From the IMG/VR virus record IMGVR_UViG_2706795432_000001, positions 11,029 to 75,028 of that record: DNA of 64,000 bases; one strand, given 5' to 3'. The notes beneath the pieces were generated by a model. The model did no database searches, had not been told where the DNA came from, and worked only from the letters and a program-made list of their open reading frames with translations. The DNA is from a virus (Duplodnaviria > Caudoviricetes). This document shows, in pieces, positions 1 through 64,000 of this stretch (positions are counted from its first letter, which is position 1; each line of letters begins with the position of its first letter). The translations under genes were made by a program, and so were the position numbers.

Positions 1-1
1 G

Positions 2-865
2 TCCTTTAGTGGAGGGATTTCAGGAGATGCCTACGGATCGGTTGCTACTGGTATTCGCGGTGCTCTCGACAGTGCTGCTACTCGGGAAATGAGCATTCTT
101 CGTCGTCTTGCAAAAGGTATGCAGGATATTGGTACGAAGATTATCGCAATGAACGCCAAGTTCTTGAGTGACAAGGAGATCATCCGAGTCACCAATGAAC
201 AGTTTGTTGAGGTTTCCCGTGCTGAACTGGAAGGCAACTTCGATCTGAAAGTCGATATCTCGACTGCTTCTGTTGATGAACAGAAAGCCAATGATCTTGG
301 TATGGTTCTTCAGACTGTTGGTCCTGATATGGATCCAAACCTGCGGAAGATTGTCCTTGGCAAGATCGCAGATCTCAAGCGTATGCCTGATCTGGCTGAA
401 CAAATCCGTGCCTATGAGCCTCAACCTGATCCTCTGCAAATTGCTCTGCAAGAAGCAGAACTTCAGAAAGCTCAGACCGAGATTGAACTCAATCAGGCTC
501 GTGCAGAAGAAGCTCGTGCTCGTGCTGCTAAACTTCTGGAAGAAGTTGATGAGGCTATGTCTGGTCTCAAGCATGAACGTGAAGTTGAGAAGATGGGTGC
601 TCAAGCTGCTGGAAACCGTGCTACGGAAATCACTAAGGCACTGTTGGCTGGAGAAACTCCTGCTCAAAACATCGAAGCTGCTGTTGGATTCAACAAGATC
701 AAAGAGATGGAAGACGAACGGGATACCGCTGCTCCTCGTGGACGTGGTGGCCCAAGTGGTGCTCCTGCTCTTGGTTCTGGTTTCTCAGATCCTTCGATGG
801 TTCCTCCTCAACTTAATCAACAGGGTGGACAACCGCTTCCAATTGGTCCATTGAGCACTCAGTAA
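2..865 (+). CDS. Portal protein, C-terminal part (N4 gp59-like), 5' truncated by window edge
   Basis: Frame is open from position 2 (SFSGGISGDAYGSVATGIRGALDSAATREMSILRRLA), which resembles N4-like portals; coiled-coil C-terminus; upstream of the capsid gene. Confidence 0.85.
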   Translation, partial: SFSGGISGDAYGSVATGIRGALDSAATREMSILRRLAKGMQDIGTKIIAMNAKFLSDKEIIRVTNEQFVEVSRAELEGNFDLKVDISTASVDEQKANDLGMVLQTVGPDMDPNLRKIVLGKIADLKRMPDLAEQIRAYEPQPDPLQIALQEAELQKAQTEIELNQARAEEARARAAKLLEEVDEAMSGLKHEREVEKMGAQAAGNRATEITKALLAGETPAQNIEAAVGFNKIKEMEDERDTAAPRGRGGPSGAPALGSGFSDPSMVPPQLNQQGGQPLPIGPLSTQ

Positions 866-873
866 GACTGAAG

Positions 874-894
874 GAACCCTGAAAGGCAGGGTTC
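874..894. other. Intergenic stem-loop after portal
   Basis: GAACCCTG-AAAGG-CAGGGTTC, no long U tract. Confidence 0.5.
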
Positions 895-918
895 TAGTCA
901 ATTGCTGAGAGGTGTCCA

Positions 919-1302
919 ATGGACCTGTACAATGCGTCTCTGGGTGAAGAAGAACCCGAAACCATCGAACTGACCCATGAACAGTATGAGGAAGCCAAAG
1001 CTCACTTTGCCGATATCATCGCCAAAGGTGAAGCTGCTCGTCGTCTCGCTGAGAACGATGACTTCAAACTGCTGATTATGCAGGGCTATTTCGTCGATGA
1101 ACCTAGCCGAATGGCTGAACTCCTGTCCTCTGGTCGTTTGAATGACAAGGTGGCAGATGACTGCACTGAGTCGATCAAAGCAGTTGGCAAATTCCGGAAC
1201 TATATGAAGAACATCGTTGAGCAATCGAACATGGCTCAAGATGAACTCAAAGGTCTGGAAGAAGCCCGAGATCTCGCAATCAAGGAAGCAGCCGGGGAAT
1301 AA
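919..1302 (+). CDS. N4 gp58-like head-module protein
   Basis: GAGAGG RBS upstream; helical 127 aa; synteny between portal and gp57-like. Confidence 0.7.
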   Translation: MDLYNASLGEEEPETIELTHEQYEEAKAHFADIIAKGEAARRLAENDDFKLLIMQGYFVDEPSRMAELLSSGRLNDKVADDCTESIKAVGKFRNYMKNIVEQSNMAQDELKGLEEARDLAIKEAAGE

Positions 1303-1314
1303 CCCCGGCTTTTC
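1290..1314 (+). terminator. Rho-independent terminator-like hairpin
   Basis: AGCCGGGG-AATAA-CCCCGGCT-TTT over the stop codon. Confidence 0.6.
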
Positions 1315-1348
1315 CGCATTTCCCTAAGCCCAATGATGGAGAATAATC

Positions 1349-2701
1349 ATGGCTAACGAACCCAAAGAAATCGACTTCGACAACATGAGTGATGAAGACT
1401 TCCTGAAGTTGGATGAGGAACAGTTTTCGGGAAACGTCCCCGAAGGTGAAACAACTCTGTCCAACAATGAGGAAGAAGATGACTCAATCCAAACGTCGAA
1501 CGAAGAACCTGATCTCGAAGACACTCCAGATCCTGACGCATCTACTGACGGTGGTGAGTCTGACGATGCCGGGGGTGACACTGATTCCGACCCCGATCTC
1601 GAAGACCCGAATGCCGAAGAAGAAGATCCGGAAGAAGACAAGTCATCTGACCCCATGGCCGGGGAAGGAAGTGAAACGGGTGAGGAACCATCGTCCGGTG
1701 AGCAACCCAAAGCAGACTCCCAAGAAGAAGGGAAGACTGCCTCCGAAGACGATGGAGTGAAACCCAAGGCTGGCAAAGGAGAAACTCCTGCCAAAGCTGG
1801 GTATTACAAACTCCCTGATGGCATGGACACTGCTCAGGTGGATGAAGCCCTTGGTTTCTTCCAGAAGATTACCACTCCGTTCAAAGCGGATGGGAAAGAC
1901 TTCACTGTGCGTTCTCCTGAAGATGCAATTCGGTTGATGCAACAAGGCGTGAATTATTCTCGCCGGATGCAGGAAATCAAACCGATGAAAGCTCTGAATC
2001 GGATGCTTACAGACCAAGGTTTGAATGATCCGAACAAGCTGAACTTCCTGATCGACCTGTCAAAAGGTGACAAAGGGGCAATTACACAGTTGCTAAAAAG
2101 TCACAATATTGACCCGATGGATCTTGATACGGAAAAAGATTCGGGTTATCAGGCCAATAACTACCAAGGCGACCCACAGGACAATGAGTTCCGGGATGCG
2201 TTGGATATGGCACTAACTTCGCCGGAAGGCCAAGCTCTGGTAACTCATATTCACCGTGACTGGGACAAAGCGTCAAAAGCTAAACTTCGGGAGAATCCGG
2301 GAATTATCGGCAATCTCCAAGAGTTGAAGCGAAATGGTGTCTACGACAAGGTGGTATCGGAGTTGGAATATCAAAAGAGTATGGGCTACCTGCTCAATGT
2401 TCCGTTCCTTCAGGCTTTTGACCAAGTTGGTGAAGCCATGAAGAATGCGGGTGTGTTCCAAAGTGCTCCACAAAATCCCGGTCAAGGAAGTTCTATGGCT
2501 CCGTTGCAGACGACGGGCCAACCCCAGAGCCAACCTGTTGCATCGGGAGGACGGAAGCCCAAGGCGCAGTCGAAGCCTACGGCCAATCCACATCTTTCTT
2601 CGACACCTCCATCGAAGCAGTCTGCTTCGGCTCCGGCCAAAGAGATTGATTTCGACAAAATGTCGGATGAGGAATTCGCCAAACTGGCTCCTCCCGAGTG
2701 A
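1349..2701 (+). CDS. N4 gp57-like protein (probable scaffold)
   Basis: Very acidic N-terminal third, conserved-looking core (FKADGKDFTVRSPEDAIRLMQQGVNY), directly upstream of the major capsid gene. Confidence 0.7.
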   Translation: MANEPKEIDFDNMSDEDFLKLDEEQFSGNVPEGETTLSNNEEEDDSIQTSNEEPDLEDTPDPDASTDGGESDDAGGDTDSDPDLEDPNAEEEDPEEDKSSDPMAGEGSETGEEPSSGEQPKADSQEEGKTASEDDGVKPKAGKGETPAKAGYYKLPDGMDTAQVDEALGFFQKITTPFKADGKDFTVRSPEDAIRLMQQGVNYSRRMQEIKPMKALNRMLTDQGLNDPNKLNFLIDLSKGDKGAITQLLKSHNIDPMDLDTEKDSGYQANNYQGDPQDNEFRDALDMALTSPEGQALVTHIHRDWDKASKAKLRENPGIIGNLQELKRNGVYDKVVSELEYQKSMGYLLNVPFLQAFDQVGEAMKNAGVFQSAPQNPGQGSSMAPLQTTGQPQSQPVASGGRKPKAQSKPTANPHLSSTPPSKQSASAPAKEIDFDKMSDEEFAKLAPPE

Positions 2702-2730
2702 AATCGCTGAGACACTGAAAGGAAAACACC

Positions 2731-4176
2731 ATGGCTCAGATTTACAACGCACCGAAAGTCGGTGTTGATGGCTCGCCGCAATCTTCGGTTGGCCCCCAGT
2801 TCAACACCCATTACTGGGACCGCAAGTCCCTGATGGATGCTGCCGAAGAGATGTATTTCTCTCCGCTGGCTGACGCAAAATCCATGCCGAAACACTTCGG
2901 TAAGGAACTGAAGGTCTTCTACTACGTTCCGCTTCTGGACGAACTGAACGTCAACGACCAAGGTATCGACGCCAATGGTGTTGCCCGTGTTCCGGGTACT
3001 TTCACCGTGACGTTCCCTGCCGTTGTGGAAGTCCTCGATGCAGGTGCTGCTGCCGCAGTGACTGCGATCAACGACAACGTGAACTCGGCCACGGGTACTG
3101 CTGAAGTTGTTGCTGCCGCTGGTGGTGACGGTCCTTCGGGTGCTACCCACACGCTGATCACCCTGACTGACAACGTGGTTCACTATGCCAACGAAGCCGA
3201 TGCAGATGCAGCTATCGCTGCTGCTGGTGCTGGTGTGAAGCAAGAGAACGTCGGTGCTCTGTACGGTGGTTCGCGTGACGTTGGTACGATTCTTGGCAAG
3301 ATGCCGACCCTGACCGAGAACGGTGGCCGCGTGAACCGCGTTGGCTTTACCCGTCTGGAACGGAAAGGCGAAATCCAAGAACATGGCTTCTTCATGGAAT
3401 GGACCGAAGATTCTCTGATGTTCGATACGGACTCGGAACTCTACGGCCACCTGTCCCGTGAGATGCTGCGTGGTGCCAACGAGATCTACGAAGATCTGCT
3501 TCAGGCCGACCTGCTGAACGCTGCTGACGTGAAGATCTATCCGGGTGTGGCGACTTCGCTGCGTAAAATCTCGGGTGAATCTGGCTCGGTGACTGCACTG
3601 GATGTCGGTGATCTGAAGCGTTTGTCGGTGATCCTTGATGACAACCGCACGCCCAAGAAGACCACGATCATCAAAGGTAGCCGCATGACGGATACCCGTG
3701 TGATCTCGGCTTCGCGTATCGCTTACATCGGTTCCGAACTCCAGATCATGATCAGTGACTGGAATGACTTCGTACCCGTTGAACAGTATGCAGATGCTGC
3801 GACTCTGATGAATGGCGAGATCGGTGCAATTCCGACTGCTCATCTTCGGATCATCGTGGTTCCGCAGATGATGCGCTGGCAGGGTGTGGGTGCTGACGAA
3901 GGCACCAATGGTGGTTATCAGGCAACTGGTGGTCGTTACGACGTGGCTCCGCTGCTTGTCATCGGTAACGAAGCGTTCGCAACCATTGGTCTTCAGGGCA
4001 TGACCGGAAAAGGCAAAGCCAAATTCCGTATCATCGTCAAGAAGCCGGGTGAAAAGACCGCTGACCGGACTGACCCCTACGGCAAGATCGGGTTCTCCTC
4101 GATCAAGTTCTTCTACGGCTTCATCAAGCTCCGTGGTGAACGTATGGCCGTGGCCTACAGCCCGATCCCTGAGTAA
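2731..4176 (+). CDS. Major capsid protein (N4 gp56-like)
   Basis: MPKHFGKELKVFYYVPLLD, PTLTENGGRVNRVGFTR and DPYGKIGFSSIKFFYG are typical N4-like capsid motifs; AGGA RBS; strong codon bias. Confidence 0.93.
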   Translation: MAQIYNAPKVGVDGSPQSSVGPQFNTHYWDRKSLMDAAEEMYFSPLADAKSMPKHFGKELKVFYYVPLLDELNVNDQGIDANGVARVPGTFTVTFPAVVEVLDAGAAAAVTAINDNVNSATGTAEVVAAAGGDGPSGATHTLITLTDNVVHYANEADADAAIAAAGAGVKQENVGALYGGSRDVGTILGKMPTLTENGGRVNRVGFTRLERKGEIQEHGFFMEWTEDSLMFDTDSELYGHLSREMLRGANEIYEDLLQADLLNAADVKIYPGVATSLRKISGESGSVTALDVGDLKRLSVILDDNRTPKKTTIIKGSRMTDTRVISASRIAYIGSELQIMISDWNDFVPVEQYADAATLMNGEIGAIPTAHLRIIVVPQMMRWQGVGADEGTNGGYQATGGRYDVAPLLVIGNEAFATIGLQGMTGKGKAKFRIIVKKPGEKTADRTDPYGKIGFSSIKFFYGFIKLRGERMAVAYSPIPE

Positions 4177-4198
4177 TCTCAGGCTCATAAGACAGATT

Positions 4199-4221
4199 GA
4201 GGCTCCTTCGGGAGCCTCTTT
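4199..4221 (+). terminator. Terminator after major capsid gene
   Basis: GAGGCTCC-TTCG-GGAGCCTC-TTT (UUCG loop). Confidence 0.85.
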
Positions 4222-4224
4222 CAT

Positions 4225-4253
4225 TTGCACCAGTCTTTAGGCTGTGTTAAGCG
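4225..4253 (+). promoter_or_regulatory. Possible host sigma70-type late promoter
   Basis: TTGCAC-17 bp-TAAGCG with TG two bases upstream of the -10; just after the terminator and before gp55-like. Confidence 0.3.
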
Positions 4254-4287
4254 ACCATCACCATGGTAACTCAAAAGGAAAAACCCA

Positions 4288-5010
4288 ATGGATGATATCT
4301 CCAACAAAACCCCGGCTGAACTTCTGGAAATCGTCGAGAACACTGATGACAAAGAAGTGCTCCGGTTCATTGCCAATGAGATGGAAGTCTCATTCTCTGG
4401 CAACACTGGTGTCGGTACTCTGAAAGAGAAACTGATCCCTGTTCTGGAAGCCAAGGCAAATCCGGAACCTGAAGTGGACAAGGATGACCCCATCATGCAA
4501 GCACTGGCGAACAAACCTGTCGAAGAACCTGTGAAGACTGAACCAAAGAAGGTTCTGAATCTTCCTCGCACTGCACAAGCATTGCTGAATCCCAACACTC
4601 CCGGTCTTTCTGAAGTCGAGAAACGTGCCATCGTTCGTGCGAAGGCAATGCGTCTCCATCGGGTGCGTGTTCACAATCTCGATCCGAATGACTCGGCTCT
4701 GCCGGGTGCCATCAAGACCGTCTACAACAAGTACACGGGCAAGGTGTCGAAATACATTCCCTTCGGTGAAGAGAATGAACTGGGCTGGCACATTCCTGAA
4801 ATTCTGCTGAACTCTCTCCGTGAGGAGAAGTACACCATGCGGAAGGAAGTGAAACAGCGTGGTCAGGTTTCGAGTTTCGGTGTAAAACAGTACAAGACTG
4901 TTCTGATGCCCAAATTCAACATCGAGATCCTGCCTCCGATGACGAAGGAAGAGATCGCTGGTTTGGCTCAGGACCAGAAAGCTCGTGGTGCAATCGACAC
5001 TCACGATTAA
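4288..5010 (+). CDS. N4 gp55-like protein
   Basis: AAGGA RBS; C-terminal PPMTKEEIAGLAQDQKARGAID; synteny. Confidence 0.75.
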   Translation: MDDISNKTPAELLEIVENTDDKEVLRFIANEMEVSFSGNTGVGTLKEKLIPVLEAKANPEPEVDKDDPIMQALANKPVEEPVKTEPKKVLNLPRTAQALLNPNTPGLSEVEKRAIVRAKAMRLHRVRVHNLDPNDSALPGAIKTVYNKYTGKVSKYIPFGEENELGWHIPEILLNSLREEKYTMRKEVKQRGQVSSFGVKQYKTVLMPKFNIEILPPMTKEEIAGLAQDQKARGAIDTHD

Positions 5011-5048
5011 TCGGTCTATATCGGACTGAACTGCCATAGGAGAAGATC

Positions 5049-6401
5049 ATGAGCAACGAATTCGAAAACCAAGACAATTCGTCTACGCTGGCGAATGATC
5101 TTTTCACAGCATTGACGACGGGGGTAACTATTCCCCCGTCGCCTGACTTTTCTGATCCAAAGTACGACTTCACTCCAGATACCGCCTCTGATCTTTATCA
5201 AGATGTGGTTGGAGCAACTATTGCTGAAGTGACAGCAGGTAAAAACACTCTCGAAGGAACAGGTGCATTCGATGTGTTCATGATTGCCATGGACAAACAC
5301 CTTGAGCGTGAGTTCAAAGGGAATCGAATCACTGGTTCACAGTATGCAGAGGTCTATACGGCTGTGGCCAATCAGGTGATGGGACAGGCAGTCTCCTTCA
5401 CCCTCCAGAAAGACCAAGCTCGCTGGCAAGCCATTACCGCACAGATGCAAGCCCGTATCGCTGAAATTCAGGCTACTGAAGCTCTCATTCGTCTTGAACA
5501 GACGAAGATTGAAGCTGCGAATGCGAACTTCCAACTGAACCTGACTGCTGCTCAGTATGCTCTGACGAAGATGCAGATTGCGACTGAAGAAGCACAGCAT
5601 GACAGTGTGACTGCTGATGTTGCCATCAAGCAATTCCAGCGGAACTATCAACAGCCTGCTGATCTGGCTATCACGCATTACGAACGTACTGCTGTGATGC
5701 CTTCCACTGTGGCTATGAATGAGTTCCAGACTGACCGGATCCTTCCGGCACAGGCAGCCATTGCTGAATACCAGAACCGTGTTCTTCAGCCTCTGGAAGC
5801 TGATATTCAGACGCTGCAACGTGATCGTATCATCCCAACTCAGGCTGATATCGAAGACTTCAAGCGTGACTCCATGCAGCCTGTGGAACTGGCACAGCAA
5901 CAGCACATCCTGAACCAACGGATGCCTCAAGAGACCGCCCTCATCAAAGAGCAGGTGGAAACTCAGCGTGCCAATACTCTGGAAACCCGGACTGATGGTT
6001 TGACCCCGGTACAAGGTGTCATTGCTCTTCAGAAACGGAACCTCATCGCTGATGCAGACATCAAGGACTACAACCTTGCCAATACTCTGCCTCGTCAGGT
6101 GGATCTGTTGGGTGAGCAGATCACCCTCACCACTGAACAAGGTGAAGCAGAACGTGCCAAAACTCTGGACACTCGTGCAGATGGTGCAACTGTTGAAGGT
6201 TCTGTTGGGAAACAGAAAGATCTGTACGATCAGCAGATCGACTCCTTCATCAAGGATGCTCAACACAAGACGGCCAAGATGTTCTTGGATTCGTGGATCA
6301 CCCGGAAAACTCTGGATATCGGTGTTCCGGTTCCTGCTGAGTTTTCTGAGACAACTGTTTCCAACGTGTTCAATAACGTCCGGACAAACAACAATATCTA
6401 A
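5049..6401 (+). CDS. N4 gp54-like tail structural protein
   Basis: GTGAFDVFM and C-terminal GSVGKQKDLYDQQIDSF motifs; helical with 15-aa repeats; synteny. Confidence 0.75.
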   Translation: MSNEFENQDNSSTLANDLFTALTTGVTIPPSPDFSDPKYDFTPDTASDLYQDVVGATIAEVTAGKNTLEGTGAFDVFMIAMDKHLEREFKGNRITGSQYAEVYTAVANQVMGQAVSFTLQKDQARWQAITAQMQARIAEIQATEALIRLEQTKIEAANANFQLNLTAAQYALTKMQIATEEAQHDSVTADVAIKQFQRNYQQPADLAITHYERTAVMPSTVAMNEFQTDRILPAQAAIAEYQNRVLQPLEADIQTLQRDRIIPTQADIEDFKRDSMQPVELAQQQHILNQRMPQETALIKEQVETQRANTLETRTDGLTPVQGVIALQKRNLIADADIKDYNLANTLPRQVDLLGEQITLTTEQGEAERAKTLDTRADGATVEGSVGKQKDLYDQQIDSFIKDAQHKTAKMFLDSWITRKTLDIGVPVPAEFSETTVSNVFNNVRTNNNI

Positions 6402-6413
6402 GGAGACTTCCAC

Positions 6414-9149
6414 ATGGGTCTGTTCTCCTCAAAGAAAATCATCACCGTCTCCAGCACATTGTACAATATGGCTGGGGACGAAGATGATCGTCCAGACTTT
6501 CTGAAAGGTACGCTCTTTGGAGCGGTTATGGCCAATGCTCCGTCATTGGCTGATGACTTGACTGGTGCCTATTTCAATGGTCCGGGACAGAAACAGCTTC
6601 AATTCTTTCGATACTGTCAGCAGTTGGATTACTCCATCATGCCAACAGCTTCGATTACCAATTCCAGTGTATTGGATGCTTCTGTGGTTGGGGCTGAGAT
6701 TCCTCTGACGAGTGTCCCTCCTGCTCCTGCTGGTTTACAGATCTCTGCTTACCAATCTGCTATTGCAGATGGGGATTTTCAGATGTGGTTGGAGAAATGG
6801 ATTCTCCTGAACCATTCTGATCGAATTGGTGAAGACTGGTTGGGTGAGTATGATCCTCCGACCAATACCTTCTCTGTGGAATTTCCGAACAATGACTTCT
6901 TCTCTTGGCTCAATGATGGGACGTATGGCCCTATCTATGATCCCAACAAACGATATGTCGTGTCCAAGTACATCGAATACTCGGACAGTAGTGAAGGAGA
7001 CTTGGTTGAAGGAACCCCAACAACAGGAGTGACCTCACTTCCTGATGTGACTGGATGGGATCAACTCTCAGCAACCTCGACATTCACCAATGTCACTCTG
7101 ATCCGAAACCGAACCACCACTTTGAGCTATAACAATGGTGATCCTGATGTGGTGGTTGAGAACAATGTATCTGCGAATGTGTCTGATACTCTCAGCACTG
7201 CTGAAGAGGTGTACCAACGTGAGATTGTCATCTCTCAGAATGGTATCGAGATGCAGGGTGAACGTCAGATCTGGAACTTCACAGCTACTGATGCAGTCGT
7301 TGGTGGATACACCGATACGGTTGTGACGACGACAGATCTGGGTGGAGGTGTGATTGAAACTCGAACCGAAGTAACTACTGGGGAGCAAGTCCTTGAACAG
7401 TGGACCACTCGGTATGATACTCAAGATCTGTTCATTGGGGAGCAATATGGGCCAGAACAGGTCTTCATCTATGAGATCGGAACTGGCAATGCGACTCTCG
7501 ATGCCTTGGTTTCAGATGTGGATGCTTCTGGTTTTCAAGAGTTTTTTCCATTTGTTCCAGTCCGGATTAACAACCAGTCGATTGATGAACCTCAGTTTTC
7601 TGATCTGAAAGCAGAGAATGATGCGATCTATCGTCGAGCATTTCCGGGAAAACGATTTGATACGTTGGTTGAGACGGTAGAGGATAATCCTTCTATCGAC
7701 GATATCGACTATGCTTATCTCTGCTGGGGTACTTCTCTGAATGCGAAAGACAACGCAGCCAAGATGTACACCTATGACTTCTTTAAGAAGATGATTCCAT
7801 TTCAGTCTGGTGGTTCAGGAAGTGCCATGACTCAATTGGCAGCCGATGTGGCTGCGTATGAAGCTGCTCTGGCAGCCCTTGCGGCATGGGAAGCTCAATA
7901 TGCTAATCAGGAAGGGAACGCATGGAATACTATCCCTCCTCGTCCTGAAGTGCCTTCTGCTCCGCCAGAACCACCAACCAACACCATCAAACTCAAAGAT
8001 GGGTCGATTGGTATCGACTATCGTTTGACATGGGTTCATGTGGAAGAAGAACAGTTCACTGGAACATTCGAAATGCTTCCAGCTTTTGGTGAACAGCCTG
8101 CGATTGAATCTAAAATCAAAGACTGTAAACTCGAAGTTGGTCCAGATTTCACGTACCAAACTCGTGACACTTACAACACTCGTGATGGTGAAGAAGTTCG
8201 TATGATTACGAACACTATCCCGTCGATGTATATCTATCGTCAGATTGATGAAAACACCTACCGTCGTTTGCAGATCTGGGGACTCATTTCCCGGAACTAC
8301 ATCTATGGCGGGAAGTCCGTTAATATTACTTCGACAGAGGCTCTGAATGATGATGAGGAATCTGGTTTCTTGGTTCCTCTCCATTATCCAACCATGTACG
8401 AAATGAATATCATCGACTACACGCAGCTTTGTACTGCGAACTCACATATCCTGTTCAACTCATATGAGATCACAAAACAGAAGTGGTATCAGCGAGGGAT
8501 CTTCAAGATCCTTCTGGTCATTGCAATCATCATCATCGCTGTTGTGGTATTCCCCGGTGCATTTGCCGGGGGAGCCGGGGTTCTGGGAGGGAACCTTGCC
8601 GTTGGCACTGCTCTGGGCCTTACAGGCACGGCTGCCTTGGTTGCAGGGGTCGTTGCCAACTACATCGCATCCATCATCATTGCAGAAGTTCTGAAGATCG
8701 TTGGGACCGAACTCTTTGGTGAGAAATGGGGTGCTCTGTTTGCTGCTCTGGCAGGTTTTGCCCTTGGTATGGCAATCTCTGGAACGAGTCTCTTCAGTGC
8801 TGAAGGTCTTCTTGGTTTGGGGAATGCTCTTGCCAATGGTTATGCTGGCTGGGTTCAGGGTGATATTGCAGAAATGCAAGCTGACCTTGAAGATGATCGG
8901 AATACCTATGAGGAACGGATGGAATACATCCAAGATCTCATTGACGGGCTGGATGGAGAAAGTAATTTGAATTTCAACCCAATGTTCCTTACAAGGAGCA
9001 ATGAACGTGGCAATTCTCGTGGATATCTCCCGGAAACCCTAGATCAATACATCCGTCGAACAACCATGACTGGATCTGAGATCGTAGAACTCACACATGA
9101 CATGGTGTATGAGTACACAACAATCGCAAGATCCCTGCCGAGGAATTGA
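6414..9149 (+). CDS. N4 gp53-like virion protein
   Basis: MGLFSSKKIITVSSTLYNMAG start; hydrophobic Gly/Ala-rich C-terminal segment; synteny. Confidence 0.75.
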   Translation: MGLFSSKKIITVSSTLYNMAGDEDDRPDFLKGTLFGAVMANAPSLADDLTGAYFNGPGQKQLQFFRYCQQLDYSIMPTASITNSSVLDASVVGAEIPLTSVPPAPAGLQISAYQSAIADGDFQMWLEKWILLNHSDRIGEDWLGEYDPPTNTFSVEFPNNDFFSWLNDGTYGPIYDPNKRYVVSKYIEYSDSSEGDLVEGTPTTGVTSLPDVTGWDQLSATSTFTNVTLIRNRTTTLSYNNGDPDVVVENNVSANVSDTLSTAEEVYQREIVISQNGIEMQGERQIWNFTATDAVVGGYTDTVVTTTDLGGGVIETRTEVTTGEQVLEQWTTRYDTQDLFIGEQYGPEQVFIYEIGTGNATLDALVSDVDASGFQEFFPFVPVRINNQSIDEPQFSDLKAENDAIYRRAFPGKRFDTLVETVEDNPSIDDIDYAYLCWGTSLNAKDNAAKMYTYDFFKKMIPFQSGGSGSAMTQLAADVAAYEAALAALAAWEAQYANQEGNAWNTIPPRPEVPSAPPEPPTNTIKLKDGSIGIDYRLTWVHVEEEQFTGTFEMLPAFGEQPAIESKIKDCKLEVGPDFTYQTRDTYNTRDGEEVRMITNTIPSMYIYRQIDENTYRRLQIWGLISRNYIYGGKSVNITSTEALNDDEESGFLVPLHYPTMYEMNIIDYTQLCTANSHILFNSYEITKQKWYQRGIFKILLVIAIIIIAVVVFPGAFAGGAGVLGGNLAVGTALGLTGTAALVAGVVANYIASIIIAEVLKIVGTELFGEKWGALFAALAGFALGMAISGTSLFSAEGLLGLGNALANGYAGWVQGDIAEMQADLEDDRNTYEERMEYIQDLIDGLDGESNLNFNPMFLTRSNERGNSRGYLPETLDQYIRRTTMTGSEIVELTHDMVYEYTTIARSLPRN

Positions 9150-9595
9150 CCATGCAGTTTAACAACTACAATTCTGCCACCACCAATGGCTCTCAACTCT
9201 CGAATACCCAGATGGGGATGAACCAAGTCCAAGTCGGTGCTCCAACTGGGAATGTTGGTACTCCGGGTGTGACTGATGTCACTGTGGCTTCTCCAACCAC
9301 TCCTCAAGTGGGAAACACTGGAGCACAACAAGGCTCTGGTTTCTGGTCCAAAGATGGTGGTGCTGGTCTGATCCTTGGTGGAGTTCAGGTTCTGGGGAAT
9401 CTCTGGTCTTCGTATCAGGCACACAAGATGGCCAAAGAACAGATGGCTTTTGCTCGTGAGCAATGGGATACGAACCTTGCGAACCAGACACAGACCTACA
9501 ACACCGCTCTGGAAGATCGAATCCGTGGTCGTTATGCGACTGGTACTCGTAGCGAAGAACAGCTTCAGGGCGAAATCGACCAACACAGCCTGTAA
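9146..9595 (+). CDS. N4 gp52-like small virion (ejection) protein
   Basis: 149 aa, Q/N/G rich with a hydrophobic helix; ATGA overlap with upstream gene; synteny. Confidence 0.7.
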   Translation: MTMQFNNYNSATTNGSQLSNTQMGMNQVQVGAPTGNVGTPGVTDVTVASPTTPQVGNTGAQQGSGFWSKDGGAGLILGGVQVLGNLWSSYQAHKMAKEQMAFAREQWDTNLANQTQTYNTALEDRIRGRYATGTRSEEQLQGEIDQHSL

Positions 9596-9605
9596 GGAAT
9601 GAACC

Positions 9606-11663
9606 ATGGCCAACAGTGATCCTCGACTCCAGTGGCGACAGCTTCAAGTCTCTTCGCCAAATGTCTCTGGCCTCATGGCTCAAGTCCGAGGTGGTATCAA
9701 TGATGCTGCTTCGGCTGCTGAAGGCATTCTCGGTCGATACCAAGAAGGTGCAGAACTGAAAGCAGAAAATGAACTCATCCGTCGTATTGGTGGGATGGAT
9801 CAGGATCAGCTTCGGACTGCATTCAACAGTGGTGCGTTTGATGACCTCAATCTTGGTGAGAACGGTCTTCGTACTTTGAATGAAGCAATGGGAGCACGGG
9901 CTGATATCCGTTCTACCAATGTGAACTCTGACCGTACTCAAGCCTCGATTGGCTGGGGGAATGATGCAAACTCTCGTGCCAATGCTGCTGAAGGTCGAAG
10001 TGCAACTCGCTTTGGCTGGGAAACGGATGAATACAACCGGGGTCAGGCTCAACAAGACTGGCTGGAAAACAATGCTGGTGCCTTCTTTGATGCAGAACGT
10101 GGTGCATTGACTGGTGGTACTGCATTCTCTGCTCACATTGACCGTACTGAAAGTGGTGGTGCTTCTGATCAGTATGACACTCTGTACGGTCATCGTAACC
10201 GTAACAATGGTGTACGTGTGTCGCAGATGACATTGGGTGAGGCTGGTCGCTTTGCATCTCCTGATGGACAATATGGCCAGTCTGTGAATGCTGAAATCGG
10301 TCGTGTGGCCACTCCAATGGGTAAGTTTCAGATCGTTGGTTCAACTCTTCGTGGTCTTCAGCGTGATCTGGACCTGCCTGATGATGTACCATTCTCTGCT
10401 CCTGTTCAGGAACAACTTGGTCTTTATCTGGCTCAACAGCGTGTAATGGGTCCACGGTCTCGTGAATCCATGCGTGCTGGTCTTCGGTCTGAATGGGAAG
10501 GCTTCAAGAATGTCTCTGATGCTGAACTGGATGTCATGATTGATGAGATCCGTTCGATGCCTTTGGTCAATCGGGAAAGCATTCTGGCTGCCGCTGCTGG
10601 TGGTCCTCCTGCAACTCCGGGACAACCTGCTGCTCAACCATTTGAACGTCCTCGTAATCAGTCTATCCAAACTGGTTTTGGAGGTGATGCTTTCACTGCT
10701 GCAATGGCTGCTTCTGGTCAATTCACCCCTCAAGAGATCTTGGGTCAGGTGAACCCTCTCCGTGAAGCTGGTCAACGTGGTGATGAACTCATTCGTCAGG
10801 AAGATGCTGCTGCAACTGCTGACCTCGTTACCGGGATCACTCAGAATGTTGTCAGTTCCGATGGTTTCACTCCGGGTGATGCTGCTGGTGCTCAGACTGC
10901 AATCCAAGAACAACTGCTCCAGACTGGGGAATACTCCACGTCGGAAGCTGCTGACCTTGCTGCTGCTGCAATTGCCAACATCGAAGCTGACTCTGCTCTG
11001 AATGCTGAATTCAACCGTGGTCGTTCTACGGAAGCACAAAATGCTGTGATCAATGAAGCTCTGGGTAATGCCATGAAACAGGCAAACCGTGGTCTTCAAG
11101 GTACTGATCAATATCGTGCTCTGTCTGATATCCCCCGGTATGAAGAGAACCCGGCTGGAAGTCTGGAAGCAGATCTTGGTATCGCGGATGATCCTCAGAC
11201 TCCTTCGAACTATCGTTCGGAAGATCTTCGTCGGATGGTTAATGATTTGGCTGCCCACTACAAAGTACCACCTGCTGTTATGGCTGTGGCAATGCGTGAT
11301 GCGTACAATCCGGATCCGGGCTTCATCAACGGTGAAGATACTTGGCATGGTTTGGGATGGGATCTTACCCGGAACAGCCTTGAAAATCGGTTTGATCGTG
11401 CTGCTGTGGAAGCTGCTGTTGCCCAGCTTACTCCAGAACGTCAGGCTGAATTCGACCGTGCTCAGTCGGAACTGACGATCAATGAAACCCGTCTCCAACA
11501 GAACGCAAGCCAACAGCGTCAGATCATTGGTCAGATGAATCGTTTCGAAGCGTCTGGGAATACTGATGATCCTCGTTATCAGACTCTTCGTGAACGTCTG
11601 GATCGACTGATCCAAGATGCTGCTACGATCTCCCGTGCTGATGGAAACCTCGACGGACGTTGA
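9606..11663 (+). CDS. N4 gp51-like ejection protein with central lysozyme-like domain
   Basis: Directly upstream of vRNAP; central TESGG..QYDTLYG..MT..GKFQIVGSTL..FS..VQEQL segment. Confidence 0.65.
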   Translation: MANSDPRLQWRQLQVSSPNVSGLMAQVRGGINDAASAAEGILGRYQEGAELKAENELIRRIGGMDQDQLRTAFNSGAFDDLNLGENGLRTLNEAMGARADIRSTNVNSDRTQASIGWGNDANSRANAAEGRSATRFGWETDEYNRGQAQQDWLENNAGAFFDAERGALTGGTAFSAHIDRTESGGASDQYDTLYGHRNRNNGVRVSQMTLGEAGRFASPDGQYGQSVNAEIGRVATPMGKFQIVGSTLRGLQRDLDLPDDVPFSAPVQEQLGLYLAQQRVMGPRSRESMRAGLRSEWEGFKNVSDAELDVMIDEIRSMPLVNRESILAAAAGGPPATPGQPAAQPFERPRNQSIQTGFGGDAFTAAMAASGQFTPQEILGQVNPLREAGQRGDELIRQEDAAATADLVTGITQNVVSSDGFTPGDAAGAQTAIQEQLLQTGEYSTSEAADLAAAAIANIEADSALNAEFNRGRSTEAQNAVINEALGNAMKQANRGLQGTDQYRALSDIPRYEENPAGSLEADLGIADDPQTPSNYRSEDLRRMVNDLAAHYKVPPAVMAVAMRDAYNPDPGFINGEDTWHGLGWDLTRNSLENRFDRAAVEAAVAQLTPERQAEFDRAQSELTINETRLQQNASQQRQIIGQMNRFEASGNTDDPRYQTLRERLDRLIQDAATISRADGNLDGR

Positions 11664-11676
11664 CCCGAACATGAGA

Positions 11677-11727
11677 ATGTGACACTTAGAGCAGGAACCA
11701 CACAAATCCTGCTCTAAGGTGTCATAT
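11677..11727 (+). promoter_or_regulatory. Long hairpin occluding the vRNAP ribosome-binding site
   Basis: ATGTGACAC-TTAGAGCAGGA / TCCTGCTCTAA-G-GTGTCATAT, about 20 bp; AAGGTG (11716-11721) lies in the stem; ATG at 11729. Confidence 0.65.
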
Positions 11728-11728
11728 C

Positions 11729-14700
11729 ATGTCTGAACGCGACGAAATTCTTGCAGCCGAATTGATTGCTCAACGTCTTCGGGATCCCAAATTCCAAGAA
11801 GAAGTCGCAGTCTCTCGTAACCGGGATACCGGAAACGAAGATGAACTCATTCAGGATATGCGAAACCTCAATGACTTGGAGATTCGTGCCAAGTACGGGG
11901 ATGAAGGTTATCTCGCTTCCATGGGTCAGTATTACACCTCGAATGAGGTGGATCAGATCAATGATCGTGAACGTACTACCCGTGAGAAATGGAGCGATAT
12001 TGCCACCAGTGCTGTGATGGCTCCCATTCGTTCAGGTGGAAACCTGTCTGGTATTGGTGCTGGTTTCTTGGTTGAGAAAATGACCGATGGTCAGATCTCC
12101 CGTGAACAAGCCACTGCTGACATTCTTTCGGCTCACAATACGGCTGTTGAGAATGTTCTTCAGGAAAACCTTTCTGAAACCATTCAAGATCGTCAGCGTC
12201 TGTTCCAGATCGAAGGTAAACTGGATTCCTTCGACAACTATGTGGAATACGAACGTGATCTGGCTGAAGGTGCAAACCCAACACTGGCTGAATGGCGTAT
12301 GGAAGGGAAGAACTTCATCGACTCTGCCAGCCGTGCTCTGAACAGCGGTGATGTCACTGCACAACTCATTGCTGAAGGTGTGGGTGATATGGCCCTGTCT
12401 GCACCTCTTGGTGGTGCTGCTGGTTTGGTTGTCAAAGGTCTTGGCCGTACTGCACTGGCAAGTGCTCTGACCACTCGTGTTGGTCGTGTCATGGGTCGTG
12501 TGGGTAAGGCTGGAGCCTATGCCTCTGGTGAAGTCGCTCTGGAAGTCTCTGGTGTGTATGCTGAGACTGTCCAAGATGTGATGGCAATGGAGAACTCCAC
12601 ACTTCTGGAAACCTCTTCGATCTATCGGGGACTGATCCAAGAAGGTCATTCGCCTTCTGAAGCCAAAGCCATTCTTGCAGGTATGACTGCTGAGACTGCT
12701 GCTATTCGTCAGGCTCCTGCATCTGTTGCCCTTGGTTTCCTCACCTCCAAGTTTGAAGCGATGCCAATTGGTTCGTTCCGTAACTCTGGTATTGCTGGTG
12801 GTCTTCTCACCATGGCTGGTGAAGGTATCGAAGAAGCAGGTCAGGGGATCTCTGGTAAGATCAACCAAAACATCGCTGTGGAAGAGTTTGCCAATATTGG
12901 TCGTCGTACTCTCGAAGGTGCAGGTGAAGAAGCTGCTCTGGGTGCAATTGCTGGTATCGGTACTGCTGGTGTCTTTGCGACTCCCAGTGCTCCTCGGAAT
13001 GTCCTGAGTGATGCTGGCAAAGCTCGTGATGCACTTCTGGACTTTGCTCTGGATGGAGCCACCGAATACAATGATCCTCTTCGTCAGAACATCATGGGTC
13101 GAGATAGTCGAGCACAGGAAGCTGCACGGGCTGCTACGGCTCTTGCTGTAGACTTCGGGACCAATGTGGGTCGTGGTGCTGCTGCCTTTGCAGGAGACGC
13201 TCTGAAGGCTGGTGAGGCCATTGGTTTGGATAAGGCTGCTCGTGCAACTGTTGATGCTGCTCGTGGGGCTACCCAGACGGCTGTGAACACCACTGCTGAA
13301 GCTGTGAACCGTGTGAATACTCGTGACGAACGTGCTCAGACTTCCAAGGAAGTGGAAGAAGCTGTGGCTGCTGCTCGTACTGTGGATGAGGAAATCCAAG
13401 CTGGTCAGGTGACTCCTGAAGTTGCTCAGAGTGTTAGCAATGAAGGCACTGCTCCTACTCCGAACCTGAGTGATACCGTTGGTTCGAACAAGATCGAGAC
13501 TGTGGCCAATATCATGGCCAAGGTTGGATCTCGTGCATTCAAACCAACTGTGGAAGACAAAGCCTTTGCTGCTGCTCAGATCAAATCTCTGGCTGGGGTT
13601 ATGAACTCTCTGCCTGCTAAGGCACGTCGTCAGGTAGCCAAACTGGTTACGTCGAAAGCTGCTCAGAACGTGGTCAAAGAAGCTGGTGAGATTGATCTCA
13701 ATAAGGAAGAGGTTTCGCCGGAAGCTGAAGTTTCCACAACCGTCAACGTGGCGAAGAGTAATCCGGCTAACGTGAATCCTGAGAAAACCAAGAAGATCTT
13801 GGAAGAGTCGGGTGAGATTATCTCCCCGGAGGATGCAAAGTATCTTCGCGTTGCTTCGAAAGTTGCTGGTACTATCAACAACTTGGTTGGGAATCTGGTG
13901 TCCATCCGTGAGACGGAGAACATTGGTCTCAAAGCGGACGATCAGGCCGAGAAGGAGAAGATCGACCCGACCGCCCGCAGCATCTATGTCGATGGCTATG
14001 TCAACGACAAGGGTGAGAAACTCCGGTCTATCAACGACTTTGCCTCGGACATTATCCAAGGTGCTCAGTCGCCAGACGGGACGATCATCAACCAGAAAAG
14101 AGAAGTGGTTCCTGTACGGTCTGTGGCTGAATCGTTCAACAAGATGGTTCAGCACATGAACAACCGTATTGGTGCATTAAACCAATCGTTTGATAGCAAT
14201 ACCCGTAACTCTCGGGGTAAACTGACTGCTGGCAAAGGGTTCCCCTTCCAAGGTCTTCGGAATGGTGAGACGTTTGTCGAACTGACAAGCCCTCTCTATC
14301 ACCGTGACAATCCTGCATCCGTGGCTCTGGCCAAACGGATTGCTGCTGAACGTGATGCCACTGTGGAGATCTATGAAGCTCTGCAAGCAGAGTTTCCTGA
14401 GATCTTTGATGGTTTGGTTCTTCCTGATCTGATCGAACTGAAAACAGAAGAAAACCAAACCCAACAACCAACGGGTATCGAGGAGTCTTCGACGCCCGAA
14501 GGCGGCGAAGTGACGAGCACCGAAACACAAACACAAGAAGAGAACGACAACCCAACGGCTGTCGAAGAGGAGACAAATTCTGAGGAAGGAGCAGACGAGA
14601 CCGGAGCGACCGCGACGGACGAGACTGTGACGACCGAAGAAATTGACTCCGATGAGCAAGCTCTCAATGAAGAAGAGATGTCTGATGAAGAGATCCGTGA

Positions 14701-17700
14701 TCTCATGGATACTCCTTCCAGTTGGGCTGAAGCTGATCGTGTACGGATCCAAGAACGTCAGAATCGTCTGGCTGGTGCTGCACGTCAGTATGTCTCTGAA
14801 ATGATGGGAGATTCTCTGAAGAAACGAATCCGTCAGCTTCGTATTTATCCTGAATCTTTGGGTCTTGGTCCGGGATATGCTCATGTCTCTGAGGATGGAA
14901 CCAAGAAGAAGATCTACCTGTCGGAAGCCATGTTCGATGAGAATGATCAACTGACTGCTGAAGGACGTGCTGTTCTTCTACATGAAGCTGCTCACATCGT
15001 AGACTTCACCAACAGTCCGAACTTGATCTCCCAGTCGAATTACTTCAACAAGACTGGGAAGATCATGAAAGAGTGGAATGCTCTGAACCCTGACTCCGAT
15101 TGGGCCAAGGGTCGTATGGAGTATGCCAACAGCTTCCGTGGTAGCGATGACAAACAACATCGTGCTGAAGTCTTTGCTGTTCTGACGGAATTCTACTATT
15201 CCAAGAATGAGTCGCTTCTTGCTGACTCCCCTGAAATCGTAGCCGAAATGGAGACCATCTATGGCACGAAAACCCAAGCAACTGGAACTTCCACTGACAG
15301 CACCACTTCCGAAGGGACAAGCTCCGAAACCGGAGGAACAACCGATACCACTGAAGGATCGACCTTTGACGCAGGACTCCGCCCCAACAGCGAATTCCTG
15401 AATGAAGTCTATCCTCGTGATGAGAATACGGATGCTCCGGCTGATCTAAATGAGGTGGCCCAAGTCATTGAAAACAATGGTGGTATCAATACCGTCACTG
15501 TGAACAAGATCGTCGAACTGGCTCCGAAACTGACGAACTTCATCAACAAGCGTCTTCGTCAGCGTAAGACCCAGATCGACGGTAAGACTCGTTCGATCCA
15601 CAAACATATCTTGGAAAATCCCCAAGGTCTGATGGCAGTCATGCAGTACAAATTCACTGCACTGGCTGATCCTGAGACTGGGGAGATGAACCAGAACATG
15701 ATGGAACTGGCCACTGTTGCGATGGTGGACTGGCTGACTGCTGCTTCCCAGTCGGATCCGAACCGTTTTAAGGATACTCTTGAGAAACAGGGTCTGTCGT
15801 TTGCTGATCTGAAGAGCGATGAACAGGCTCGGGATATGGCAATTGGTATTCCCCCGTCGTCTCTGAAACCTCAATTGGCTCGTGCCATTCTCGATATGTG
15901 GGGTGTGAAGCCCAACAAGAAATCCGCCATGGTGGACTACTATGGGATTGCTGAAGGTCTGGCTGCTGAGATGCTGCTGGGTCTGGAGGCTGAAGGATAT
16001 CTTGAGGTTAAGCGTATCGAACTGGCCAAGGTCATGTCTTCTGATGCAGAAACTGGGGACAAAGAGGTTCAGCATGTGAAGACTGACTCGATCATTCTCA
16101 ATCTGGAGAAGGTTCGGGAATTCCAGAATGAGGTTCGCTCCAACCGTCAGGATGGGGTTGCCAACACTGTGAAGGAATACTTCCTTGGGAAATCCCGTGA
16201 GATGTATTCCATCGGTGAGAAGATCCCGTTCAAAAAACGTGGTCGTCTGAGTGCTCGTGAGAACAAAGCTATTCGGACGATGCAGGATACTCCTCACTTC
16301 TACAACGAAGAACTCGGAAACCTCATGCTGGAGATCGGAGACGAAAACCTCATGCGTATCCTTGGTTTCGTCGAAGGTGTGAATGAAGAGACTGTTCCGA
16401 ATGCAACTCTGCGTCGTTCGATCCTTGGTAAGAACCTGTCGATTGAGAACAATCTTGCAGATGCAGGTATTCTGACCAGCCAAATCTCTCGTCAGGATCC
16501 GGTGTATTACCCGGTGGATGTGACTTCTGTGGGTCGTCACCAGTATCAAGGTGTGAACCCTCAGTCGAACAAATTCCTTCGTGCTCTGGTTACTCCAACT
16601 TGGACTACTGTGGATCTGGCAACTCAGGAAGATGCAGTATGGCTGGGTGTTGCTCAGGCTGCTGATCTGCACAAGATCGAGAAGAAGAACCACCAGAAGA
16701 TCCTGTCCACTGTACGGGATGACTTCGAGGCTCGGTATGGCGAAGCCAAGAACCAAGTCCTTGAAATGCTTCGTGGAAATGAATTTGACTCGGATACCTT
16801 CACTGCTTCTGCTCTTGGTTCAGAGACTGAGATTGAGCCTCAAGTTTTGGCAGCCATCTTCACTGTGGCAAAAATGCAACATGCCAAGGAGTCTGGACAA
16901 ACCAGCTTCGAATCCAGCCTGTCGGTTGAACTCGACGGTCTGACCAATGGTGCTGCAAACATGATGGTGAACTTTGCTCAGGGTCTTATGGAAGCCTCTG
17001 AGTGGGAGAACTTCAAGAAGATCGGCTTCTACATCGGGAAGGTTGGTCAGACGATCAACAACTACTTCGAGAAAGAAGGCAATCTCGATATGTACGAGAC
17101 TGTGGCACGTCTTGCTCAGGAGAAGATGGTTCGTGCCATGACCAAAGGAAAGATGCAGCGTGAGGCTGTTGCTGCTCATCGTTTTGCATCTCACTTCGGA
17201 GATCTGAAGAAGAACGAGAAAACCGGACAATTCGAAATGTCCCGTAACTCTGCCAAGAACCCCATGACTAAGGTGAACTATGGTTCTGGTGTTCTGGGTG
17301 TGGGTACTGGGATTGCAGATGATCTGATGATGGCATTTTTTGAAGCTCTTCATCAGAATGAACTGTCTGACATCGAATATGAAGGTGATCTGCGTGCTGA
17401 TCTGGAAGTGCTGGGTGTTCGTCTGCCAGAGAACCCTGCTGCAAGCTGGGAACCGACTGTGGCTGAGATGAAGGCATTCCGGTTCAATGTGGCACAGACT
17501 ATTGGTCAGGCTCTTACTGAGGCTGCCAAGGAAACTTTGGGCAACCGGATTACTGAAGTGAATGATCTCTTGGTTTTCTCGACCAATGTTCAGGCTGCCT
17601 ATCTCAATGAGATGTTTGAACAGAAGATGCTGGAATTGGGAGAACGACTGGCCAAAGAAGGTACGATCCGTCGTAACCCCAAAACCAACAAGCCTGTGAT

Positions 17701-20700
17701 GCGTGACATCCCGGTAGAAGAGTATGATCGTGTCGTGGCTGAACTGGAGTCCATGGCTCCTATCTTCACGTCTGATGAACAGACTCTGGAATTGGGTGGT
17801 TTCAAGGTGAAGATTGCAGATGACTGGCCTGTTCTGTCTGCTGCAATGGATGATCGACTGAACCAGAAACCTATGCTGAAACAACCTGATGACGTGGGTG
17901 TGAAGGCAATTCCGTTCACTGTCATTGGTACTGGTGATGCCATGATGATGAACCTGATCTTCGGTTCTGATGGTGCTCCGATGGATGTGCTGGGTGTGTT
18001 CGATGGTCTGGATGTGCCTGTGACAAAATTGCAACAGTATGCTCCGATGGTAAACCAGAGAGTCATGGAGACATGGGATCGTGATGTTCTGGCTATGGCT
18101 GTAGAGAACTTCCGTGGTTTCCTGAACAATGATCTTGACCAAGAAGCTCTGAAGCGTGCCTTTGCAACTGCCAAGGACAAGTCCAAGAAATCGACTGTCA
18201 CTGCGACCAGTAATGAAGAACTCATCCAGCAACTGGATATCCGTCTTCAGAACAACCGTGCCTTCAAAGCAATGTTGAAGAAGGTTCCGGTCTCTGTCGA
18301 TCAGATGGGTGGTTCCAACATTGGTTTCTCTCGTGGTGAGGGAAGTCTTGGTCTGAATGCTCTGAACGATATTGTACGTCGTGAACTGGAAGGAAAACCT
18401 GTTCAGACTGTGGAAGAAATCGACGAAGTGGATGTGAAAAACCCAGTCGAAGAAACCACTGTATCTGCTGTCATTCAGGGGATCCGTTGGAGTGAACAAC
18501 AGAAGAAGGTCATGGACATCATTCGTCCTGCTTTGGGTGATACTCGTGTTGTCTTCGGAACCATTGACCAACTGAACGTCTGGCGTCGTGAGAACGTCCC
18601 TGATGATGGTCTCGTGATGACTGCACCTGCTCAGTATGATCCAGTGAATGAGATCCTGTTCATGAGCAATGCTCGTCCTGAGACTATCCTTCATGAACTG
18701 GTTCATGCTGGGACATTCCAGAAGGTTCTGGACCATTACAATGGTCAAACCAATGAGGCTGTAACTCGTCTGGAAGATCTCATGGATGACTTCATGAACA
18801 TTAAGGATGGTGGTCAAAAGGTACGTGAGGCACAGGCTACGATTGCTCGTTACCGTCAGTCTACGGATCCGTTTACCAAAGCTGCTGCTGTGAATGAACT
18901 CATGGCATATGTTTTGGCCAATGCTGCTGTTCGGAAAAAGGCTCAGACAACGCAAGCCCAATCGCTTGCATCTATAGGAAGCAAGGTTATTCGCTTGATG
19001 CGTCGTCTGCTGGGTGGTGCTCCTGAGTCCATCTATGATGGTGTGGCGTTCAACACTCAGATGCTGATTGGTACTCCGATTGATGATTCCACTGGTGACG
19101 GTGGTAATGGTGATGGTGGTGGAGATAACGCAGGTGGTGAAATGACACCTCCAGCCAACAACTACACCAATTACTGGATCCGTCTGCTGGGGAACTACCT
19201 GAATGAGAATACTGATACTGTCACTCGTAATGTACGTCGTGATGAACAAGTCCGTGCTCGTGCATCAGTGAATCAGATTGTGGACTCTTTCCGTCAGGTG
19301 GGGATGCTTCAGAATCAAGAAGCCCGGATGACGTTCAAAGCCATCTACGGGGTAATCAATGCTGACATCCAGCTTCGGTCTCAGCCTTTGATCTCGATGA
19401 ACAAGATGTTTGATCACATCATCGAGAACATGACTCCGGAGATGTTTGGAGATGGTCAGGAAGCTGCACAGGAATACTCTGCTGTGCTCAATGCTTTCGG
19501 GAAAGACAATGACCAGATCAACTCGATCTCGGTTCTGTTGGCTCTGTCTCAGACTTCTTCCAAATTCCGTCAGGTGCTGGATCAAATCCCAGAACCGGAA
19601 ACTGGTGCAACTGGAACTCGTCTTCAGGATACCCTGACTGCTGTGGCTACCAAAACCATGGATACGATTACTGCTCGTGTACATGAGAATGGTGACGCCA
19701 AACAGGTGATGGATATGCTGGCTGCCACGATCATTGAACATGATCAGGATCGTGAATGGTTCATGCTTCAGAAAGTCACCAGTTCGCTGGATGCTGCTGA
19801 CAAGTATGTTGGTGGTCGGATGCAGGCTCTGGCTGAATTCATGCGTCGTACTGATCGTGAGACCCGTGAGAACAGCCGTTCGAAAGTGAAGAAATTCCTC
19901 ATTGGTTCTGTGACCATTGGGACCAATTACCTCGACAAGACTGGCTCTGATCTGAACAACCAAGGTCTGAAGAATCAATTCCACATGGGTATCCCGGTAC
20001 TCTCGATTGTTCCTGTCCGGGAATTGATCTCTGAAATTGTGGGTACGGATCGGTTCAATCAGAAAGTGGTGGCTCTTCAGGACAAGGTGAACCATGCCAT
20101 CTCTGGTATGCGTCAGGCTTATCGTGAAGATCTGCCGGGTATTCTGGCAAACCTGTTCCAAGAGAAACCTACCAAAACTCAGTGGAAAGCGATGTATAAC
20201 GTCATCGCTCAGACTGACTTTGTGTCGGTAATCGACCCGAACAACATTGCTCAGGGTATGCAGCTTCTGGCTGATCCTGCTGTTCGTTCTGCTCGTATCC
20301 GTCAACTGGAGACTGAACTGGATCGGAAACTGGTTCCGTATGTGTCTCAGGATGCCAAGGACAAAGCCGAACAACTGGCCAACTACATGACTGGTGGTGG
20401 TGTTGGAACTCTGCTGGTGCGAAATGCCTATGCAATCGCCAAGAACCTTGACGGTGAGTATGATGCTTCCTTGGTTCCGGTCTTGGATGAACTGATCTCG
20501 ATCTATGCCATCGACATGATGGATGCTGATCAACGTCAGGAAGTGCTGGATCTCTATGCTTCGGATCAAGAAGCCATGGAGCAGATCATCACGTATCTTC
20601 AGGGTCTGAATGAGGAAGAAGAGAACAAGCCAAACATCTCTGAGATGGCTCGTCTGAATGCGTATAAAGGCTTCATCCCGAATGAAGGAGCCAAGGATAC

Positions 20701-22396
20701 CCGTATCATCGTTGCAGATGATGCAGACGAACTGGATCTGAAACTAAAAGGCTATGTGAAACTGAAGCCCTACACTGGTGATCCCAGTAATGTGGTGGAT
20801 CGGTCCTATTACATCACCAACACTCGTACCGCTGGTATGTATGCTCAGGGGACCATGCAGAACGTGGCCTCGACCTATCGTGGTGTGGACGTAAACACGG
20901 GCCTCTCTCTGGGGAATGACACCACTGGTTTCATCTCTGGTGATGGTATCGTCGAACGGACCATGGAGCAGCTTCTGGACGCTGCCTACGTGCAAGAGAA
21001 CCCACAGGAAGGGTTTATGCCTGTCTTCGCTGAAGACGGGACTGTGATGGGCTTTGAGCGGTCTGTGAACCGTGAGATCGCTGATGAATTCCTTGGTCGT
21101 GAAGAGAACCTTGCAATCATGATGGGTGCATGGGCTGGTCGTCAGTTGGAAGAAACCACTGCCTATCAGTACAATGTGGCATTGATCGACGAACTGGATG
21201 CCATTTGGCAGAACCGGGAACGTGGATCCGAGAACCTCTTCGAGAACATGAAGGAAACCAAGGATCCAATCTATGCTGAGTCGTTCAAACTGATCCCGAA
21301 CAACATCAAATCCTACATCGACACCAAGTTTGATGGTCAGGGTCTGATGATTCGTAAGGATATGACGAACCTTGCTGTAGGTTATCGTGAGGCTTCTCTG
21401 GCGGATATGTGGTCTGGAAAGACTCGTATGCCCAAAGAAGTACAGAAAACCGTACAGGGTGTGACTCAGTTGTTCATGGGTCGGAATGCGATGAAGTGGG
21501 TCGTGAAGGTGGAAGATATCGGTCAAGGACTAATCTCCACTGCGAAAGACATCATTGTGATCCGGTCTCTGGTGGTTCCTGCTCTGAACATGCAAGCCAA
21601 CGTGGCACAGCTTGTGACCAACGGTGTTCCTCTGAAAACTCTGAAGAAGAGTATGCAGTCGAAATTGGCTGAAGTGGAACAGTACAATAAGAACGTCACG
21701 AAAATCATTGAACTGAAAGCGAAAATTCGTCTTCAGGCTCGTAACGCTAACCAGAAAAAGATCCTCTCGGACAAGATCAAAGCCATTGAGGATCTGAACA
21801 AGAAGATGACCATCGCTCCGATGATCGCAGCAGGTGCATACAAGCAACTGTCTGAGGGTATCACCGAATTCGATGAGAACATCATGTCTGGGAAGCTGGG
21901 TGATTACGTGGAAGCTCAAGTCGCAAAGCTGCCTTCTGGTGTTCGAACCATCGCTGAACATGGCATCGTGTCCAAATCAACGAAGATCTACCAGATCGCA
22001 AACCGTGCAACGCAGTATGGGGATTTCTTGGCGAAGTCTATTTACTACGACCACCTGCTTTCGCAGGGACTTGCACCTGATGTGGCTGTGGCTCGTATCA
22101 ACGAGGAGTTTGTGAACTTCTCCACACAGCCGGGTCGTGTCCGTTCTGCTCTGGAACGGAATGGTCTGTCTTGGTTCATGGCGTTCAAACTTCGGATCGC
22201 CAAGATTGCAATGCGTCAGATGAGGGATAACCCTGTCCGTGCATTGGCAGTGAATGCTGCCCTCGATGTGGGATCTCCAATCGAGGACAACATTTTCTCA
22301 GTCATGGCAGAAGGGCGTCTGGATTATGCAACTGGATATGAGATGCTGTTTGCAGCACCGGAACTGAACCCGTGGGTAAACCTGCTGAGTGATTAA
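11729..22396 (+). CDS. Virion-encapsidated RNA polymerase (N4 gp50-like vRNAP)
   Basis: 3555 aa, no Cys seen; DVTSVGR, motif A ELDGLTNG (D1736), motif B RNSAKNPMTKVNYG, motif C GVFDG (D2092). Confidence 0.97.
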   Translation: MSERDEILAAELIAQRLRDPKFQEEVAVSRNRDTGNEDELIQDMRNLNDLEIRAKYGDEGYLASMGQYYTSNEVDQINDRERTTREKWSDIATSAVMAPIRSGGNLSGIGAGFLVEKMTDGQISREQATADILSAHNTAVENVLQENLSETIQDRQRLFQIEGKLDSFDNYVEYERDLAEGANPTLAEWRMEGKNFIDSASRALNSGDVTAQLIAEGVGDMALSAPLGGAAGLVVKGLGRTALASALTTRVGRVMGRVGKAGAYASGEVALEVSGVYAETVQDVMAMENSTLLETSSIYRGLIQEGHSPSEAKAILAGMTAETAAIRQAPASVALGFLTSKFEAMPIGSFRNSGIAGGLLTMAGEGIEEAGQGISGKINQNIAVEEFANIGRRTLEGAGEEAALGAIAGIGTAGVFATPSAPRNVLSDAGKARDALLDFALDGATEYNDPLRQNIMGRDSRAQEAARAATALAVDFGTNVGRGAAAFAGDALKAGEAIGLDKAARATVDAARGATQTAVNTTAEAVNRVNTRDERAQTSKEVEEAVAAARTVDEEIQAGQVTPEVAQSVSNEGTAPTPNLSDTVGSNKIETVANIMAKVGSRAFKPTVEDKAFAAAQIKSLAGVMNSLPAKARRQVAKLVTSKAAQNVVKEAGEIDLNKEEVSPEAEVSTTVNVAKSNPANVNPEKTKKILEESGEIISPEDAKYLRVASKVAGTINNLVGNLVSIRETENIGLKADDQAEKEKIDPTARSIYVDGYVNDKGEKLRSINDFASDIIQGAQSPDGTIINQKREVVPVRSVAESFNKMVQHMNNRIGALNQSFDSNTRNSRGKLTAGKGFPFQGLRNGETFVELTSPLYHRDNPASVALAKRIAAERDATVEIYEALQAEFPEIFDGLVLPDLIELKTEENQTQQPTGIEESSTPEGGEVTSTETQTQEENDNPTAVEEETNSEEGADETGATATDETVTTEEIDSDEQALNEEEMSDEEIRDLMDTPSSWAEADRVRIQERQNRLAGAARQYVSEMMGDSLKKRIRQLRIYPESLGLGPGYAHVSEDGTKKKIYLSEAMFDENDQLTAEGRAVLLHEAAHIVDFTNSPNLISQSNYFNKTGKIMKEWNALNPDSDWAKGRMEYANSFRGSDDKQHRAEVFAVLTEFYYSKNESLLADSPEIVAEMETIYGTKTQATGTSTDSTTSEGTSSETGGTTDTTEGSTFDAGLRPNSEFLNEVYPRDENTDAPADLNEVAQVIENNGGINTVTVNKIVELAPKLTNFINKRLRQRKTQIDGKTRSIHKHILENPQGLMAVMQYKFTALADPETGEMNQNMMELATVAMVDWLTAASQSDPNRFKDTLEKQGLSFADLKSDEQARDMAIGIPPSSLKPQLARAILDMWGVKPNKKSAMVDYYGIAEGLAAEMLLGLEAEGYLEVKRIELAKVMSSDAETGDKEVQHVKTDSIILNLEKVREFQNEVRSNRQDGVANTVKEYFLGKSREMYSIGEKIPFKKRGRLSARENKAIRTMQDTPHFYNEELGNLMLEIGDENLMRILGFVEGVNEETVPNATLRRSILGKNLSIENNLADAGILTSQISRQDPVYYPVDVTSVGRHQYQGVNPQSNKFLRALVTPTWTTVDLATQEDAVWLGVAQAADLHKIEKKNHQKILSTVRDDFEARYGEAKNQVLEMLRGNEFDSDTFTASALGSETEIEPQVLAAIFTVAKMQHAKESGQTSFESSLSVELDGLTNGAANMMVNFAQGLMEASEWENFKKIGFYIGKVGQTINNYFEKEGNLDMYETVARLAQEKMVRAMTKGKMQREAVAAHRFASHFGDLKKNEKTGQFEMSRNSAKNPMTKVNYGSGVLGVGTGIADDLMMAFFEALHQNELSDIEYEGDLRADLEVLGVRLPENPAASWEPTVAEMKAFRFNVAQTIGQALTEAAKETLGNRITEVNDLLVFSTNVQAAYLNEMFEQKMLELGERLAKEGTIRRNPKTNKPVMRDIPVEEYDRVVAELESMAPIFTSDEQTLELGGFKVKIADDWPVLSAAMDDRLNQKPMLKQPDDVGVKAIPFTVIGTGDAMMMNLIFGSDGAPMDVLGVFDGLDVPVTKLQQYAPMVNQRVMETWDRDVLAMAVENFRGFLNNDLDQEALKRAFATAKDKSKKSTVTATSNEELIQQLDIRLQNNRAFKAMLKKVPVSVDQMGGSNIGFSRGEGSLGLNALNDIVRRELEGKPVQTVEEIDEVDVKNPVEETTVSAVIQGIRWSEQQKKVMDIIRPALGDTRVVFGTIDQLNVWRRENVPDDGLVMTAPAQYDPVNEILFMSNARPETILHELVHAGTFQKVLDHYNGQTNEAVTRLEDLMDDFMNIKDGGQKVREAQATIARYRQSTDPFTKAAAVNELMAYVLANAAVRKKAQTTQAQSLASIGSKVIRLMRRLLGGAPESIYDGVAFNTQMLIGTPIDDSTGDGGNGDGGGDNAGGEMTPPANNYTNYWIRLLGNYLNENTDTVTRNVRRDEQVRARASVNQIVDSFRQVGMLQNQEARMTFKAIYGVINADIQLRSQPLISMNKMFDHIIENMTPEMFGDGQEAAQEYSAVLNAFGKDNDQINSISVLLALSQTSSKFRQVLDQIPEPETGATGTRLQDTLTAVATKTMDTITARVHENGDAKQVMDMLAATIIEHDQDREWFMLQKVTSSLDAADKYVGGRMQALAEFMRRTDRETRENSRSKVKKFLIGSVTIGTNYLDKTGSDLNNQGLKNQFHMGIPVLSIVPVRELISEIVGTDRFNQKVVALQDKVNHAISGMRQAYREDLPGILANLFQEKPTKTQWKAMYNVIAQTDFVSVIDPNNIAQGMQLLADPAVRSARIRQLETELDRKLVPYVSQDAKDKAEQLANYMTGGGVGTLLVRNAYAIAKNLDGEYDASLVPVLDELISIYAIDMMDADQRQEVLDLYASDQEAMEQIITYLQGLNEEEENKPNISEMARLNAYKGFIPNEGAKDTRIIVADDADELDLKLKGYVKLKPYTGDPSNVVDRSYYITNTRTAGMYAQGTMQNVASTYRGVDVNTGLSLGNDTTGFISGDGIVERTMEQLLDAAYVQENPQEGFMPVFAEDGTVMGFERSVNREIADEFLGREENLAIMMGAWAGRQLEETTAYQYNVALIDELDAIWQNRERGSENLFENMKETKDPIYAESFKLIPNNIKSYIDTKFDGQGLMIRKDMTNLAVGYREASLADMWSGKTRMPKEVQKTVQGVTQLFMGRNAMKWVVKVEDIGQGLISTAKDIIVIRSLVVPALNMQANVAQLVTNGVPLKTLKKSMQSKLAEVEQYNKNVTKIIELKAKIRLQARNANQKKILSDKIKAIEDLNKKMTIAPMIAAGAYKQLSEGITEFDENIMSGKLGDYVEAQVAKLPSGVRTIAEHGIVSKSTKIYQIANRATQYGDFLAKSIYYDHLLSQGLAPDVAVARINEEFVNFSTQPGRVRSALERNGLSWFMAFKLRIAKIAMRQMRDNPVRALAVNAALDVGSPIEDNIFSVMAEGRLDYATGYEMLFAAPELNPWVNLLSD

Positions 22397-22402
22397 CAGG
22401 GG

Positions 22403-22425
22403 GGTCAGGGGAGCTACCCCTGACC
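22403..22425. terminator. Hairpin between convergent transcription units
   Basis: GGTCAGGGG-AGCTA-CCCCTGACC just after the vRNAP stop; no clear U tract. Confidence 0.55.
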
Positions 22426-22430
22426 AACTC

Positions 22431-22570
22431 AACGCCCCGCACAGGATGACAGTGGCTTGCCGTCTACGACCTACTCTGTGATGCCGTTATGACCTCTCTA
22501 TCGTCAGGTCTAGTAACGCCGGAATTTGGTAAGTACCAACCGGGTGGCCAATGACTTTCTTGGTAGCCAC
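22431..22570. ncRNA. Candidate structured ncRNA (four hairpins, three abutting)
   Basis: CACAG/CTGTG; CGTTA-GACCT/AGGTC-TAACG; CCGG-TTGGT/ACCAA-CCGG; GTGGC/GCCAC; no convincing ORF. Confidence 0.35.
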
Positions 22571-22589
22571 ACCAACAAAGTCAATTCGA

Positions 22590-22757
22590 TTAGGGATCTG
22601 TGATTGCAGCGTGAATCAGGAAGACGATAAAGACAATCACTCCGATTCCGATGAGACCCCAGAAGAAGAATGCAGCCACTGCAAAAGCAGCTACACCCAA
22701 GAGTGCAACGAGAACGATGATAGCAAGGGTCACGAAGACCCCTGCTATCGTTTTCAC
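22590..22757 (-). CDS. Small 55-aa membrane protein (not in ORF track)
   Basis: GTG start; MKTIAGVFVTLAIIVLVALLGVAAFAVAAFFFWGLIGIGVIVFIVFLIHAAITDP. Confidence 0.6.
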   Translation of the reverse strand: MKTIAGVFVTLAIIVLVALLGVAAFAVAAFFFWGLIGIGVIVFIVFLIHAAITDP

Positions 22758-22758
22758 C

Positions 22759-23691
22759 TTAGTCCACATCGAAGATGCTCGACTTCTTGGTGGTTTTCAC
22801 TTTCGAAGCACCACTTTTTTCGGTGGTTTCACTCTTGGTGGAGTCCGAGGATGGGGACTCCTCGTCCCCGAAAAGGTTTCCCTTTTTGGTTTTCCCTTCG
22901 GTTTCGGGCTTGGCGGTTTCTTCAGCAGTTGATTCCTCTCCCGCTTCAGTTGTTGCCTCTTGGTCGTCACCGCCTCCTGTATCAGAGTCAGAGCCACTTC
23001 CTTCGTTGCTGCTATCAGCAGACTCTTCAGGAGCATCGGCAACCTCCTCTTTCACCTTTGGCTTCGGTCCCGGCTTCTTCCGGGGACGACCGCCTTTGTT
23101 CTTCACAGGTGCAGTACCCATGATGACTTCAGCTTCGATCTCACCATCGACGACTTCGAGTTCCACCGTTGCTTCTTCAGCATTGGGAATGTTCAGAGTC
23201 TTCACGTAGGCATTGAGAGCGTTCTGAATGTCTTCTTGATCCAGCAAGATACGCATGTCTTCTGGCTCCTTCTTCAAAATGTTGACTGTTGCGATAGTAT
23301 GCCCATCCATTGGGGCAACACCACCAAAGGAAAAAGTGACCAAGACGACATGCTCTTGTGAGTCGTCTGGTATCTTTCCAGCTTCCACCATCGTATCACT
23401 GAAATACTTATCAGCGACGGACCCGACATTCATCGTGTCGAGTGTACCATTCCGGGATGCGAAGATCGTGTAGTGGATCCAGACCTTCTCTGCTCTTGGT
23501 TTGTCCCGTAGAAGTGGCTTCACATCATCTGCGAAGTTTTTCTTTTGTGTGCTTAGATGATAGTGATGCAGATTTCTGTAAACATTCAGATTGACGGGTT
23601 TCACGTTCTTCTTACTGACGTTCACATAGGAAGGGAGTCGCACACTGTACGACTCCACAACCTCATCTGCGAGCAGATCAGCAAGGATCAA
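22759..23691 (-). CDS. RusA-like resolvase N-terminal domain fused to an acidic protein (internal start at 23256)
   Basis: LDTMNVGSVADKYFSDTMVEAGKIPDDS resembles the RusA catalytic region; AAGGAG 9 nt upstream of an internal ATG. Confidence 0.65.
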   Translation of the reverse strand: MILADLLADEVVESYSVRLPSYVNVSKKNVKPVNLNVYRNLHHYHLSTQKKNFADDVKPLLRDKPRAEKVWIHYTIFASRNGTLDTMNVGSVADKYFSDTMVEAGKIPDDSQEHVVLVTFSFGGVAPMDGHTIATVNILKKEPEDMRILLDQEDIQNALNAYVKTLNIPNAEEATVELEVVDGEIEAEVIMGTAPVKNKGGRPRKKPGPKPKVKEEVADAPEESADSSNEGSGSDSDTGGGDDQEATTEAGEESTAEETAKPETEGKTKKGNLFGDEESPSSDSTKSETTEKSGASKVKTTKKSSIFDVD

Positions 23692-24506
23692 TCGTCAAAC
23701 AACGATGCTTTTTTCTTGCCTTCGGAGGATCCACCTTCCGACTTCGACTTCCCACCAGTGAAGGCTTTGCCTTCTTTCTTCCCGGTGGATTTGTCATAGG
23801 TCTGGCCACGGTTCTTCTCCACCCACTTGTGGGCGTAGTCACCGTCCTCTTCCATCTTGTTGATGGCTTTACCCAGATCACCATCGTTGAGGACTTCTTC
23901 GAAGTCACCACCGAGGCTCTTGATGTAGTGAGCCACTTCCGAGATGGTCACGAGACGATCTTCCGGGAAGAACTTGATGAACTCGTTCTGATCACGGGTT
24001 TCCCCGGTTGGTTCATAGTCACCAGTGGATTCGTTCTTCTCGGTCTTGTCCACTGTCTGACGCTGGATAGCGACTTGCAGTTTCTGACCGTGCAGTTCGA
24101 CGAAACACTGGACAGCCTGTGGGACTTCAGCTTTCGCATCGAAGTCGTAGAGGCTCAGGGTCTTCTCTTCCACGTCCATGTCACCGACCTCTTTCGAGCA
24201 CAGCAGCATACACAGGGAGTTGACCTGATTGAAGCCGGGAAGGTTCTTGTCTTCACCAGTCTTCTTGTCCTTGTAGGTCACGTCACCGTTCCGGTTCGTC
24301 ATCCAGATCTGGCGAGTGATTTCCAGACCATTGACCTTGAGGCACAGCGTCACGTTCCGAGCATCGGAGTTGGCCGCTTTGCCGATGAAGGCATACTTGA
24401 TTTCAGCCGGATAGATATCCGTATCAAGCACACCACCGCCACCGATGTAGTCGTCTTCGACTTCAGCCTTTGCAGCGGGTTTTTTGTTAGCGAAAATGTT
24501 GCTCAT
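23688..24506 (-). CDS. Single-stranded DNA-binding protein (N4 gp45-like)
   Basis: EVEDDYIGGGGVLDTDIY, KNLPGFNQVNSL, basic tail ending LFDD; synteny. Confidence 0.85.
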   Translation of the reverse strand: MSNIFANKKPAAKAEVEDDYIGGGGVLDTDIYPAEIKYAFIGKAANSDARNVTLCLKVNGLEITRQIWMTNRNGDVTYKDKKTGEDKNLPGFNQVNSLCMLLCSKEVGDMDVEEKTLSLYDFDAKAEVPQAVQCFVELHGQKLQVAIQRQTVDKTEKNESTGDYEPTGETRDQNEFIKFFPEDRLVTISEVAHYIKSLGGDFEEVLNDGDLGKAINKMEEDGDYAHKWVEKNRGQTYDKSTGKKEGKAFTGGKSKSEGGSSEGKKKASLFDD

Positions 24507-24560
24507 GTAGATTTCCTTCTTGGTTCATGAGTTGGCTTGGTCGAAACCAAAAGAACAGAG

Positions 24561-25298
24561 TTAGTCCTCGTAGTATTCGATCAATCGCTTGATGACGGGA
24601 GCGAGGCTGTTGTCGATGTACAACTCCTCTTTCTTCCACATTCCCATGGGAGAACGAATCCGATCACCCAAGGTTTTCTTCGTGGTTCGTGTCTGAAAGA
24701 CGTGCTTGAAACCAAGCTCTTCATCCTCTTCAGTGATGTTCAGCATCGAGTTTGGAGACTTTTGAAGCTCTCGGATCGGTTCCTTGCTGACATTGATGAC
24801 AGTGGTGAAGTAGGCTTCCAGACCTTTCTTGGCCAATGCACCCTTTACAGGGACACTGGTACGGAACATGCCAGCTTCTTCGTCAAGCTGACGGTCGAGG
24901 TGTCCCAGATAGATGAAGAAAGCATCCACTTTCGAAGACTGAGTGATCAGTCGTTTGAAGAATTGTGCATACTGACCCCACATCTTCTGGGTGTCCCGTG
25001 CAGGAAGAACGTGGATGGTCTCGAACATATCCATCATGAAGCTGATGGTGTCGATCACCACGAAATTAAATGGGTTTTCAGCACCCAGTTCTTCCAGTTG
25101 TTCAAGCATGTCGAGGATATCCTCTGGGTCAGTGATGACCTTGTTCTTGAACTTGTTTTTGAAGGGGAGAGGTTTCCCCCCTTCGCAGTTGAGATAGAGC
25201 ACGTCTGTACGGTCTCGCATCTCGTACAGGGACATAGATTTCCCTGCGCCTGACTCACCACAGATGAGCAGGCTATGTGGATTGATTTCGGTTCCCAT
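24561..25298 (-). CDS. AAA ATPase (N4 gp44-like, Sak4-like)
   Basis: Walker A GESGAGKS, Walker B VVIDTIS, RIRSPMGMW. Confidence 0.85.
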   Translation of the reverse strand: MGTEINPHSLLICGESGAGKSMSLYEMRDRTDVLYLNCEGGKPLPFKNKFKNKVITDPEDILDMLEQLEELGAENPFNFVVIDTISFMMDMFETIHVLPARDTQKMWGQYAQFFKRLITQSSKVDAFFIYLGHLDRQLDEEAGMFRTSVPVKGALAKKGLEAYFTTVINVSKEPIRELQKSPNSMLNITEEDEELGFKHVFQTRTTKKTLGDRIRSPMGMWKKEELYIDNSLAPVIKRLIEYYED

Positions 25299-25307
25299 GA
25301 GGTCTCC

Positions 25308-27494
25308 TTACTTGGTCATCTTCGAAGCCACAGACTTCAGCACGGTAGAGTAGATCTCATCCTGCTTCAGTGGGGACTCCGATTCTTTGTTGAGCTTGAG
25401 GACTTTCTTTTCGAGTTCGTCATAGCTCATACCTGCGTCTTTCAGCATCATGGCGTAGTTGAGCAGGGTGTTATTTCTACCCCCTACCTCCATGTGGTTC
25501 AAGAACCAACGCTCCAGATTCTCCAGATTTCCAAGGTCTGCAATCTGCTGAACATACTCGCTGTTCGCCTTGGTTTTCGGGATGAATGGCAGCACATCAA
25601 TCACCTGTGGACCACGGTTGATATGGACCATTGAGTTCTCGTTGGTTTGCCATTTCTTACTGCGTTGGTTTGCAGACTCATCCGACTCGAACGGAAGCCA
25701 CATCAAAAAGGAGTTCATGAACTCTTTGTAATCGGCTTTGTCCAAGTGCAGATGATAATTAGCAGGCATGATGAGCCTGAAGCGATTCTCTTCGTCTGTG
25801 TGACGTTTGGTTGTCGCTGTGATGAAGGTGTAGTCCTTCAGAAGCTCATGGACAGCATCCAGCTTGATTCCACCGTCTACATCCACCACCAGCATGTTGA
25901 AGCCTTCGATCACCTTGTCCTCGGCCCTGTGACCACCCTCAAAGGAGTGGTTGCACCAATGAAGGTCAGGCTGTTTCAGAAGGATCTCCAGCTTCTCCAG
26001 AGGCTGTTCCTGTGACTCATAGTCATAGGCGAAGTGGTCACTGAAGCTGAACTTCAGCTTGTTGAGATCAGTCTCTTCCAGTGTGGAACCAGAGAAGAAT
26101 TCCACCTGCTGCACCACGTTCTTGGTGATGACGACGTGATTGCTCACACCCCATGCCATTGCCAAGTCCATCATCTCCTTCCGAGCAACAGTGCTCGTCG
26201 GATAGTATGGAAGATCCTCAACCAAGTCTGCATGAGTGAGGTTATCCGGGCTGGTCGCAATATACTTCGCCAATCGAACGAAGTTCCTCTCACGCTTCAG
26301 GAGCTTCTGAAAGGAGAGACCTGATTCCTCCGAGACCTTGATGGCCTGACGGAGATGGTGGATCTCGATATCTTGGGACTCGTCCAAGAAAGCGTACACT
26401 CCAGCCAGCTTCAGGGATTTGAAGTAACGGTGTGACAGTTCAGCTTTCCGGATTTCCTCATGCTCTGGCATCTCATTGGCCATAGCCTCACACTGGAGAC
26501 GATAGCTGATCAATTCGATACCCACGTCTTTGGGGACGTTCAACTCCAAGTCATAGTGACGGGGGTCTGCAAACTTGGCGAGGAAGTTCTGCCAACGGTT
26601 GATGGTCGAAGATTGATTCTTTGACACCAAACCATTGTAGACATCTTCGGGATTCACTGCGGCGAACTTAGTCTCGCTCTTGCCCATACCGAAGAAGCAC
26701 CGTCGAGCGTAACCAGTAGCAAGGAAAGAGTAGAACTCTTCCTCGATCTTGGCTCCGTCGAACAGTTTGGAACTGGTGCCAAACATGAGAACATTGGAAG
26801 GAGTGGATCCTGCAATGTCCAAACCCCGTTCGTTGTCGGGGGTGTTCTTCACCAGCTTGGCCTTGATCTTGCCAAGGTCATAAAGTTCCAACAGGGTATT
26901 GAGAACTTCATTGTTTCCCAACAGGTTAGATCCCATCTCATCCATTTGGAAATTGATGGACCCTACACCTGCGAGGAGGAGCTTGTAGCGAAGCTGTTTC
27001 ACAGCAGGACCAGTGCCTGAGTCAAAGATAAAGGGTGCATGACCCTGTTTCTTGTAGTCAGACTCCAGAAGCTCAAGCTCTTTCTGCTCGTCTCCACCTT
27101 TTGCAGCAGCGATATCCACTGCAAGGTTGAAGAGATTTTGTTCTGCCAGCGATCCGAAGGTGCTCTTCATGAATGCTTCACGGAAGGGAGTGAGGACTTC
27201 TTCCAGCAGGTTGACAGAATGACCCTTACCGAAACCACTGGTCGCAAGACCAATGGAATAGATGTTCACAGGCAGAAGACCACGTTCAGGAGAACGGATC
27301 TTACACCTCATCGACGATGGGATCAGTCCGAGAAAATACGCCACTTCAGCCTGAAAGAAGTCCCGGTTTACATTGCCTGTACGATGGCACAGGAGATCAA
27401 CCAGTTCTTGCATTGCAGGATTGTGCGGTGTGTTTTCTATGACTTCGAGATCATAGAAGTTAGACATCGGGGAAATACTCCTTGCGCTGTTCAC
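25308..27494 (-). CDS. DNA primase (N4 gp43-like) with PriCT-like C-terminus
   Basis: LATSGFGKG, FQMDEMG, VVDVDGG, GGRNNTLLNYA. Confidence 0.85.
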   Translation of the reverse strand: MNSARSISPMSNFYDLEVIENTPHNPAMQELVDLLCHRTGNVNRDFFQAEVAYFLGLIPSSMRCKIRSPERGLLPVNIYSIGLATSGFGKGHSVNLLEEVLTPFREAFMKSTFGSLAEQNLFNLAVDIAAAKGGDEQKELELLESDYKKQGHAPFIFDSGTGPAVKQLRYKLLLAGVGSINFQMDEMGSNLLGNNEVLNTLLELYDLGKIKAKLVKNTPDNERGLDIAGSTPSNVLMFGTSSKLFDGAKIEEEFYSFLATGYARRCFFGMGKSETKFAAVNPEDVYNGLVSKNQSSTINRWQNFLAKFADPRHYDLELNVPKDVGIELISYRLQCEAMANEMPEHEEIRKAELSHRYFKSLKLAGVYAFLDESQDIEIHHLRQAIKVSEESGLSFQKLLKRERNFVRLAKYIATSPDNLTHADLVEDLPYYPTSTVARKEMMDLAMAWGVSNHVVITKNVVQQVEFFSGSTLEETDLNKLKFSFSDHFAYDYESQEQPLEKLEILLKQPDLHWCNHSFEGGHRAEDKVIEGFNMLVVDVDGGIKLDAVHELLKDYTFITATTKRHTDEENRFRLIMPANYHLHLDKADYKEFMNSFLMWLPFESDESANQRSKKWQTNENSMVHINRGPQVIDVLPFIPKTKANSEYVQQIADLGNLENLERWFLNHMEVGGRNNTLLNYAMMLKDAGMSYDELEKKVLKLNKESESPLKQDEIYSTVLKSVASKMTK

Positions 27495-28455
27495 AAACCG
27501 AGAAAGCAGGGCAGTATTCGCAGGCTTTTACTTCGCCTTTGACGGTGACGATAGTGCCTTTACCCTTCTCTTTTTTGTGGATTTCAGCATCTGCCAGCTT
27601 GGCAAATGTCTTTTGAGCACGCCCACCCTTCTTAGCCGTCTCAGGGTTGGCGTAATACTTGTACTGGTCAGGCTGTTTCCACAGTTCTTCATCAGTACAG
27701 CGAACCATTTTCTCTTGGTTTTTCGTGTGCTTGGCGTTCTTCTTGATGTCAGCCAGCTTGTCGAGGATCCAATCTTCTGTCTCTTGGTGAGACATTAAGG
27801 GAAACTCTTTGTGAGCCACCTTCGCTTGAGGATAGTTCGGATCACCTTTGGCTCGATACTTCTGCCAGTCGGTGAAGATGAACTCGATCCGCATGGTATC
27901 CTGCCAGATCAGTTCCGGCATGATGTAACGGTACATCGACCCCTGAAGGATGTAGTCCTTGTCCTTCGAACCACTGGTGTAGCTGAAGGTCGAGGTGGTT
28001 TTCACATCACGGTATGCACCATTGATGGCGAAATCCAATTGGCCGGTGAGAACAATACCCCCGATTTCCTTGAATCGGCGCTGCTCCAAGAAGATGGGAA
28101 TATCGTTCCCACCGACCTCAGAGGGATCTGGATTAATCTTGACACGATCAATCACTGATTGGGGATAATGGAGACGCCGCATCGCCCCCTGCCAATCGCC
28201 CTCTGTCCATGCTCGCTCAATGGAATCATGGAGACCATGACCCACCCGCGAGGCAATCAAGTCAGATACATCCATGACCTCTTGGCTCTGGTCTACCTGA
28301 CGTTCCAGAATGAGCCGACGAGTCGGCTTCATCAGTGTGGTGACGCTGATCAACTCACCTTCAGGTGCGATGTCTGCCCCTGAGTAATAGCCCTGCTGGA
28401 GAAGCCAGACTGCAATGGGCAGGTCGATCTGATGTTGGTTGGTCAGCTTTTTCAT
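27460..28455 (-). CDS. PD-(D/E)XK exonuclease-like protein (N4 gp42-like)
   Basis: GQLDFAINGAYRDVKTTS motif; C-terminal CEYCPAFSVC cluster. Confidence 0.75.
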   Translation of the reverse strand: MKKLTNQHQIDLPIAVWLLQQGYYSGADIAPEGELISVTTLMKPTRRLILERQVDQSQEVMDVSDLIASRVGHGLHDSIERAWTEGDWQGAMRRLHYPQSVIDRVKINPDPSEVGGNDIPIFLEQRRFKEIGGIVLTGQLDFAINGAYRDVKTTSTFSYTSGSKDKDYILQGSMYRYIMPELIWQDTMRIEFIFTDWQKYRAKGDPNYPQAKVAHKEFPLMSHQETEDWILDKLADIKKNAKHTKNQEKMVRCTDEELWKQPDQYKYYANPETAKKGGRAQKTFAKLADAEIHKKEKGKGTIVTVKGEVKACEYCPAFSVCEQRKEYFPDV

Positions 28456-31067
28456 GCTGCTATGCCTTTCTCTTTCAGTTCAGCGAGGTGTTCACGGATC
28501 TTGTCTTTGATCGTGTTTTCATTCGCTGCATTGGGGATATCGAAACCATGGTTCCAGTTCGGATAGAAGATTTCTACTGAACCAGAGAGCTTCACTTCAT
28601 CATGCCAGATCTCAGGATCATCCTGCCATGAGACTTCTTTGGGAAGTTCAGTGTTCAGGTACATCAGAGCATCATACGCCCCGTCACGGACAAGGTAATA
28701 TTGAGCATCATGGATGTGAGCACATGGTTTGATGTCGAGACGGTATTTGGAGCTTCTGACCTTCTTCATGAAGGCAGATGCAGCCCGTGAGTTGAGCATA
28801 CAGTAGCTCTGACCCATGGCATTCCCTGCTGTCCGTCCTTCTGCTGCTGCTTCCTTGGGAGTTTTGTTGGTCCCGTAGATGGTCTGTGCAAGCAGAGGTG
28901 TACGAACACGCAGTCCGAAAGCCACTGTAATGTAGCCATCCTTGGTCGCTTGCTCCAGCTTCTCCTGCACATACTGTATCGAGACCTGATACATTTTCTT
29001 GTACTTGGACTCGATCATCTGAGCCTTCTCCTTACTGAAACCACAGTTGGACATCAGTGTGTGGAAAGTCCCCTGATAGGTGAGAGCAAAGGTTGGAGCC
29101 TTACTCTCCTGTCTCAGAGGCTTGTACTTCTTGGCAATCGAATTGATCGAATCCACAGAAGAAGGGTCGATATCAGGCATCTGATCTCCGAAATACCCAT
29201 AGGCCCGAAGTGAGTGACCATCATAGCCATCGGTGTAGACCTTGAGTTTCTCTGGATCCTTTGTCTGAAGTGCAGAGATCCTGTCTTCCAGTGAGTCAAA
29301 GTCCAGACCCACGAAAAGCCATCCGGGAGGAGCTTGGAAGCATTCCTTGATGAGCTTGGCGAGTCGAGATTTCAACGGTCCACCAGCAGAACTGGGGATG
29401 TTCTGGAGATTAGGATTGTTGGACGACAGGCGTCCACTGAGAGTCCCACCCAGACGGAAGTTACCGAATAGGTAATGCCACCCATCTGGCCCTTGGTGAG
29501 CCTTCAGGAAGGCAGGCAGGAAGGTACTGAGGATGATCGCAGAGGCTTTATACTCCAGCAAGATCTGAAGGAAGTCTTTGGTTTCCTCAGAAATATTCTG
29601 GTTCAGAAGTTTCTCCAGAGTCTCAGCACCTGTGGATGGAAGACCAGAGTCTGTCAGATCGAGAACTGGCAAACCAAGGAACTCATTGGAATAGAGCAGT
29701 CTCTGAAGCTGTGGAGCAGATCCCGGATTGAATTCGATGATGAGATCTTTGGTTTTCCCAAGATCATCACGAGTGACAACCTTGGTTTTCAGCTTCTCGT
29801 TCTTCTTTTTGAGAGCATCCTCTTCCAATTGATACAGGAAACCCTGCACAATCTTGGTCTGTCCCATCTTCCAGACGTTGTGATCGGACTCAGCTTGAAG
29901 CTGTTTGTCCAGTTTCTTCACCTTGTCCATGTTCACTGGCAAGCCAGTCAACTGCATCTGAATGATGTCTACCACCCATGCTTTGAAGTGCTGGTAGGTC
30001 TCATCCTGAAGATCATCCAACATGGTCTGATAGTGCTTGTTATACACGAACCATGTGGAAAGACCGTCAACGAGGTTGTATTCCAGCAGCTTGGGAAGTT
30101 CGATCTGGGTAATGTCATGGATCTCTTCCACAGCATAGTTCCCAGCAAACTCCTGAGCCTGAACCTTGAGACCCAACTCATTTCCTGCACAGGAATTGGT
30201 GGCGAGATAGGTGATGATCTGGGTGCATTCCCAGTTCTTCAGCATGACTTCCAGACCTTCAAGAAGACCTTCTTGGTCAAGGATGTGATCCATGAACAAC
30301 TGGTACACGAGCACATAGGCATCGTAACAGATGTTGTGATAGATCATCCGTCGCTTGAAGCGTCTGAAGAAGTTCTTCAGAGCCATGCGAATGACAGGAT
30401 CTTCTGCTTTGGTTCGAGTGTTGTCCACCTCGAAGGCAACACCATTATGCTCATCCCAGCAGAAGGTGATGGTTCCAATCCCTGCATCGTAGTGCTTCAG
30501 AGAGAAGCCCTCGATATCACAGGTGAGGTCCACATCCATGTCGATCAGCTTGTCCAGCCAAGCGAGTTTCTCGCTTACCGTAGATGGATACGTGGCTGAA
30601 TGGATGATATCAGATCCGACTTTCTTGTGGGTTCCTTGGTAGAACCCATGAACGGCACCCAAGGCTTGTTGAATTTTGGCCTTGGTTTTGTCCGGGTCGT
30701 GGAAAATACGGGAGTAGTGGGGGAGGTACGTGACTTTGAACCCACCCACCGAATCAAAGATGTCACCAATGTTCGCATCGGTTTTCCCCTGTTTGCTGAG
30801 GACTTTGAAGTAGTCTGCCTGTGCGACTACCAGCATCTCAATCCCACTGTTGATGAGATTGGGGAGGAGATCATCGAGATACTCTTTGATCTCTGTGTTG
30901 CTGGTCTTCTTCTTCTTTCGATTGAGGTAGAGATCACAGATCATGATCTCTTCTTTCAGGTTCGAAAGCATCGGCATGTAATGTTTGATCACCTCATTTT
31001 TCTGGATACGGGGAACCAAGATAGCAATCCGAGCAGGACTACCTTTGCCAATGATTTCGTAATTCAT
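28452..31067 (-). CDS. DNA polymerase family A (N4 gp39-like)
   Basis: Exo motifs DIEG and HNICYD; polymerase motifs DFDSLEDR, RQESKAPTFALTYQG, IHDAQ. Confidence 0.95.
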   Translation of the reverse strand: MNYEIIGKGSPARIAILVPRIQKNEVIKHYMPMLSNLKEEIMICDLYLNRKKKKTSNTEIKEYLDDLLPNLINSGIEMLVVAQADYFKVLSKQGKTDANIGDIFDSVGGFKVTYLPHYSRIFHDPDKTKAKIQQALGAVHGFYQGTHKKVGSDIIHSATYPSTVSEKLAWLDKLIDMDVDLTCDIEGFSLKHYDAGIGTITFCWDEHNGVAFEVDNTRTKAEDPVIRMALKNFFRRFKRRMIYHNICYDAYVLVYQLFMDHILDQEGLLEGLEVMLKNWECTQIITYLATNSCAGNELGLKVQAQEFAGNYAVEEIHDITQIELPKLLEYNLVDGLSTWFVYNKHYQTMLDDLQDETYQHFKAWVVDIIQMQLTGLPVNMDKVKKLDKQLQAESDHNVWKMGQTKIVQGFLYQLEEDALKKKNEKLKTKVVTRDDLGKTKDLIIEFNPGSAPQLQRLLYSNEFLGLPVLDLTDSGLPSTGAETLEKLLNQNISEETKDFLQILLEYKASAIILSTFLPAFLKAHQGPDGWHYLFGNFRLGGTLSGRLSSNNPNLQNIPSSAGGPLKSRLAKLIKECFQAPPGWLFVGLDFDSLEDRISALQTKDPEKLKVYTDGYDGHSLRAYGYFGDQMPDIDPSSVDSINSIAKKYKPLRQESKAPTFALTYQGTFHTLMSNCGFSKEKAQMIESKYKKMYQVSIQYVQEKLEQATKDGYITVAFGLRVRTPLLAQTIYGTNKTPKEAAAEGRTAGNAMGQSYCMLNSRAASAFMKKVRSSKYRLDIKPCAHIHDAQYYLVRDGAYDALMYLNTELPKEVSWQDDPEIWHDEVKLSGSVEIFYPNWNHGFDIPNAANENTIKDKIREHLAELKEKGIAA

Positions 31068-31070
31068 GAT

Positions 31071-31400
31071 TTACCTCATGTCTTCTGGCCTCTTCGAGAA
31101 GAACAGAGTTTCCTCTGGTCCCTCAATCGAGAAGGACTGTTGGTGTAGTCCGTTCATGAGATCCATGGCAAGTGAAAATGCCAGATCTTTCAAAGAAACA
31201 GGGTCTTTTGGGAATCTGGCATAGTTGATGAGAGTCACCACAAACCCAGCTTCTTCCCCACCTGTATAGATGTAGTTGGCTGGGCTGATGGAGACACACA
31301 TCCCTTGTTCACAGAATGTTCGACAGATCTCTTCAGCGTTGGCGTAGTTTCCTGCCATCCAGATTCGCTGAGTGTAGGACTTAGCTGCTTTGCTTCGCAT
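31071..31400 (-). CDS. Conserved-looking small phage protein
   Basis: Likely start at 31400; CVSISPANYIYTGGEEAGFVVTLINYARFP. Confidence 0.6.
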   Translation of the reverse strand: MRSKAAKSYTQRIWMAGNYANAEEICRTFCEQGMCVSISPANYIYTGGEEAGFVVTLINYARFPKDPVSLKDLAFSLAMDLMNGLHQQSFSIEGPEETLFFSKRPEDMR

Positions 31401-31686
31401 CGAGATATTCCTTGATCGCTTCTTCTGCGACCTCATGGAGACCAGCCCCACCATTGTACCAGTAACCGATGAACATGAGTTCCTGCTGTGGTTCGATGAT
31501 GGTCTGGAAACCATAAGCATCGACATCTTTCAGATGGTCGATACACCAGAGTTCGTCGTTGACCTTGACGATGGCAGAATGACCAAGCTCTTTCTCAAGC
31601 TCGTAAAAGTCATCTGTATCCTCTGGTTCGATGTCGGGTCCGACATAGCGTTTGGCTGTGCCGATGAACATTTCCATTTCACTCAT
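31381..31686 (-). CDS. Hypothetical protein
   Basis: ATGA overlap with helicase stop; 101 aa. Confidence 0.65.
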   Translation of the reverse strand: MSEMEMFIGTAKRYVGPDIEPEDTDDFYELEKELGHSAIVKVNDELWCIDHLKDVDAYGFQTIIEPQQELMFIGYWYNGGAGLHEVAEEAIKEYLDAKQSS

Positions 31687-32960
31687 TGGAAGAACCTTTC
31701 TGGGAGTTTGCCTCGGATGTAGAGGCGGTTTTTGGGACGTGTCAGAGCCACGTACTGAAGACGTGCAGCCATTTCAGGCTGGGTACACTTCCCGATGTCT
31801 GCCAAATCAACCACCACCTCATCATAGGTGGAACCCTGTGCTTTGTGAGTGGTGCTGGCTGCGACTGACCGGAGATCTGGATGGTTGTCACGGAACTTGA
31901 AGAACCGATCCCACTTCTTCCGAGACTTCCAGTAGGACAAGACTTTCTGACGATCTTCAGGATCTGCACAGACTGTCACATCATAGATGGCGAATGTCTC
32001 AGGATCCCGAACAGTCAGGTCGATCATGTCGATGATGTGTCCGGGGACGATCTGATCATTCTCATACTCGTCACCTCGTTGAAGCACCTCTACGACCTGA
32101 TCGGTGTAGAGACGACTCTTGTCCACCAGTTCTGCTGAAGAGTTGTTGGTAAGCATCTCACCCACCTCATAGAACTGATTGTAACCACGAAGCTCACGAA
32201 CATAGAGATTGTAGTCGATCACTCGGCTGTTGGTGTAGCAAAGGATTCGACGATTCGGATCTTCTTTGTGGAAGTCCCGTTCCAGAATCCCTTTCAATTG
32301 GTTCCCGGTTACGAAGTCAATCACACCCGGAACCTCGTTGATCTCGAAGAATTCACCAGTCAGCACAGTCTGTTTGGCCATCTCTGCCAGATCCATCAGA
32401 GCTTGTTGGTTCTTCTGACGGACAGGCTGGAGGAGAAGACTCTCACTGTGGGTCTGAGAATAGACTGGAGAGATGTTTTCTTTGACAGGGGCCAACTGGT
32501 TTTTATCCCCTACAAACAACACCTTACAGTTCGAAGTTGTACCTTTGTCGATGTAATCGAACAGGGTTTTGTTGACCATGGATGCTTCATCCACGATGAT
32601 CAGAACTGCATCATGGACTTCCCACTTTGCAGTAGGGACGATGCGTTGTTCACCTGTGGTAAAGTCATTATGAACCCGAAGATTCATGAAGCTGTAGATG
32701 GTCTGAATATCACCACGACGATGCTGCATGGAGTTCTTGAGAACTGCTGCTGCTTTATTGGTCGTCGCTGTGATAGCCACATTGTACAGCTTTACGTCAG
32801 GGTTTTTGTGTTTCAGGATGTCATCTGCCACTTTGGAGATGAAGAAACTCTTGCCTGTACCAGCACCACCGGAGACCCGGTGTACCTTGCGGAGTGGGTC
32901 ATTGATGAACTGGAGTACGTCGGCAAACGCCTTTCTCTGTTCGTCGTTTAGGCTCGCCAT
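31683..32960 (-). CDS. SF1B Dda-like DNA helicase (N4 gp37-like)
   Basis: GGAGTGKS, IIVDEASM, GDKNQL, STTHKAQGSTYD, YVALTR. Confidence 0.93.
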   Translation of the reverse strand: MASLNDEQRKAFADVLQFINDPLRKVHRVSGGAGTGKSFFISKVADDILKHKNPDVKLYNVAITATTNKAAAVLKNSMQHRRGDIQTIYSFMNLRVHNDFTTGEQRIVPTAKWEVHDAVLIIVDEASMVNKTLFDYIDKGTTSNCKVLFVGDKNQLAPVKENISPVYSQTHSESLLLQPVRQKNQQALMDLAEMAKQTVLTGEFFEINEVPGVIDFVTGNQLKGILERDFHKEDPNRRILCYTNSRVIDYNLYVRELRGYNQFYEVGEMLTNNSSAELVDKSRLYTDQVVEVLQRGDEYENDQIVPGHIIDMIDLTVRDPETFAIYDVTVCADPEDRQKVLSYWKSRKKWDRFFKFRDNHPDLRSVAASTTHKAQGSTYDEVVVDLADIGKCTQPEMAARLQYVALTRPKNRLYIRGKLPERFFQ

Positions 32961-33307
32961 TGTTCCAGATACCTTTCGTTGTTCAGTGACATTTCTTGGA
33001 TGGTTCGTTGCTCCAAGTCATTCGTATTGTCAGGATGAATCTCAGGGTGAATCATATAGACCCCACGGAATCCTCGAAGATTTTGCTCATGCACCATGTT
33101 GAGGGCATAACACTGAATCTGAAGACGGTCGGGACCATAAACCAAAGCAAGAGAGTGTCTGCTGGCTTTGGAGAAATTCTCTACGTGCCATAGATCACAG
33201 ACACGATGGAAAAGGTGAGTGGCATGATCTCGATTCCAGCATACAAGTCGCATGTTGATGCCTTTGTTCAAGCCATTCATCACATTGGGATAGCTGATTT
33301 CGATCAT
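32948..33307 (-). CDS. Hypothetical protein
   Basis: AGGTG RBS; first gene after the RNR terminator. Confidence 0.55.
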   Translation of the reverse strand: MIEISYPNVMNGLNKGINMRLVCWNRDHATHLFHRVCDLWHVENFSKASRHSLALVYGPDRLQIQCYALNMVHEQNLRGFRGVYMIHPEIHPDNTNDLEQRTIQEMSLNNERYLEQWRA

Positions 33308-33323
33308 GGTTCACCTGTTGAAT

Positions 33324-33357
33324 AAAAAACCCCCCACCTCCGAAGAGATGAGGGGTT
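33324..33357 (-). terminator. Terminator after RNR
   Basis: Minus strand CCCCTCATCTC-TTCG-GAGGTGGGGGG-TTTTTT. Confidence 0.85.
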
Positions 33358-33372
33358 CTGGAGCAGTGGACT

Positions 33373-35712
33373 TTAGCCACATTTACTGTAGCCGCAGTCC
33401 TGACAGGTCGGGCATCCAGAGGTATCTACCATACTGTAACCTTTGCAGCTTGGGCATTGATCTGGCACATGGCCAGTATCTGGCGACTGCTTGGCATCTT
33501 CCTCTTCCTCGATGAGAGAGGTGGTCACAGGGAATGGTAGACTCTCAGGGGTCGATTGATACCCGATCAAGTCGAGATGCTCTGACAGCTTTTGGCCAAT
33601 CAGAGCAACCAAAGAAGGACAGTAGCGACTGTCCACCCATTGTCCCCCTTTGGGGTCATGGATCTGCTTGAGTTCTTCAGCCACAAACCGAACATCTCCA
33701 CCACGTTGGAATACTGCACTGACCATACGGGTCAAAGCCATAGTCCATTGATGGTGTTCGACATTCTTGCTGTTGATGAAGATCTCGAACGGCATGAACC
33801 AATCATGTTCTGGGTCCACGACATTGTTGAAGGTGACATAGTAGCTGTCCTTACCCCAACGACACTTGTAGGTAGAGCCGTCAGTGACTGCTGGACGAGC
33901 CATCACCCGCATATCGCCGTCATATTCTTTGTCCACGATTTCCGGTTCTGGTTCTTTGGTTTCAACGCTGAGGACGGATCCTGTCACGTCGTTTGGCCGA
34001 TAGGTTGTGCAACCTTTACAGCCAGTTTCAAAGGCATGGTCATAGACCGCCTTGAAGTCTTCGAAGGAGATGTCTTCCGGAAGGTTGACAGTCTTGGAGA
34101 TGGACGAGTCCACCCACTTCTGGAGAACAGCCTGCATAACGATGTGATCACGAGGAGTCAGATCCTGTGCAGTCGCCATGTAGTTTTCCCACCACCAGAT
34201 GGCGTGGTCTCCCATTTCAGGGAAGGTCTCTTCGAATTTCAGAACAGCGTAGTCATACACTGTCTCTTCTCGCTTGGTTCCGTCATCATTGGTGACTTTC
34301 CGTTGATAGGACGGAGCGAAGATCGGCTCACCACCGGAACTGACATTGCCAGCATACATGCTGATGGTTCCCGTAGGAGCCACCGACAGCAGGTGAGAGT
34401 TACGAATACCCCATTCAAGAATGTCATCCTTGATGTATTCAGGCATTCGCTGCATGAAACCAGATTGAATGAACTTCTCTCGGGCCTCAAGACTTTGGAG
34501 AGCAGGTGCTGGACCCATCTCCTTTGCCATCTGAATGGACTCTTCATAAGCCCAGATAGCAATGTTCCGCATGATCGTTTCGGTGAAATCGACAGCTTCC
34601 TCACTGCCATACTTCTGACCACACATGAACAAGGCATCAGCCAATCCGGTCACACCCAAGCCTTGGCGACGCTTGAAGCGTGCTTCGTCTCGTTGTGCTT
34701 CCAGAGGGAAGAGGCTGGTTTCAACCACACTGTCCAGAATACGAACACCAGTCCGTACTGATTCTTCCAGCGCATTCATGTTCATCTCTGCCTGTCCTTT
34801 GACGAACGGGAAGACGACATGCTTTGCCAGATTCACTGAACCAAGCAGACAGGCACCATACGGAGGCAGAGGCTGCTCACCACATGGATTCGTTGCTGCA
34901 ATGGTTTCAAGGAACCAGAGATTGTTCTCCTTGTTGATGCGATCAATGAAGATCACACCGGGTTCAGCGTAGTTGTAGGTGTTCCATAGAATCGCTTCCC
35001 AGAGATCCTTTGCTTTGATGGTGTCGTAGACCTTACCATCGAACATCAGATCCCAGTCAGAATCATGAGCCACCGCTTCCATGAACTCATCAGTACAGAG
35101 CACTGACACGTTGAAGTTACGAAGACGCAGAGGATCCTGCTTGGCTTGGACGAATTCCATGATGTCCGGATGGTCACACCGCATGGTGGCCATCATAGCA
35201 CCCCGTCGGCTGCCTGCTGACATGATGGTTTTGCACATCGAGTCCCAGACATCCATGAATGTGAGAGGACCGCTGGAGAAGCTCTCCACGCCCTTCACAG
35301 GTGCTCCCTTCGGACGAAGGGTACTGAAGTCATAACCAATCCCACCGCCTTGCTGCATCGTGAGAGCAGCTTCCTTGAGCATATCGAAGATACCATCAAG
35401 GCTGTCAGGGATGGTTCCCATGACATAGCAGTTGAACAAGGTCACGTTGCGTCCCGTACCTGCACCGGAATTAATCCGTCCTGCTGGTAGGAACTTGAAA
35501 TCATACAGGGCTTTGAAGAACCGTTGTTCAAGAGCTTCTCGCTCTGCATGATTGTTGTGGAGATAAGGAAGATCTGCACAGGCAGATGCAATCCGACTCC
35601 ACGTATCAACCACATCTTGATCAGAGTCGAAACCTTCACGATCCGTTTTGAAACGGTACTTCTGGTTCCAGATCTGCTCGCTGATGGGTTGAGGAAAATG
35701 CGCTTCACTCAT
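33373..35712 (-). CDS. nrdJ: Class II (B12-dependent) ribonucleotide reductase
   Basis: PAGRINSGAG, TLFNCYV, TNPCGEQPL, APTGTIS; C-terminal TSCPD-like domain and CxxC..CxxC ribbon; no small subunit gene nearby. Confidence 0.9.
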   Translation of the reverse strand: MSEAHFPQPISEQIWNQKYRFKTDREGFDSDQDVVDTWSRIASACADLPYLHNNHAEREALEQRFFKALYDFKFLPAGRINSGAGTGRNVTLFNCYVMGTIPDSLDGIFDMLKEAALTMQQGGGIGYDFSTLRPKGAPVKGVESFSSGPLTFMDVWDSMCKTIMSAGSRRGAMMATMRCDHPDIMEFVQAKQDPLRLRNFNVSVLCTDEFMEAVAHDSDWDLMFDGKVYDTIKAKDLWEAILWNTYNYAEPGVIFIDRINKENNLWFLETIAATNPCGEQPLPPYGACLLGSVNLAKHVVFPFVKGQAEMNMNALEESVRTGVRILDSVVETSLFPLEAQRDEARFKRRQGLGVTGLADALFMCGQKYGSEEAVDFTETIMRNIAIWAYEESIQMAKEMGPAPALQSLEAREKFIQSGFMQRMPEYIKDDILEWGIRNSHLLSVAPTGTISMYAGNVSSGGEPIFAPSYQRKVTNDDGTKREETVYDYAVLKFEETFPEMGDHAIWWWENYMATAQDLTPRDHIVMQAVLQKWVDSSISKTVNLPEDISFEDFKAVYDHAFETGCKGCTTYRPNDVTGSVLSVETKEPEPEIVDKEYDGDMRVMARPAVTDGSTYKCRWGKDSYYVTFNNVVDPEHDWFMPFEIFINSKNVEHHQWTMALTRMVSAVFQRGGDVRFVAEELKQIHDPKGGQWVDSRYCPSLVALIGQKLSEHLDLIGYQSTPESLPFPVTTSLIEEEEDAKQSPDTGHVPDQCPSCKGYSMVDTSGCPTCQDCGYSKCG

Positions 35713-35784
35713 AGTCTGACCTCTTGGTTGTGGTGATAAGAAGACCTTGGTCGTACCAATGTCGTTTTAGAGGAGCAAGCACAT

Positions 35785-36141
35785 TTAGTTATTGTATGAA
35801 CCTCCGCCACCATGAGTGGTCTTTTTGTTCATTTCTTCCAACGCCTTGAACTCATCCTCGGACAAAGCGTTCGTAGTACCACCCATCAAACCAACTCCGT
35901 AGCTCAGGCCCAGTTGGAAAGAGGCTCGTTCTTGAGGAGTCGGGAAGATCATTGGTTCGATGTCGTCGTCCAAGGAGGTTTTCACATTGAAGCTGAACTC
36001 CCCAAGAGGGTAGATCACAATGTCCCCAGTTGCGTTTGGAATATCCTGCATCGAGTCGATGTAGTTCACCAAGTTTTGGACTTCCGGAGGACCAAACCAC
36101 TTGAAGATCTTCCAGCGGATTCCCGATTTCGATTGACTCAT
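35785..36141 (-). CDS. Hypothetical protein
   Basis: AAGGA RBS; ATGA overlap; 118 aa. Confidence 0.65.
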   Translation of the reverse strand: MSQSKSGIRWKIFKWFGPPEVQNLVNYIDSMQDIPNATGDIVIYPLGEFSFNVKTSLDDDIEPMIFPTPQERASFQLGLSYGVGLMGGTTNALSEDEFKALEEMNKKTTHGGGGSYNN

Positions 36142-36686
36142 GTGCCTGTTCCTTCTGCTGTGGCAAAGATAAAATCACTGATGTAGTCATCATCATGACA
36201 TCCAAAGTTGAGGATGGGTATCTGGTGGTCTTCAGCAATTCGGAGAGCTTGTCCAGTACCACCTGTGATTTTACCTCCCGGTGTCCAGCAGAGGACGAAG
36301 GCGACGGGATCATCGAGTCGAGGACCAAGGATTTGGTAGCAGTTCCGAGCATGGAAATCGCGTCCAGCGCATGAGAGGATATCCCATCGTGGATGATACT
36401 TTTTGGCGAGAAGCCTCGCAGCTTTATCCGATCCGAAGAGTGGTGATTCGTTCTTCCGGAACTGCTTCCATGGGAGATAAATTTCCCGAAGAACATCTGC
36501 TGATACAGAGTTTGTTTGGCAGAAGCTCTCAACGCCTTGCTCAAAGGACTCGTCGGCACCTTCAGCGCCTCCAGACCGAAGGATGAAACCGAGTCCTGCC
36601 ATTGCCCTGCCCGCCGCAAACATCTTTCTGCATACGTCTTCGGGCGTCTTTCTCGATCCGATTCCGGCATATTTAATCGTGCTCAC
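36138..36686 (-). CDS. SLOG-superfamily (DprA/Smf-like Rossmann) protein
   Basis: KYAGIGSR, LRSGGAEGAD, GGTGQA motifs; AAGGAGG RBS before GTG. Confidence 0.75.
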   Translation of the reverse strand: MSTIKYAGIGSRKTPEDVCRKMFAAGRAMAGLGFILRSGGAEGADESFEQGVESFCQTNSVSADVLREIYLPWKQFRKNESPLFGSDKAARLLAKKYHPRWDILSCAGRDFHARNCYQILGPRLDDPVAFVLCWTPGGKITGGTGQALRIAEDHQIPILNFGCHDDDYISDFIFATAEGTGT

Positions 36687-36966
36687 GAAGCAACGCCTCC
36701 TTGTGTGCTGGGAGAAGATCTTCCATCACATATTCAGGGGGATGGAAGAGTTCCTTCATTTCATTCAGGGTGCAACGAATGAGGTTTCCCGCATCTGTCA
36801 CAACCAAGAAAGTAGGGTCGGGATTCAGGGAAGTGACACCACCCACTGTGACAGCATTGCCAGTAGCACGGCCATCTCTGGTGGGAAGTGCAGCATTCGG
36901 GAGAGTGTAATCACCATGAGCCAGACCTTTGGCCCAATAAGGGAGAAGAATTTGATCATCGCTCAT
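36673..36966 (-). CDS. Hypothetical protein
   Basis: Likely start MSDDQILL at 36966 (ATGA overlap); LPTRDGRATGNAV. Confidence 0.6.
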   Translation of the reverse strand: MSDDQILLPYWAKGLAHGDYTLPNAALPTRDGRATGNAVTVGGVTSLNPDPTFLVVTDAGNLIRCTLNEMKELFHPPEYVMEDLLPAHKEALLREHD

Positions 36967-37397
36967 AGGATGCTCCGTGTGTTGAGTCGGGGATCTCTGG
37001 GGACAGTACCCCAATACTGAAAGCGATCTCCCAACAGAGGTTTCCATTCTTCATCAAAGAAGCAGTTGTCAGGGGCTGCTTCAAAGAGAGGTGCGATCTC
37101 TTCTGGTTTGAAACCACCAAGACCACAACCAACCTGAGTGACTTTGAACTGAGCACCACGAGCGTACCAGTATTCAGCACACTCGATAAATCGGGTGACA
37201 GAATGAGCCACTTCAGAAAGAGGGATGAATTCGATCTTCCATCCCTTGGTTGGCAGAGCATAGCACATGGGATTGTCTTTGCTTCCACCAGTGAGACCCT
37301 CACCGATACCCCATTGAGCACCCAGTACCTTGTGAGCATACTTGGCTGCACCAGCACCGTGGATACCTGCTTTGTTGGATCCAAAAACGAAGATCAT
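36963..37397 (-). CDS. Macro-domain-like phage protein
   Basis: Start MIFVFGSNKAGIHGAGAAK (GGAG RBS); YALPTK; VTQVGCGLGG. Confidence 0.7.
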   Translation of the reverse strand: MIFVFGSNKAGIHGAGAAKYAHKVLGAQWGIGEGLTGGSKDNPMCYALPTKGWKIEFIPLSEVAHSVTRFIECAEYWYARGAQFKVTQVGCGLGGFKPEEIAPLFEAAPDNCFFDEEWKPLLGDRFQYWGTVPRDPRLNTRSIL

Positions 37398-37597
37398 AGG
37401 TAGGTCACTCCCATGTAGATCAACCATCCGATTGCCATCGGAGTGAAGACGATTGCAGGCCATTCCACAGTGATGTTCATGCCCCGGAGGCGATTCCAGT
37501 TCACGGTGATCCAGATGAGACCACCAATGAAAAAGAGCAACCAGAATACTGAGAGACTGGTAGCGATGATGGTGACGGCAAGTTCAAGATTTGTCAT
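37394..37597 (-). CDS. Small two-TM membrane protein
   Basis: Two hydrophobic stretches in 67 aa; AAGGA RBS. Confidence 0.6.
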   Translation of the reverse strand: MTNLELAVTIIATSLSVFWLLFFIGGLIWITVNWNRLRGMNITVEWPAIVFTPMAIGWLIYMGVTYL

Positions 37598-37883
37598 CTT
37601 TGAGTTCCTTTACCATGTCCTGCACCTGACGATCTGTCATCGGTGCAATTTTCCCCATGGTTTCCATGAGATCGAGATTGATCAGGTCTTCGAGTGAAGC
37701 CGAAGTACCTTCGATCTGATAGTCAGGATCTGGGATCCGTGCCAGAAGCTCATCGAGCTTGTGATTCATAGAGCGTTCAGCTATCTGAATCTGCACAGCA
37801 TGAAAGACCTGAGCCACCAAACCAAGAACAACGAGTCCTACGAGGATGGCTCCTGTGAGCATGATTGATTCTGCGTATGCCAT
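37584..37883 (-). CDS. Hypothetical protein with N-terminal TM helix
   Basis: AILVGLVVLGLVAQV; start may be 37862. Confidence 0.55.
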   Translation of the reverse strand: MAYAESIMLTGAILVGLVVLGLVAQVFHAVQIQIAERSMNHKLDELLARIPDPDYQIEGTSASLEDLINLDLMETMGKIAPMTDRQVQDMVKELKDDKS

Positions 37884-38194
37884 TTGGCTCTCCGTTTCTG
37901 GTTCTGTTTGTGAGTCACCATCTCTAGGTGATCCGGGTTACAACACAAGCGATTACGGCACTTGTGGTCGATTTGTTTCTTACTTGGCACATAGCCATAG
38001 AAGTTCACGAACATGGTAATGTGTGTGGCCACTGTCTGTCCATCCAGACACATTCGACCATATCCACCACCTCTACCATTACCGCTGGTCGGACCTGTCC
38101 AGTTCCAGCAGCCAGTATCCTTGTCGATTTTCACACGTTTCATGATCTTATCGAATATGGCTTGGCGTCGGTCTGTGACGGTTGAAAGTTTCAC
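37838..38194 (-). CDS. HNH endonuclease
   Basis: CWNWTG..YG; IDHKCRNRLCCNPDHLEMVTHKQN. Confidence 0.9.
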   Translation of the reverse strand: MKLSTVTDRRQAIFDKIMKRVKIDKDTGCWNWTGPTSGNGRGGGYGRMCLDGQTVATHITMFVNFYGYVPSKKQIDHKCRNRLCCNPDHLEMVTHKQNQKRRAKWHTQNQSCSQEPSS

Positions 38195-38257
38195 GGTCTC
38201 TACTCCAATTTCATTTTCGCGGCGGAACTCGCGTCATGTAGAACAAAAAGTGAACAT

Positions 38258-38341
38258 GGACTTACTTTGAAAGTAGTGGTGAAATTAACCTCCCAGAGTG
38301 GGGTTTTAAGGCGAAAATCACCACTACTCGAAAGTAAGTCC
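38258..38341. repeat. Long imperfect inverted repeat between rIIB and HNH
   Basis: GGACTTACTTT-GAA-AGTAGTGGTGA ... TCACCACTACT-CG-AAAGTAAGTCC. Confidence 0.8.
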
Positions 38342-38346
38342 CAGAC

Positions 38347-39777
38347 TTAGCTGACAGCAGCCAAGATCTGTTTCTCTTCTTTGGCCGTGAAGCCGAGCGC
38401 ATTGTAGCTCTTCTTCTTGGCTTTCTTGAAGGCTGCGAGAGCTTCAAACGCACCCTGATTGAACATCTGACGAGCACGTTCTGCGACGGTCATAGTCGTC
38501 TCTTTGGACTTCACGTAACCATCGTAGTCGTACTTGTCTGCCCAGCGACCCATGGTACGAGTGCTGGTGTTGTGCAGAGCGGCGATTGCCGATTTCGAGC
38601 CTTTCTCCAGACGGAGATCTTCGAACACTGCAATGACTTCCTTCGGAGCGTCGTCCCAAGGGGTTTTGCCAGATGCAGCTTTCTGAGAGGTTTTTGCCAT
38701 CTTCACGATGTCCTTCTTCTCTTTCTGGATCACCTCATCAGTATTCAGAGAATCACCAGAAGGTTGGATATCAGGCTTGGCTTCTTCCAAGGCGACAGCA
38801 GGAATCTCACGGCCTTTGATAGCCACTCGTTCCAGAACCTTCTTGGTGCCAACCTTCACAGCTTCGAACGGCTTGATAGCACGTCCCATGACTGCATCTT
38901 GGATGACAGATTTGAAGGTCTGTTCTCCGGTGACGAATGCACCAGAATCAACCATCTGATGTGCTCGTGCAGTCATGACGCCAATGACATCATATGCACA
39001 GACACGGGCCTTGTTCGTCTCGCCATGAGGGACTGCGATAAAGTTTGCAGGATCCACCAGAACGATCAGGGTATGCGTACCACCAAACCCACTGAGGTAG
39101 CCGAGATTGGCCACATGCAGGCCGTGAGAGCAGGATCGGTTGCGGCTGGGATCGACCCCATCCACATCCATCCAGACGTGACTCCCGACCTGTTGTTCGA
39201 TCTGCCCAGAGTGGACATCAACGAACATCCCATTGGCTTTCTGGTTCACCTTCTTGTACCCGATGATGAGACCATCATTGGTCAGAGGGAGGTCTGACCG
39301 TTCGATGAAGTCCATCAGATCTTCTGCACTGTGAAGACGATCTTTGGCCACTGGGGCGATCCGACGAAGGAAGTTGCGTACCGCAGGGGATTCCTCACGA
39401 GCAGCACGATTGGCGTGCCGTTCGAGTTTCTCCACCTTCGGAATGACAACAGTCTCTCCCTCGTGCTGAACGGCCACAGAGATTTTCTGGGGGTAGAAGA
39501 TCCCCTGAATCTGTTTGCCGTCGATCTCATGTGTGACAATAATGCCACTGTCTTCGAACCCCGGAGGCACAATGGCCTTACCGATGGTCATGAAGTCATT
39601 CAAGTCGAGTTCGATAATCGACTTGCCGTCGAGTTTGGGAGTCAGAAACTCCGCAATCCCGGTCGTGTCGTAGGGTCCATCGTTTTTCATGTCGATGACT
39701 TCACCTTCAGCGGTGATCAACATGATCTTCTCAGGAGACGCCAACATAGACACGATTTTCTTCGTGTTATCAGACAT
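38347..39777 (-). CDS. rIIB: rIIB-like protein
   Basis: DLPLTNDGLIIGYKKV, SCSHGLHVANLGY, ETNKARVCAY; C-terminal HTH. Confidence 0.85.
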   Translation of the reverse strand: MSDNTKKIVSMLASPEKIMLITAEGEVIDMKNDGPYDTTGIAEFLTPKLDGKSIIELDLNDFMTIGKAIVPPGFEDSGIIVTHEIDGKQIQGIFYPQKISVAVQHEGETVVIPKVEKLERHANRAAREESPAVRNFLRRIAPVAKDRLHSAEDLMDFIERSDLPLTNDGLIIGYKKVNQKANGMFVDVHSGQIEQQVGSHVWMDVDGVDPSRNRSCSHGLHVANLGYLSGFGGTHTLIVLVDPANFIAVPHGETNKARVCAYDVIGVMTARAHQMVDSGAFVTGEQTFKSVIQDAVMGRAIKPFEAVKVGTKKVLERVAIKGREIPAVALEEAKPDIQPSGDSLNTDEVIQKEKKDIVKMAKTSQKAASGKTPWDDAPKEVIAVFEDLRLEKGSKSAIAALHNTSTRTMGRWADKYDYDGYVKSKETTMTVAERARQMFNQGAFEALAAFKKAKKKSYNALGFTAKEEKQILAAVS

Positions 39778-39799
39778 TTGTCTATCCTTCTTGGTTTGA

Positions 39800-42352
39800 T
39801 CAAACAGTCCGCAAGAACCGCATGAGTTTCTCGGAGAACACCTTGATTTCGCCCGGTTTCATGCGATTCACATGGGACGCTATCCGGTAGTCGTTGAAGA
39901 GTTCGAGATTCTCCATCCTCTTACGAACCAAAGAAACAGTGTCCGATTCAACGTAAGGACTCAACGATTCGGTGATCAGATGACGAGTATTGCTGTCAGT
40001 GTACCGACAGTTTTTCGCCACATGGAGGAGCTTCATGTTCTGGAAGAATGTCTCTTTCTGCTTGGTTCGCAGATAGGGAACACCGAAGAACTTCTGGATC
40101 TCAGGCAAAGCCAAGAGCTTCTCTGGGAGACCAGACTCGTTCTGAAGCAGGTAATGCAGACGCATTGTCTCCACTTTCTGCTCATTTTCCAGAATCTTCA
40201 CAACCAGTTGGTGCAGTTTCTGTTCGTAGGTCGGGATCTTCTCGAATTTCTTCGTCACCCGAGACTTGTTGTGAATCACCACGAAACGAGGTGTGTTCTG
40301 ATAGACCCAAGCCATCAGTTGCTTGTCAGGAAGATCCGAACGATATCCATGTCGGATCTTATGCTCTGTCAAGGTGATATAGCAGGTGGGGTTTTCCACT
40401 GCATTATCCCAGTCAGCCCAGTCATTTTCAGCAGGGCTGTAGAGAGGATATGTAGCTGTAGCACGAGGTTGAGCCACGTATCCCGGAGCTTTCCGGACAG
40501 GAGCCACAGGTTCATCTGCCTCATGGACAATGTAACCAGCGTCTTCCAGAGCTTTGAGAGCCTTGTCATAGGCTCCTTTCTTCTGGTGAACGATGATGGC
40601 TGCCACAGGACGATCATAACTCCGGTAGTAGTGATCCCCGAAGCTGGACCGATGGAAATTGTGATAGTTCCCAACAGTCGGATAGTTCGCTGTGAACATG
40701 CTCTGATAATTGAAGGAGGTATCCTTCAGAGCACTGAGAGTCTTTGCCAGAATCACAGTCTTGGTCAGGTTGATGGAGGTGTATTCCTTACCATCTTTCT
40801 TGAACCAAAGACGATCAGGATACTGACGATTGGGCATAGAGAGGGCTTTCTGGCCCCCCAGTTGCTCAATCACGTTCTTCTGTCGTTGGTTCAGTCCTGA
40901 GAGCTTCCCAGCCCGACGACGGTTCTCCACGACGTACCATGTGTCACTTTGTTCCACACGGATGTCATTGTCCAAACCAGTCGCATCATCACAGATCTTC
41001 TTCGCTTCGATGAGTTCTTGCATCGACTTGGGAGTTTCGATCTGAGTCGGAGTATGAAGCTCATGCTTGGGAGATCCCCGGTGCATGATGTAGTTCCGGT
41101 AATGCTTGAAGTCCGGGAAATTCTTGGCCCAAATGATGTATTTCATCTGGTCCATCTTTTCGGAACCCAGCATCCGTTCGATGTCATCTGTCTTTCTGTA
41201 ACAAAGCTCACAGATGCTGTTCCACATGGACTGGTTCATGCCTTCAGGACATTGTTCCTGACCTGCACTGAGAACAGGATGATTCACGTCTGTCACTTGG
41301 GACAGATTCTTGCGATCACCAACACGAACCCATGCTTCGATGAGGAATTTCGGTTCCACACCAGACTCTTTGAGAGATTTGAAGCTCTCGTTGAGCATGA
41401 CACGGGTGGCAGGAGTCAGCATGAGTCGGAAGTTCTCTTCCATGATCTCAAGCTGGTTCTTGATAGTCTCCACAGTCTTCTCGTTCAGGTTCAGACCTTC
41501 ACGACTGGGAAGAGGTGTCAAAGTCGATGCTTTGAAACCGATATACATAGTCCCCAGCAGTCGAGCCATCTTCTTCACGAACCGGAATTCAGACGAATAG
41601 GCTTCATCTTCGATCAGTTCGTAACGAACACCACCATAGACGGCATAGAGATCTCCACGCCCATTTTCATCATCGACGATCCACTGACCGGGAGCCACTG
41701 AATCTGCTTCGATGGTTTCCACTTCTTCATCTTTGAAGTGGATATTTGCTTTGATCCCAGAGAGATACATCAGTTCCTTGATGTACTCATAGGCCCGTTC
41801 CATATCGCTCTCAGACTTGAGAGGAATAGTGACAAGCAGTCCGGATTCTTCCGTTGGAACATCTTCGAAGATGATGGACCGTCCGGGTCCACCATTGTTT
41901 TTCTCAGAAACCCTATTCATCACGTACATGCCTTTGAAGCCGTCGTGATGAGAGGTGACAGTGAAGCTGTCTGTGTAGGCGTAGGGAGATTTGGAACCAA
42001 GCCCGAAACCACCTGTCAGTTCATCATTGTCCCTCTTGGTCGAGTTACCGTAGATGCAGTAGATCGGATGGATCTCTTTCTTGTGGATACCGGGGCCATA
42101 GTCACGAATGATCAGGCCCGAGGTGTCATTGATGTAGATGTCGATAGGACGATCCTGACAGTTACCCATGCGGTGAGCATCCCATGCGTTGAACATGGTC
42201 TCTTGGATCATGGTACGCATTGGTTTCTGGTAAAGACCAGTGGACAACATGCCCATCAAAACGGGGTCATTTGTAACCCCGAAGGCTTCGGTTTCTCCGC
42301 CTCCGATCAGAACATTCTTCTGCTCGAAGTCACCACCGTTCAGCACTTGCAT
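39800..42352 (-). CDS. rIIA: rIIA-like protein (N-terminal GHKL ATPase)
   Basis: LYQKPMRTMIQETMFNAWDAH, IRDYGPGI, GGFGLGSKSPYAY. Confidence 0.9.
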   Translation of the reverse strand: MQVLNGGDFEQKNVLIGGGETEAFGVTNDPVLMGMLSTGLYQKPMRTMIQETMFNAWDAHRMGNCQDRPIDIYINDTSGLIIRDYGPGIHKKEIHPIYCIYGNSTKRDNDELTGGFGLGSKSPYAYTDSFTVTSHHDGFKGMYVMNRVSEKNNGGPGRSIIFEDVPTEESGLLVTIPLKSESDMERAYEYIKELMYLSGIKANIHFKDEEVETIEADSVAPGQWIVDDENGRGDLYAVYGGVRYELIEDEAYSSEFRFVKKMARLLGTMYIGFKASTLTPLPSREGLNLNEKTVETIKNQLEIMEENFRLMLTPATRVMLNESFKSLKESGVEPKFLIEAWVRVGDRKNLSQVTDVNHPVLSAGQEQCPEGMNQSMWNSICELCYRKTDDIERMLGSEKMDQMKYIIWAKNFPDFKHYRNYIMHRGSPKHELHTPTQIETPKSMQELIEAKKICDDATGLDNDIRVEQSDTWYVVENRRRAGKLSGLNQRQKNVIEQLGGQKALSMPNRQYPDRLWFKKDGKEYTSINLTKTVILAKTLSALKDTSFNYQSMFTANYPTVGNYHNFHRSSFGDHYYRSYDRPVAAIIVHQKKGAYDKALKALEDAGYIVHEADEPVAPVRKAPGYVAQPRATATYPLYSPAENDWADWDNAVENPTCYITLTEHKIRHGYRSDLPDKQLMAWVYQNTPRFVVIHNKSRVTKKFEKIPTYEQKLHQLVVKILENEQKVETMRLHYLLQNESGLPEKLLALPEIQKFFGVPYLRTKQKETFFQNMKLLHVAKNCRYTDSNTRHLITESLSPYVESDTVSLVRKRMENLELFNDYRIASHVNRMKPGEIKVFSEKLMRFLRTV

Positions 42353-42374
42353 TGTCGTTCTCCTTTCAGAAATG

Positions 42375-42406
42375 AAAAACCCCCCACGGAGTTACCGTAG
42401 GGGGTC
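42375..42406 (-). terminator. Terminator after thioredoxin
   Basis: Minus strand CCCCCTACGG-TAACT-CCGTGGGGGG-TTTTT. Confidence 0.8.
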
Positions 42407-42481
42407 TATCCCGTCATAGGACATCAAGGATGCCGTGGATCGCAATTTCGCTCTTGCTACTGCGACTCCACTCAGGGATTC

Positions 42482-42799
42482 TCAGATGTTTTCCTGAATC
42501 CAGAGCCGAAGCTCTGTTTTGTTCATGGTTCCAGCGTGAATCTCACGGATCATACCGTCAGCAAACAACGCCAAAGAAGGAACAGATCGAATGCCAAGTT
42601 CATTGGCAGTCTTTTCTGCTTGTTCGATGTCCATCTCAGCAAAGCGAATGTCACCTTGCATCTGTTCTGCCATGTCCTCGAAGACAGGTTTCATCCGTTT
42701 GCACGGTTGACACCACGAGCCAGTGAACATGACCACAATGGGGTCAGTATTCTCTCGCATCTCCGGGACGAAATCGGCATCACTGAGGGTTCGAATCAT
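42482..42799 (-). CDS. trxA: Thioredoxin
   Basis: WCQPC active site; IRSVPSL. Confidence 0.9.
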   Translation of the reverse strand: MIRTLSDADFVPEMRENTDPIVVMFTGSWCQPCKRMKPVFEDMAEQMQGDIRFAEMDIEQAEKTANELGIRSVPSLALFADGMIREIHAGTMNKTELRLWIQENI

Positions 42800-43322
42800 T
42801 GGCTGCTTCCTCCTGTTGCAGTTTTTTCCACATCTCGACGATGGGCATCATGTCAGGAGCCGTGTAGTTCGGACCTTTCATGATCTTGCCATCATCACGA
42901 CGAATCGGTTTCCCGTTCTCATCCAGCTTGCTCATGTTGGAAGCATGGACAATCTCGAACGAGTTCAGAATCAGAGGAAGAGGAATCCGGAGTTTCTGAG
43001 AAACCATGGTGACGACTTCAGCAGCTTCATCGAGAATGTTCTGAAGCTCTTGGTTCGTGGTATCATCCACGACTTCAGGAGCATAGACAGGCATGACGTT
43101 GTAGAAATAGGCCACGACGTAGATCACGTCAGCCAGTTCCTTGAAGATGTCAGCCATGTTCTCGTCGCTGAGTTCTTTCTTCTCGTAGGCTTCTCGGAGT
43201 TCTTTGGTCTCCTCGGTGATGAGGGTTTTGGCAGCCCATACGAAGTCGAGCTTTCCGCCCATCACAGCGATGAATTCCCGCTGAATCTTGAAGAGTTCAG
43301 CAGGCAGTTGTTGGGTAAACAT
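42780..43322 (-). CDS. MazG-like all-alpha NTP pyrophosphohydrolase (possible dUTPase)
   Basis: EETKEL..KELADVIYV; EIVHASNMSK; GKIMKGPNY. Confidence 0.8.
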   Translation of the reverse strand: MFTQQLPAELFKIQREFIAVMGGKLDFVWAAKTLITEETKELREAYEKKELSDENMADIFKELADVIYVVAYFYNVMPVYAPEVVDDTTNQELQNILDEAAEVVTMVSQKLRIPLPLILNSFEIVHASNMSKLDENGKPIRRDDGKIMKGPNYTAPDMMPIVEMWKKLQQEEAANDSNPQ

Positions 43323-43376
43323 TGAGTTTCCTTTCTGGTTTGTGACACAACCACGAGAGACAAAGTGGTTTGTGTC

Positions 43377-43607
43377 TCATTTTGGGCGATTTATGAGACT
43401 CAAAGCGTCCCACTCATGCTCACGACACAGGTTCCGGAACTGTCTCTTGGTGCCGTACCAAGCGTAGTTCCGGTCTGTGGTGAGCTTCGTGCCAGAAAGA
43501 TGCAGGTATCTCAAGGGGTGATCTTGAGTGTCGATTGCATAGTAGAGATCTTGAGGGTTGATACGGTCCAGTCTCGTGACTGGTTTGATCGGTGAGACTG
43601 GAACCAT
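43377..43607 (-). CDS. Hypothetical protein
   Basis: 76 aa ORF between tail cassette and MazG-like gene. Confidence 0.5.
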   Translation of the reverse strand: MVPVSPIKPVTRLDRINPQDLYYAIDTQDHPLRYLHLSGTKLTTDRNYAWYGTKRQFRNLCREHEWDALSLINRPK

Positions 43608-43610
43608 GTG

Positions 43611-44603
43611 TTAGACCTTCGACAAGACGCCTACTTCAAGGGTGGCCAGATCAGCCGTATCCCATGCGAGAGCGGTTTGTGGGTTTACGGTGTGCTCAAC
43701 CATGGTGGTTTGTCCCAACGTGAGATTGGATCCATCCACATCAGTTGAAGCATGACGAATAAAGGGAGCAATGTTCTGTGGTCCAGTACCACCTGCACCA
43801 GCATTACCATTGAAGCTGTTGATCACGGCTCGCACAGCAGATGTGGTGGCAGGACCACCATAAGGAGAGAGTGTCCAACTTTGCCGTTGGTTTGCAGTTT
43901 GAACACTTATAGCCAAACCATCATTCACATCTTGAATGTCTGCAAACCCACCATCCCAATTAGTATAGTTGCCATTGGCATTTGGAGTTAAAGTTGCCAA
44001 ATGCCATCCAACAGTAGATTCATTATCTGTAATAATGAATTCGGAATAGTAAAATCTCAAATTACTATCAGTTGCTGAGTAAACCATATCCTCATGGTCA
44101 AAATTGATTTGACGAGGTGCAGACAGTCCACCTGTATTGGCAGCCGTGGCTGTCATCTGAAGTACGCCATTCAGATAGACAGACATTTCCAAATTAGCTC
44201 CAGCAGTGAATTTTACATCAATGGTTTGAAGTGTTTTTTCTGCCAGAAGCATAGATCCAACAGATTCTTCAGTAGTATCACCATAGACTTGAGCACGATG
44301 AACACCATCAGTAAGGTTATAGCGACCTAGTAGAGTTCCAGAGGCATCTTTCAAGTCAAACCAATATCCATCGACATTGACATTTGACATGTTACTGCCA
44401 GTATAGACATTGAAATGATACCAAACAGTCCCGCTTACTGCTTCAGCATGTTCAACAAAAAAACCAGCTTTTCCGATATTAAAGATTGCTTGCACCAAAG
44501 CTGACTCTGAACAATAGTTCGAGTCAAAAAAAGTGGCATTAGTATCTTTAATGGTTCCTCCACCGAAATCAGCAGCCCGACTTCCCACAAATAGAATTGT
44601 CAT
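43611..44603 (-). CDS. Putative tail fibre / receptor-binding protein
   Basis: AAGGAG RBS; beta-rich, T/S/G/N rich; C-terminal WDTADLATLEVGV; low GC. Confidence 0.55.
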   Translation of the reverse strand: MTILFVGSRAADFGGGTIKDTNATFFDSNYCSESALVQAIFNIGKAGFFVEHAEAVSGTVWYHFNVYTGSNMSNVNVDGYWFDLKDASGTLLGRYNLTDGVHRAQVYGDTTEESVGSMLLAEKTLQTIDVKFTAGANLEMSVYLNGVLQMTATAANTGGLSAPRQINFDHEDMVYSATDSNLRFYYSEFIITDNESTVGWHLATLTPNANGNYTNWDGGFADIQDVNDGLAISVQTANQRQSWTLSPYGGPATTSAVRAVINSFNGNAGAGGTGPQNIAPFIRHASTDVDGSNLTLGQTTMVEHTVNPQTALAWDTADLATLEVGVLSKV

Positions 44604-44613
44604 GATGCTCTCC

Positions 44614-45483
44614 TTACGGGTTATCTAAGACTACATAGGTAGTCATATGTTTGAGGGAAACTCCGGTATAGGATTCTCCCGTTACGACAAATGTCGTAGC
44701 CAGATCAACGAAAGTGAATTCAAATTTCACTGGGATTTCAATGAAAACATGGAAATCACGTTGATTAGATGAATTGGCACCTTGATCGAATGTTACTGTT
44801 TGTGGGTTAGTCAAAGGATCAATGTTGCTACGAGAAGATAATGCGTACCAAAATGAAGGATCTAAGTCTTCATTTGGAGCTACATCCTGAGTTCCATCAA
44901 TGTATGTGGCTTCCATTTCACTGGCGATTTGAGTGTTATTTTGCCACATAGCAACTGATACTACACCAGATCCTTCCGCAGCAGTGTATGTTTGGGAGGA
45001 AAGTTTAGCCAGTCCATAGGCAACAGGTGAAACTGAAATTGAGTTCAGATTTGCATTAGCAGAAAGTCGATAAACTGCACAGAATGAACGATAATGAGTT
45101 GCATAGTTGGCAATATCCAAAGTTGCAGTACCAGCCGTTGTAACCTCGACAGCAAATGCTGTGATGGATTCATATTCTGCGTTTTCGACAGTATCAGACG
45201 GAGCAATACCAAACAGTTGGGTATAGGTAAGAACAGCAGTTCCACCTCCAAAACTGGTTGGAGTGTTCCAATATGAATCATTGGCCGCAGAACCACCTAC
45301 TTGACCACCGAGGATCACTAGATAAGGACCAGTCTGATCAAATGAGATGTTATGTGAAGTACTACTTGCTTGAATGGTATTAATGTTGACTCTTTCAAAT
45401 GTCACAACTGTACCCCAACCCAAAGAAGGGGCTGCTGCTGTCATTGCAGCATAGGATACAGAAGCGAGAAGAGAGTTCATCAT
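44614..45483 (-). CDS. Putative tail fibre / receptor-binding protein
   Basis: ATGA overlap; beta-rich; low GC; within tail cassette. Confidence 0.55.
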   Translation of the reverse strand: MMNSLLASVSYAAMTAAAPSLGWGTVVTFERVNINTIQASSTSHNISFDQTGPYLVILGGQVGGSAANDSYWNTPTSFGGGTAVLTYTQLFGIAPSDTVENAEYESITAFAVEVTTAGTATLDIANYATHYRSFCAVYRLSANANLNSISVSPVAYGLAKLSSQTYTAAEGSGVVSVAMWQNNTQIASEMEATYIDGTQDVAPNEDLDPSFWYALSSRSNIDPLTNPQTVTFDQGANSSNQRDFHVFIEIPVKFEFTFVDLATTFVVTGESYTGVSLKHMTTYVVLDNP

Positions 45484-46676
45484 GTGGTTAGGTTTCCGAT
45501 CAGATAGTAGGTGTTTGCTGTGGTTGCATCAGGAATGAGCGTAGCAGAACCATACTGATCAGCAATGGTCAAGTTTCCACCTGCACTGTGGATGGTTACT
45601 CCAACCCCTGCTGCAAAGCTCACAGCCCCTGCACCAGTGGCAATGAAGGTCACGGGTTGTCCACCTGTCATGCTTGGTTCAACCGTAATTGTCTGAGCCG
45701 CTGCATTATTCATACGACGTACTACGTTTCCAGCAAAGTCAGCAGAGACAGTGCTATAAGCTGTGGCTGTGATCTCAGTTTGAACCATGGTTGTAACTGG
45801 ACCTTCAGGACCGACTAGAGACACACCAGCAGGCCACGTACCATTCTTGGGGCCAAAGATGGTATTGGTATCAGTACGATAGTAGAAATCCCCATCATTG
45901 CCTTCTGTGGTGGGATCTACGGTTCCTGAAAGGATACCGGATCCAACACCATTGACGGTCAGAACAATGTCATAGGTACATTCCATCCCGACGTAGGATG
46001 ACCCAAAGGCAACGAAAGTCTCGCTTCCTTGGATATCATTGTCGATAATATACCCACCCAAATCATACGAAGACAGGACACCTGTCATACCTCCATCTCC
46101 AGCATGAGATTCAAGCTGAGTGGATCCTGTACCTCCTTGTTGGGTGATCAAGATTGCATAATCTTGTGCCGGAACCAGACGAAGAGCAGTTCCAAAAGTG
46201 AAAGTGATGAATTCATCAGCCCCACCAGTGGAAACTTGAGTGACTCGTCCAACAATGGTTCCAATTGTGGTGCCAGAGATCTCGGCTACAACACATTCAT
46301 AAGTTTGAGAGGATGTGTTATTGCCTTGGAATGTGACTGTTTTCAGGTCAATGTCATATTGGACCCGAACTCGGTTCCCTTTGGTTGCAGCATTTGTAGC
46401 AGAAACAGCCGTACTCCACCCAGTCACACTGGGTTGAGCATCAATAAACATGGCAGTCAGTTGACCACCACTCCCACCAGAAGGGAAATCCGTAAATTCC
46501 AGAGCAGTTTCTCCAGAATTTACTCGAATAGCTTTTAGAGCCTGACCAGTGAAATCGGCAGGTGTGTCTGAAAGTGCAGTAAAAGCAGATGCACCTCCAG
46601 AACCGGGAAGGGTGTCCCCAGACGGAAGTTCTTGAAGCTCGCCATTGACGAGGACAATAGGACGACGTTCAGCCAT
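45480..46676 (-). CDS. Tail fibre protein
   Basis: RRPIVLVNGELQELPSGDTL N-terminus; FTALSDTPADF..VNSGETALEF; GNDGDFYYRTDTNTIFGPK..W..GPEGP fibre motif. Confidence 0.7.
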   Translation of the reverse strand: MAERRPIVLVNGELQELPSGDTLPGSGGASAFTALSDTPADFTGQALKAIRVNSGETALEFTDFPSGGSGGQLTAMFIDAQPSVTGWSTAVSATNAATKGNRVRVQYDIDLKTVTFQGNNTSSQTYECVVAEISGTTIGTIVGRVTQVSTGGADEFITFTFGTALRLVPAQDYAILITQQGGTGSTQLESHAGDGGMTGVLSSYDLGGYIIDNDIQGSETFVAFGSSYVGMECTYDIVLTVNGVGSGILSGTVDPTTEGNDGDFYYRTDTNTIFGPKNGTWPAGVSLVGPEGPVTTMVQTEITATAYSTVSADFAGNVVRRMNNAAAQTITVEPSMTGGQPVTFIATGAGAVSFAAGVGVTIHSAGGNLTIADQYGSATLIPDATTANTYYLIGNLTT

Positions 46677-46692
46677 GGGAACACCCTTTTAG

Positions 46693-47199
46693 TTATACAA
46701 GCAAAATCGGATCTTGCGGTTGGAAGTTGATCACAGTCGAAGAGACTGCGAATCCAAGACGCTGAACGATATTGCCTGATGCAGAAGGAGCCACATGGTT
46801 CGAGGCACCCGGAGTAGTCGAGAGGAAGTGCATTCCCGGAGTCAAACCGGAAACTTGGTTGTTGAGTCCACCCCAATAGACCGTTGCAGTCTGCCCAGTG
46901 GTATAGGCAGTCAGAACGAAACCATTGGCAGGAGCCACACCTGTCGAAGCATCAGCTTTCCGCACCTTGGCGATACCACCGTCATTGAAGACGTTGACGA
47001 AATCACCTGCTGCGAGAGCACCAAAGGCTTCGATAGCACTGGTTTCAGCACCAATACCAGTGGGCATCATGGTGGAATCAAGGCGACCAGACAAGTCCAA
47101 TGCAGGGATCTTGTTGGCCTGACCTGCACCACCCGTAGCAGTGGCTTCCACTTCACGGAAACCTCCTGCTGCATCGTGTTGAAGGAACTTATCGGGCAT
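46693..47199 (-). CDS. Virion structural protein (DUF2190/cement-like beta fold)
   Basis: ALAAGDFVNV..KADAS..ANGFV..GLTPG..FLSTTPG. Confidence 0.6.
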   Translation of the reverse strand: MPDKFLQHDAAGGFREVEATATGGAGQANKIPALDLSGRLDSTMMPTGIGAETSAIEAFGALAAGDFVNVFNDGGIAKVRKADASTGVAPANGFVLTAYTTGQTATVYWGGLNNQVSGLTPGMHFLSTTPGASNHVAPSASGNIVQRLGFAVSSTVINFQPQDPILLV

Positions 47200-47202
47200 C
47201 TG

Positions 47203-47706
47203 TTACACTCCTATGATGGGATAAGGATCGAGGTTGATCTGCGTAGCAGAAATTGCCCAGCCAATCCGGCGAATGGGATTTCCAGCAGAAGGTACGGTCT
47301 GAGTTATCACACCGTTGGTTGAAATGAAAATGGGAGCATTGGGAGTCCAAGCCCATCCACCTTCAGTCATGAGTCCAGACCGGACTACATTCACCGGATC
47401 ACCAATTGGCACAGCCATACGGGTGACACCTGCATAGTTCGCCAGACTGTCTGCATCCATTTGGGTCAGAAGTCCGTCATATCCAACTGCACGGTACGCA
47501 TTGATCGTTTCCAGAGCAGTGATTTGAACATCGAGAGTACCAGAACTGGCATTCTCCACGTTGTTGAAACCAGTGCCAACATTGAGTCGCAATGGTTCAC
47601 GCTGACTGAGTGTCAGATTGAAGTTTTGGTCGATACCGATCTGATCATTGGCGATGACGATCTCGTATCGAGGTCCGAAGACCGCATTGAGGGTTACATC
47701 GCTCAT
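47203..47706 (-). CDS. Virion structural protein, paralogous-looking to 46693-47199
   Basis: ETINAYRAV..AGVTRMA..WAWTPNAPIFISTNG..RRIGWAIS. Confidence 0.6.
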   Translation of the reverse strand: MSDVTLNAVFGPRYEIVIANDQIGIDQNFNLTLSQREPLRLNVGTGFNNVENASSGTLDVQITALETINAYRAVGYDGLLTQMDADSLANYAGVTRMAVPIGDPVNVVRSGLMTEGGWAWTPNAPIFISTNGVITQTVPSAGNPIRRIGWAISATQINLDPYPIIGV

Positions 47707-48032
47707 TGTGTCTGATCCTCCGTGCAGTCGATGATGAACGTCTGACTGGAGACACGACCTTCAACGGGTCGATCAAACTGGATGTCGCATTTGAGCTTGC
47801 GAACAGGCCAGATGGCAGTTTGTTCTTTGGGAAGGGAGATACTGAATTCACCTTGGGCAGCGTTGGTAATGGTGACATCCAGATCTGCGATCAGTTTCCG
47901 TGCGTAACGGACCTGAGAAGCAATGGTCCAGCCAGTAATATCGACTGGAGTGCCATTGTTGTCGGGGTCGGTAAGGGTCATCGGGATGACAAAATCATCG
48001 CCCCGGACAAATTCATATGTGACTTCGGCCAT
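47703..48032 (-). CDS. BppU-like / Ig-like tail-associated protein
   Basis: EFVRGDDF..PVDITGWTIASQVR..AQGEFSISL..TAIW..CDIQF. Confidence 0.65.
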   Translation of the reverse strand: MAEVTYEFVRGDDFVIPMTLTDPDNNGTPVDITGWTIASQVRYARKLIADLDVTITNAAQGEFSISLPKEQTAIWPVRKLKCDIQFDRPVEGRVSSQTFIIDCTEDQTQ

Positions 48033-48119
48033 GTCATCATCCTCTGTGCTTGGTTAGTCCACCACGCTTTACCATGAGGGGGTTTCCATGACCATATTAA
48101 ACTGAAAGTCAATAAGTTT

Positions 48120-48197
48120 TGGTCGGAATGGAAGGATTCGAACCTTCGATTTCTCGGTCCCAAACCGAGCGACTTAACCAGACTAGCCTACATTCCG
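48120..48197 (-). tRNA. tRNA-Pro (UGG)
   Basis: CGGAATG acceptor stem, CTCGG-TTTGGGA-CCGAG anticodon arm, GTTCGAAT T-loop, encoded CCA. Confidence 0.95.
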
Positions 48198-48200
48198 CCT

Positions 48201-48276
48201 TGGTTGTGGTGGCTGGACTTGAACCAGCGACATTTCGATTATCGGTCGAACGCTCTACCAACTGAGCTACACCACA
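48201..48276 (-). tRNA. tRNA-Ile (GAU) with C33
   Basis: TGTGGTG/CACCACA acceptor, TTCGA-CCGATAA-TCGAA anticodon arm, GTTCAAGT T-loop, encoded CCA. Confidence 0.92.
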
Positions 48277-48304
48277 AAAAAGCCCACCCCCGTAGGGATG
48301 GGCT
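48276..48304 (-). terminator. Terminator-like hairpin immediately upstream of the tRNA pair
   Basis: Minus strand AGCCCATCCC-TACG-GGGGTGGGCT-TTTTT. Confidence 0.75.
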
Positions 48305-48349
48305 GTTCTTTACCACTGTGACTGAATCAGTCAACAGGGAGATAGCAGA

Positions 48350-48463
48350 TCACCCCCCTCCCGAGAACCAACGGGAGTAGAGGTTTCGGACCCAGACAGG
48401 CTGGGGGAGTACGTTCCAGCCGATAATCAGGCCAACACCCACTCCGAGTGCGAATTCAAACAT
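48350..48463 (-). CDS. 37-aa membrane peptide
   Basis: AGGAGG RBS; MFEFALGVGVGLIIGWNVLPQPVW. Confidence 0.6.
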   Translation of the reverse strand: MFEFALGVGVGLIIGWNVLPQPVWVRNLYSRWFSGGG

Positions 48464-48690
48464 TATGCCACCTCCTTTTCTTTGGCTTCTACTGCGGCGA
48501 AGACTGCAAGGTTCTTCGCTTCCCACAGGCTCCGAAGAGCCAGTGTACATTCTGCCGAATCAGGCAGAGTTTCTACAAGGTTCACAGCCAGATCATAGAA
48601 CGGCTTGGATGCTGCTTGCAGATGTTCGGGAAGATGGCTGTAACGGAAAAGGCTTACTGCCTTATCCATGCGTTGTTCATACGTCTGCAT
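48463..48690 (-). CDS. Small helical-hairpin protein, possibly Acb2/Tad1-like
   Basis: GGAG RBS; FRYSHLPEHLQAASKPF..LPDSAECTLALRSLWEAKNLAVFAA. Confidence 0.55.
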   Translation of the reverse strand: MQTYEQRMDKAVSLFRYSHLPEHLQAASKPFYDLAVNLVETLPDSAECTLALRSLWEAKNLAVFAAVEAKEKEVA

Positions 48691-49840
48691 CTGGATCTCC
48701 AAAGACTTGGGAGGCTTTCACCGTGAAGCGAGAGGTCTCTCCTTCGATTTCATCGTAGATGACTGCTTGAGCCATCGCTGTCTCTCCGAAAGCTGAACCA
48801 TAGAGATCAGGTTCTGACCAGTTGGAGGCTTGCTCCCACATTACTCCGGGGAACTGCTCGACCTTACGATGATGTTTGTCTCCCGTCCAGACAGTAATGT
48901 GCTCCACTTCGGCTATGTCCTTGCGATAGCGTTGAAGAAACTGCATCACCAGTCGATCAGGTTTGATCTTGTCACCATGATGACCGAACAATGCCACTTT
49001 GCCAAAGATGTGCGCCCAGTAAGCATTGGGGTCCATCTCGACAGTGACATTCAGTTGGTTGTGATATCGCCATTTGGCACCCTGAAGCAGAGCCAGATAG
49101 CTATCTCCATCATGGTTTCCTCGTTTGATCACGAGACGAACATCAGAGATTTGTGCAGCGATATCAGTGGTATGGATGATTTGCTCACCCGTGGTATCCA
49201 CGACTTTGAAATGACGAGAGTCAACATCGAGGATGTGATCAGATCCGTGAGTGGCAGTCATTGGCACCTGACCATTAGCGTGGAGAACATCACCGTTGTA
49301 GTACAGGATGATCTCTTGGACTCCTTCCTTCTCGACGTGATCGAAGAGACGGCAGAGCCAGTCTTGAAGACGAGTCATGGCGATCTGAAGATCCCAGTCT
49401 CCGTATCCGGTTTCAGCACCCCATGCGAGAGCACCAGAATGAAGGTCATTGATGGAAATGAAGGCTTTTTTGACCCTATCGGTCAAAAGCAGTGCGGGTG
49501 GTTTGAAAAGGACTGGAGATGTGCCTGTGAATTTGGCTGCAATTTCGTCGATACGATCTTCTTCTTCTTTGGTTTTGTCCTTGGAAAACCTGAAGCTGTA
49601 GGTTCGACCGTGTTTGTCTGGGGTCTGTGATTTGACCCATCCTCCATCTGGAATACCGATGAATCCCAATTCATCCATTCCATCGAGAACTGCTTGTTCA
49701 GCTAGGTCACGGGAACCAATTCTCTTTTCCATTTGTTGAATTGATCGTCGGGCTGTGGATTCATGGACACCAAAATGTCTGGCCACATCCGTATAGGATG
49801 GCTTCCCATTCTGGGACCAATAGTCATAGTATTTGCTCAT
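48677..49840 (-). CDS. Calcineurin-like metallophosphoesterase with N-terminal HTH
   Basis: NDLH, NGDVLH, RGNHD, GHHGD, GDKHH motifs; SYTDVARHFGVHESTARR HTH. Confidence 0.85.
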   Translation of the reverse strand: MSKYYDYWSQNGKPSYTDVARHFGVHESTARRSIQQMEKRIGSRDLAEQAVLDGMDELGFIGIPDGGWVKSQTPDKHGRTYSFRFSKDKTKEEEDRIDEIAAKFTGTSPVLFKPPALLLTDRVKKAFISINDLHSGALAWGAETGYGDWDLQIAMTRLQDWLCRLFDHVEKEGVQEIILYYNGDVLHANGQVPMTATHGSDHILDVDSRHFKVVDTTGEQIIHTTDIAAQISDVRLVIKRGNHDGDSYLALLQGAKWRYHNQLNVTVEMDPNAYWAHIFGKVALFGHHGDKIKPDRLVMQFLQRYRKDIAEVEHITVWTGDKHHRKVEQFPGVMWEQASNWSEPDLYGSAFGETAMAQAVIYDEIEGETSRFTVKASQVFGDPDADV

Positions 49841-49843
49841 GTC

Positions 49844-49877
49844 GGGAGTCCCTTCTTATCTAAGGTCAGGGACTCCC
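49844..49877 (-). promoter_or_regulatory. Hairpin occluding phosphoesterase RBS
   Basis: GGGAGTCCCT / AGGGACTCCC 10-bp perfect stem ending 3 nt before the ATG. Confidence 0.6.
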
Positions 49878-49888
49878 TATCATCATGA

Positions 49889-50875
49889 TCAACCGTGGTA
49901 AACTTCATTCGGAATGAGCTTCCGATGCTGAATCCAGCCTGTGAGGTTTCCATGGAGATGCTCAGAATGCCATCCTTCCAGATTCCCAGAAGTCGGACAT
50001 TTGATCCGTTCATCAGGTTTTGCCTGATGCTCGAACGGCGAAGCATGAACACGTTCATCGTTCATCAGCAGCTTGGCTCGATCCAGTTCAGCAGTGATGG
50101 AGCCATCACCATTGAAAGGTTTGTACGAGATCCGAGCACAACGAGCAGCAGAGATGTTGAGCAGGATTTGATTAACGAAATCAGTACCTTGCCCACCATA
50201 GAGACCTTTGACATGCTTGATGTCTTTCTCTGTGATGTATGGCATGTGCCACTGTTCCAGAGTCAGATTCTGCACGTCAGCTTCACTGATGGCTTTTGCC
50301 ACCAGATTGGCCAGATCAATGAGATGAGGCTCTGCTGCATGGTGTTGACGAAGCCATAGGAAGTTATCCCACTGGGTTGCTGTGATCAGTGTGTCCATCC
50401 ACGAGAATGGCTCCAACAGACGGTTGGGGTTCTGTTTGTGATATCCAGCCTCCATAAAGGCTTCAGCTATATCAGCAGCTTCTGTACGGGCATGAAGCCA
50501 TGCTTCTTCATTGGTCATGCGGACAGTCTCATAGTCCAGTTCCTGAGTGATCTCATCCACTTGAGGGACATCGAGTTCAATCAGTTCATTGCACTCTTCA
50601 GAAGCCTGCATTCCCTTCTGGTTCTTTCCCCAGTGCCACGGCACATAAGGAATGGTCCGAACCTCATTCAGCATGGTTTTGACCGGAACAGCACGGGAAG
50701 ACCGAGCATTTCGACCAAAGACCCGATGGGTCATGATCTCACCATGAATAGGACGCGGGTATCGCATCCGAATGGTGTAGATGTGGGGACAAGCATTTGC
50801 AGCAGAAGCCAAGATGACTTCCACCTGCATTTGAGGTTGTCCCGGATGGGTGTAGACAAGATTACTCGTTTCCAT
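49889..50875 (-). CDS. thyX: Flavin-dependent thymidylate synthase
   Basis: Start METSN (AAGGAG RBS); MTHRVFGRNARSSRAVP, NRLLEPF, SAARCARISY, HASPFEH. Confidence 0.88.
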   Translation of the reverse strand: METSNLVYTHPGQPQMQVEVILASAANACPHIYTIRMRYPRPIHGEIMTHRVFGRNARSSRAVPVKTMLNEVRTIPYVPWHWGKNQKGMQASEECNELIELDVPQVDEITQELDYETVRMTNEEAWLHARTEAADIAEAFMEAGYHKQNPNRLLEPFSWMDTLITATQWDNFLWLRQHHAAEPHLIDLANLVAKAISEADVQNLTLEQWHMPYITEKDIKHVKGLYGGQGTDFVNQILLNISAARCARISYKPFNGDGSITAELDRAKLLMNDERVHASPFEHQAKPDERIKCPTSGNLEGWHSEHLHGNLTGWIQHRKLIPNEVYHG

Positions 50876-51311
50876 CTTCAATCTCCTTTGCCAATTTCTT
50901 GGATTCCCAGTGATTGATAGCACGGTCAAGTTCTTGCTGCCCCAATTCAGCCAGTTGCCCGATATCGAGCTTTGGCGTTTTTGGGGTAGCACGGTCGTCG
51001 ATGATGACACCCTGCATGACATTGTGAACGAGCATGGCAGTGGACGAAGCGATGAGCATGTAGTGAGGAATCCCGGTATCAGGATCCTTTTCTTCCCCAT
51101 CTTTCAGTGCCTTGCAATGTCGTTCGATGGAATTGATCAGGGAGCGATAACTCAGCCCCTTCTCAAAGTTACGGGCAGCATATTTATGCTCACCGAGGCC
51201 AAGACCTACAGCAGCCGCAACGACCAATTCAAATGGAACCAAGTCAGTGTCGATCTTGGTTCCAATGGATTGTCGCATGGCACCCGTTTCTGTGGTCCCC
51301 CACTCAGCCAT
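50862..51311 (-). CDS. dATP/dGTP diphosphohydrolase-domain protein (DUF5664-like)
   Basis: DLVP..GEHKYAARNFEKG..SIERH..DPDTGIPH..A pattern. Confidence 0.75.
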   Translation of the reverse strand: MAEWGTTETGAMRQSIGTKIDTDLVPFELVVAAAVGLGLGEHKYAARNFEKGLSYRSLINSIERHCKALKDGEEKDPDTGIPHYMLIASSTAMLVHNVMQGVIIDDRATPKTPKLDIGQLAELGQQELDRAINHWESKKLAKEIEDGNE

Positions 51312-51765
51312 TCAGCACCTGCAAAGAACGCTTCACAGCTTCCAGATCCTGCTCGACATCGAGCTTTTCACTGTACATCTGATTCAGCAGGGTACTGGTC
51401 TGAGCATGGCTCATACGCTCATTGTAGAGAGCAGTGGAGAGTTCACCGATGCGACCTTGCTGTTCCATCAGAGAGACGGAAGCATGGTTCAGGATGAACG
51501 CGAAGAAGTCACCCATCTGGTTTGCCTGAGCAATGTGATCGGTGGCTTTTTTGTGACGCTCTTGCGATTTGGAAAGCAGATCTTGCAGAGCGATCATGGC
51601 ACGAGGGATGTCAGTCCCTTCGAAACCAAGCTGATCGACACGCTTGTTCTGTTTCACAGCACGAGCCACGATGGCACGAACCTCTTTCATCCGCCGACGC
51701 TTGAATTCGGGGGATTCTTCGGTTGCCACCATCGAAGTCACGTTCGAGGTTTTGGCTTTGGTCAT
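51304..51765 (-). CDS. Coiled-coil hypothetical protein
   Basis: AAGGAGG RBS; helical heptads. Confidence 0.7.
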   Translation of the reverse strand: MTKAKTSNVTSMVATEESPEFKRRRMKEVRAIVARAVKQNKRVDQLGFEGTDIPRAMIALQDLLSKSQERHKKATDHIAQANQMGDFFAFILNHASVSLMEQQGRIGELSTALYNERMSHAQTSTLLNQMYSEKLDVEQDLEAVKRSLQVLNG

Positions 51766-51973
51766 TGGAGCCTCCTTGGTTGGGGGACTTCCACCCCCTC
51801 GTCAGGAAAACCTGTCTGCCGCTCTTAACGACTTTTTCTATATGTCTCTTCTCACTATTCCCGGTGGCTTCTCCGGGATCCAGATCAAGCCCAGAACTCG
51901 ACGGATTACGGAATCGAAGCCAGAAGGGTAAGGGAACTGAGACAAAGGCTCCCTTGGGGTGAAACAGTGAGGA

Positions 51974-52237
51974 TCAGATGGACCGCCACTGAAGATCCGG
52001 GGGTCCGAGAAATGCCATCGGCATCTCGTAGCCCAAATAATCAGGGGAGTCAGGATCAGTAGCCATGGCAATCTGATCATTGAATTCCTCCTCAGTCATT
52101 CCTGTGTTTCCTTCCTGATACTCTTGGTTCAGGCAGGCAATCAGGACATCATTGTTTGACGGTAGATTGAACATTTCTTCTGTCAATTCAGACAGTTGAA
52201 ACTCTCCGTCGATTCTCCAGAGCACGTAGAAGATCAT
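51974..52237 (-). CDS. Acidic hypothetical protein
   Basis: ATGA overlap with dcd; 87 aa. Confidence 0.6.
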   Translation of the reverse strand: MIFYVLWRIDGEFQLSELTEEMFNLPSNNDVLIACLNQEYQEGNTGMTEEEFNDQIAMATDPDSPDYLGYEMPMAFLGPPDLQWRSI

Positions 52238-52722
52238 TCAAACTTCGCCTCCTGTGGATTGTCAGTTTGGTTTTGGTATTTGCCTTCATACTGAGCCTCA
52301 TCAGAGGTCAGATGGAAGACCACTTGAGCAATCCCAGATCCAGCAGGAATCTTCAGGATACCATTGCCTTTGTAGGCAAGCTCAAGGGTTAGGAATCCCT
52401 TCCAGCCGGGTTCAATGACAGTGTTGAACACACTCAAGGCTTGTCTGGCCCATGTGCTCTTATCATGAACGATACCCACCAGATTGGTAGGCATCTGGAA
52501 TTCCTCGATAGCCGAAGCCAGAGTGAATGAACCCTCTGACACAGCACCATCACAAAAGACGAGTTGTCTTCCCTGACGGTTGTCGAATTGGATCTCTTGT
52601 TTGATCCGGATGTCATACCCTGCTTCTCCTAAACCAAAGGAAACACCATTCTCTTTGATCTTATCAACGTACATGTCCTTGATCGGAGATATCCGAAGCA
52701 GGGCTTCACGATTTACGATCAT
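52234..52722 (-). CDS. dcd: dCTP deaminase
   Basis: Start MIVNREALL; GLGEAGYDIR, HDKSTWARQAL, IEPGWKGFLTLE, YEGKYQNQ. Confidence 0.88.
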   Translation of the reverse strand: MIVNREALLRISPIKDMYVDKIKENGVSFGLGEAGYDIRIKQEIQFDNRQGRQLVFCDGAVSEGSFTLASAIEEFQMPTNLVGIVHDKSTWARQALSVFNTVIEPGWKGFLTLELAYKGNGILKIPAGSGIAQVVFHLTSDEAQYEGKYQNQTDNPQEAKFE

Positions 52723-53002
52723 TGAGTTTCTCCTCTGGAAAAGCAGAAGCCAGAGCCTTGAGAACAAGACGCCAGACATTCTGCTGATTTCGTTTGTGGT
52801 TTTTGACGGAACCGACACGAAGAGGTGACTTCCAGACATGGGCATTCCGATACTCGGTCCCGTCTTTCTGTTTTCGAGCCACCTTACAGATGTAGTTTCC
52901 CACATCACGGCTGCCGGATCCATCATTGGCAATGATTGTGCGACCAATCTCTGTTACTTTGCCAGTGATAGCAGAGTGTAGTTCGAGTTTCAGAACAAGC
53001 AT
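52706..53002 (-). CDS. Hypothetical protein
   Basis: Likely start MLVLKLELH; IIANDGSGSRDVGNY. Confidence 0.6.
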   Translation of the reverse strand: MLVLKLELHSAITGKVTEIGRTIIANDGSGSRDVGNYICKVARKQKDGTEYRNAHVWKSPLRVGSVKNHKRNQQNVWRLVLKALASAFPEEKLNDRKS

Positions 53003-53003
53003 A

Positions 53004-54356
53004 TTATTTCTCCGGGATGAGGTAGACCTCACCATAGGTGACTGCATCGAGATATGGATCATACACATTCATGTCAGGCACGAACCAGATGGTCTCCCAG
53101 TCAGGTTTGGGAGGAATGGATACCGCAAGGTCAGTGAAGATGACAAGAGCTTCAGGCATGATTTGCGAAACTCTCTGATACACCGGATGAAGTGATGTAC
53201 CACCGCCACACATGGTCGGGATGTTGTCCAGTTCCTCATCTTCACGGAAAGTGTGTTCGAATTGGATCTGAGTATCCCACAGCATGACTGTCATCAGTTG
53301 AGGATTCAGCTTTTCTTTCAGCGTCTTAGCCGAACGAAGAAACTGTTGCCGTTGATGGCTGGTGATCGAACCAGAGATGTCCAAGGCATAAACCAAGTGA
53401 GTCAAACGGTTCTTGCGTCCACGTTTGGGGTACTTGCCCTTCAAGCGAAGACCACCTTTCTTCTGGCGACGAGAGGGACGCATGAAGGTTCGCTTCCCTC
53501 CACTCAAAGGATCTGTCAGATAATCCTCAAAGATTTCTTCGTAAGCTGCTGATTTGATGAAGACTTTTTTGCCTTCAGTGGACAGGATGGTATGGGTTCC
53601 ACCTGCTTGGTTCCCAGCCTGTTTGCCACCTTCGATGGCATTGTCCACAGCCTGTTCATTCTCTTCAGCTTGTTGCTGAAGATCTTTCCCAGAGCCTTCA
53701 AGAGCTTGCTTGACCAGTTCTTCGATCTGATCTTTCGAAGGACCACTACCACCACCGGGATGGGAATCAGGATTCTTCTTCCGCTCTTCATAGATGACAC
53801 TGTAAATCGCGTCAGATCCCATTCCCTTGAACCGATGATCCAAGACCATCCCAGCACCACCGAAGTCAGTGTTGGGACGACCATTGAAGGTGTGCTTGGT
53901 CATGAACCCATCATCTTCACAGGCTTGGTTCACCACATGGTCAATGGCGAGAGCATAGGATTCAGGATCCTTGTCTACACCACGTTCCAAGTGTTTGCAG
54001 ATCAGGTGATAGATCTCATGAGCGATAACGGTTTTCCGTTCCTCATGAACCATCTGATCCCACCAATCAGGATTGAAGAAGATGAATCCATGACCAGCAC
54101 AGGCAGTCGGAATAGCCTTGGACCAGTAGAAGTTGATGTCGTAGACGTAGCGACTCATGCCTTTGAATCGCTTATCCTTTTCGAGCATCTCTTCCACGTA
54201 GGCTGCCAAGGTATCATCAGCCGAAAGGAGTTCACCAACGCCCGTCACTGTTCCAGAGGTCGTCTGCCCAGTTTGGGTCTGAGAAATCTGGTTCGGATCC
54301 ATGGATTGGTTTGACGTGTTTGCCCCAGCCGTCTGGTCCTTCAACGCGGTCTGCAT
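53004..54356 (-). CDS. Metallopeptidase-vWA protein (N4 gp25-like, DUF2201-like); start uncertain
   Basis: IPTAC..FFNP..IAHEIYH (HExxH); vWA MIDAS LDISGSIT, GGGTS, FTDL. Confidence 0.85.
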   Translation of the reverse strand: MQTALKDQTAGANTSNQSMDPNQISQTQTGQTTSGTVTGVGELLSADDTLAAYVEEMLEKDKRFKGMSRYVYDINFYWSKAIPTACAGHGFIFFNPDWWDQMVHEERKTVIAHEIYHLICKHLERGVDKDPESYALAIDHVVNQACEDDGFMTKHTFNGRPNTDFGGAGMVLDHRFKGMGSDAIYSVIYEERKKNPDSHPGGGSGPSKDQIEELVKQALEGSGKDLQQQAEENEQAVDNAIEGGKQAGNQAGGTHTILSTEGKKVFIKSAAYEEIFEDYLTDPLSGGKRTFMRPSRRQKKGGLRLKGKYPKRGRKNRLTHLVYALDISGSITSHQRQQFLRSAKTLKEKLNPQLMTVMLWDTQIQFEHTFREDEELDNIPTMCGGGTSLHPVYQRVSQIMPEALVIFTDLAVSIPPKPDWETIWFVPDMNVYDPYLDAVTYGEVYLIPEK

Positions 54357-54816
54357 AGCTTTGTCCTTTCCCTGCAAAGAGGTTCGTGGATGGTTTTCGT
54401 GATGAAGAGATCAGGTTACGCAGTGCTTCCACATACTTCTGATTCTCCAGTTTGGAGATGGAGTCATGTTCATCCTGTGTCAGAAAGCCTTTCTTGATAG
54501 CAGTCTGTACATAGACTTCCACTTGCTCCCAGTCCTCTTGTTGAGAAGACTGGGTGATCTCACGAGACAGATTGTCTTTCTCTGCCTTGTCTTGGGAAGT
54601 CGTATCCGTTTTCAGCTTCCATTTCTTCTTCGAATTGGCATCAAACGGAGAACGAACAGGGTTGGCGATATCCCGTTCAATCGAGATATCCCCTTGTTTC
54701 AGAAGAATCTTCACTTCTTTCTCAAGATCCTGAGTTGTGATCTGATTATTCAGATACAGTTCCTGAAGCTCATGGAGCTTCTTGTCAGCATCTTGAGTCC
54801 GAGCGTTGATCTTCAT
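54232..54816 (-). CDS. Hypothetical protein between gp24-like and gp25-like
   Basis: GAGG RBS before MKINAR; 3' end overlaps the vWA ORF. Confidence 0.55.
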   Translation of the reverse strand: MKINARTQDADKKLHELQELYLNNQITTQDLEKEVKILLKQGDISIERDIANPVRSPFDANSKKKWKLKTDTTSQDKAEKDNLSREITQSSQQEDWEQVEVYVQTAIKKGFLTQDEHDSISKLENQKYVEALRNLISSSRKPSTNLFAGKGQSYADRVEGPDGWGKHVKPIHGSEPDFSDPNWADDLWNSDGRW

Positions 54817-54820
54817 TCCC

Positions 54821-56053
54821 TCAAAAGGGGTTGCTCCCGGAGGAACTACCTCCTTTCGGAGCCGTCCCAAGCAGAGGGTCGATGTTCAGACGTTCAGCAG
54901 TCTGGGTGAGCAGACGCTTGTCGCTGGGAGTGTCTTTCAGGTTGCCCTTGATGGTGCTCAGGAACAGTTCACTGTATTCACCACCGACACGGTTGATGTA
55001 GATCAACACGTTGTCACGAGTCTGGTTGTCCGATTCAAGGAAGTAATCGGCCAGATCGTTCATCAGCTTGGCTTTGGCCACACCTGCACTCGGGACACGA
55101 GTGGACGACGGAGACTGTGCAATCTCCCACGGGTACGGAAGCTGGATGTTTTCGTCATACTCTTCCTTGAAGGAACGAGCAGCACGAACACCAACAGCAG
55201 CCGACATCAGGTTGTAGCACATGGCACTGATAGGCTGTCCCGATGTGACCATCTGGCCAGTCGGTACACCAGCAGCGTCCACACCTTCTTCGGTCTTCTG
55301 GGTCAGCTTCTCGTGCATGTTGACATGAGCAAAGACCTTTTCCCAGCCACGAGGAGTTGGATAGGTTTCCAGTTCCTCACGTTCCTTGGCTTTGGTCGGT
55401 GCATACAGCATCTTCGGGTTCTTCTTGATGAAGTCCACCACAGCAGCATTGGAACCAGAGTGCTGATGTTCAGCCCAGTAGGTCCAATCCTTGTTGGAGA
55501 CAGTCATCTCACAGGGCAGCATCCGAGTGATCAGAGTGTCAGGCAGTTCCCGTGCAATTGCAGAGTCAGCAGCACGGTTGCCAGCAGCCACAACCAGACA
55601 CTTGGGATGGAGCTTCTTACCACCAACCATCCGGTCAAGGATGATCGAATAGGCAGCAGCCAGCACTTCTTCAGTGGCCGAGGACAGTTCGTCGAGGAAT
55701 AGCATCCAGCCACTGTAGCCGTCAGGGATAGGATCCCCTTCAAGGGGGAAGGTGTCGAACGGGAGATAGATGGCCTTGCCACGTTCCTCATCACGTTCCG
55801 GAAGACCAGTCATGTCTTCACTCAGCATCTGACTCAGACGAAGGTCGATCATCAGAGCATTTGCGTCGTCTGCGACCTGAGCCACGACTTGCGATTTGCC
55901 AATGGCAGGCGGGCCAGAGACATACGGCACCTGCTTGCACTGAAGAGCAGCGGTGACGAATTCGTAGACTTCTGTCGGAGAAAGTTTCGGAATTGCGGAT
56001 GACATTGTGTGTTTCCTTCTAGGTTGAACAAAAAACCAGAAGAACAAAGTCAA
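54821..56053 (-). CDS. MoxR-like AAA+ ATPase (N4 gp24-like); probable start about 56005
   Basis: GPPAIGKS, LFLDELSSA, VAAGNR, PTPRGW. Confidence 0.88.
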   Translation of the reverse strand: MTLFFWFFVQPRRKHTMSSAIPKLSPTEVYEFVTAALQCKQVPYVSGPPAIGKSQVVAQVADDANALMIDLRLSQMLSEDMTGLPERDEERGKAIYLPFDTFPLEGDPIPDGYSGWMLFLDELSSATEEVLAAAYSIILDRMVGGKKLHPKCLVVAAGNRAADSAIARELPDTLITRMLPCEMTVSNKDWTYWAEHQHSGSNAAVVDFIKKNPKMLYAPTKAKEREELETYPTPRGWEKVFAHVNMHEKLTQKTEEGVDAAGVPTGQMVTSGQPISAMCYNLMSAAVGVRAARSFKEEYDENIQLPYPWEIAQSPSSTRVPSAGVAKAKLMNDLADYFLESDNQTRDNVLIYINRVGGEYSELFLSTIKGNLKDTPSDKRLLTQTAERLNIDPLLGTAPKGGSSSGSNPF

Positions 56054-56262
56054 GGAAGTGGTTTGATCTTGTATCCGTAGACCTGATCCATGTCTTTGGC
56101 CATCACAGCCACAGTCATTTTATGGTTTGGATTCAGAGAGGATCCCATGAACATGAGATCAGGTCTGTCTTCCACCAACTCCTCAGAATGGAAAACAGTT
56201 CTTGTTTCCTCCTGAAAGTAATAGTAGGTCTCTACTTGCTTGGTCATTGCGCTGTCCTTCAT
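56050..56262 (-). CDS. Hypothetical protein
   Basis: The track's N-terminus is actually a terminator; start at 56262 or 56247. Confidence 0.55.
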   Translation of the reverse strand: MKDSAMTKQVETYYYFQEETRTVFHSEELVEDRPDLMFMGSSLNPNHKMTVAVMAKDMDQVYGYKIKPLP

Positions 56263-56266
56263 GGTC

Positions 56267-56304
56267 AAAAAAGAATCCCCTCCCCAGCTTATGCTGGAGA
56301 GGGG
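56267..56304 (-). terminator. Terminator after RNAP2
   Basis: Minus strand CCCCTCTCCAGC-ATAA-GCTGGGGAGGGG-ATTCTTTTTT. Confidence 0.8.
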
Positions 56305-56312
56305 GTTTTTGT

Positions 56313-57512
56313 TCAAGAGAGGGTGTAGTTGGCGTTCAGGATGACTTCACGCGGAATACGTCCCACCTTACGAGCAGTGATCTGTTGATCAGCCACTTGG
56401 CTGGCAATGAACGGCAGCAGTTTGCTGTCATTGATGTCGGCCAGAATGGTGTTGTACTGACGACGCAGATCGTTGCCATAGTTCGGATGACACCGGAAAC
56501 AGTCATGGACTGTGATCAGTTCGAACCGATTGTACGGCATGGTGGACACGAGATTAGAGATCACCTGCATATCCACCAGTCCACAGGTATCCTCATAGAG
56601 ATAGTCGAGGATACGAGCACTGAGGAACCCAGATTCAAGGTAGAGTTCCCAGATCTGTTGAACCATGTCAGCAGACTTTCCGTTGGTTCCTCCTTTCACT
56701 TGATCAGCGATCAGACCGAGAACACGTTCCATGGTCTTGGGGTCGTACTGACAACGACGATACATCTCACGGACGATCATGCCATCAACACTGTGAATCA
56801 GGTTCGGTCCCAGTCCCTTATGGAACCGAGGACGTTCATTCACCTTCTGAATCACCTGATACTCTTCATCGAGAAAGGTGAAAGGAATCACCTCTTTGTC
56901 GTGTGTCTCGATGCAGCAGTAGAAGTTGTCAGGCATCACCCAGTCATAGGTTGTGCCATCAATCTCATCCCACAGTTCCTGAATCCCAAGGTTCAGATCC
57001 CATGCTCCCGGTGCCATCTTCTCCATGGTGTCATAGAACACATCCACATCTTCACCGAAGACGGCTTTGGGTGTGGCTGTTGAACCATAGAGTGCAGTCA
57101 TGATGGACTGCTTCACATCTTTCCGGTCGAGATTCAGACCAGAGTTCATGTGCAGGAAGATCTCTGCATAGGCGTCGAGGATGTTCTCATCACCACCACA
57201 GAGTTTCCATGAGATAGGACAGGAAACCAATAGTGAGAGCAGTTGTAGGCCAGACGATGCAGCGTCCAGACTGATGGTGTAACCAATGCTCTCACCCTTG
57301 AGTGCTTTGCCAAGGGCAAGATAAGCTGCACGCAACCCGATGGGATTGCTCGCTTCTTTGAACGTCTTCTTGTCGGAGAAGTCGATTTGGGAGAAATGGG
57401 CCAGACGTTCATCCCAGCCCAGTTTCTCATAGGCTTTGTCGTGCTTGGTGGCCACGTCAGCCATGAGATATTCGATGCCAGTCAGTTCACGGAACTCTTG
57501 GACTTTCAGCAT
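56313..57512 (-). CDS. RNA polymerase II subunit 2 (N4 gp16-like)
   Basis: T7-like motifs SLDAASSGLQ, RKDVKQSIMTALYG, PNLIHSVD, VHDCF. Confidence 0.93.
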   Translation of the reverse strand: MLKVQEFRELTGIEYLMADVATKHDKAYEKLGWDERLAHFSQIDFSDKKTFKEASNPIGLRAAYLALGKALKGESIGYTISLDAASSGLQLLSLLVSCPISWKLCGGDENILDAYAEIFLHMNSGLNLDRKDVKQSIMTALYGSTATPKAVFGEDVDVFYDTMEKMAPGAWDLNLGIQELWDEIDGTTYDWVMPDNFYCCIETHDKEVIPFTFLDEEYQVIQKVNERPRFHKGLGPNLIHSVDGMIVREMYRRCQYDPKTMERVLGLIADQVKGGTNGKSADMVQQIWELYLESGFLSARILDYLYEDTCGLVDMQVISNLVSTMPYNRFELITVHDCFRCHPNYGNDLRRQYNTILADINDSKLLPFIASQVADQQITARKVGRIPREVILNANYTLS

Positions 57513-57673
57513 TTGATCTTTCCTTTTGGATTGTTAGGCCACAGGCCATGTTTGTTTTCAGGATCCCACCGCGCAGCATGAGAGAGTTGTTCGAGGAATT
57601 CTTCTTCCTCAATCTCTCGTTGACGCTGCATAGTGGTATCTTTGAACGGATTCTCAGACTTGAAGGGGTTCAT
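57506..57673 (-). CDS. 55-aa hypothetical protein (not in track)
   Basis: MKPFKSENPFKDTTMQRQREIEEEEF..; ATGA overlap upstream and stop overlapping RNAP2 start. Confidence 0.55.
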   Translation of the reverse strand: MNPFKSENPFKDTTMQRQREIEEEEFLEQLSHAARWDPENKHGLWPNNPKGKIKC

Positions 57674-57867
57674 GACACACCTTTAGATGCTTGGATGTGT
57701 TCTTGAACGGTGAGTGGAGCGATGACTCCGCAACTCCACCAGACATTGAGCCAGTAGCCTTCATCGTCTTTCATGATTTCAGCTTTGCTGGCGAAAGCAG
57801 GCACTACGAGGTGCCTTGCTTGGTTTGCTTCTGACCACCATAGAAAGGTTTCACGGTTTCCAGCCAT
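57670..57867 (-). CDS. Hypothetical protein
   Basis: GGAG RBS; 65 aa. Confidence 0.55.
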   Translation of the reverse strand: MAGNRETFLWWSEANQARHLVVPAFASKAEIMKDDEGYWLNVWWSCGVIAPLTVQEHIQASKGVS

Positions 57868-58135
57868 GTTGTCTCCTCCGGATTTCAGCCTCGATCAGTC
57901 GAAGCTGTTCTTTCCAGATGAGAGATTTCATGAGGTAGTCAGACTTCCGAATCGTGGCTCTCAAGTTCTTGAGCTTTTTGGTTTTCGCATTCTTCAGTTT
58001 GCACAATTGACCATCTCGGTTGAGATAGCAGAAGGTGCTCACTGCTTCAGCGAATGTACGATATTCGGGAATGGACAGGCACAAGTAGTGCCTATCCTGA
58101 ACTGCTGTGGTTGGTGCAGGATGATTGTCAGTCAT
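57851..58135 (-). CDS. Hypothetical basic protein
   Basis: Likely start MTDNH with AGGA RBS. Confidence 0.55.
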   Translation of the reverse strand: MTDNHPAPTTAVQDRHYLCLSIPEYRTFAEAVSTFCYLNRDGQLCKLKNAKTKKLKNLRATIRKSDYLMKSLIWKEQLRLIEAEIRRRQHGWKP

Positions 58136-58136
58136 C

Positions 58137-58382
58137 CTACGGATCCAGCCATTGTTCGTTGACCTCATCGTACTGCGTGCAGACACGATCAATGGTGAGA
58201 TCTGTGGTTTGGTTCAGGATGAGTGCTGCACATTCTGCACGACACTCAGCACTGTTCACGAATTCTTCGGGATCCATCCCTTCAGGGATTTCGAATTCGA
58301 AGAACTGCATGGTGTCCACAACGACGAGTTTCACGCCTTGCTTCTCATCTTTGCAGCGGTCGATGTCTTCTCCAGTAATCAT
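58137..58382 (-). CDS. Acidic hypothetical protein
   Basis: AGGAG RBS; 81 aa. Confidence 0.6.
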   Translation of the reverse strand: MITGEDIDRCKDEKQGVKLVVVDTMQFFEFEIPEGMDPEEFVNSAECRAECAALILNQTTDLTIDRVCTQYDEVNEQWLDP

Positions 58383-58497
58383 GCTGGAATTTCTCCTCTG
58401 AATTGAGCACCCAAGATGAGCACTTGTTGAGCGAATTGATTCGCTTTCATCGGGTCAGGCTCCCCTGCAAAGTACAGGAGAGTCTTGTTCATGAAGA

Positions 58498-58782
58498 TCA
58501 TTTGGTGAGTCCTTTCAGGATTGGCCCAATGAGTCTTTCACACTGGGTCTGAGTGTCAAAGACGAAGCGGAAGTTTCGGGATTCATCCATGGATGTCTGT
58601 TTCCGAACTTTCACTTCGATCTTTCCATCTTCCTGCACAGAGACAATTGCCTCATCTCCACACAGGAATTTGCTGAATCCAAGGGCATCGTAGTTCTTCT
58701 GCCATTCTTTCAGCTTCTCACGTTTGGTCTTCGGAGTCTCATCAGGTCCACAGCCTGTGAGATGTGCAGTTTCTGCTGCCAT
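58498..58782 (-). CDS. Hypothetical protein
   Basis: AAGGAGG RBS; 94 aa. Confidence 0.65.
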   Translation of the reverse strand: MAAETAHLTGCGPDETPKTKREKLKEWQKNYDALGFSKFLCGDEAIVSVQEDGKIEVKVRKQTSMDESRNFRFVFDTQTQCERLIGPILKGLTK

Positions 58783-58961
58783 CAGTCATCCTCCTTCAAG
58801 ATGGATTCACCAATGAAGAAGATGAGCAGAAGCCATAGCATCTCGTAAGTTGCCATGGAGTAGTCACCTGTTTCTTCAGCAATGGCTTCAGCACCATAGA
58901 CGATGATGAATTGCCAGATGACAGCACCGAGGACCAAGATGGTCTTGATGAAGTTCCACAT
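58782..58961 (-). CDS. 59-aa two-TM membrane protein (not in track)
   Basis: MWNFIKTILVLGAVIWQFIIVYG..MLWLLLIFFIGESILKEDD. Confidence 0.6.
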   Translation of the reverse strand: MWNFIKTILVLGAVIWQFIIVYGAEAIAEETGDYSMATYEMLWLLLIFFIGESILKEDD

Positions 58962-58964
58962 GGT

Positions 58965-59069
58965 TCAGTACCTCACATGAGAGCAACGGATGTAGTTCCG
59001 CTTCATGAATGTTTCTCCGAGAATCTTTTCCCAGAGGTCGTACCAGAAGGCATCAAGAGGCCATTTCAT
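58965..59069 (-). CDS. 34-aa peptide (not in track)
   Basis: AAGGAG RBS; MKWPLDAFWYDLWEKILGETFMKRNYIRCSHVRY. Confidence 0.5.
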   Translation of the reverse strand: MKWPLDAFWYDLWEKILGETFMKRNYIRCSHVRY

Positions 59070-59080
59070 GGTTTGTCTCC

Positions 59081-59401
59081 TTAGTTGAACAGACCGGAAG
59101 CCATCGACTTCACGTTCTGTGATTTCATTTGGTTCACCTCTTCAGTGAGTCTTTCCACCTGACGTTTGAGGGCTTGGAAGTCAGGTGTGTCTTCGATCAA
59201 CTCACGGATGGTCTCAGGAGGTTTACGGTCCCCATTCACGAATGGGAGCCACTCCTGTTCGAAGAAGTCTTTGGCTTCTTTCAGACCCTCACCACTCAAA
59301 GAACGAATATGCTTGATGCAGTTGATCTTTTTGGAGTTCACATACTCAGGGTTCATGAGTTCACGAAGAGCTTTCAGTGGGAAGTATAGATGATCACCCA
59401 T
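59081..59401 (-). CDS. Ribosomal protein bL12 (L7/L12) C-terminal-domain-like protein
   Basis: KKINCIKHIRSLSGEGLKEAKDFFE resembles the bL12 CTD motif K.I.VIK.VR...GLGLKEAKD.VE. Confidence 0.7.
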   Translation of the reverse strand: MGDHLYFPLKALRELMNPEYVNSKKINCIKHIRSLSGEGLKEAKDFFEQEWLPFVNGDRKPPETIRELIEDTPDFQALKRQVERLTEEVNQMKSQNVKSMASGLFN

Positions 59402-60185
59402 TGACCTTTTCCTTCTTGGCCAGTTCCAGCACAGCTTTGTTGTAGTCTGTGCCTTGAGAGTTGATGTGATAGCCTACAGCATAGCTGCGACCACGACGGT
59501 CATATTTGTGGGTGAGCCAGAACTCATTGCCCAGTGTGTGCATCCCACGCATGACATCGAGAGATGTCTCATAGAACACTTGAGCCTGTTTCTGACGTTT
59601 CTGGAATTCTTCGAATCCTTCACCCACTTTTCTCTTCGGGATGATCATATGACCTTCAGCCGAAGCGATCACATCCATGTTCAGTGTCAGTGCCACTGAG
59701 TTCATGCGGTTGATGTGATCGAGACAGACATCTTCTTCATCGAAGACATCAGATCCATTCAGGACGATACGACCTTTCCGGTCGAAGTACCCAGATCCCA
59801 TATGATTGTCTTTGACCTTGTTGGGTCTCACCACCATGGGCAATGGGAACTGGTAACGTGCAAGCATGTCTTCCACGTCCTGAGTGATCTCGTACTTCAT
59901 GATGAAGCGTTTGCTCTCCATGTCGAAGTCGAGGAGATCTTCTTCCACTGCTTCTTTCAGCATCTCTGCCACATCCTGTGGTTCTCCCCACTTGGGGCTG
60001 AACAGTCCCACCATGGTAGGAATGTCAGCCTGTTTGTGCAGGTAGATCTGACAGAGTACATCCACTTTGAATGGATCCTCAGACAGAGGTGAGAACTGAT
60101 CACGCAGGACATCCATCAGTTGGTTCCGGTTGAACAGTTCTTCGAGGTTCTTCTGTGCCTCAATCATGTTGGTATGCTCGGTCAT
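59394..60185 (-). CDS. RNA polymerase II subunit 1 (N4 gp15-like)
   Basis: CLDHINRMNSVALTLN; THKYDRRGRSYAVGYHINSQGTDYNKA. Confidence 0.92.
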   Translation of the reverse strand: MTEHTNMIEAQKNLEELFNRNQLMDVLRDQFSPLSEDPFKVDVLCQIYLHKQADIPTMVGLFSPKWGEPQDVAEMLKEAVEEDLLDFDMESKRFIMKYEITQDVEDMLARYQFPLPMVVRPNKVKDNHMGSGYFDRKGRIVLNGSDVFDEEDVCLDHINRMNSVALTLNMDVIASAEGHMIIPKRKVGEGFEEFQKRQKQAQVFYETSLDVMRGMHTLGNEFWLTHKYDRRGRSYAVGYHINSQGTDYNKAVLELAKKEKVNG

Positions 60186-60640
60186 TTGATATCACTCCTG
60201 ATGTTCATGAGCAGTTTCCCGAGGATGTTGTCACCCACGAGTTTTCCTTTGCTGTCCTTGATCTGACCCCAATAGGTGTCACCCCAAGTGTTGAATTCGA
60301 TGATGTCACGGCTGCCAGTGTCCTTGAGCTTTTGTGCAAGATCTGGATGAGTCATGAACTTCGCACGCAGCACCAGTTCCATGATCTCCAGCTTCACGAA
60401 GTCCCAGTCATGACGCAGGATCACATTGCGACCCTGTTTCTTTGCTTGTGCTCCAGTGAGGTGTTTGAACTGTTCACGGTGCTGGATGTTGATGGTCTTG
60501 GCTGCCTGATAGGCTGCTTCAGTGTTGTCATACTCGAAGCCCGTGACAGTGATTGGTGCATGGTAAAAGTTACTCAGCCACCGATACTCGTCACGAAAAC
60601 CCATGATAGGTTTCTGTGCAGTTTCTAGGACGTTTGTCAT
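60182..60640 (-). CDS. NADAR (YbiA-like) ADP-ribosylhydrolase family protein
   Basis: WLSNFY, TEAAYQAAK, AKFMTHPDL..L..TG, DTYWG, GDNILGKLLMNIR. Confidence 0.9.
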   Translation of the reverse strand: MTNVLETAQKPIMGFRDEYRWLSNFYHAPITVTGFEYDNTEAAYQAAKTINIQHREQFKHLTGAQAKKQGRNVILRHDWDFVKLEIMELVLRAKFMTHPDLAQKLKDTGSRDIIEFNTWGDTYWGQIKDSKGKLVGDNILGKLLMNIRSDIK

Positions 60641-60727
60641 AGGTTTACGCTCCAGTTATGTTTCTGTTTGGTTTAGTCATTTCGACCATAAAAGTTGAAC
60701 TTCACTTTTCAGTCATGGCCGACAGGC

Positions 60728-60745
60728 CAAAAGGACCAACGGGAC
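60728..60745 (-). promoter_or_regulatory. Candidate vRNAP hairpin promoter P4
   Basis: Template (+): C-AAAA-GGACC-AAC-GGGAC; predicted +1 G at 60728. Confidence 0.7.
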
Positions 60746-60879
60746 GCAGAGTCAGTCATTCAGGGCTGTCTGATGTGTGTCGTATAGGTCACAGATTCAG
60801 GTCTATCTGTGCCATATTTGTCACCAACTTCCTGAACTTTTTAGGTTTCAGTCAAGTTGATGAGTTGAACTTAGTGGTG

Positions 60880-60930
60880 AAAAAGAAATTCCCCTCCCAG
60901 CAGGCTCTGTGAAGAGTGCTGAGAGAGGAA
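60880..60930 (-). terminator. Strong terminator upstream of P4
   Basis: Minus strand TTCCTCTCTCAGCA-CTCT-TCAC-AGAG-CC-TGCTGGGAGGGGAA-TTTCTTTTT. Confidence 0.75.
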
Positions 60931-61024
60931 CATATGACTGCTGTTGGGTGTCAGGACCAGTCACATCGTCCTTAGCACCTTTTCGGCGTGCGCTCCGCTT
61001 CAAGTTTGCAACCTTGAAGTAGTA

Positions 61025-61052
61025 TCCCGACCCACTGAAGAGTGGGCCGGGA
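61025..61052 (-). other. Hairpin just after gp2 stop
   Basis: TCCCG-A-CCCACT-GAAG-AGTGGG-C-CGGGA. Confidence 0.6.
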
Positions 61053-61057
61053 ATGGG

Positions 61058-61477
61058 TTAAGCGAAGAGCTTCGCTTTGAGATCACTCTCATCCGCAGTC
61101 GGAATCGGAGCGGCTGCAACCTGCTCCTGACGACGGTAGAGTTGCACCGAGAGGTTGACGGGTTTGGACTCGCCTTCCTCCAGTTCGAGGCCAGCTTCAC
61201 GGATCATGTTCATGATCTGGTTGACCAGCGTCGCCTCTTCGGCCCATTCGGGATTCCGTTCAGCCGAGTTGGCGTACAGACGGTGATCCTGAAGATCGCT
61301 CACCGCAATGCCACGAGGCAGACGGTTGAACTTCTCGACGACGTTGCCTTCGCCGTCTTCTTCTTCGGTGATCACACCGACGTTGATCCAGATGCCAGCG
61401 AATTCGTCCTCATCGGCTTTGGCCACCGAGGTACGAGTGTTTGCAGGCTTGCGGTTGGTTGCGAGTTTGAATGCCAT
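61058..61477 (-). CDS. N4 gp2-like ssDNA-binding activator of middle transcription
   Basis: WINVG, RLPRGI, LSVQLYRR pattern as recalled for N4 gp2; AAGGAG RBS; early position. Confidence 0.75.
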   Translation of the reverse strand: MAFKLATNRKPANTRTSVAKADEDEFAGIWINVGVITEEEDGEGNVVEKFNRLPRGIAVSDLQDHRLYANSAERNPEWAEEATLVNQIMNMIREAGLELEEGESKPVNLSVQLYRRQEQVAAAPIPTADESDLKAKLFA

Positions 61478-61531
61478 GAGAGTTTCTCCTTCATTTCATA
61501 GCTATTGACGACGATGACACCATGTCACCGC

Positions 61532-61552
61532 CAAAACGACCAACGGGAGTTT
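61532..61552 (-). promoter_or_regulatory. Candidate vRNAP hairpin promoter P3
   Basis: Template (+): C-AAAA-CGACC-AAC-GGGAG-TTT; predicted +1 G at 61532. Confidence 0.75.
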
Positions 61553-61645
61553 CTCAACATTTGAGTCATCCTGATGATCCGAGAAAAGAGAGTAGTAGAT
61601 GCGTCAGCATCCAGTTCCTCTTGGCTCACCAATGGTGGGAACCGT

Positions 61646-61885
61646 TCAGACTTCATTGTACGGTCTCCATTCAGTGGTACTGAAGTGTTTAATGAACTCC
61701 ACCAACACTGAACGCTTGATAGCAAGCTCATGCAGACGCTCAGTGTTGTCGATGATATCCTGTGGCTCCATCTTCTTCTCTGTAGAGAGGTAGTACAGGA
61801 TATCAGTCATCTCTTCGTCGATGGATTTCAGTGCTGTCACTGAATCAAAGTTTCTCGGTGCAGTTTTCTTAGGGAAACGGATCAT
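61646..61885 (-). CDS. Early hypothetical protein
   Basis: AGGAG RBS before MIRFPKK. Confidence 0.6.
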   Translation of the reverse strand: MIRFPKKTAPRNFDSVTALKSIDEEMTDILYYLSTEKKMEPQDIIDNTERLHELAIKRSVLVEFIKHFSTTEWRPYNEV

Positions 61886-61901
61886 TGTAAGTATCTCCTG
61901 T

Positions 61902-62150
61902 TTAGGTTTGATCAGATTTAAGAAGTTCCAGTTCATCGAGGTGGTTTACAACCTCATTTCGCACCAATGATTCATGAGGTGTTTTCGATGCAAAAGGTCT
62001 GGTGAGTTTGATTTCGTCACCAACTCCTGTGGTGATGTTTGTCCAGACGATCATCTGGAAGTGGCAAAGAAAGGATGCACGGAAACGATGTTCTCCGATT
62101 TCGAAAGTGTAGTCTGTGCATCCTTGTTCGATGTTATGGACGTTGCTCAT
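61902..62150 (-). CDS. Early hypothetical protein
   Basis: GGAG RBS; 82 aa. Confidence 0.6.
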   Translation of the reverse strand: MSNVHNIEQGCTDYTFEIGEHRFRASFLCHFQMIVWTNITTGVGDEIKLTRPFASKTPHESLVRNEVVNHLDELELLKSDQT

Positions 62151-62274
62151 GGAGTTTCTCCACTTGGTTCAGTTGCATGGTGAGTTGATGGTCAATTGCA
62201 GTCTCGACCATAGGGAAAAAGAGACTGATCAGCAGAATGCTGACCAGCCCCAAGAAGAGGTATTGGTGGATCAT
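62134..62274 (-). CDS. 46-aa early protein with N-terminal TM helix (not in track)
   Basis: GGAGGAG RBS; MIHQYLFLGLVSILLISLFFPMVETAIDHQ.. Confidence 0.55.
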   Translation of the reverse strand: MIHQYLFLGLVSILLISLFFPMVETAIDHQLTMQLNQVEKLHEQRP

Positions 62275-62516
62275 TGATGATCTCCTCCAGTGTAGAAGCA
62301 GTCACAGTCCACTGCATATTTCAGGGACATGACCTCTTCGATCATCCCAAGCTGTTCACACATATCTTCCATTTCGGAGATGAGTTCATCTTGGTATCCC
62401 TGTTCTGCATCATCAGGGTCGATCATGTTGTCACAAGCAGTGATGTCACTCATGAGTTGAGAGTGAATCTGTGCCAGAGTGCGGTTGTCGGTCAGTTTCG
62501 AAACTTGAATGGACAT
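62271..62516 (-). CDS. Early acidic hypothetical protein
   Basis: AAGGAG RBS before MSIQVSK, 35 nt downstream of P2. Confidence 0.65.
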   Translation of the reverse strand: MSIQVSKLTDNRTLAQIHSQLMSDITACDNMIDPDDAEQGYQDELISEMEDMCEQLGMIEEVMSLKYAVDCDCFYTGGDHQ

Positions 62517-62550
62517 GAGGTATTTCTCCTTGGTTTGAGTTGAATTGGTT

Positions 62551-62569
62551 CGATACGACCAACGGGAGT
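62551..62569 (-). promoter_or_regulatory. Candidate vRNAP hairpin promoter P2
   Basis: Template (+): C-GATA-CGACC-AAC-GGGAG-T; predicted +1 G at 62551. Confidence 0.75.
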
Positions 62570-62712
62570 TTGCCAAAAGTTCGCTGCGCTCACACCACGC
62601 TTCGCTTAGGTGGTCAGTCTTTAGGGAAACTTCAGTCATCTACGTGTGTAGATTCGGTCTATCTGGGGAACGGTTACGCCTCCCCACTCGGTTGAGTGGA
62701 GAGACGCAGTTG

Positions 62713-62970
62713 TTACTTGTCGAACTCAGCTTCGAGTTCAGCGTAGAGGGCAGCATATGCCTCGTCGGTATTCAGTTTCTCACGGATGGGTGCGAGGGTT
62801 TCAGTAAGTGAGTCGATGACAAGCTGACGATCACTGATCTTCTGTGCCTTGGCCCTGTTGTCCACATATGTGGTGGCCATAGAGACGCTTTGTCCTACGG
62901 ACTCTACCACCTCAGTACCGATGTCGAAGGTGGTGGAAACGAAACGCTGTGCGGATTTGAACATGCCCAT
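62713..62970 (-). CDS. First early gene (N4 gp1-like position)
   Basis: AGGAG RBS before MGMFKSAQRF, 31 nt downstream of P1. Confidence 0.65.
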   Translation of the reverse strand: MGMFKSAQRFVSTTFDIGTEVVESVGQSVSMATTYVDNRAKAQKISDRQLVIDSLTETLAPIREKLNTDEAYAALYAELEAEFDK

Positions 62971-63000
62971 GATATATCTCCTATGCTGGGTTGATGGATC

Positions 63001-63019
63001 CAGTACGAGCAACGCGAGT
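63001..63019 (-). promoter_or_regulatory. Candidate vRNAP hairpin promoter P1
   Basis: Template (+): C-AGTA-CGAGC-AAC-GCGAG-T; predicted +1 G at 63001. Confidence 0.75.
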
Positions 63020-63361
63020 GGATGAGCTAGGAGTGTACGTATGAGGGGATGCGTGTACCTATGAAATATGGGGGGGTATCAATGTGTGTAGATTGAAGAC
63101 CGGGGGGGTGGGTTGACATAGGAGTGTAGTCACCACCAAACCCCTCCACCCTCGACAATATGTGCAAAATCATCAATGAAAATTTTTGCATACGGTGTAG
63201 CGTATAAAGGGCAAATATACGCTCCAGAGTATGAATTGGTGACATGGTTTTTTCTGAACTTCAGGAAAACTCATGCCTTAAACCTGCGAACAATCTCCGG
63301 AGCGAGGGTAGCTCTAAACCCATACAGAGATTGTGTTCGTGTCTATCAAAAGAACCTATTG

Positions 63362-63481
63362 CTAGGCATCCTTCAGGAGATTCTCAGCCATCTCATATGC
63401 TGCCAATTCTCTTCTGGTTTTGGTTTCCCAGTCTTTGATCTGTTGAAGAAGATCTCTGAGAGTAGGTTTTAGTTCAGGCAT
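63362..63481 (-). CDS. 39-aa helical peptide (not in track)
   Basis: MPELKPTLRDLLQQIKDWETKTRRELAAYEMAENLLKDA, 2 nt after upstream stop. Confidence 0.4.
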   Translation of the reverse strand: MPELKPTLRDLLQQIKDWETKTRRELAAYEMAENLLKDA

Positions 63482-63483
63482 GA

Positions 63484-63714
63484 TTATGGTCCCATTGGAA
63501 AATGCTGTGACCAGACATCTATCAGATCATTCTGTTCATCATGGTTCAGAGAATCCCAATCTCGGTCTTCATCAATACCAATGATTCGATCAGGAACAGA
63601 AGGATCGGTAAGAGTTACTTCTTGGAGATGTTTGAATCTTCTGAAGGCCCAGTCTGTCACTTGGATAGCAACAGGAGTTGCTTTGTCTTGGATGGTTAGC
63701 ATTAAGGTTTGCAT
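63484..63714 (-). CDS. Hypothetical protein
   Basis: GAGGAG RBS; 76 aa. Confidence 0.6.
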   Translation of the reverse strand: MQTLMLTIQDKATPVAIQVTDWAFRRFKHLQEVTLTDPSVPDRIIGIDEDRDWDSLNHDEQNDLIDVWSQHFPMGP

Positions 63715-64000
63715 AGGAATGGCTCCTCACAACGCAGGCGTTGTTCGTCGATAACCGTTGGGTAATTGATCAGTGCTTGAAGAGTGCAGGATCAGACGCA
63801 GGAAGAGAGGAGGATCCTCTGAAGGGCGAGGGGCAGTTTGGGCCGGGAACATCTATTATCTATAGATACACTTCACCCTGGCTTGCCCCCTTGGCCCCGG
63901 CGGAGCCTGCTACGGAGGTAGAATTTCAAACACCCCCTGTCAAGATCTGTATTTTTGCACAGGAGGTGTGTATTTCTGAACAGTGATAGAGATGTCACAG

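Follow-up and report, generated by a model that had tools for sequence, protein, structure and literature searches.

AAC-loop hairpins with tandem G·A stem steps as candidate virion RNA polymerase promoters in a Dinoroseobacter N4-like phage

Four short sites in front of the early genes of a marine Dinoroseobacter N4-like phage (Baltimorevirus, R1/R2C type) are very likely early promoters of the injected virion RNA polymerase (vRNAP), which, judged from the sequences of the sites and of their relatives, would read them through a hairpin with an AAC loop and G·A mismatches in the stem. The vRNAP of phage N4 is the textbook example of DNA-hairpin recognition by a polymerase, and the rules derived for it (perfect stem, G-N-A loop, -10G and -8G) come from this single phage.

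Four template-strand sites ahead of the early genes

The window, i.e. the whole stretch of 64 kb that was analysed, carries the early genes on the minus strand, and therefore the plus strand is the template strand for the four sites (Table 1). The sequence-only reading had listed four strings on this strand, and all of them were recovered exactly as claimed when the positions were read again. Their described placement was also confirmed, since each of the four is intergenic and located 31-88 nt before an early gene on the template strand; the gene downstream of P4 is the head of the RNAP1 operon. Scanning the window for the motif SGASC-AAC-GSGAS (search pattern SGASCAACGSGAS) in comparison to 100 shuffles returned four matches, all on the plus strand, where 0.03 were expected, and none of the shuffles reached four. 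In the remaining 57 kb of the window SGASCAACGSGAS was not found, and within the early region the four sites are the strongest repeat family.

Table 1. Positions of the candidate promoters and associated features in the window
Feature	Position	Strand	Composition or product	Context
P1	63001..63018	+	+1 C (63001), spacer AGTA, arm CGAGC, loop AAC, arm GCGAG	31 nt before orf1
P2	62551..62568	+	+1 C (62551), spacer GATA, arm CGACC, loop AAC, arm GGGAG	35 nt before 81-aa early gene
P3	61532..61549	+	+1 C (61532), spacer AAAA, arm CGACC, loop AAC, arm GGGAG	55 nt before gp2-like gene
P4	60728..60745	+	+1 C (60728), spacer AAAA, arm GGACC, loop AAC, arm GGGAC	88 nt before 152-aa gene
orf1	62713..62970	-	conserved first early gene, 85 aa, phrog_14155	downstream of P1
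gp2-like gene	61058..61477	-	N4 gp2-like early gene, 139 aa	downstream of P3
152-aa gene and RNAP1	59394..60640	-	RNAP1: N4 gp15-like subunit of the middle RNA polymerase	downstream of P4
Terminator-like hairpin	61580..61612	-	GGATGC-TGAC-GCATC and T-run	ends unit upstream of P3
vRNAP gene	11729..22396	+	virion RNA polymerase, 3555 aa	presumed reader of P1-P4
Specificity loop codons	17849..17869	+	DDRLNQK of vRNAP	aligned with N4 D900-P906 (DDRMRVP)

The pair exchanges described earlier are present in the window as well: P4 differs from P1-P3 in its outer pair (G:C in place of C:G), P1 from P2-P4 in its fourth pair (likewise G:C in place of C:G), and the two middle stem positions are 5'-GA/3'-AG in all four sites. 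An alternative register of P1, CGAG-CAA-CGCG with one A·G, does not fit P2-P4 and was ruled out. The mismatches are purine-purine on the template strand only, while the opposite strand would have C·T and T·C. One alternative is that the structure works in RNA, e.g. in the leader or at the 3' end of early transcripts, instead of in template-strand DNA. Read-through from upstream units would indeed transcribe the motif, but the RNA copy CUCCC-GUU-GGUCG has C·U and U·C mismatches and is unstable, and the hairpin would lie upstream of the transcript if this starts at the predicted +1, which makes such a role extremely improbable. An Rfam search of the sites returned no family match and nothing relevant.

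We also consider it very unlikely that the sites are no vRNAP promoters at all, but bind some other protein of phage or host (regulatory, or involved in replication or packaging) or are signals for RNAPII or the host RNA polymerase. Geometry, +1 C, spacer and slot agree with the N4-type vRNAP promoters of relatives, and the motif is restricted to the early end of the window, although the transcription starts at the sites are predicted, and other conserved elements with no assigned role are found nearby, e.g. GGTCTATCTG. One site precedes the operon encoding RNAPII and another its cofactor-like gp2 gene; RNAPII cannot be required for the expression of these genes. Sigma-70-like sites show no enrichment (4 found versus 5.2 expected) and were rejected as early promoters. 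The sole candidate for a canonical perfect hairpin with GNA loop, CAGCA-GAA-TGCTG at 62231-62243, was likewise rejected: its loop is closed by an A:T pair, and it lies within a small ORF and overlaps a terminator-like site on the coding strand. The terminator-like hairpin upstream of P3 is also kept in sister genera, so that each unit has the terminator first and the promoter second.

Hairpin forms and covariation in relatives

In 13 genomes hairpins begin 31-41 nt upstream of orf1, and the gp2-like gene and the RNAP1 operon are likewise preceded by matching sites. Perfect GGA/GAA hairpins occupy these slots in R7L, DS-1410Ws-06, AX, EE36phi1, DSS3phi2, L010 and L030, GNNA-tetraloop hairpins in RPP1 and L047, and G·A-stem hairpins in V13, phiCB2047-B, RD-1410W1-01, L008, L044, L049 and L050, and all forms share one alignment column. 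The claim that the sites are vRNAP promoters is supported by this comparison, as they have the N4 geometry and occupy slots orthologous to canonical hairpins of sister genera. Copies with AAC loop occur at the same slots in two independent metagenomic lineages (L048 and L051; RNAP1 76-78% identical), where one copy reads TGACC-AAC-GGGAA with T:A as the outer pair.

The sequence-only reading had further proposed a previously unrecognised promoter code. Its G·A stem is no peculiarity of the phage of the window: at least seven further lineages combine such a stem with ordinary GGA/GAA/GCA loops. The genome L044 has a promoter of either type, one with a G·A stem and one with a perfect stem, and the G·A step may therefore be a tolerated stem equivalent and not a separate 'code'. 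The AAC loop, which is no GNA loop, is the new and truly unusual part in the phage of the window.

For the stem, the reading as a mismatch-containing hairpin gains support from the covariation of the pairs on either side of the G·A step. A first covariation count (alignment A2) was partly circular, because its rows had been picked with a pairing filter, and was replaced by a pattern that imposed no complementarity across the sites of the window and its relatives. This pattern gave 33 matches versus 4.0 expected, 27 of them on template strands of early regions. Positions -8/-14 are Watson-Crick in 25 of the 27 early-region sites (G:C, C:G, A:T) and positions -5/-17 in 21 (G:C, C:G, T:A), where 25% would be expected by chance; for the remaining six matches this holds for 2/6 at -8/-14 and 2/6 at -5/-17.

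Folding energies in a nearest-neighbour DNA model with five pairs are +1.8 to +2.6 kcal/mol for the window sites and -2.4 to -5.0 kcal/mol for N4 and perfect-stem relatives, calculated with a parameter set that scores tandem G·A like any other internal loop, has no specific G·A or GNA-loop term, returns identical energies for both strands and is uninformative on the G·A-stem question. The favoured context of tandem G·A is pyrimidine-GA-purine, which is present on both arms in P1 only (CGAG/CGAG). Among DNA mismatches, tandem GA/AG stands out for its stability (PMC8163305), and at the sites it has the 5'-GA-3'/3'-AG-5' orientation and is placed between Watson-Crick pairs. In a screen of GCNNNGC oligomers, very stable mini-hairpins were formed from GNA loops only (PMC13037366), and the P1 core GC-AAC-GC should therefore be ordinary.

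The energies, together with an outer pair that is not Watson-Crick in 6/27 sites and the invariance of G, A, G and A, as expected of base-specific contacts, would suit vRNAP promoters with a minimal two-pair hairpin or none, in which these four bases are contacted single-stranded and the outer 'pair' is non-structural. This is unlikely in view of the three pair types at -5/-17 and the covariation at -8/-14, both far above the chance level; moreover, the equivalent positions in sister genera are ordinary, variable Watson-Crick pairs, and 5'-GA/3'-AG is the exact orientation of the stable tandem mismatch (PMC8163305).

The vRNAP specificity loop and a proposed mode of recognition

The vRNAP of the window is clearly homologous to N4 mini-vRNAP (E 5e-51). 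In the specificity loop N4 R904, which contacts -8G, aligns with N, and a 'QK' is found in six of six G·A-stem genomes and in none of seven perfect-only genomes, so that all 13 Rhodovirinae genomes are concordant. In L033, a distant G·A-stem genome, 'QK' was not seen. A quick vRNAP tree with SH-aLRT support only places V13 (QK) as sister to Sanyabayvirus (no QK), and the correlation of 'QK' with the G·A stem rests on about two independent changes. The prediction that the recognition residues differ from those of N4 holds in part, namely for the exchange of R904 to N and the class-specific 'QK'. For the N4 -11 element (K114, R119, W129) the alignment to the roseophage enzymes is unreliable; the only lead on it, from this same alignment, is VMQYK in the window versus F-[RK]-x-[FY]-[KR] in relatives with GNA or GNNA loops.

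We propose that each site forms a small DNA hairpin on its template strand, in which the AAC triloop would be closed by two C:G/G:C pairs, followed by the tandem 5'-GA/3'-AG step and one outer Watson-Crick pair. The step most likely consists of sheared G·A pairs and would substitute for two ordinary stem pairs. As in N4, vRNAP would bind the hairpin and start the RNA with a G templated by the C, which four purine-rich bases separate from the 5' side of the stem, while its altered specificity loop probably reads, or at least accommodates, the G·A step. Since AAC would take the place of the G-N-A mini-hairpin loop, loop recognition must then differ from N4. More tentatively, the roseophage vRNAP clade may have re-specified its recognition, with the G·A step read via the 'QK' loop and, in Baltimorevirus-type lineages, the AAC loop in addition; polymerase and promoter would then form a co-evolving code on single-stranded DNA with several mutually distinct dialects within a group of close relatives, a possibility that we hold to be somewhat doubtful.

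In the literature searched, no description of G·A-stem hairpin promoters in marine Schitoviridae was found, the AAC-loop form included. A comparative-genomics paper on roseophages reported that RPP1/RLP1 yielded no promoter consensus (PMC4193335), and promoters are unmentioned in the other roseophage genome papers checked. The present comparison gives predicted early promoters to the whole subfamily. At orthologous slots close relatives have at least four hairpin dialects, and the specificity loop is a short polymerase stretch that changes with the dialect. This provides a natural variant set for testing how hairpin shape and mismatches get read, as well as a better annotation of early transcription units in marine N4-like phages.

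Comparison with known hairpin promoters

A control scan found the three known N4 promoters (C-ATAA-GTTGC-GAA-GCAAC, C-AAAA-GAAGC-GGA-GCTTC and C-AAAA-GCTGC-GGA-GCAGC) in the same layout of +1 C, 4-nt spacer and 5+3+5, and the N4 P2 sequence quoted in the sequence-only reading, CC-AAAA-GAAGC-GGA-GCTTC, proved correct (L018 position 571). With N4 P1-P3, which are read by the vRNAP gp50, and the N4 promoter requirements as given in a review (PMC4496689), the window sites share the position on the template strand before early genes at the first-entering genome end, and a homologous, gp50-like giant virion RNAP is encoded. All four sites have the +1 C with a purine-rich 4-nt spacer ('molecular ruler'), arms of 5 nt and a loop of 3 nt whose central base is a purine at -11 (the A of AAC), and the loop is closed by the -9C:-13G pair, which is invariant across the 27 sites. 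Transcripts predicted from P3 and P4 start with a stem at +1, like those from the mapped N4 P1 and P2. Unlike N4, with its Watson-Crick stem of 5-7 bp, the window sites have three Watson-Crick pairs and the invariant tandem G·A at -6/-16 and -7/-15. N4 extrusion and binding need -10G and the sheared pair -10G:-12A (PMC4496689), both of which are lacking in the AAC loop with A at -10 and C at -12. The -8G contacted by R904 in N4 is present in P1 only, whereas P2-P4 have C, and the counterpart of R904 is N.

The loops of N4 and most relatives are accounted for by the mini-hairpins GCGNAGC / GCGNNAGC (PMC13037366), which contain a sheared G·A in a G...A loop closed by C:G, and this family also covers the GTTA, GACA and GTAA tetraloop promoters of RPP1, L046 and L047. 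The AAC loop falls outside of it, and the window sites have G·A pairs in the stem only.

Also close to the window sites are the G·A-stem promoters with GNA loop of other marine Schitoviridae (V13, phiCB2047-B, RD-1410W1-01 and several metagenomic contigs), which have the same S-GA-N-C / G-N'-GA-S' stem. They share the slots and the 'QK' signature of the specificity loop with the window, but retain a canonical GGA, GAA or GCA loop (core GCGAAGC and similar), whereas the window, L048 and L051 have AAC. In the N4-like Pseudomonas phage LUZ7, ONT-cappable-seq placed the early starts at a constant spacing from a small hairpin whose loop has 3 nt, with G as the preferred start and with tandem promoters present (PMC9163698). 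The LUZ7 stems were reported to be ordinary, of at least 4 bp, and the starts are measured, while in the window the stems are mismatched and the starts are predicted only.

The four sites and the promoter dialects of Rhodovirinae

At its right end the window matches Dinoroseobacter phage vBDshPR2C (Schitoviridae, Rhodovirinae, Baltimorevirus) with 97% identity, in reverse orientation. The four hairpin strings of the sequence-only reading (P1-P4; +1 C, 4-nt spacer, two 5-nt arms with two G·A mismatches, AAC loop) were re-read in the window exactly as reported. SGASCAACGSGAS occurs four times, on the + (template) strand only, versus 0.03 expected, and ranks first among early-region repeat families. 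L045 (PDWI01000352.1), a 74,410-bp metagenome contig, represents a near-identical phage with 98% identity in RNAP1, the gp15-like subunit of the second polymerase (RNAPII); it carries P1, P3 and P4, while ~560 bp with P2 and its small genes are missing.

A template-strand scan (C, 4-nt spacer, 5-nt arm, 3-nt loop, 5-nt arm), which as a control finds all three N4 promoters, was run on further Rhodovirinae and on contigs retrieved by RNAP1 alignment, and revealed four promoter dialects. Dialect a (R7L, DS-1410Ws-06, AX, EE36phi1, DSS3phi2, L010, L028 and L030) has perfect 5-bp stems and a GGA or GAA loop. Dialect b combines perfect stems with GNNA tetraloops in RPP1 (GTTA) and in contigs L046 and L047 (GACA, GTCA and GTAA across both); for RPP1/RLP1, Chan et al. 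report being unable to identify a promoter consensus (PMC4193335). Dialect c has stems of the form S-GA-N-C / G-N'-GA-S' with GGA, GAA or GCA loops (V13, phiCB2047-B, RD-1410W1-01, L008, L044, L049, L050 and the distant contigs L033 and L037, RNAP1 only ~40% identical). Dialect d joins this stem to the AAC loop in the window, R2C, L045 and two independent metagenomic lineages, L048 (RNAP1 78% identical) and L051 (76%). Since in L044 a G·A-stem promoter precedes orf1 and a perfect-stem one the gp2-like gene, a single enzyme can probably use both.

Features and their coordinates (L003-L051, comparison genomes and contigs)
Feature	Sequence	Position	Strand	Remark
Early genes	window	57-63 kb	-	
vRNAP gene	window	11729-22396		3555 aa; matches N4 mini-vRNAP structures, E 5e-51
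Polymerase domain	window	14576-18328	+	
P1, putative +1 C	window	63001	+	31 nt ahead of orf1 start codon
P2, putative +1 C	window	62551	+	35 nt ahead of start codon, 81-aa gene
P3, putative +1 C	window	61532	+	55 nt ahead of gp2-like gene start codon
P4, putative +1 C	window	60728	+	88 nt ahead of start codon, 152-aa gene (first in RNAP1 operon)
N4 promoters	L018 (N4)	102, 571, 4560	template	
GNNA sites in promoter slots, perfect 5-bp stems	L005 (RPP1-type)	~1060-1080, ~370-390		loops of all GNNA sites: GTTA, GACA, GTCA, GTAA
GNNA sites	L046	297		
GNNA sites	L047	2816, 4215, 4885		
GGTCTATCTG	window	60800-60809, 62656-62665	+	also L005, L008, L010, L013, L016, L017, L028, L030
Hairpin with GGTCTATCTG	window	60790-60811		
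Predicted +1 stem-loop, P3	window	61508-61532	+	
Predicted +1 stem-loop, P4	window	60717-60728	+	
GGAGTGTA	window	63030-63037, 63121-63128	+	repeat region 63020-63130
Terminator-like hairpin, T-run	window	62221-62251	-	
CGAGCAACGCGAG	L003	2111-2123	template	
CGAGCAACGCGAG	L004	2601-2613	template	
CGAGCAACGCGAG	L028	~5895-5910	template	

Orthologous slots and the polymerase

Slots were located by tblastn with the window's orf1, gp2-like, 152-aa and RNAP1 proteins, and in every lineage each hairpin precedes the orthologous gene. The distance from +1 to orf1 is 31-41 nt in 13 genomes; to the 152-aa gene it is 87-88 nt, in the window as in L045, L048 and L051. Upstream of the gp2-like gene one alignment column holds all dialects, in the order conserved terminator-like hairpin with T-run, promoter hairpin, invariant spacer and +1. 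Mainly because the dialects share orthologous slots and this column, the comparison supports the window's four sites as vRNAP promoters. RNAPII might read the motif instead, but one site, lying ahead of that polymerase's own genes, cannot be attributed to it. The earlier proposal that vRNAP reads mismatch hairpins is supported, by comparison, through N4 geometry, slots and pair covariation. The full-text literature search found no account of roseophage vRNAP promoters or mismatch-containing vRNAP hairpins, and the evidence supports a hitherto undescribed variant, in the literature searched, of the N4-type hairpin promoter; the window contributes the AAC loop, together with its recurrence in L048 and L051.

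Recognition residues had also been expected to differ from N4. The specificity loop aligns well by both phmmer and MAFFT and reads DDRMRVP in N4 versus DDRLNQK in the window; the expectation holds for R904 (contacting -8G in N4), which is replaced by N, and not for D901 (-9C/-10G), which is retained. The replacement fits the C at -8 in three of the four window sites. N4 positions 905-906 are QK in the window, V13, phiCB2047-B, RD-1410W1-01, L008 and L044, where G·A-stem promoters are present, and DF (DS-1410Ws-06, AX), TP (R7L, DSS3phi2, RPP1) or QP (L010, L030) where only perfect stems are. A quick vRNAP tree places the G·A class as basal and paraphyletic, with V13 sister to Sanyabayvirus, so that the suggestive association of QK with G·A stems spans about two independent changes; it is not seen in the distant G·A-stem contig L033. 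Near the N4 -11 recognition element, a low-confidence alignment gives VMQYK in the window versus F/L-R/K-x-F/Y-K/R in all GNA-/GNNA-loop relatives, which may serve as a lead only. Between Rhodovirinae genera, identity is 32-41% for the polymerase domain (window versus L019-L026) and 68-82% for RNAP1; judged by identity, the promoter-reading vRNAP evolves much faster than the remaining early module.

Elements beside the promoters

In most Rhodovirinae, irrespective of dialect, the template strand carries the 10-mer GGTCTATCTG at 30-100 nt upstream of the promoter of the RNAP1 operon. The window's copy there makes up the loop and the 3' arm of a small hairpin, CACAGAT-TCAGGTCT-ATCTGTG; a second copy lies upstream of P2. 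The predicted P3 and P4 transcripts have a stem-loop starting exactly at +1 (P4, GGCC-UGUC-GGCC), those of L048 and L051 read GGCCG-UUC/UUU-CGGCC with compensatory changes, and predicted +1 stems also occur in L002 and L014; the experimentally known P1 and P2 transcripts of N4 (L018) likewise start with one. As template DNA, these are GNA or GNNA hairpins abutting +1. In roseophages (L002, L008, L010, L013, L015, L017, L028) and in N4 (gtgtaacgtgta), short GTGTA-type repeats directly precede the first of the early promoters, and may be an element tied to the genome end. The terminator-like hairpin of the table lies within a 46-aa early-region ORF; its + strand reads C-TGAT-CAGCA-GAA-TGCTG, the sole GNA hairpin of the early region that looks canonical.

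Pairing across the G·A step and comparison with N4

An initial covariation count was set aside, as its rows were pairing-filtered. The pattern C-N4-N-GA-N-C-(GNA or AAC)-G-N-GA-N, with N unconstrained, gave 33 matches versus 4.0 expected in 844 kb of non-redundant sequence (both strands), 27 on early-region template strands and six elsewhere. Among the 27, the fourth pair (-8/-14) is Watson-Crick in 25 (G:C 15, C:G 7, A:T 3) and the outer pair (-5/-17) in 21 (G:C 12, C:G 8, T:A 1); elsewhere it is two of six at each, the chance rate being 25%. This excess indicates that pairing is kept on both sides of the invariant 5'-GA/3'-AG step, the orientation of a well-known stable DNA tandem mismatch (PMC8163305). 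Only on the template strand are the mismatches purine-purine. Standard DNA nearest-neighbour parameters, a set without terms for these motifs, do not favour the fold of the window sites, which calls for caution.

The P1-identical 13-mer CGAGC-AAC-GCGAG (CGAGCAACGCGAG) is found in Aorunvirus-type phages and L028 just downstream of the perfect RNAP1 promoter with its GGA loop, whose +1 it overlaps; it may represent a second promoter in tandem, a hairpin that competes, or a relic. In other genera this slot is filled by a perfect hairpin with a GAA or GACA loop (R7L, TCGCG-GAA-CGCGA), a further hint that a hairpin spans the G·A step.

The loop calls for caution as well. In GCNNNGC oligomers, extra stability comes from GNA loops only (PMC13037366). 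N4 extrusion and binding need -10G and the sheared -10G:-12A pair (PMC4496689), whereas the AAC loop of the window has neither.
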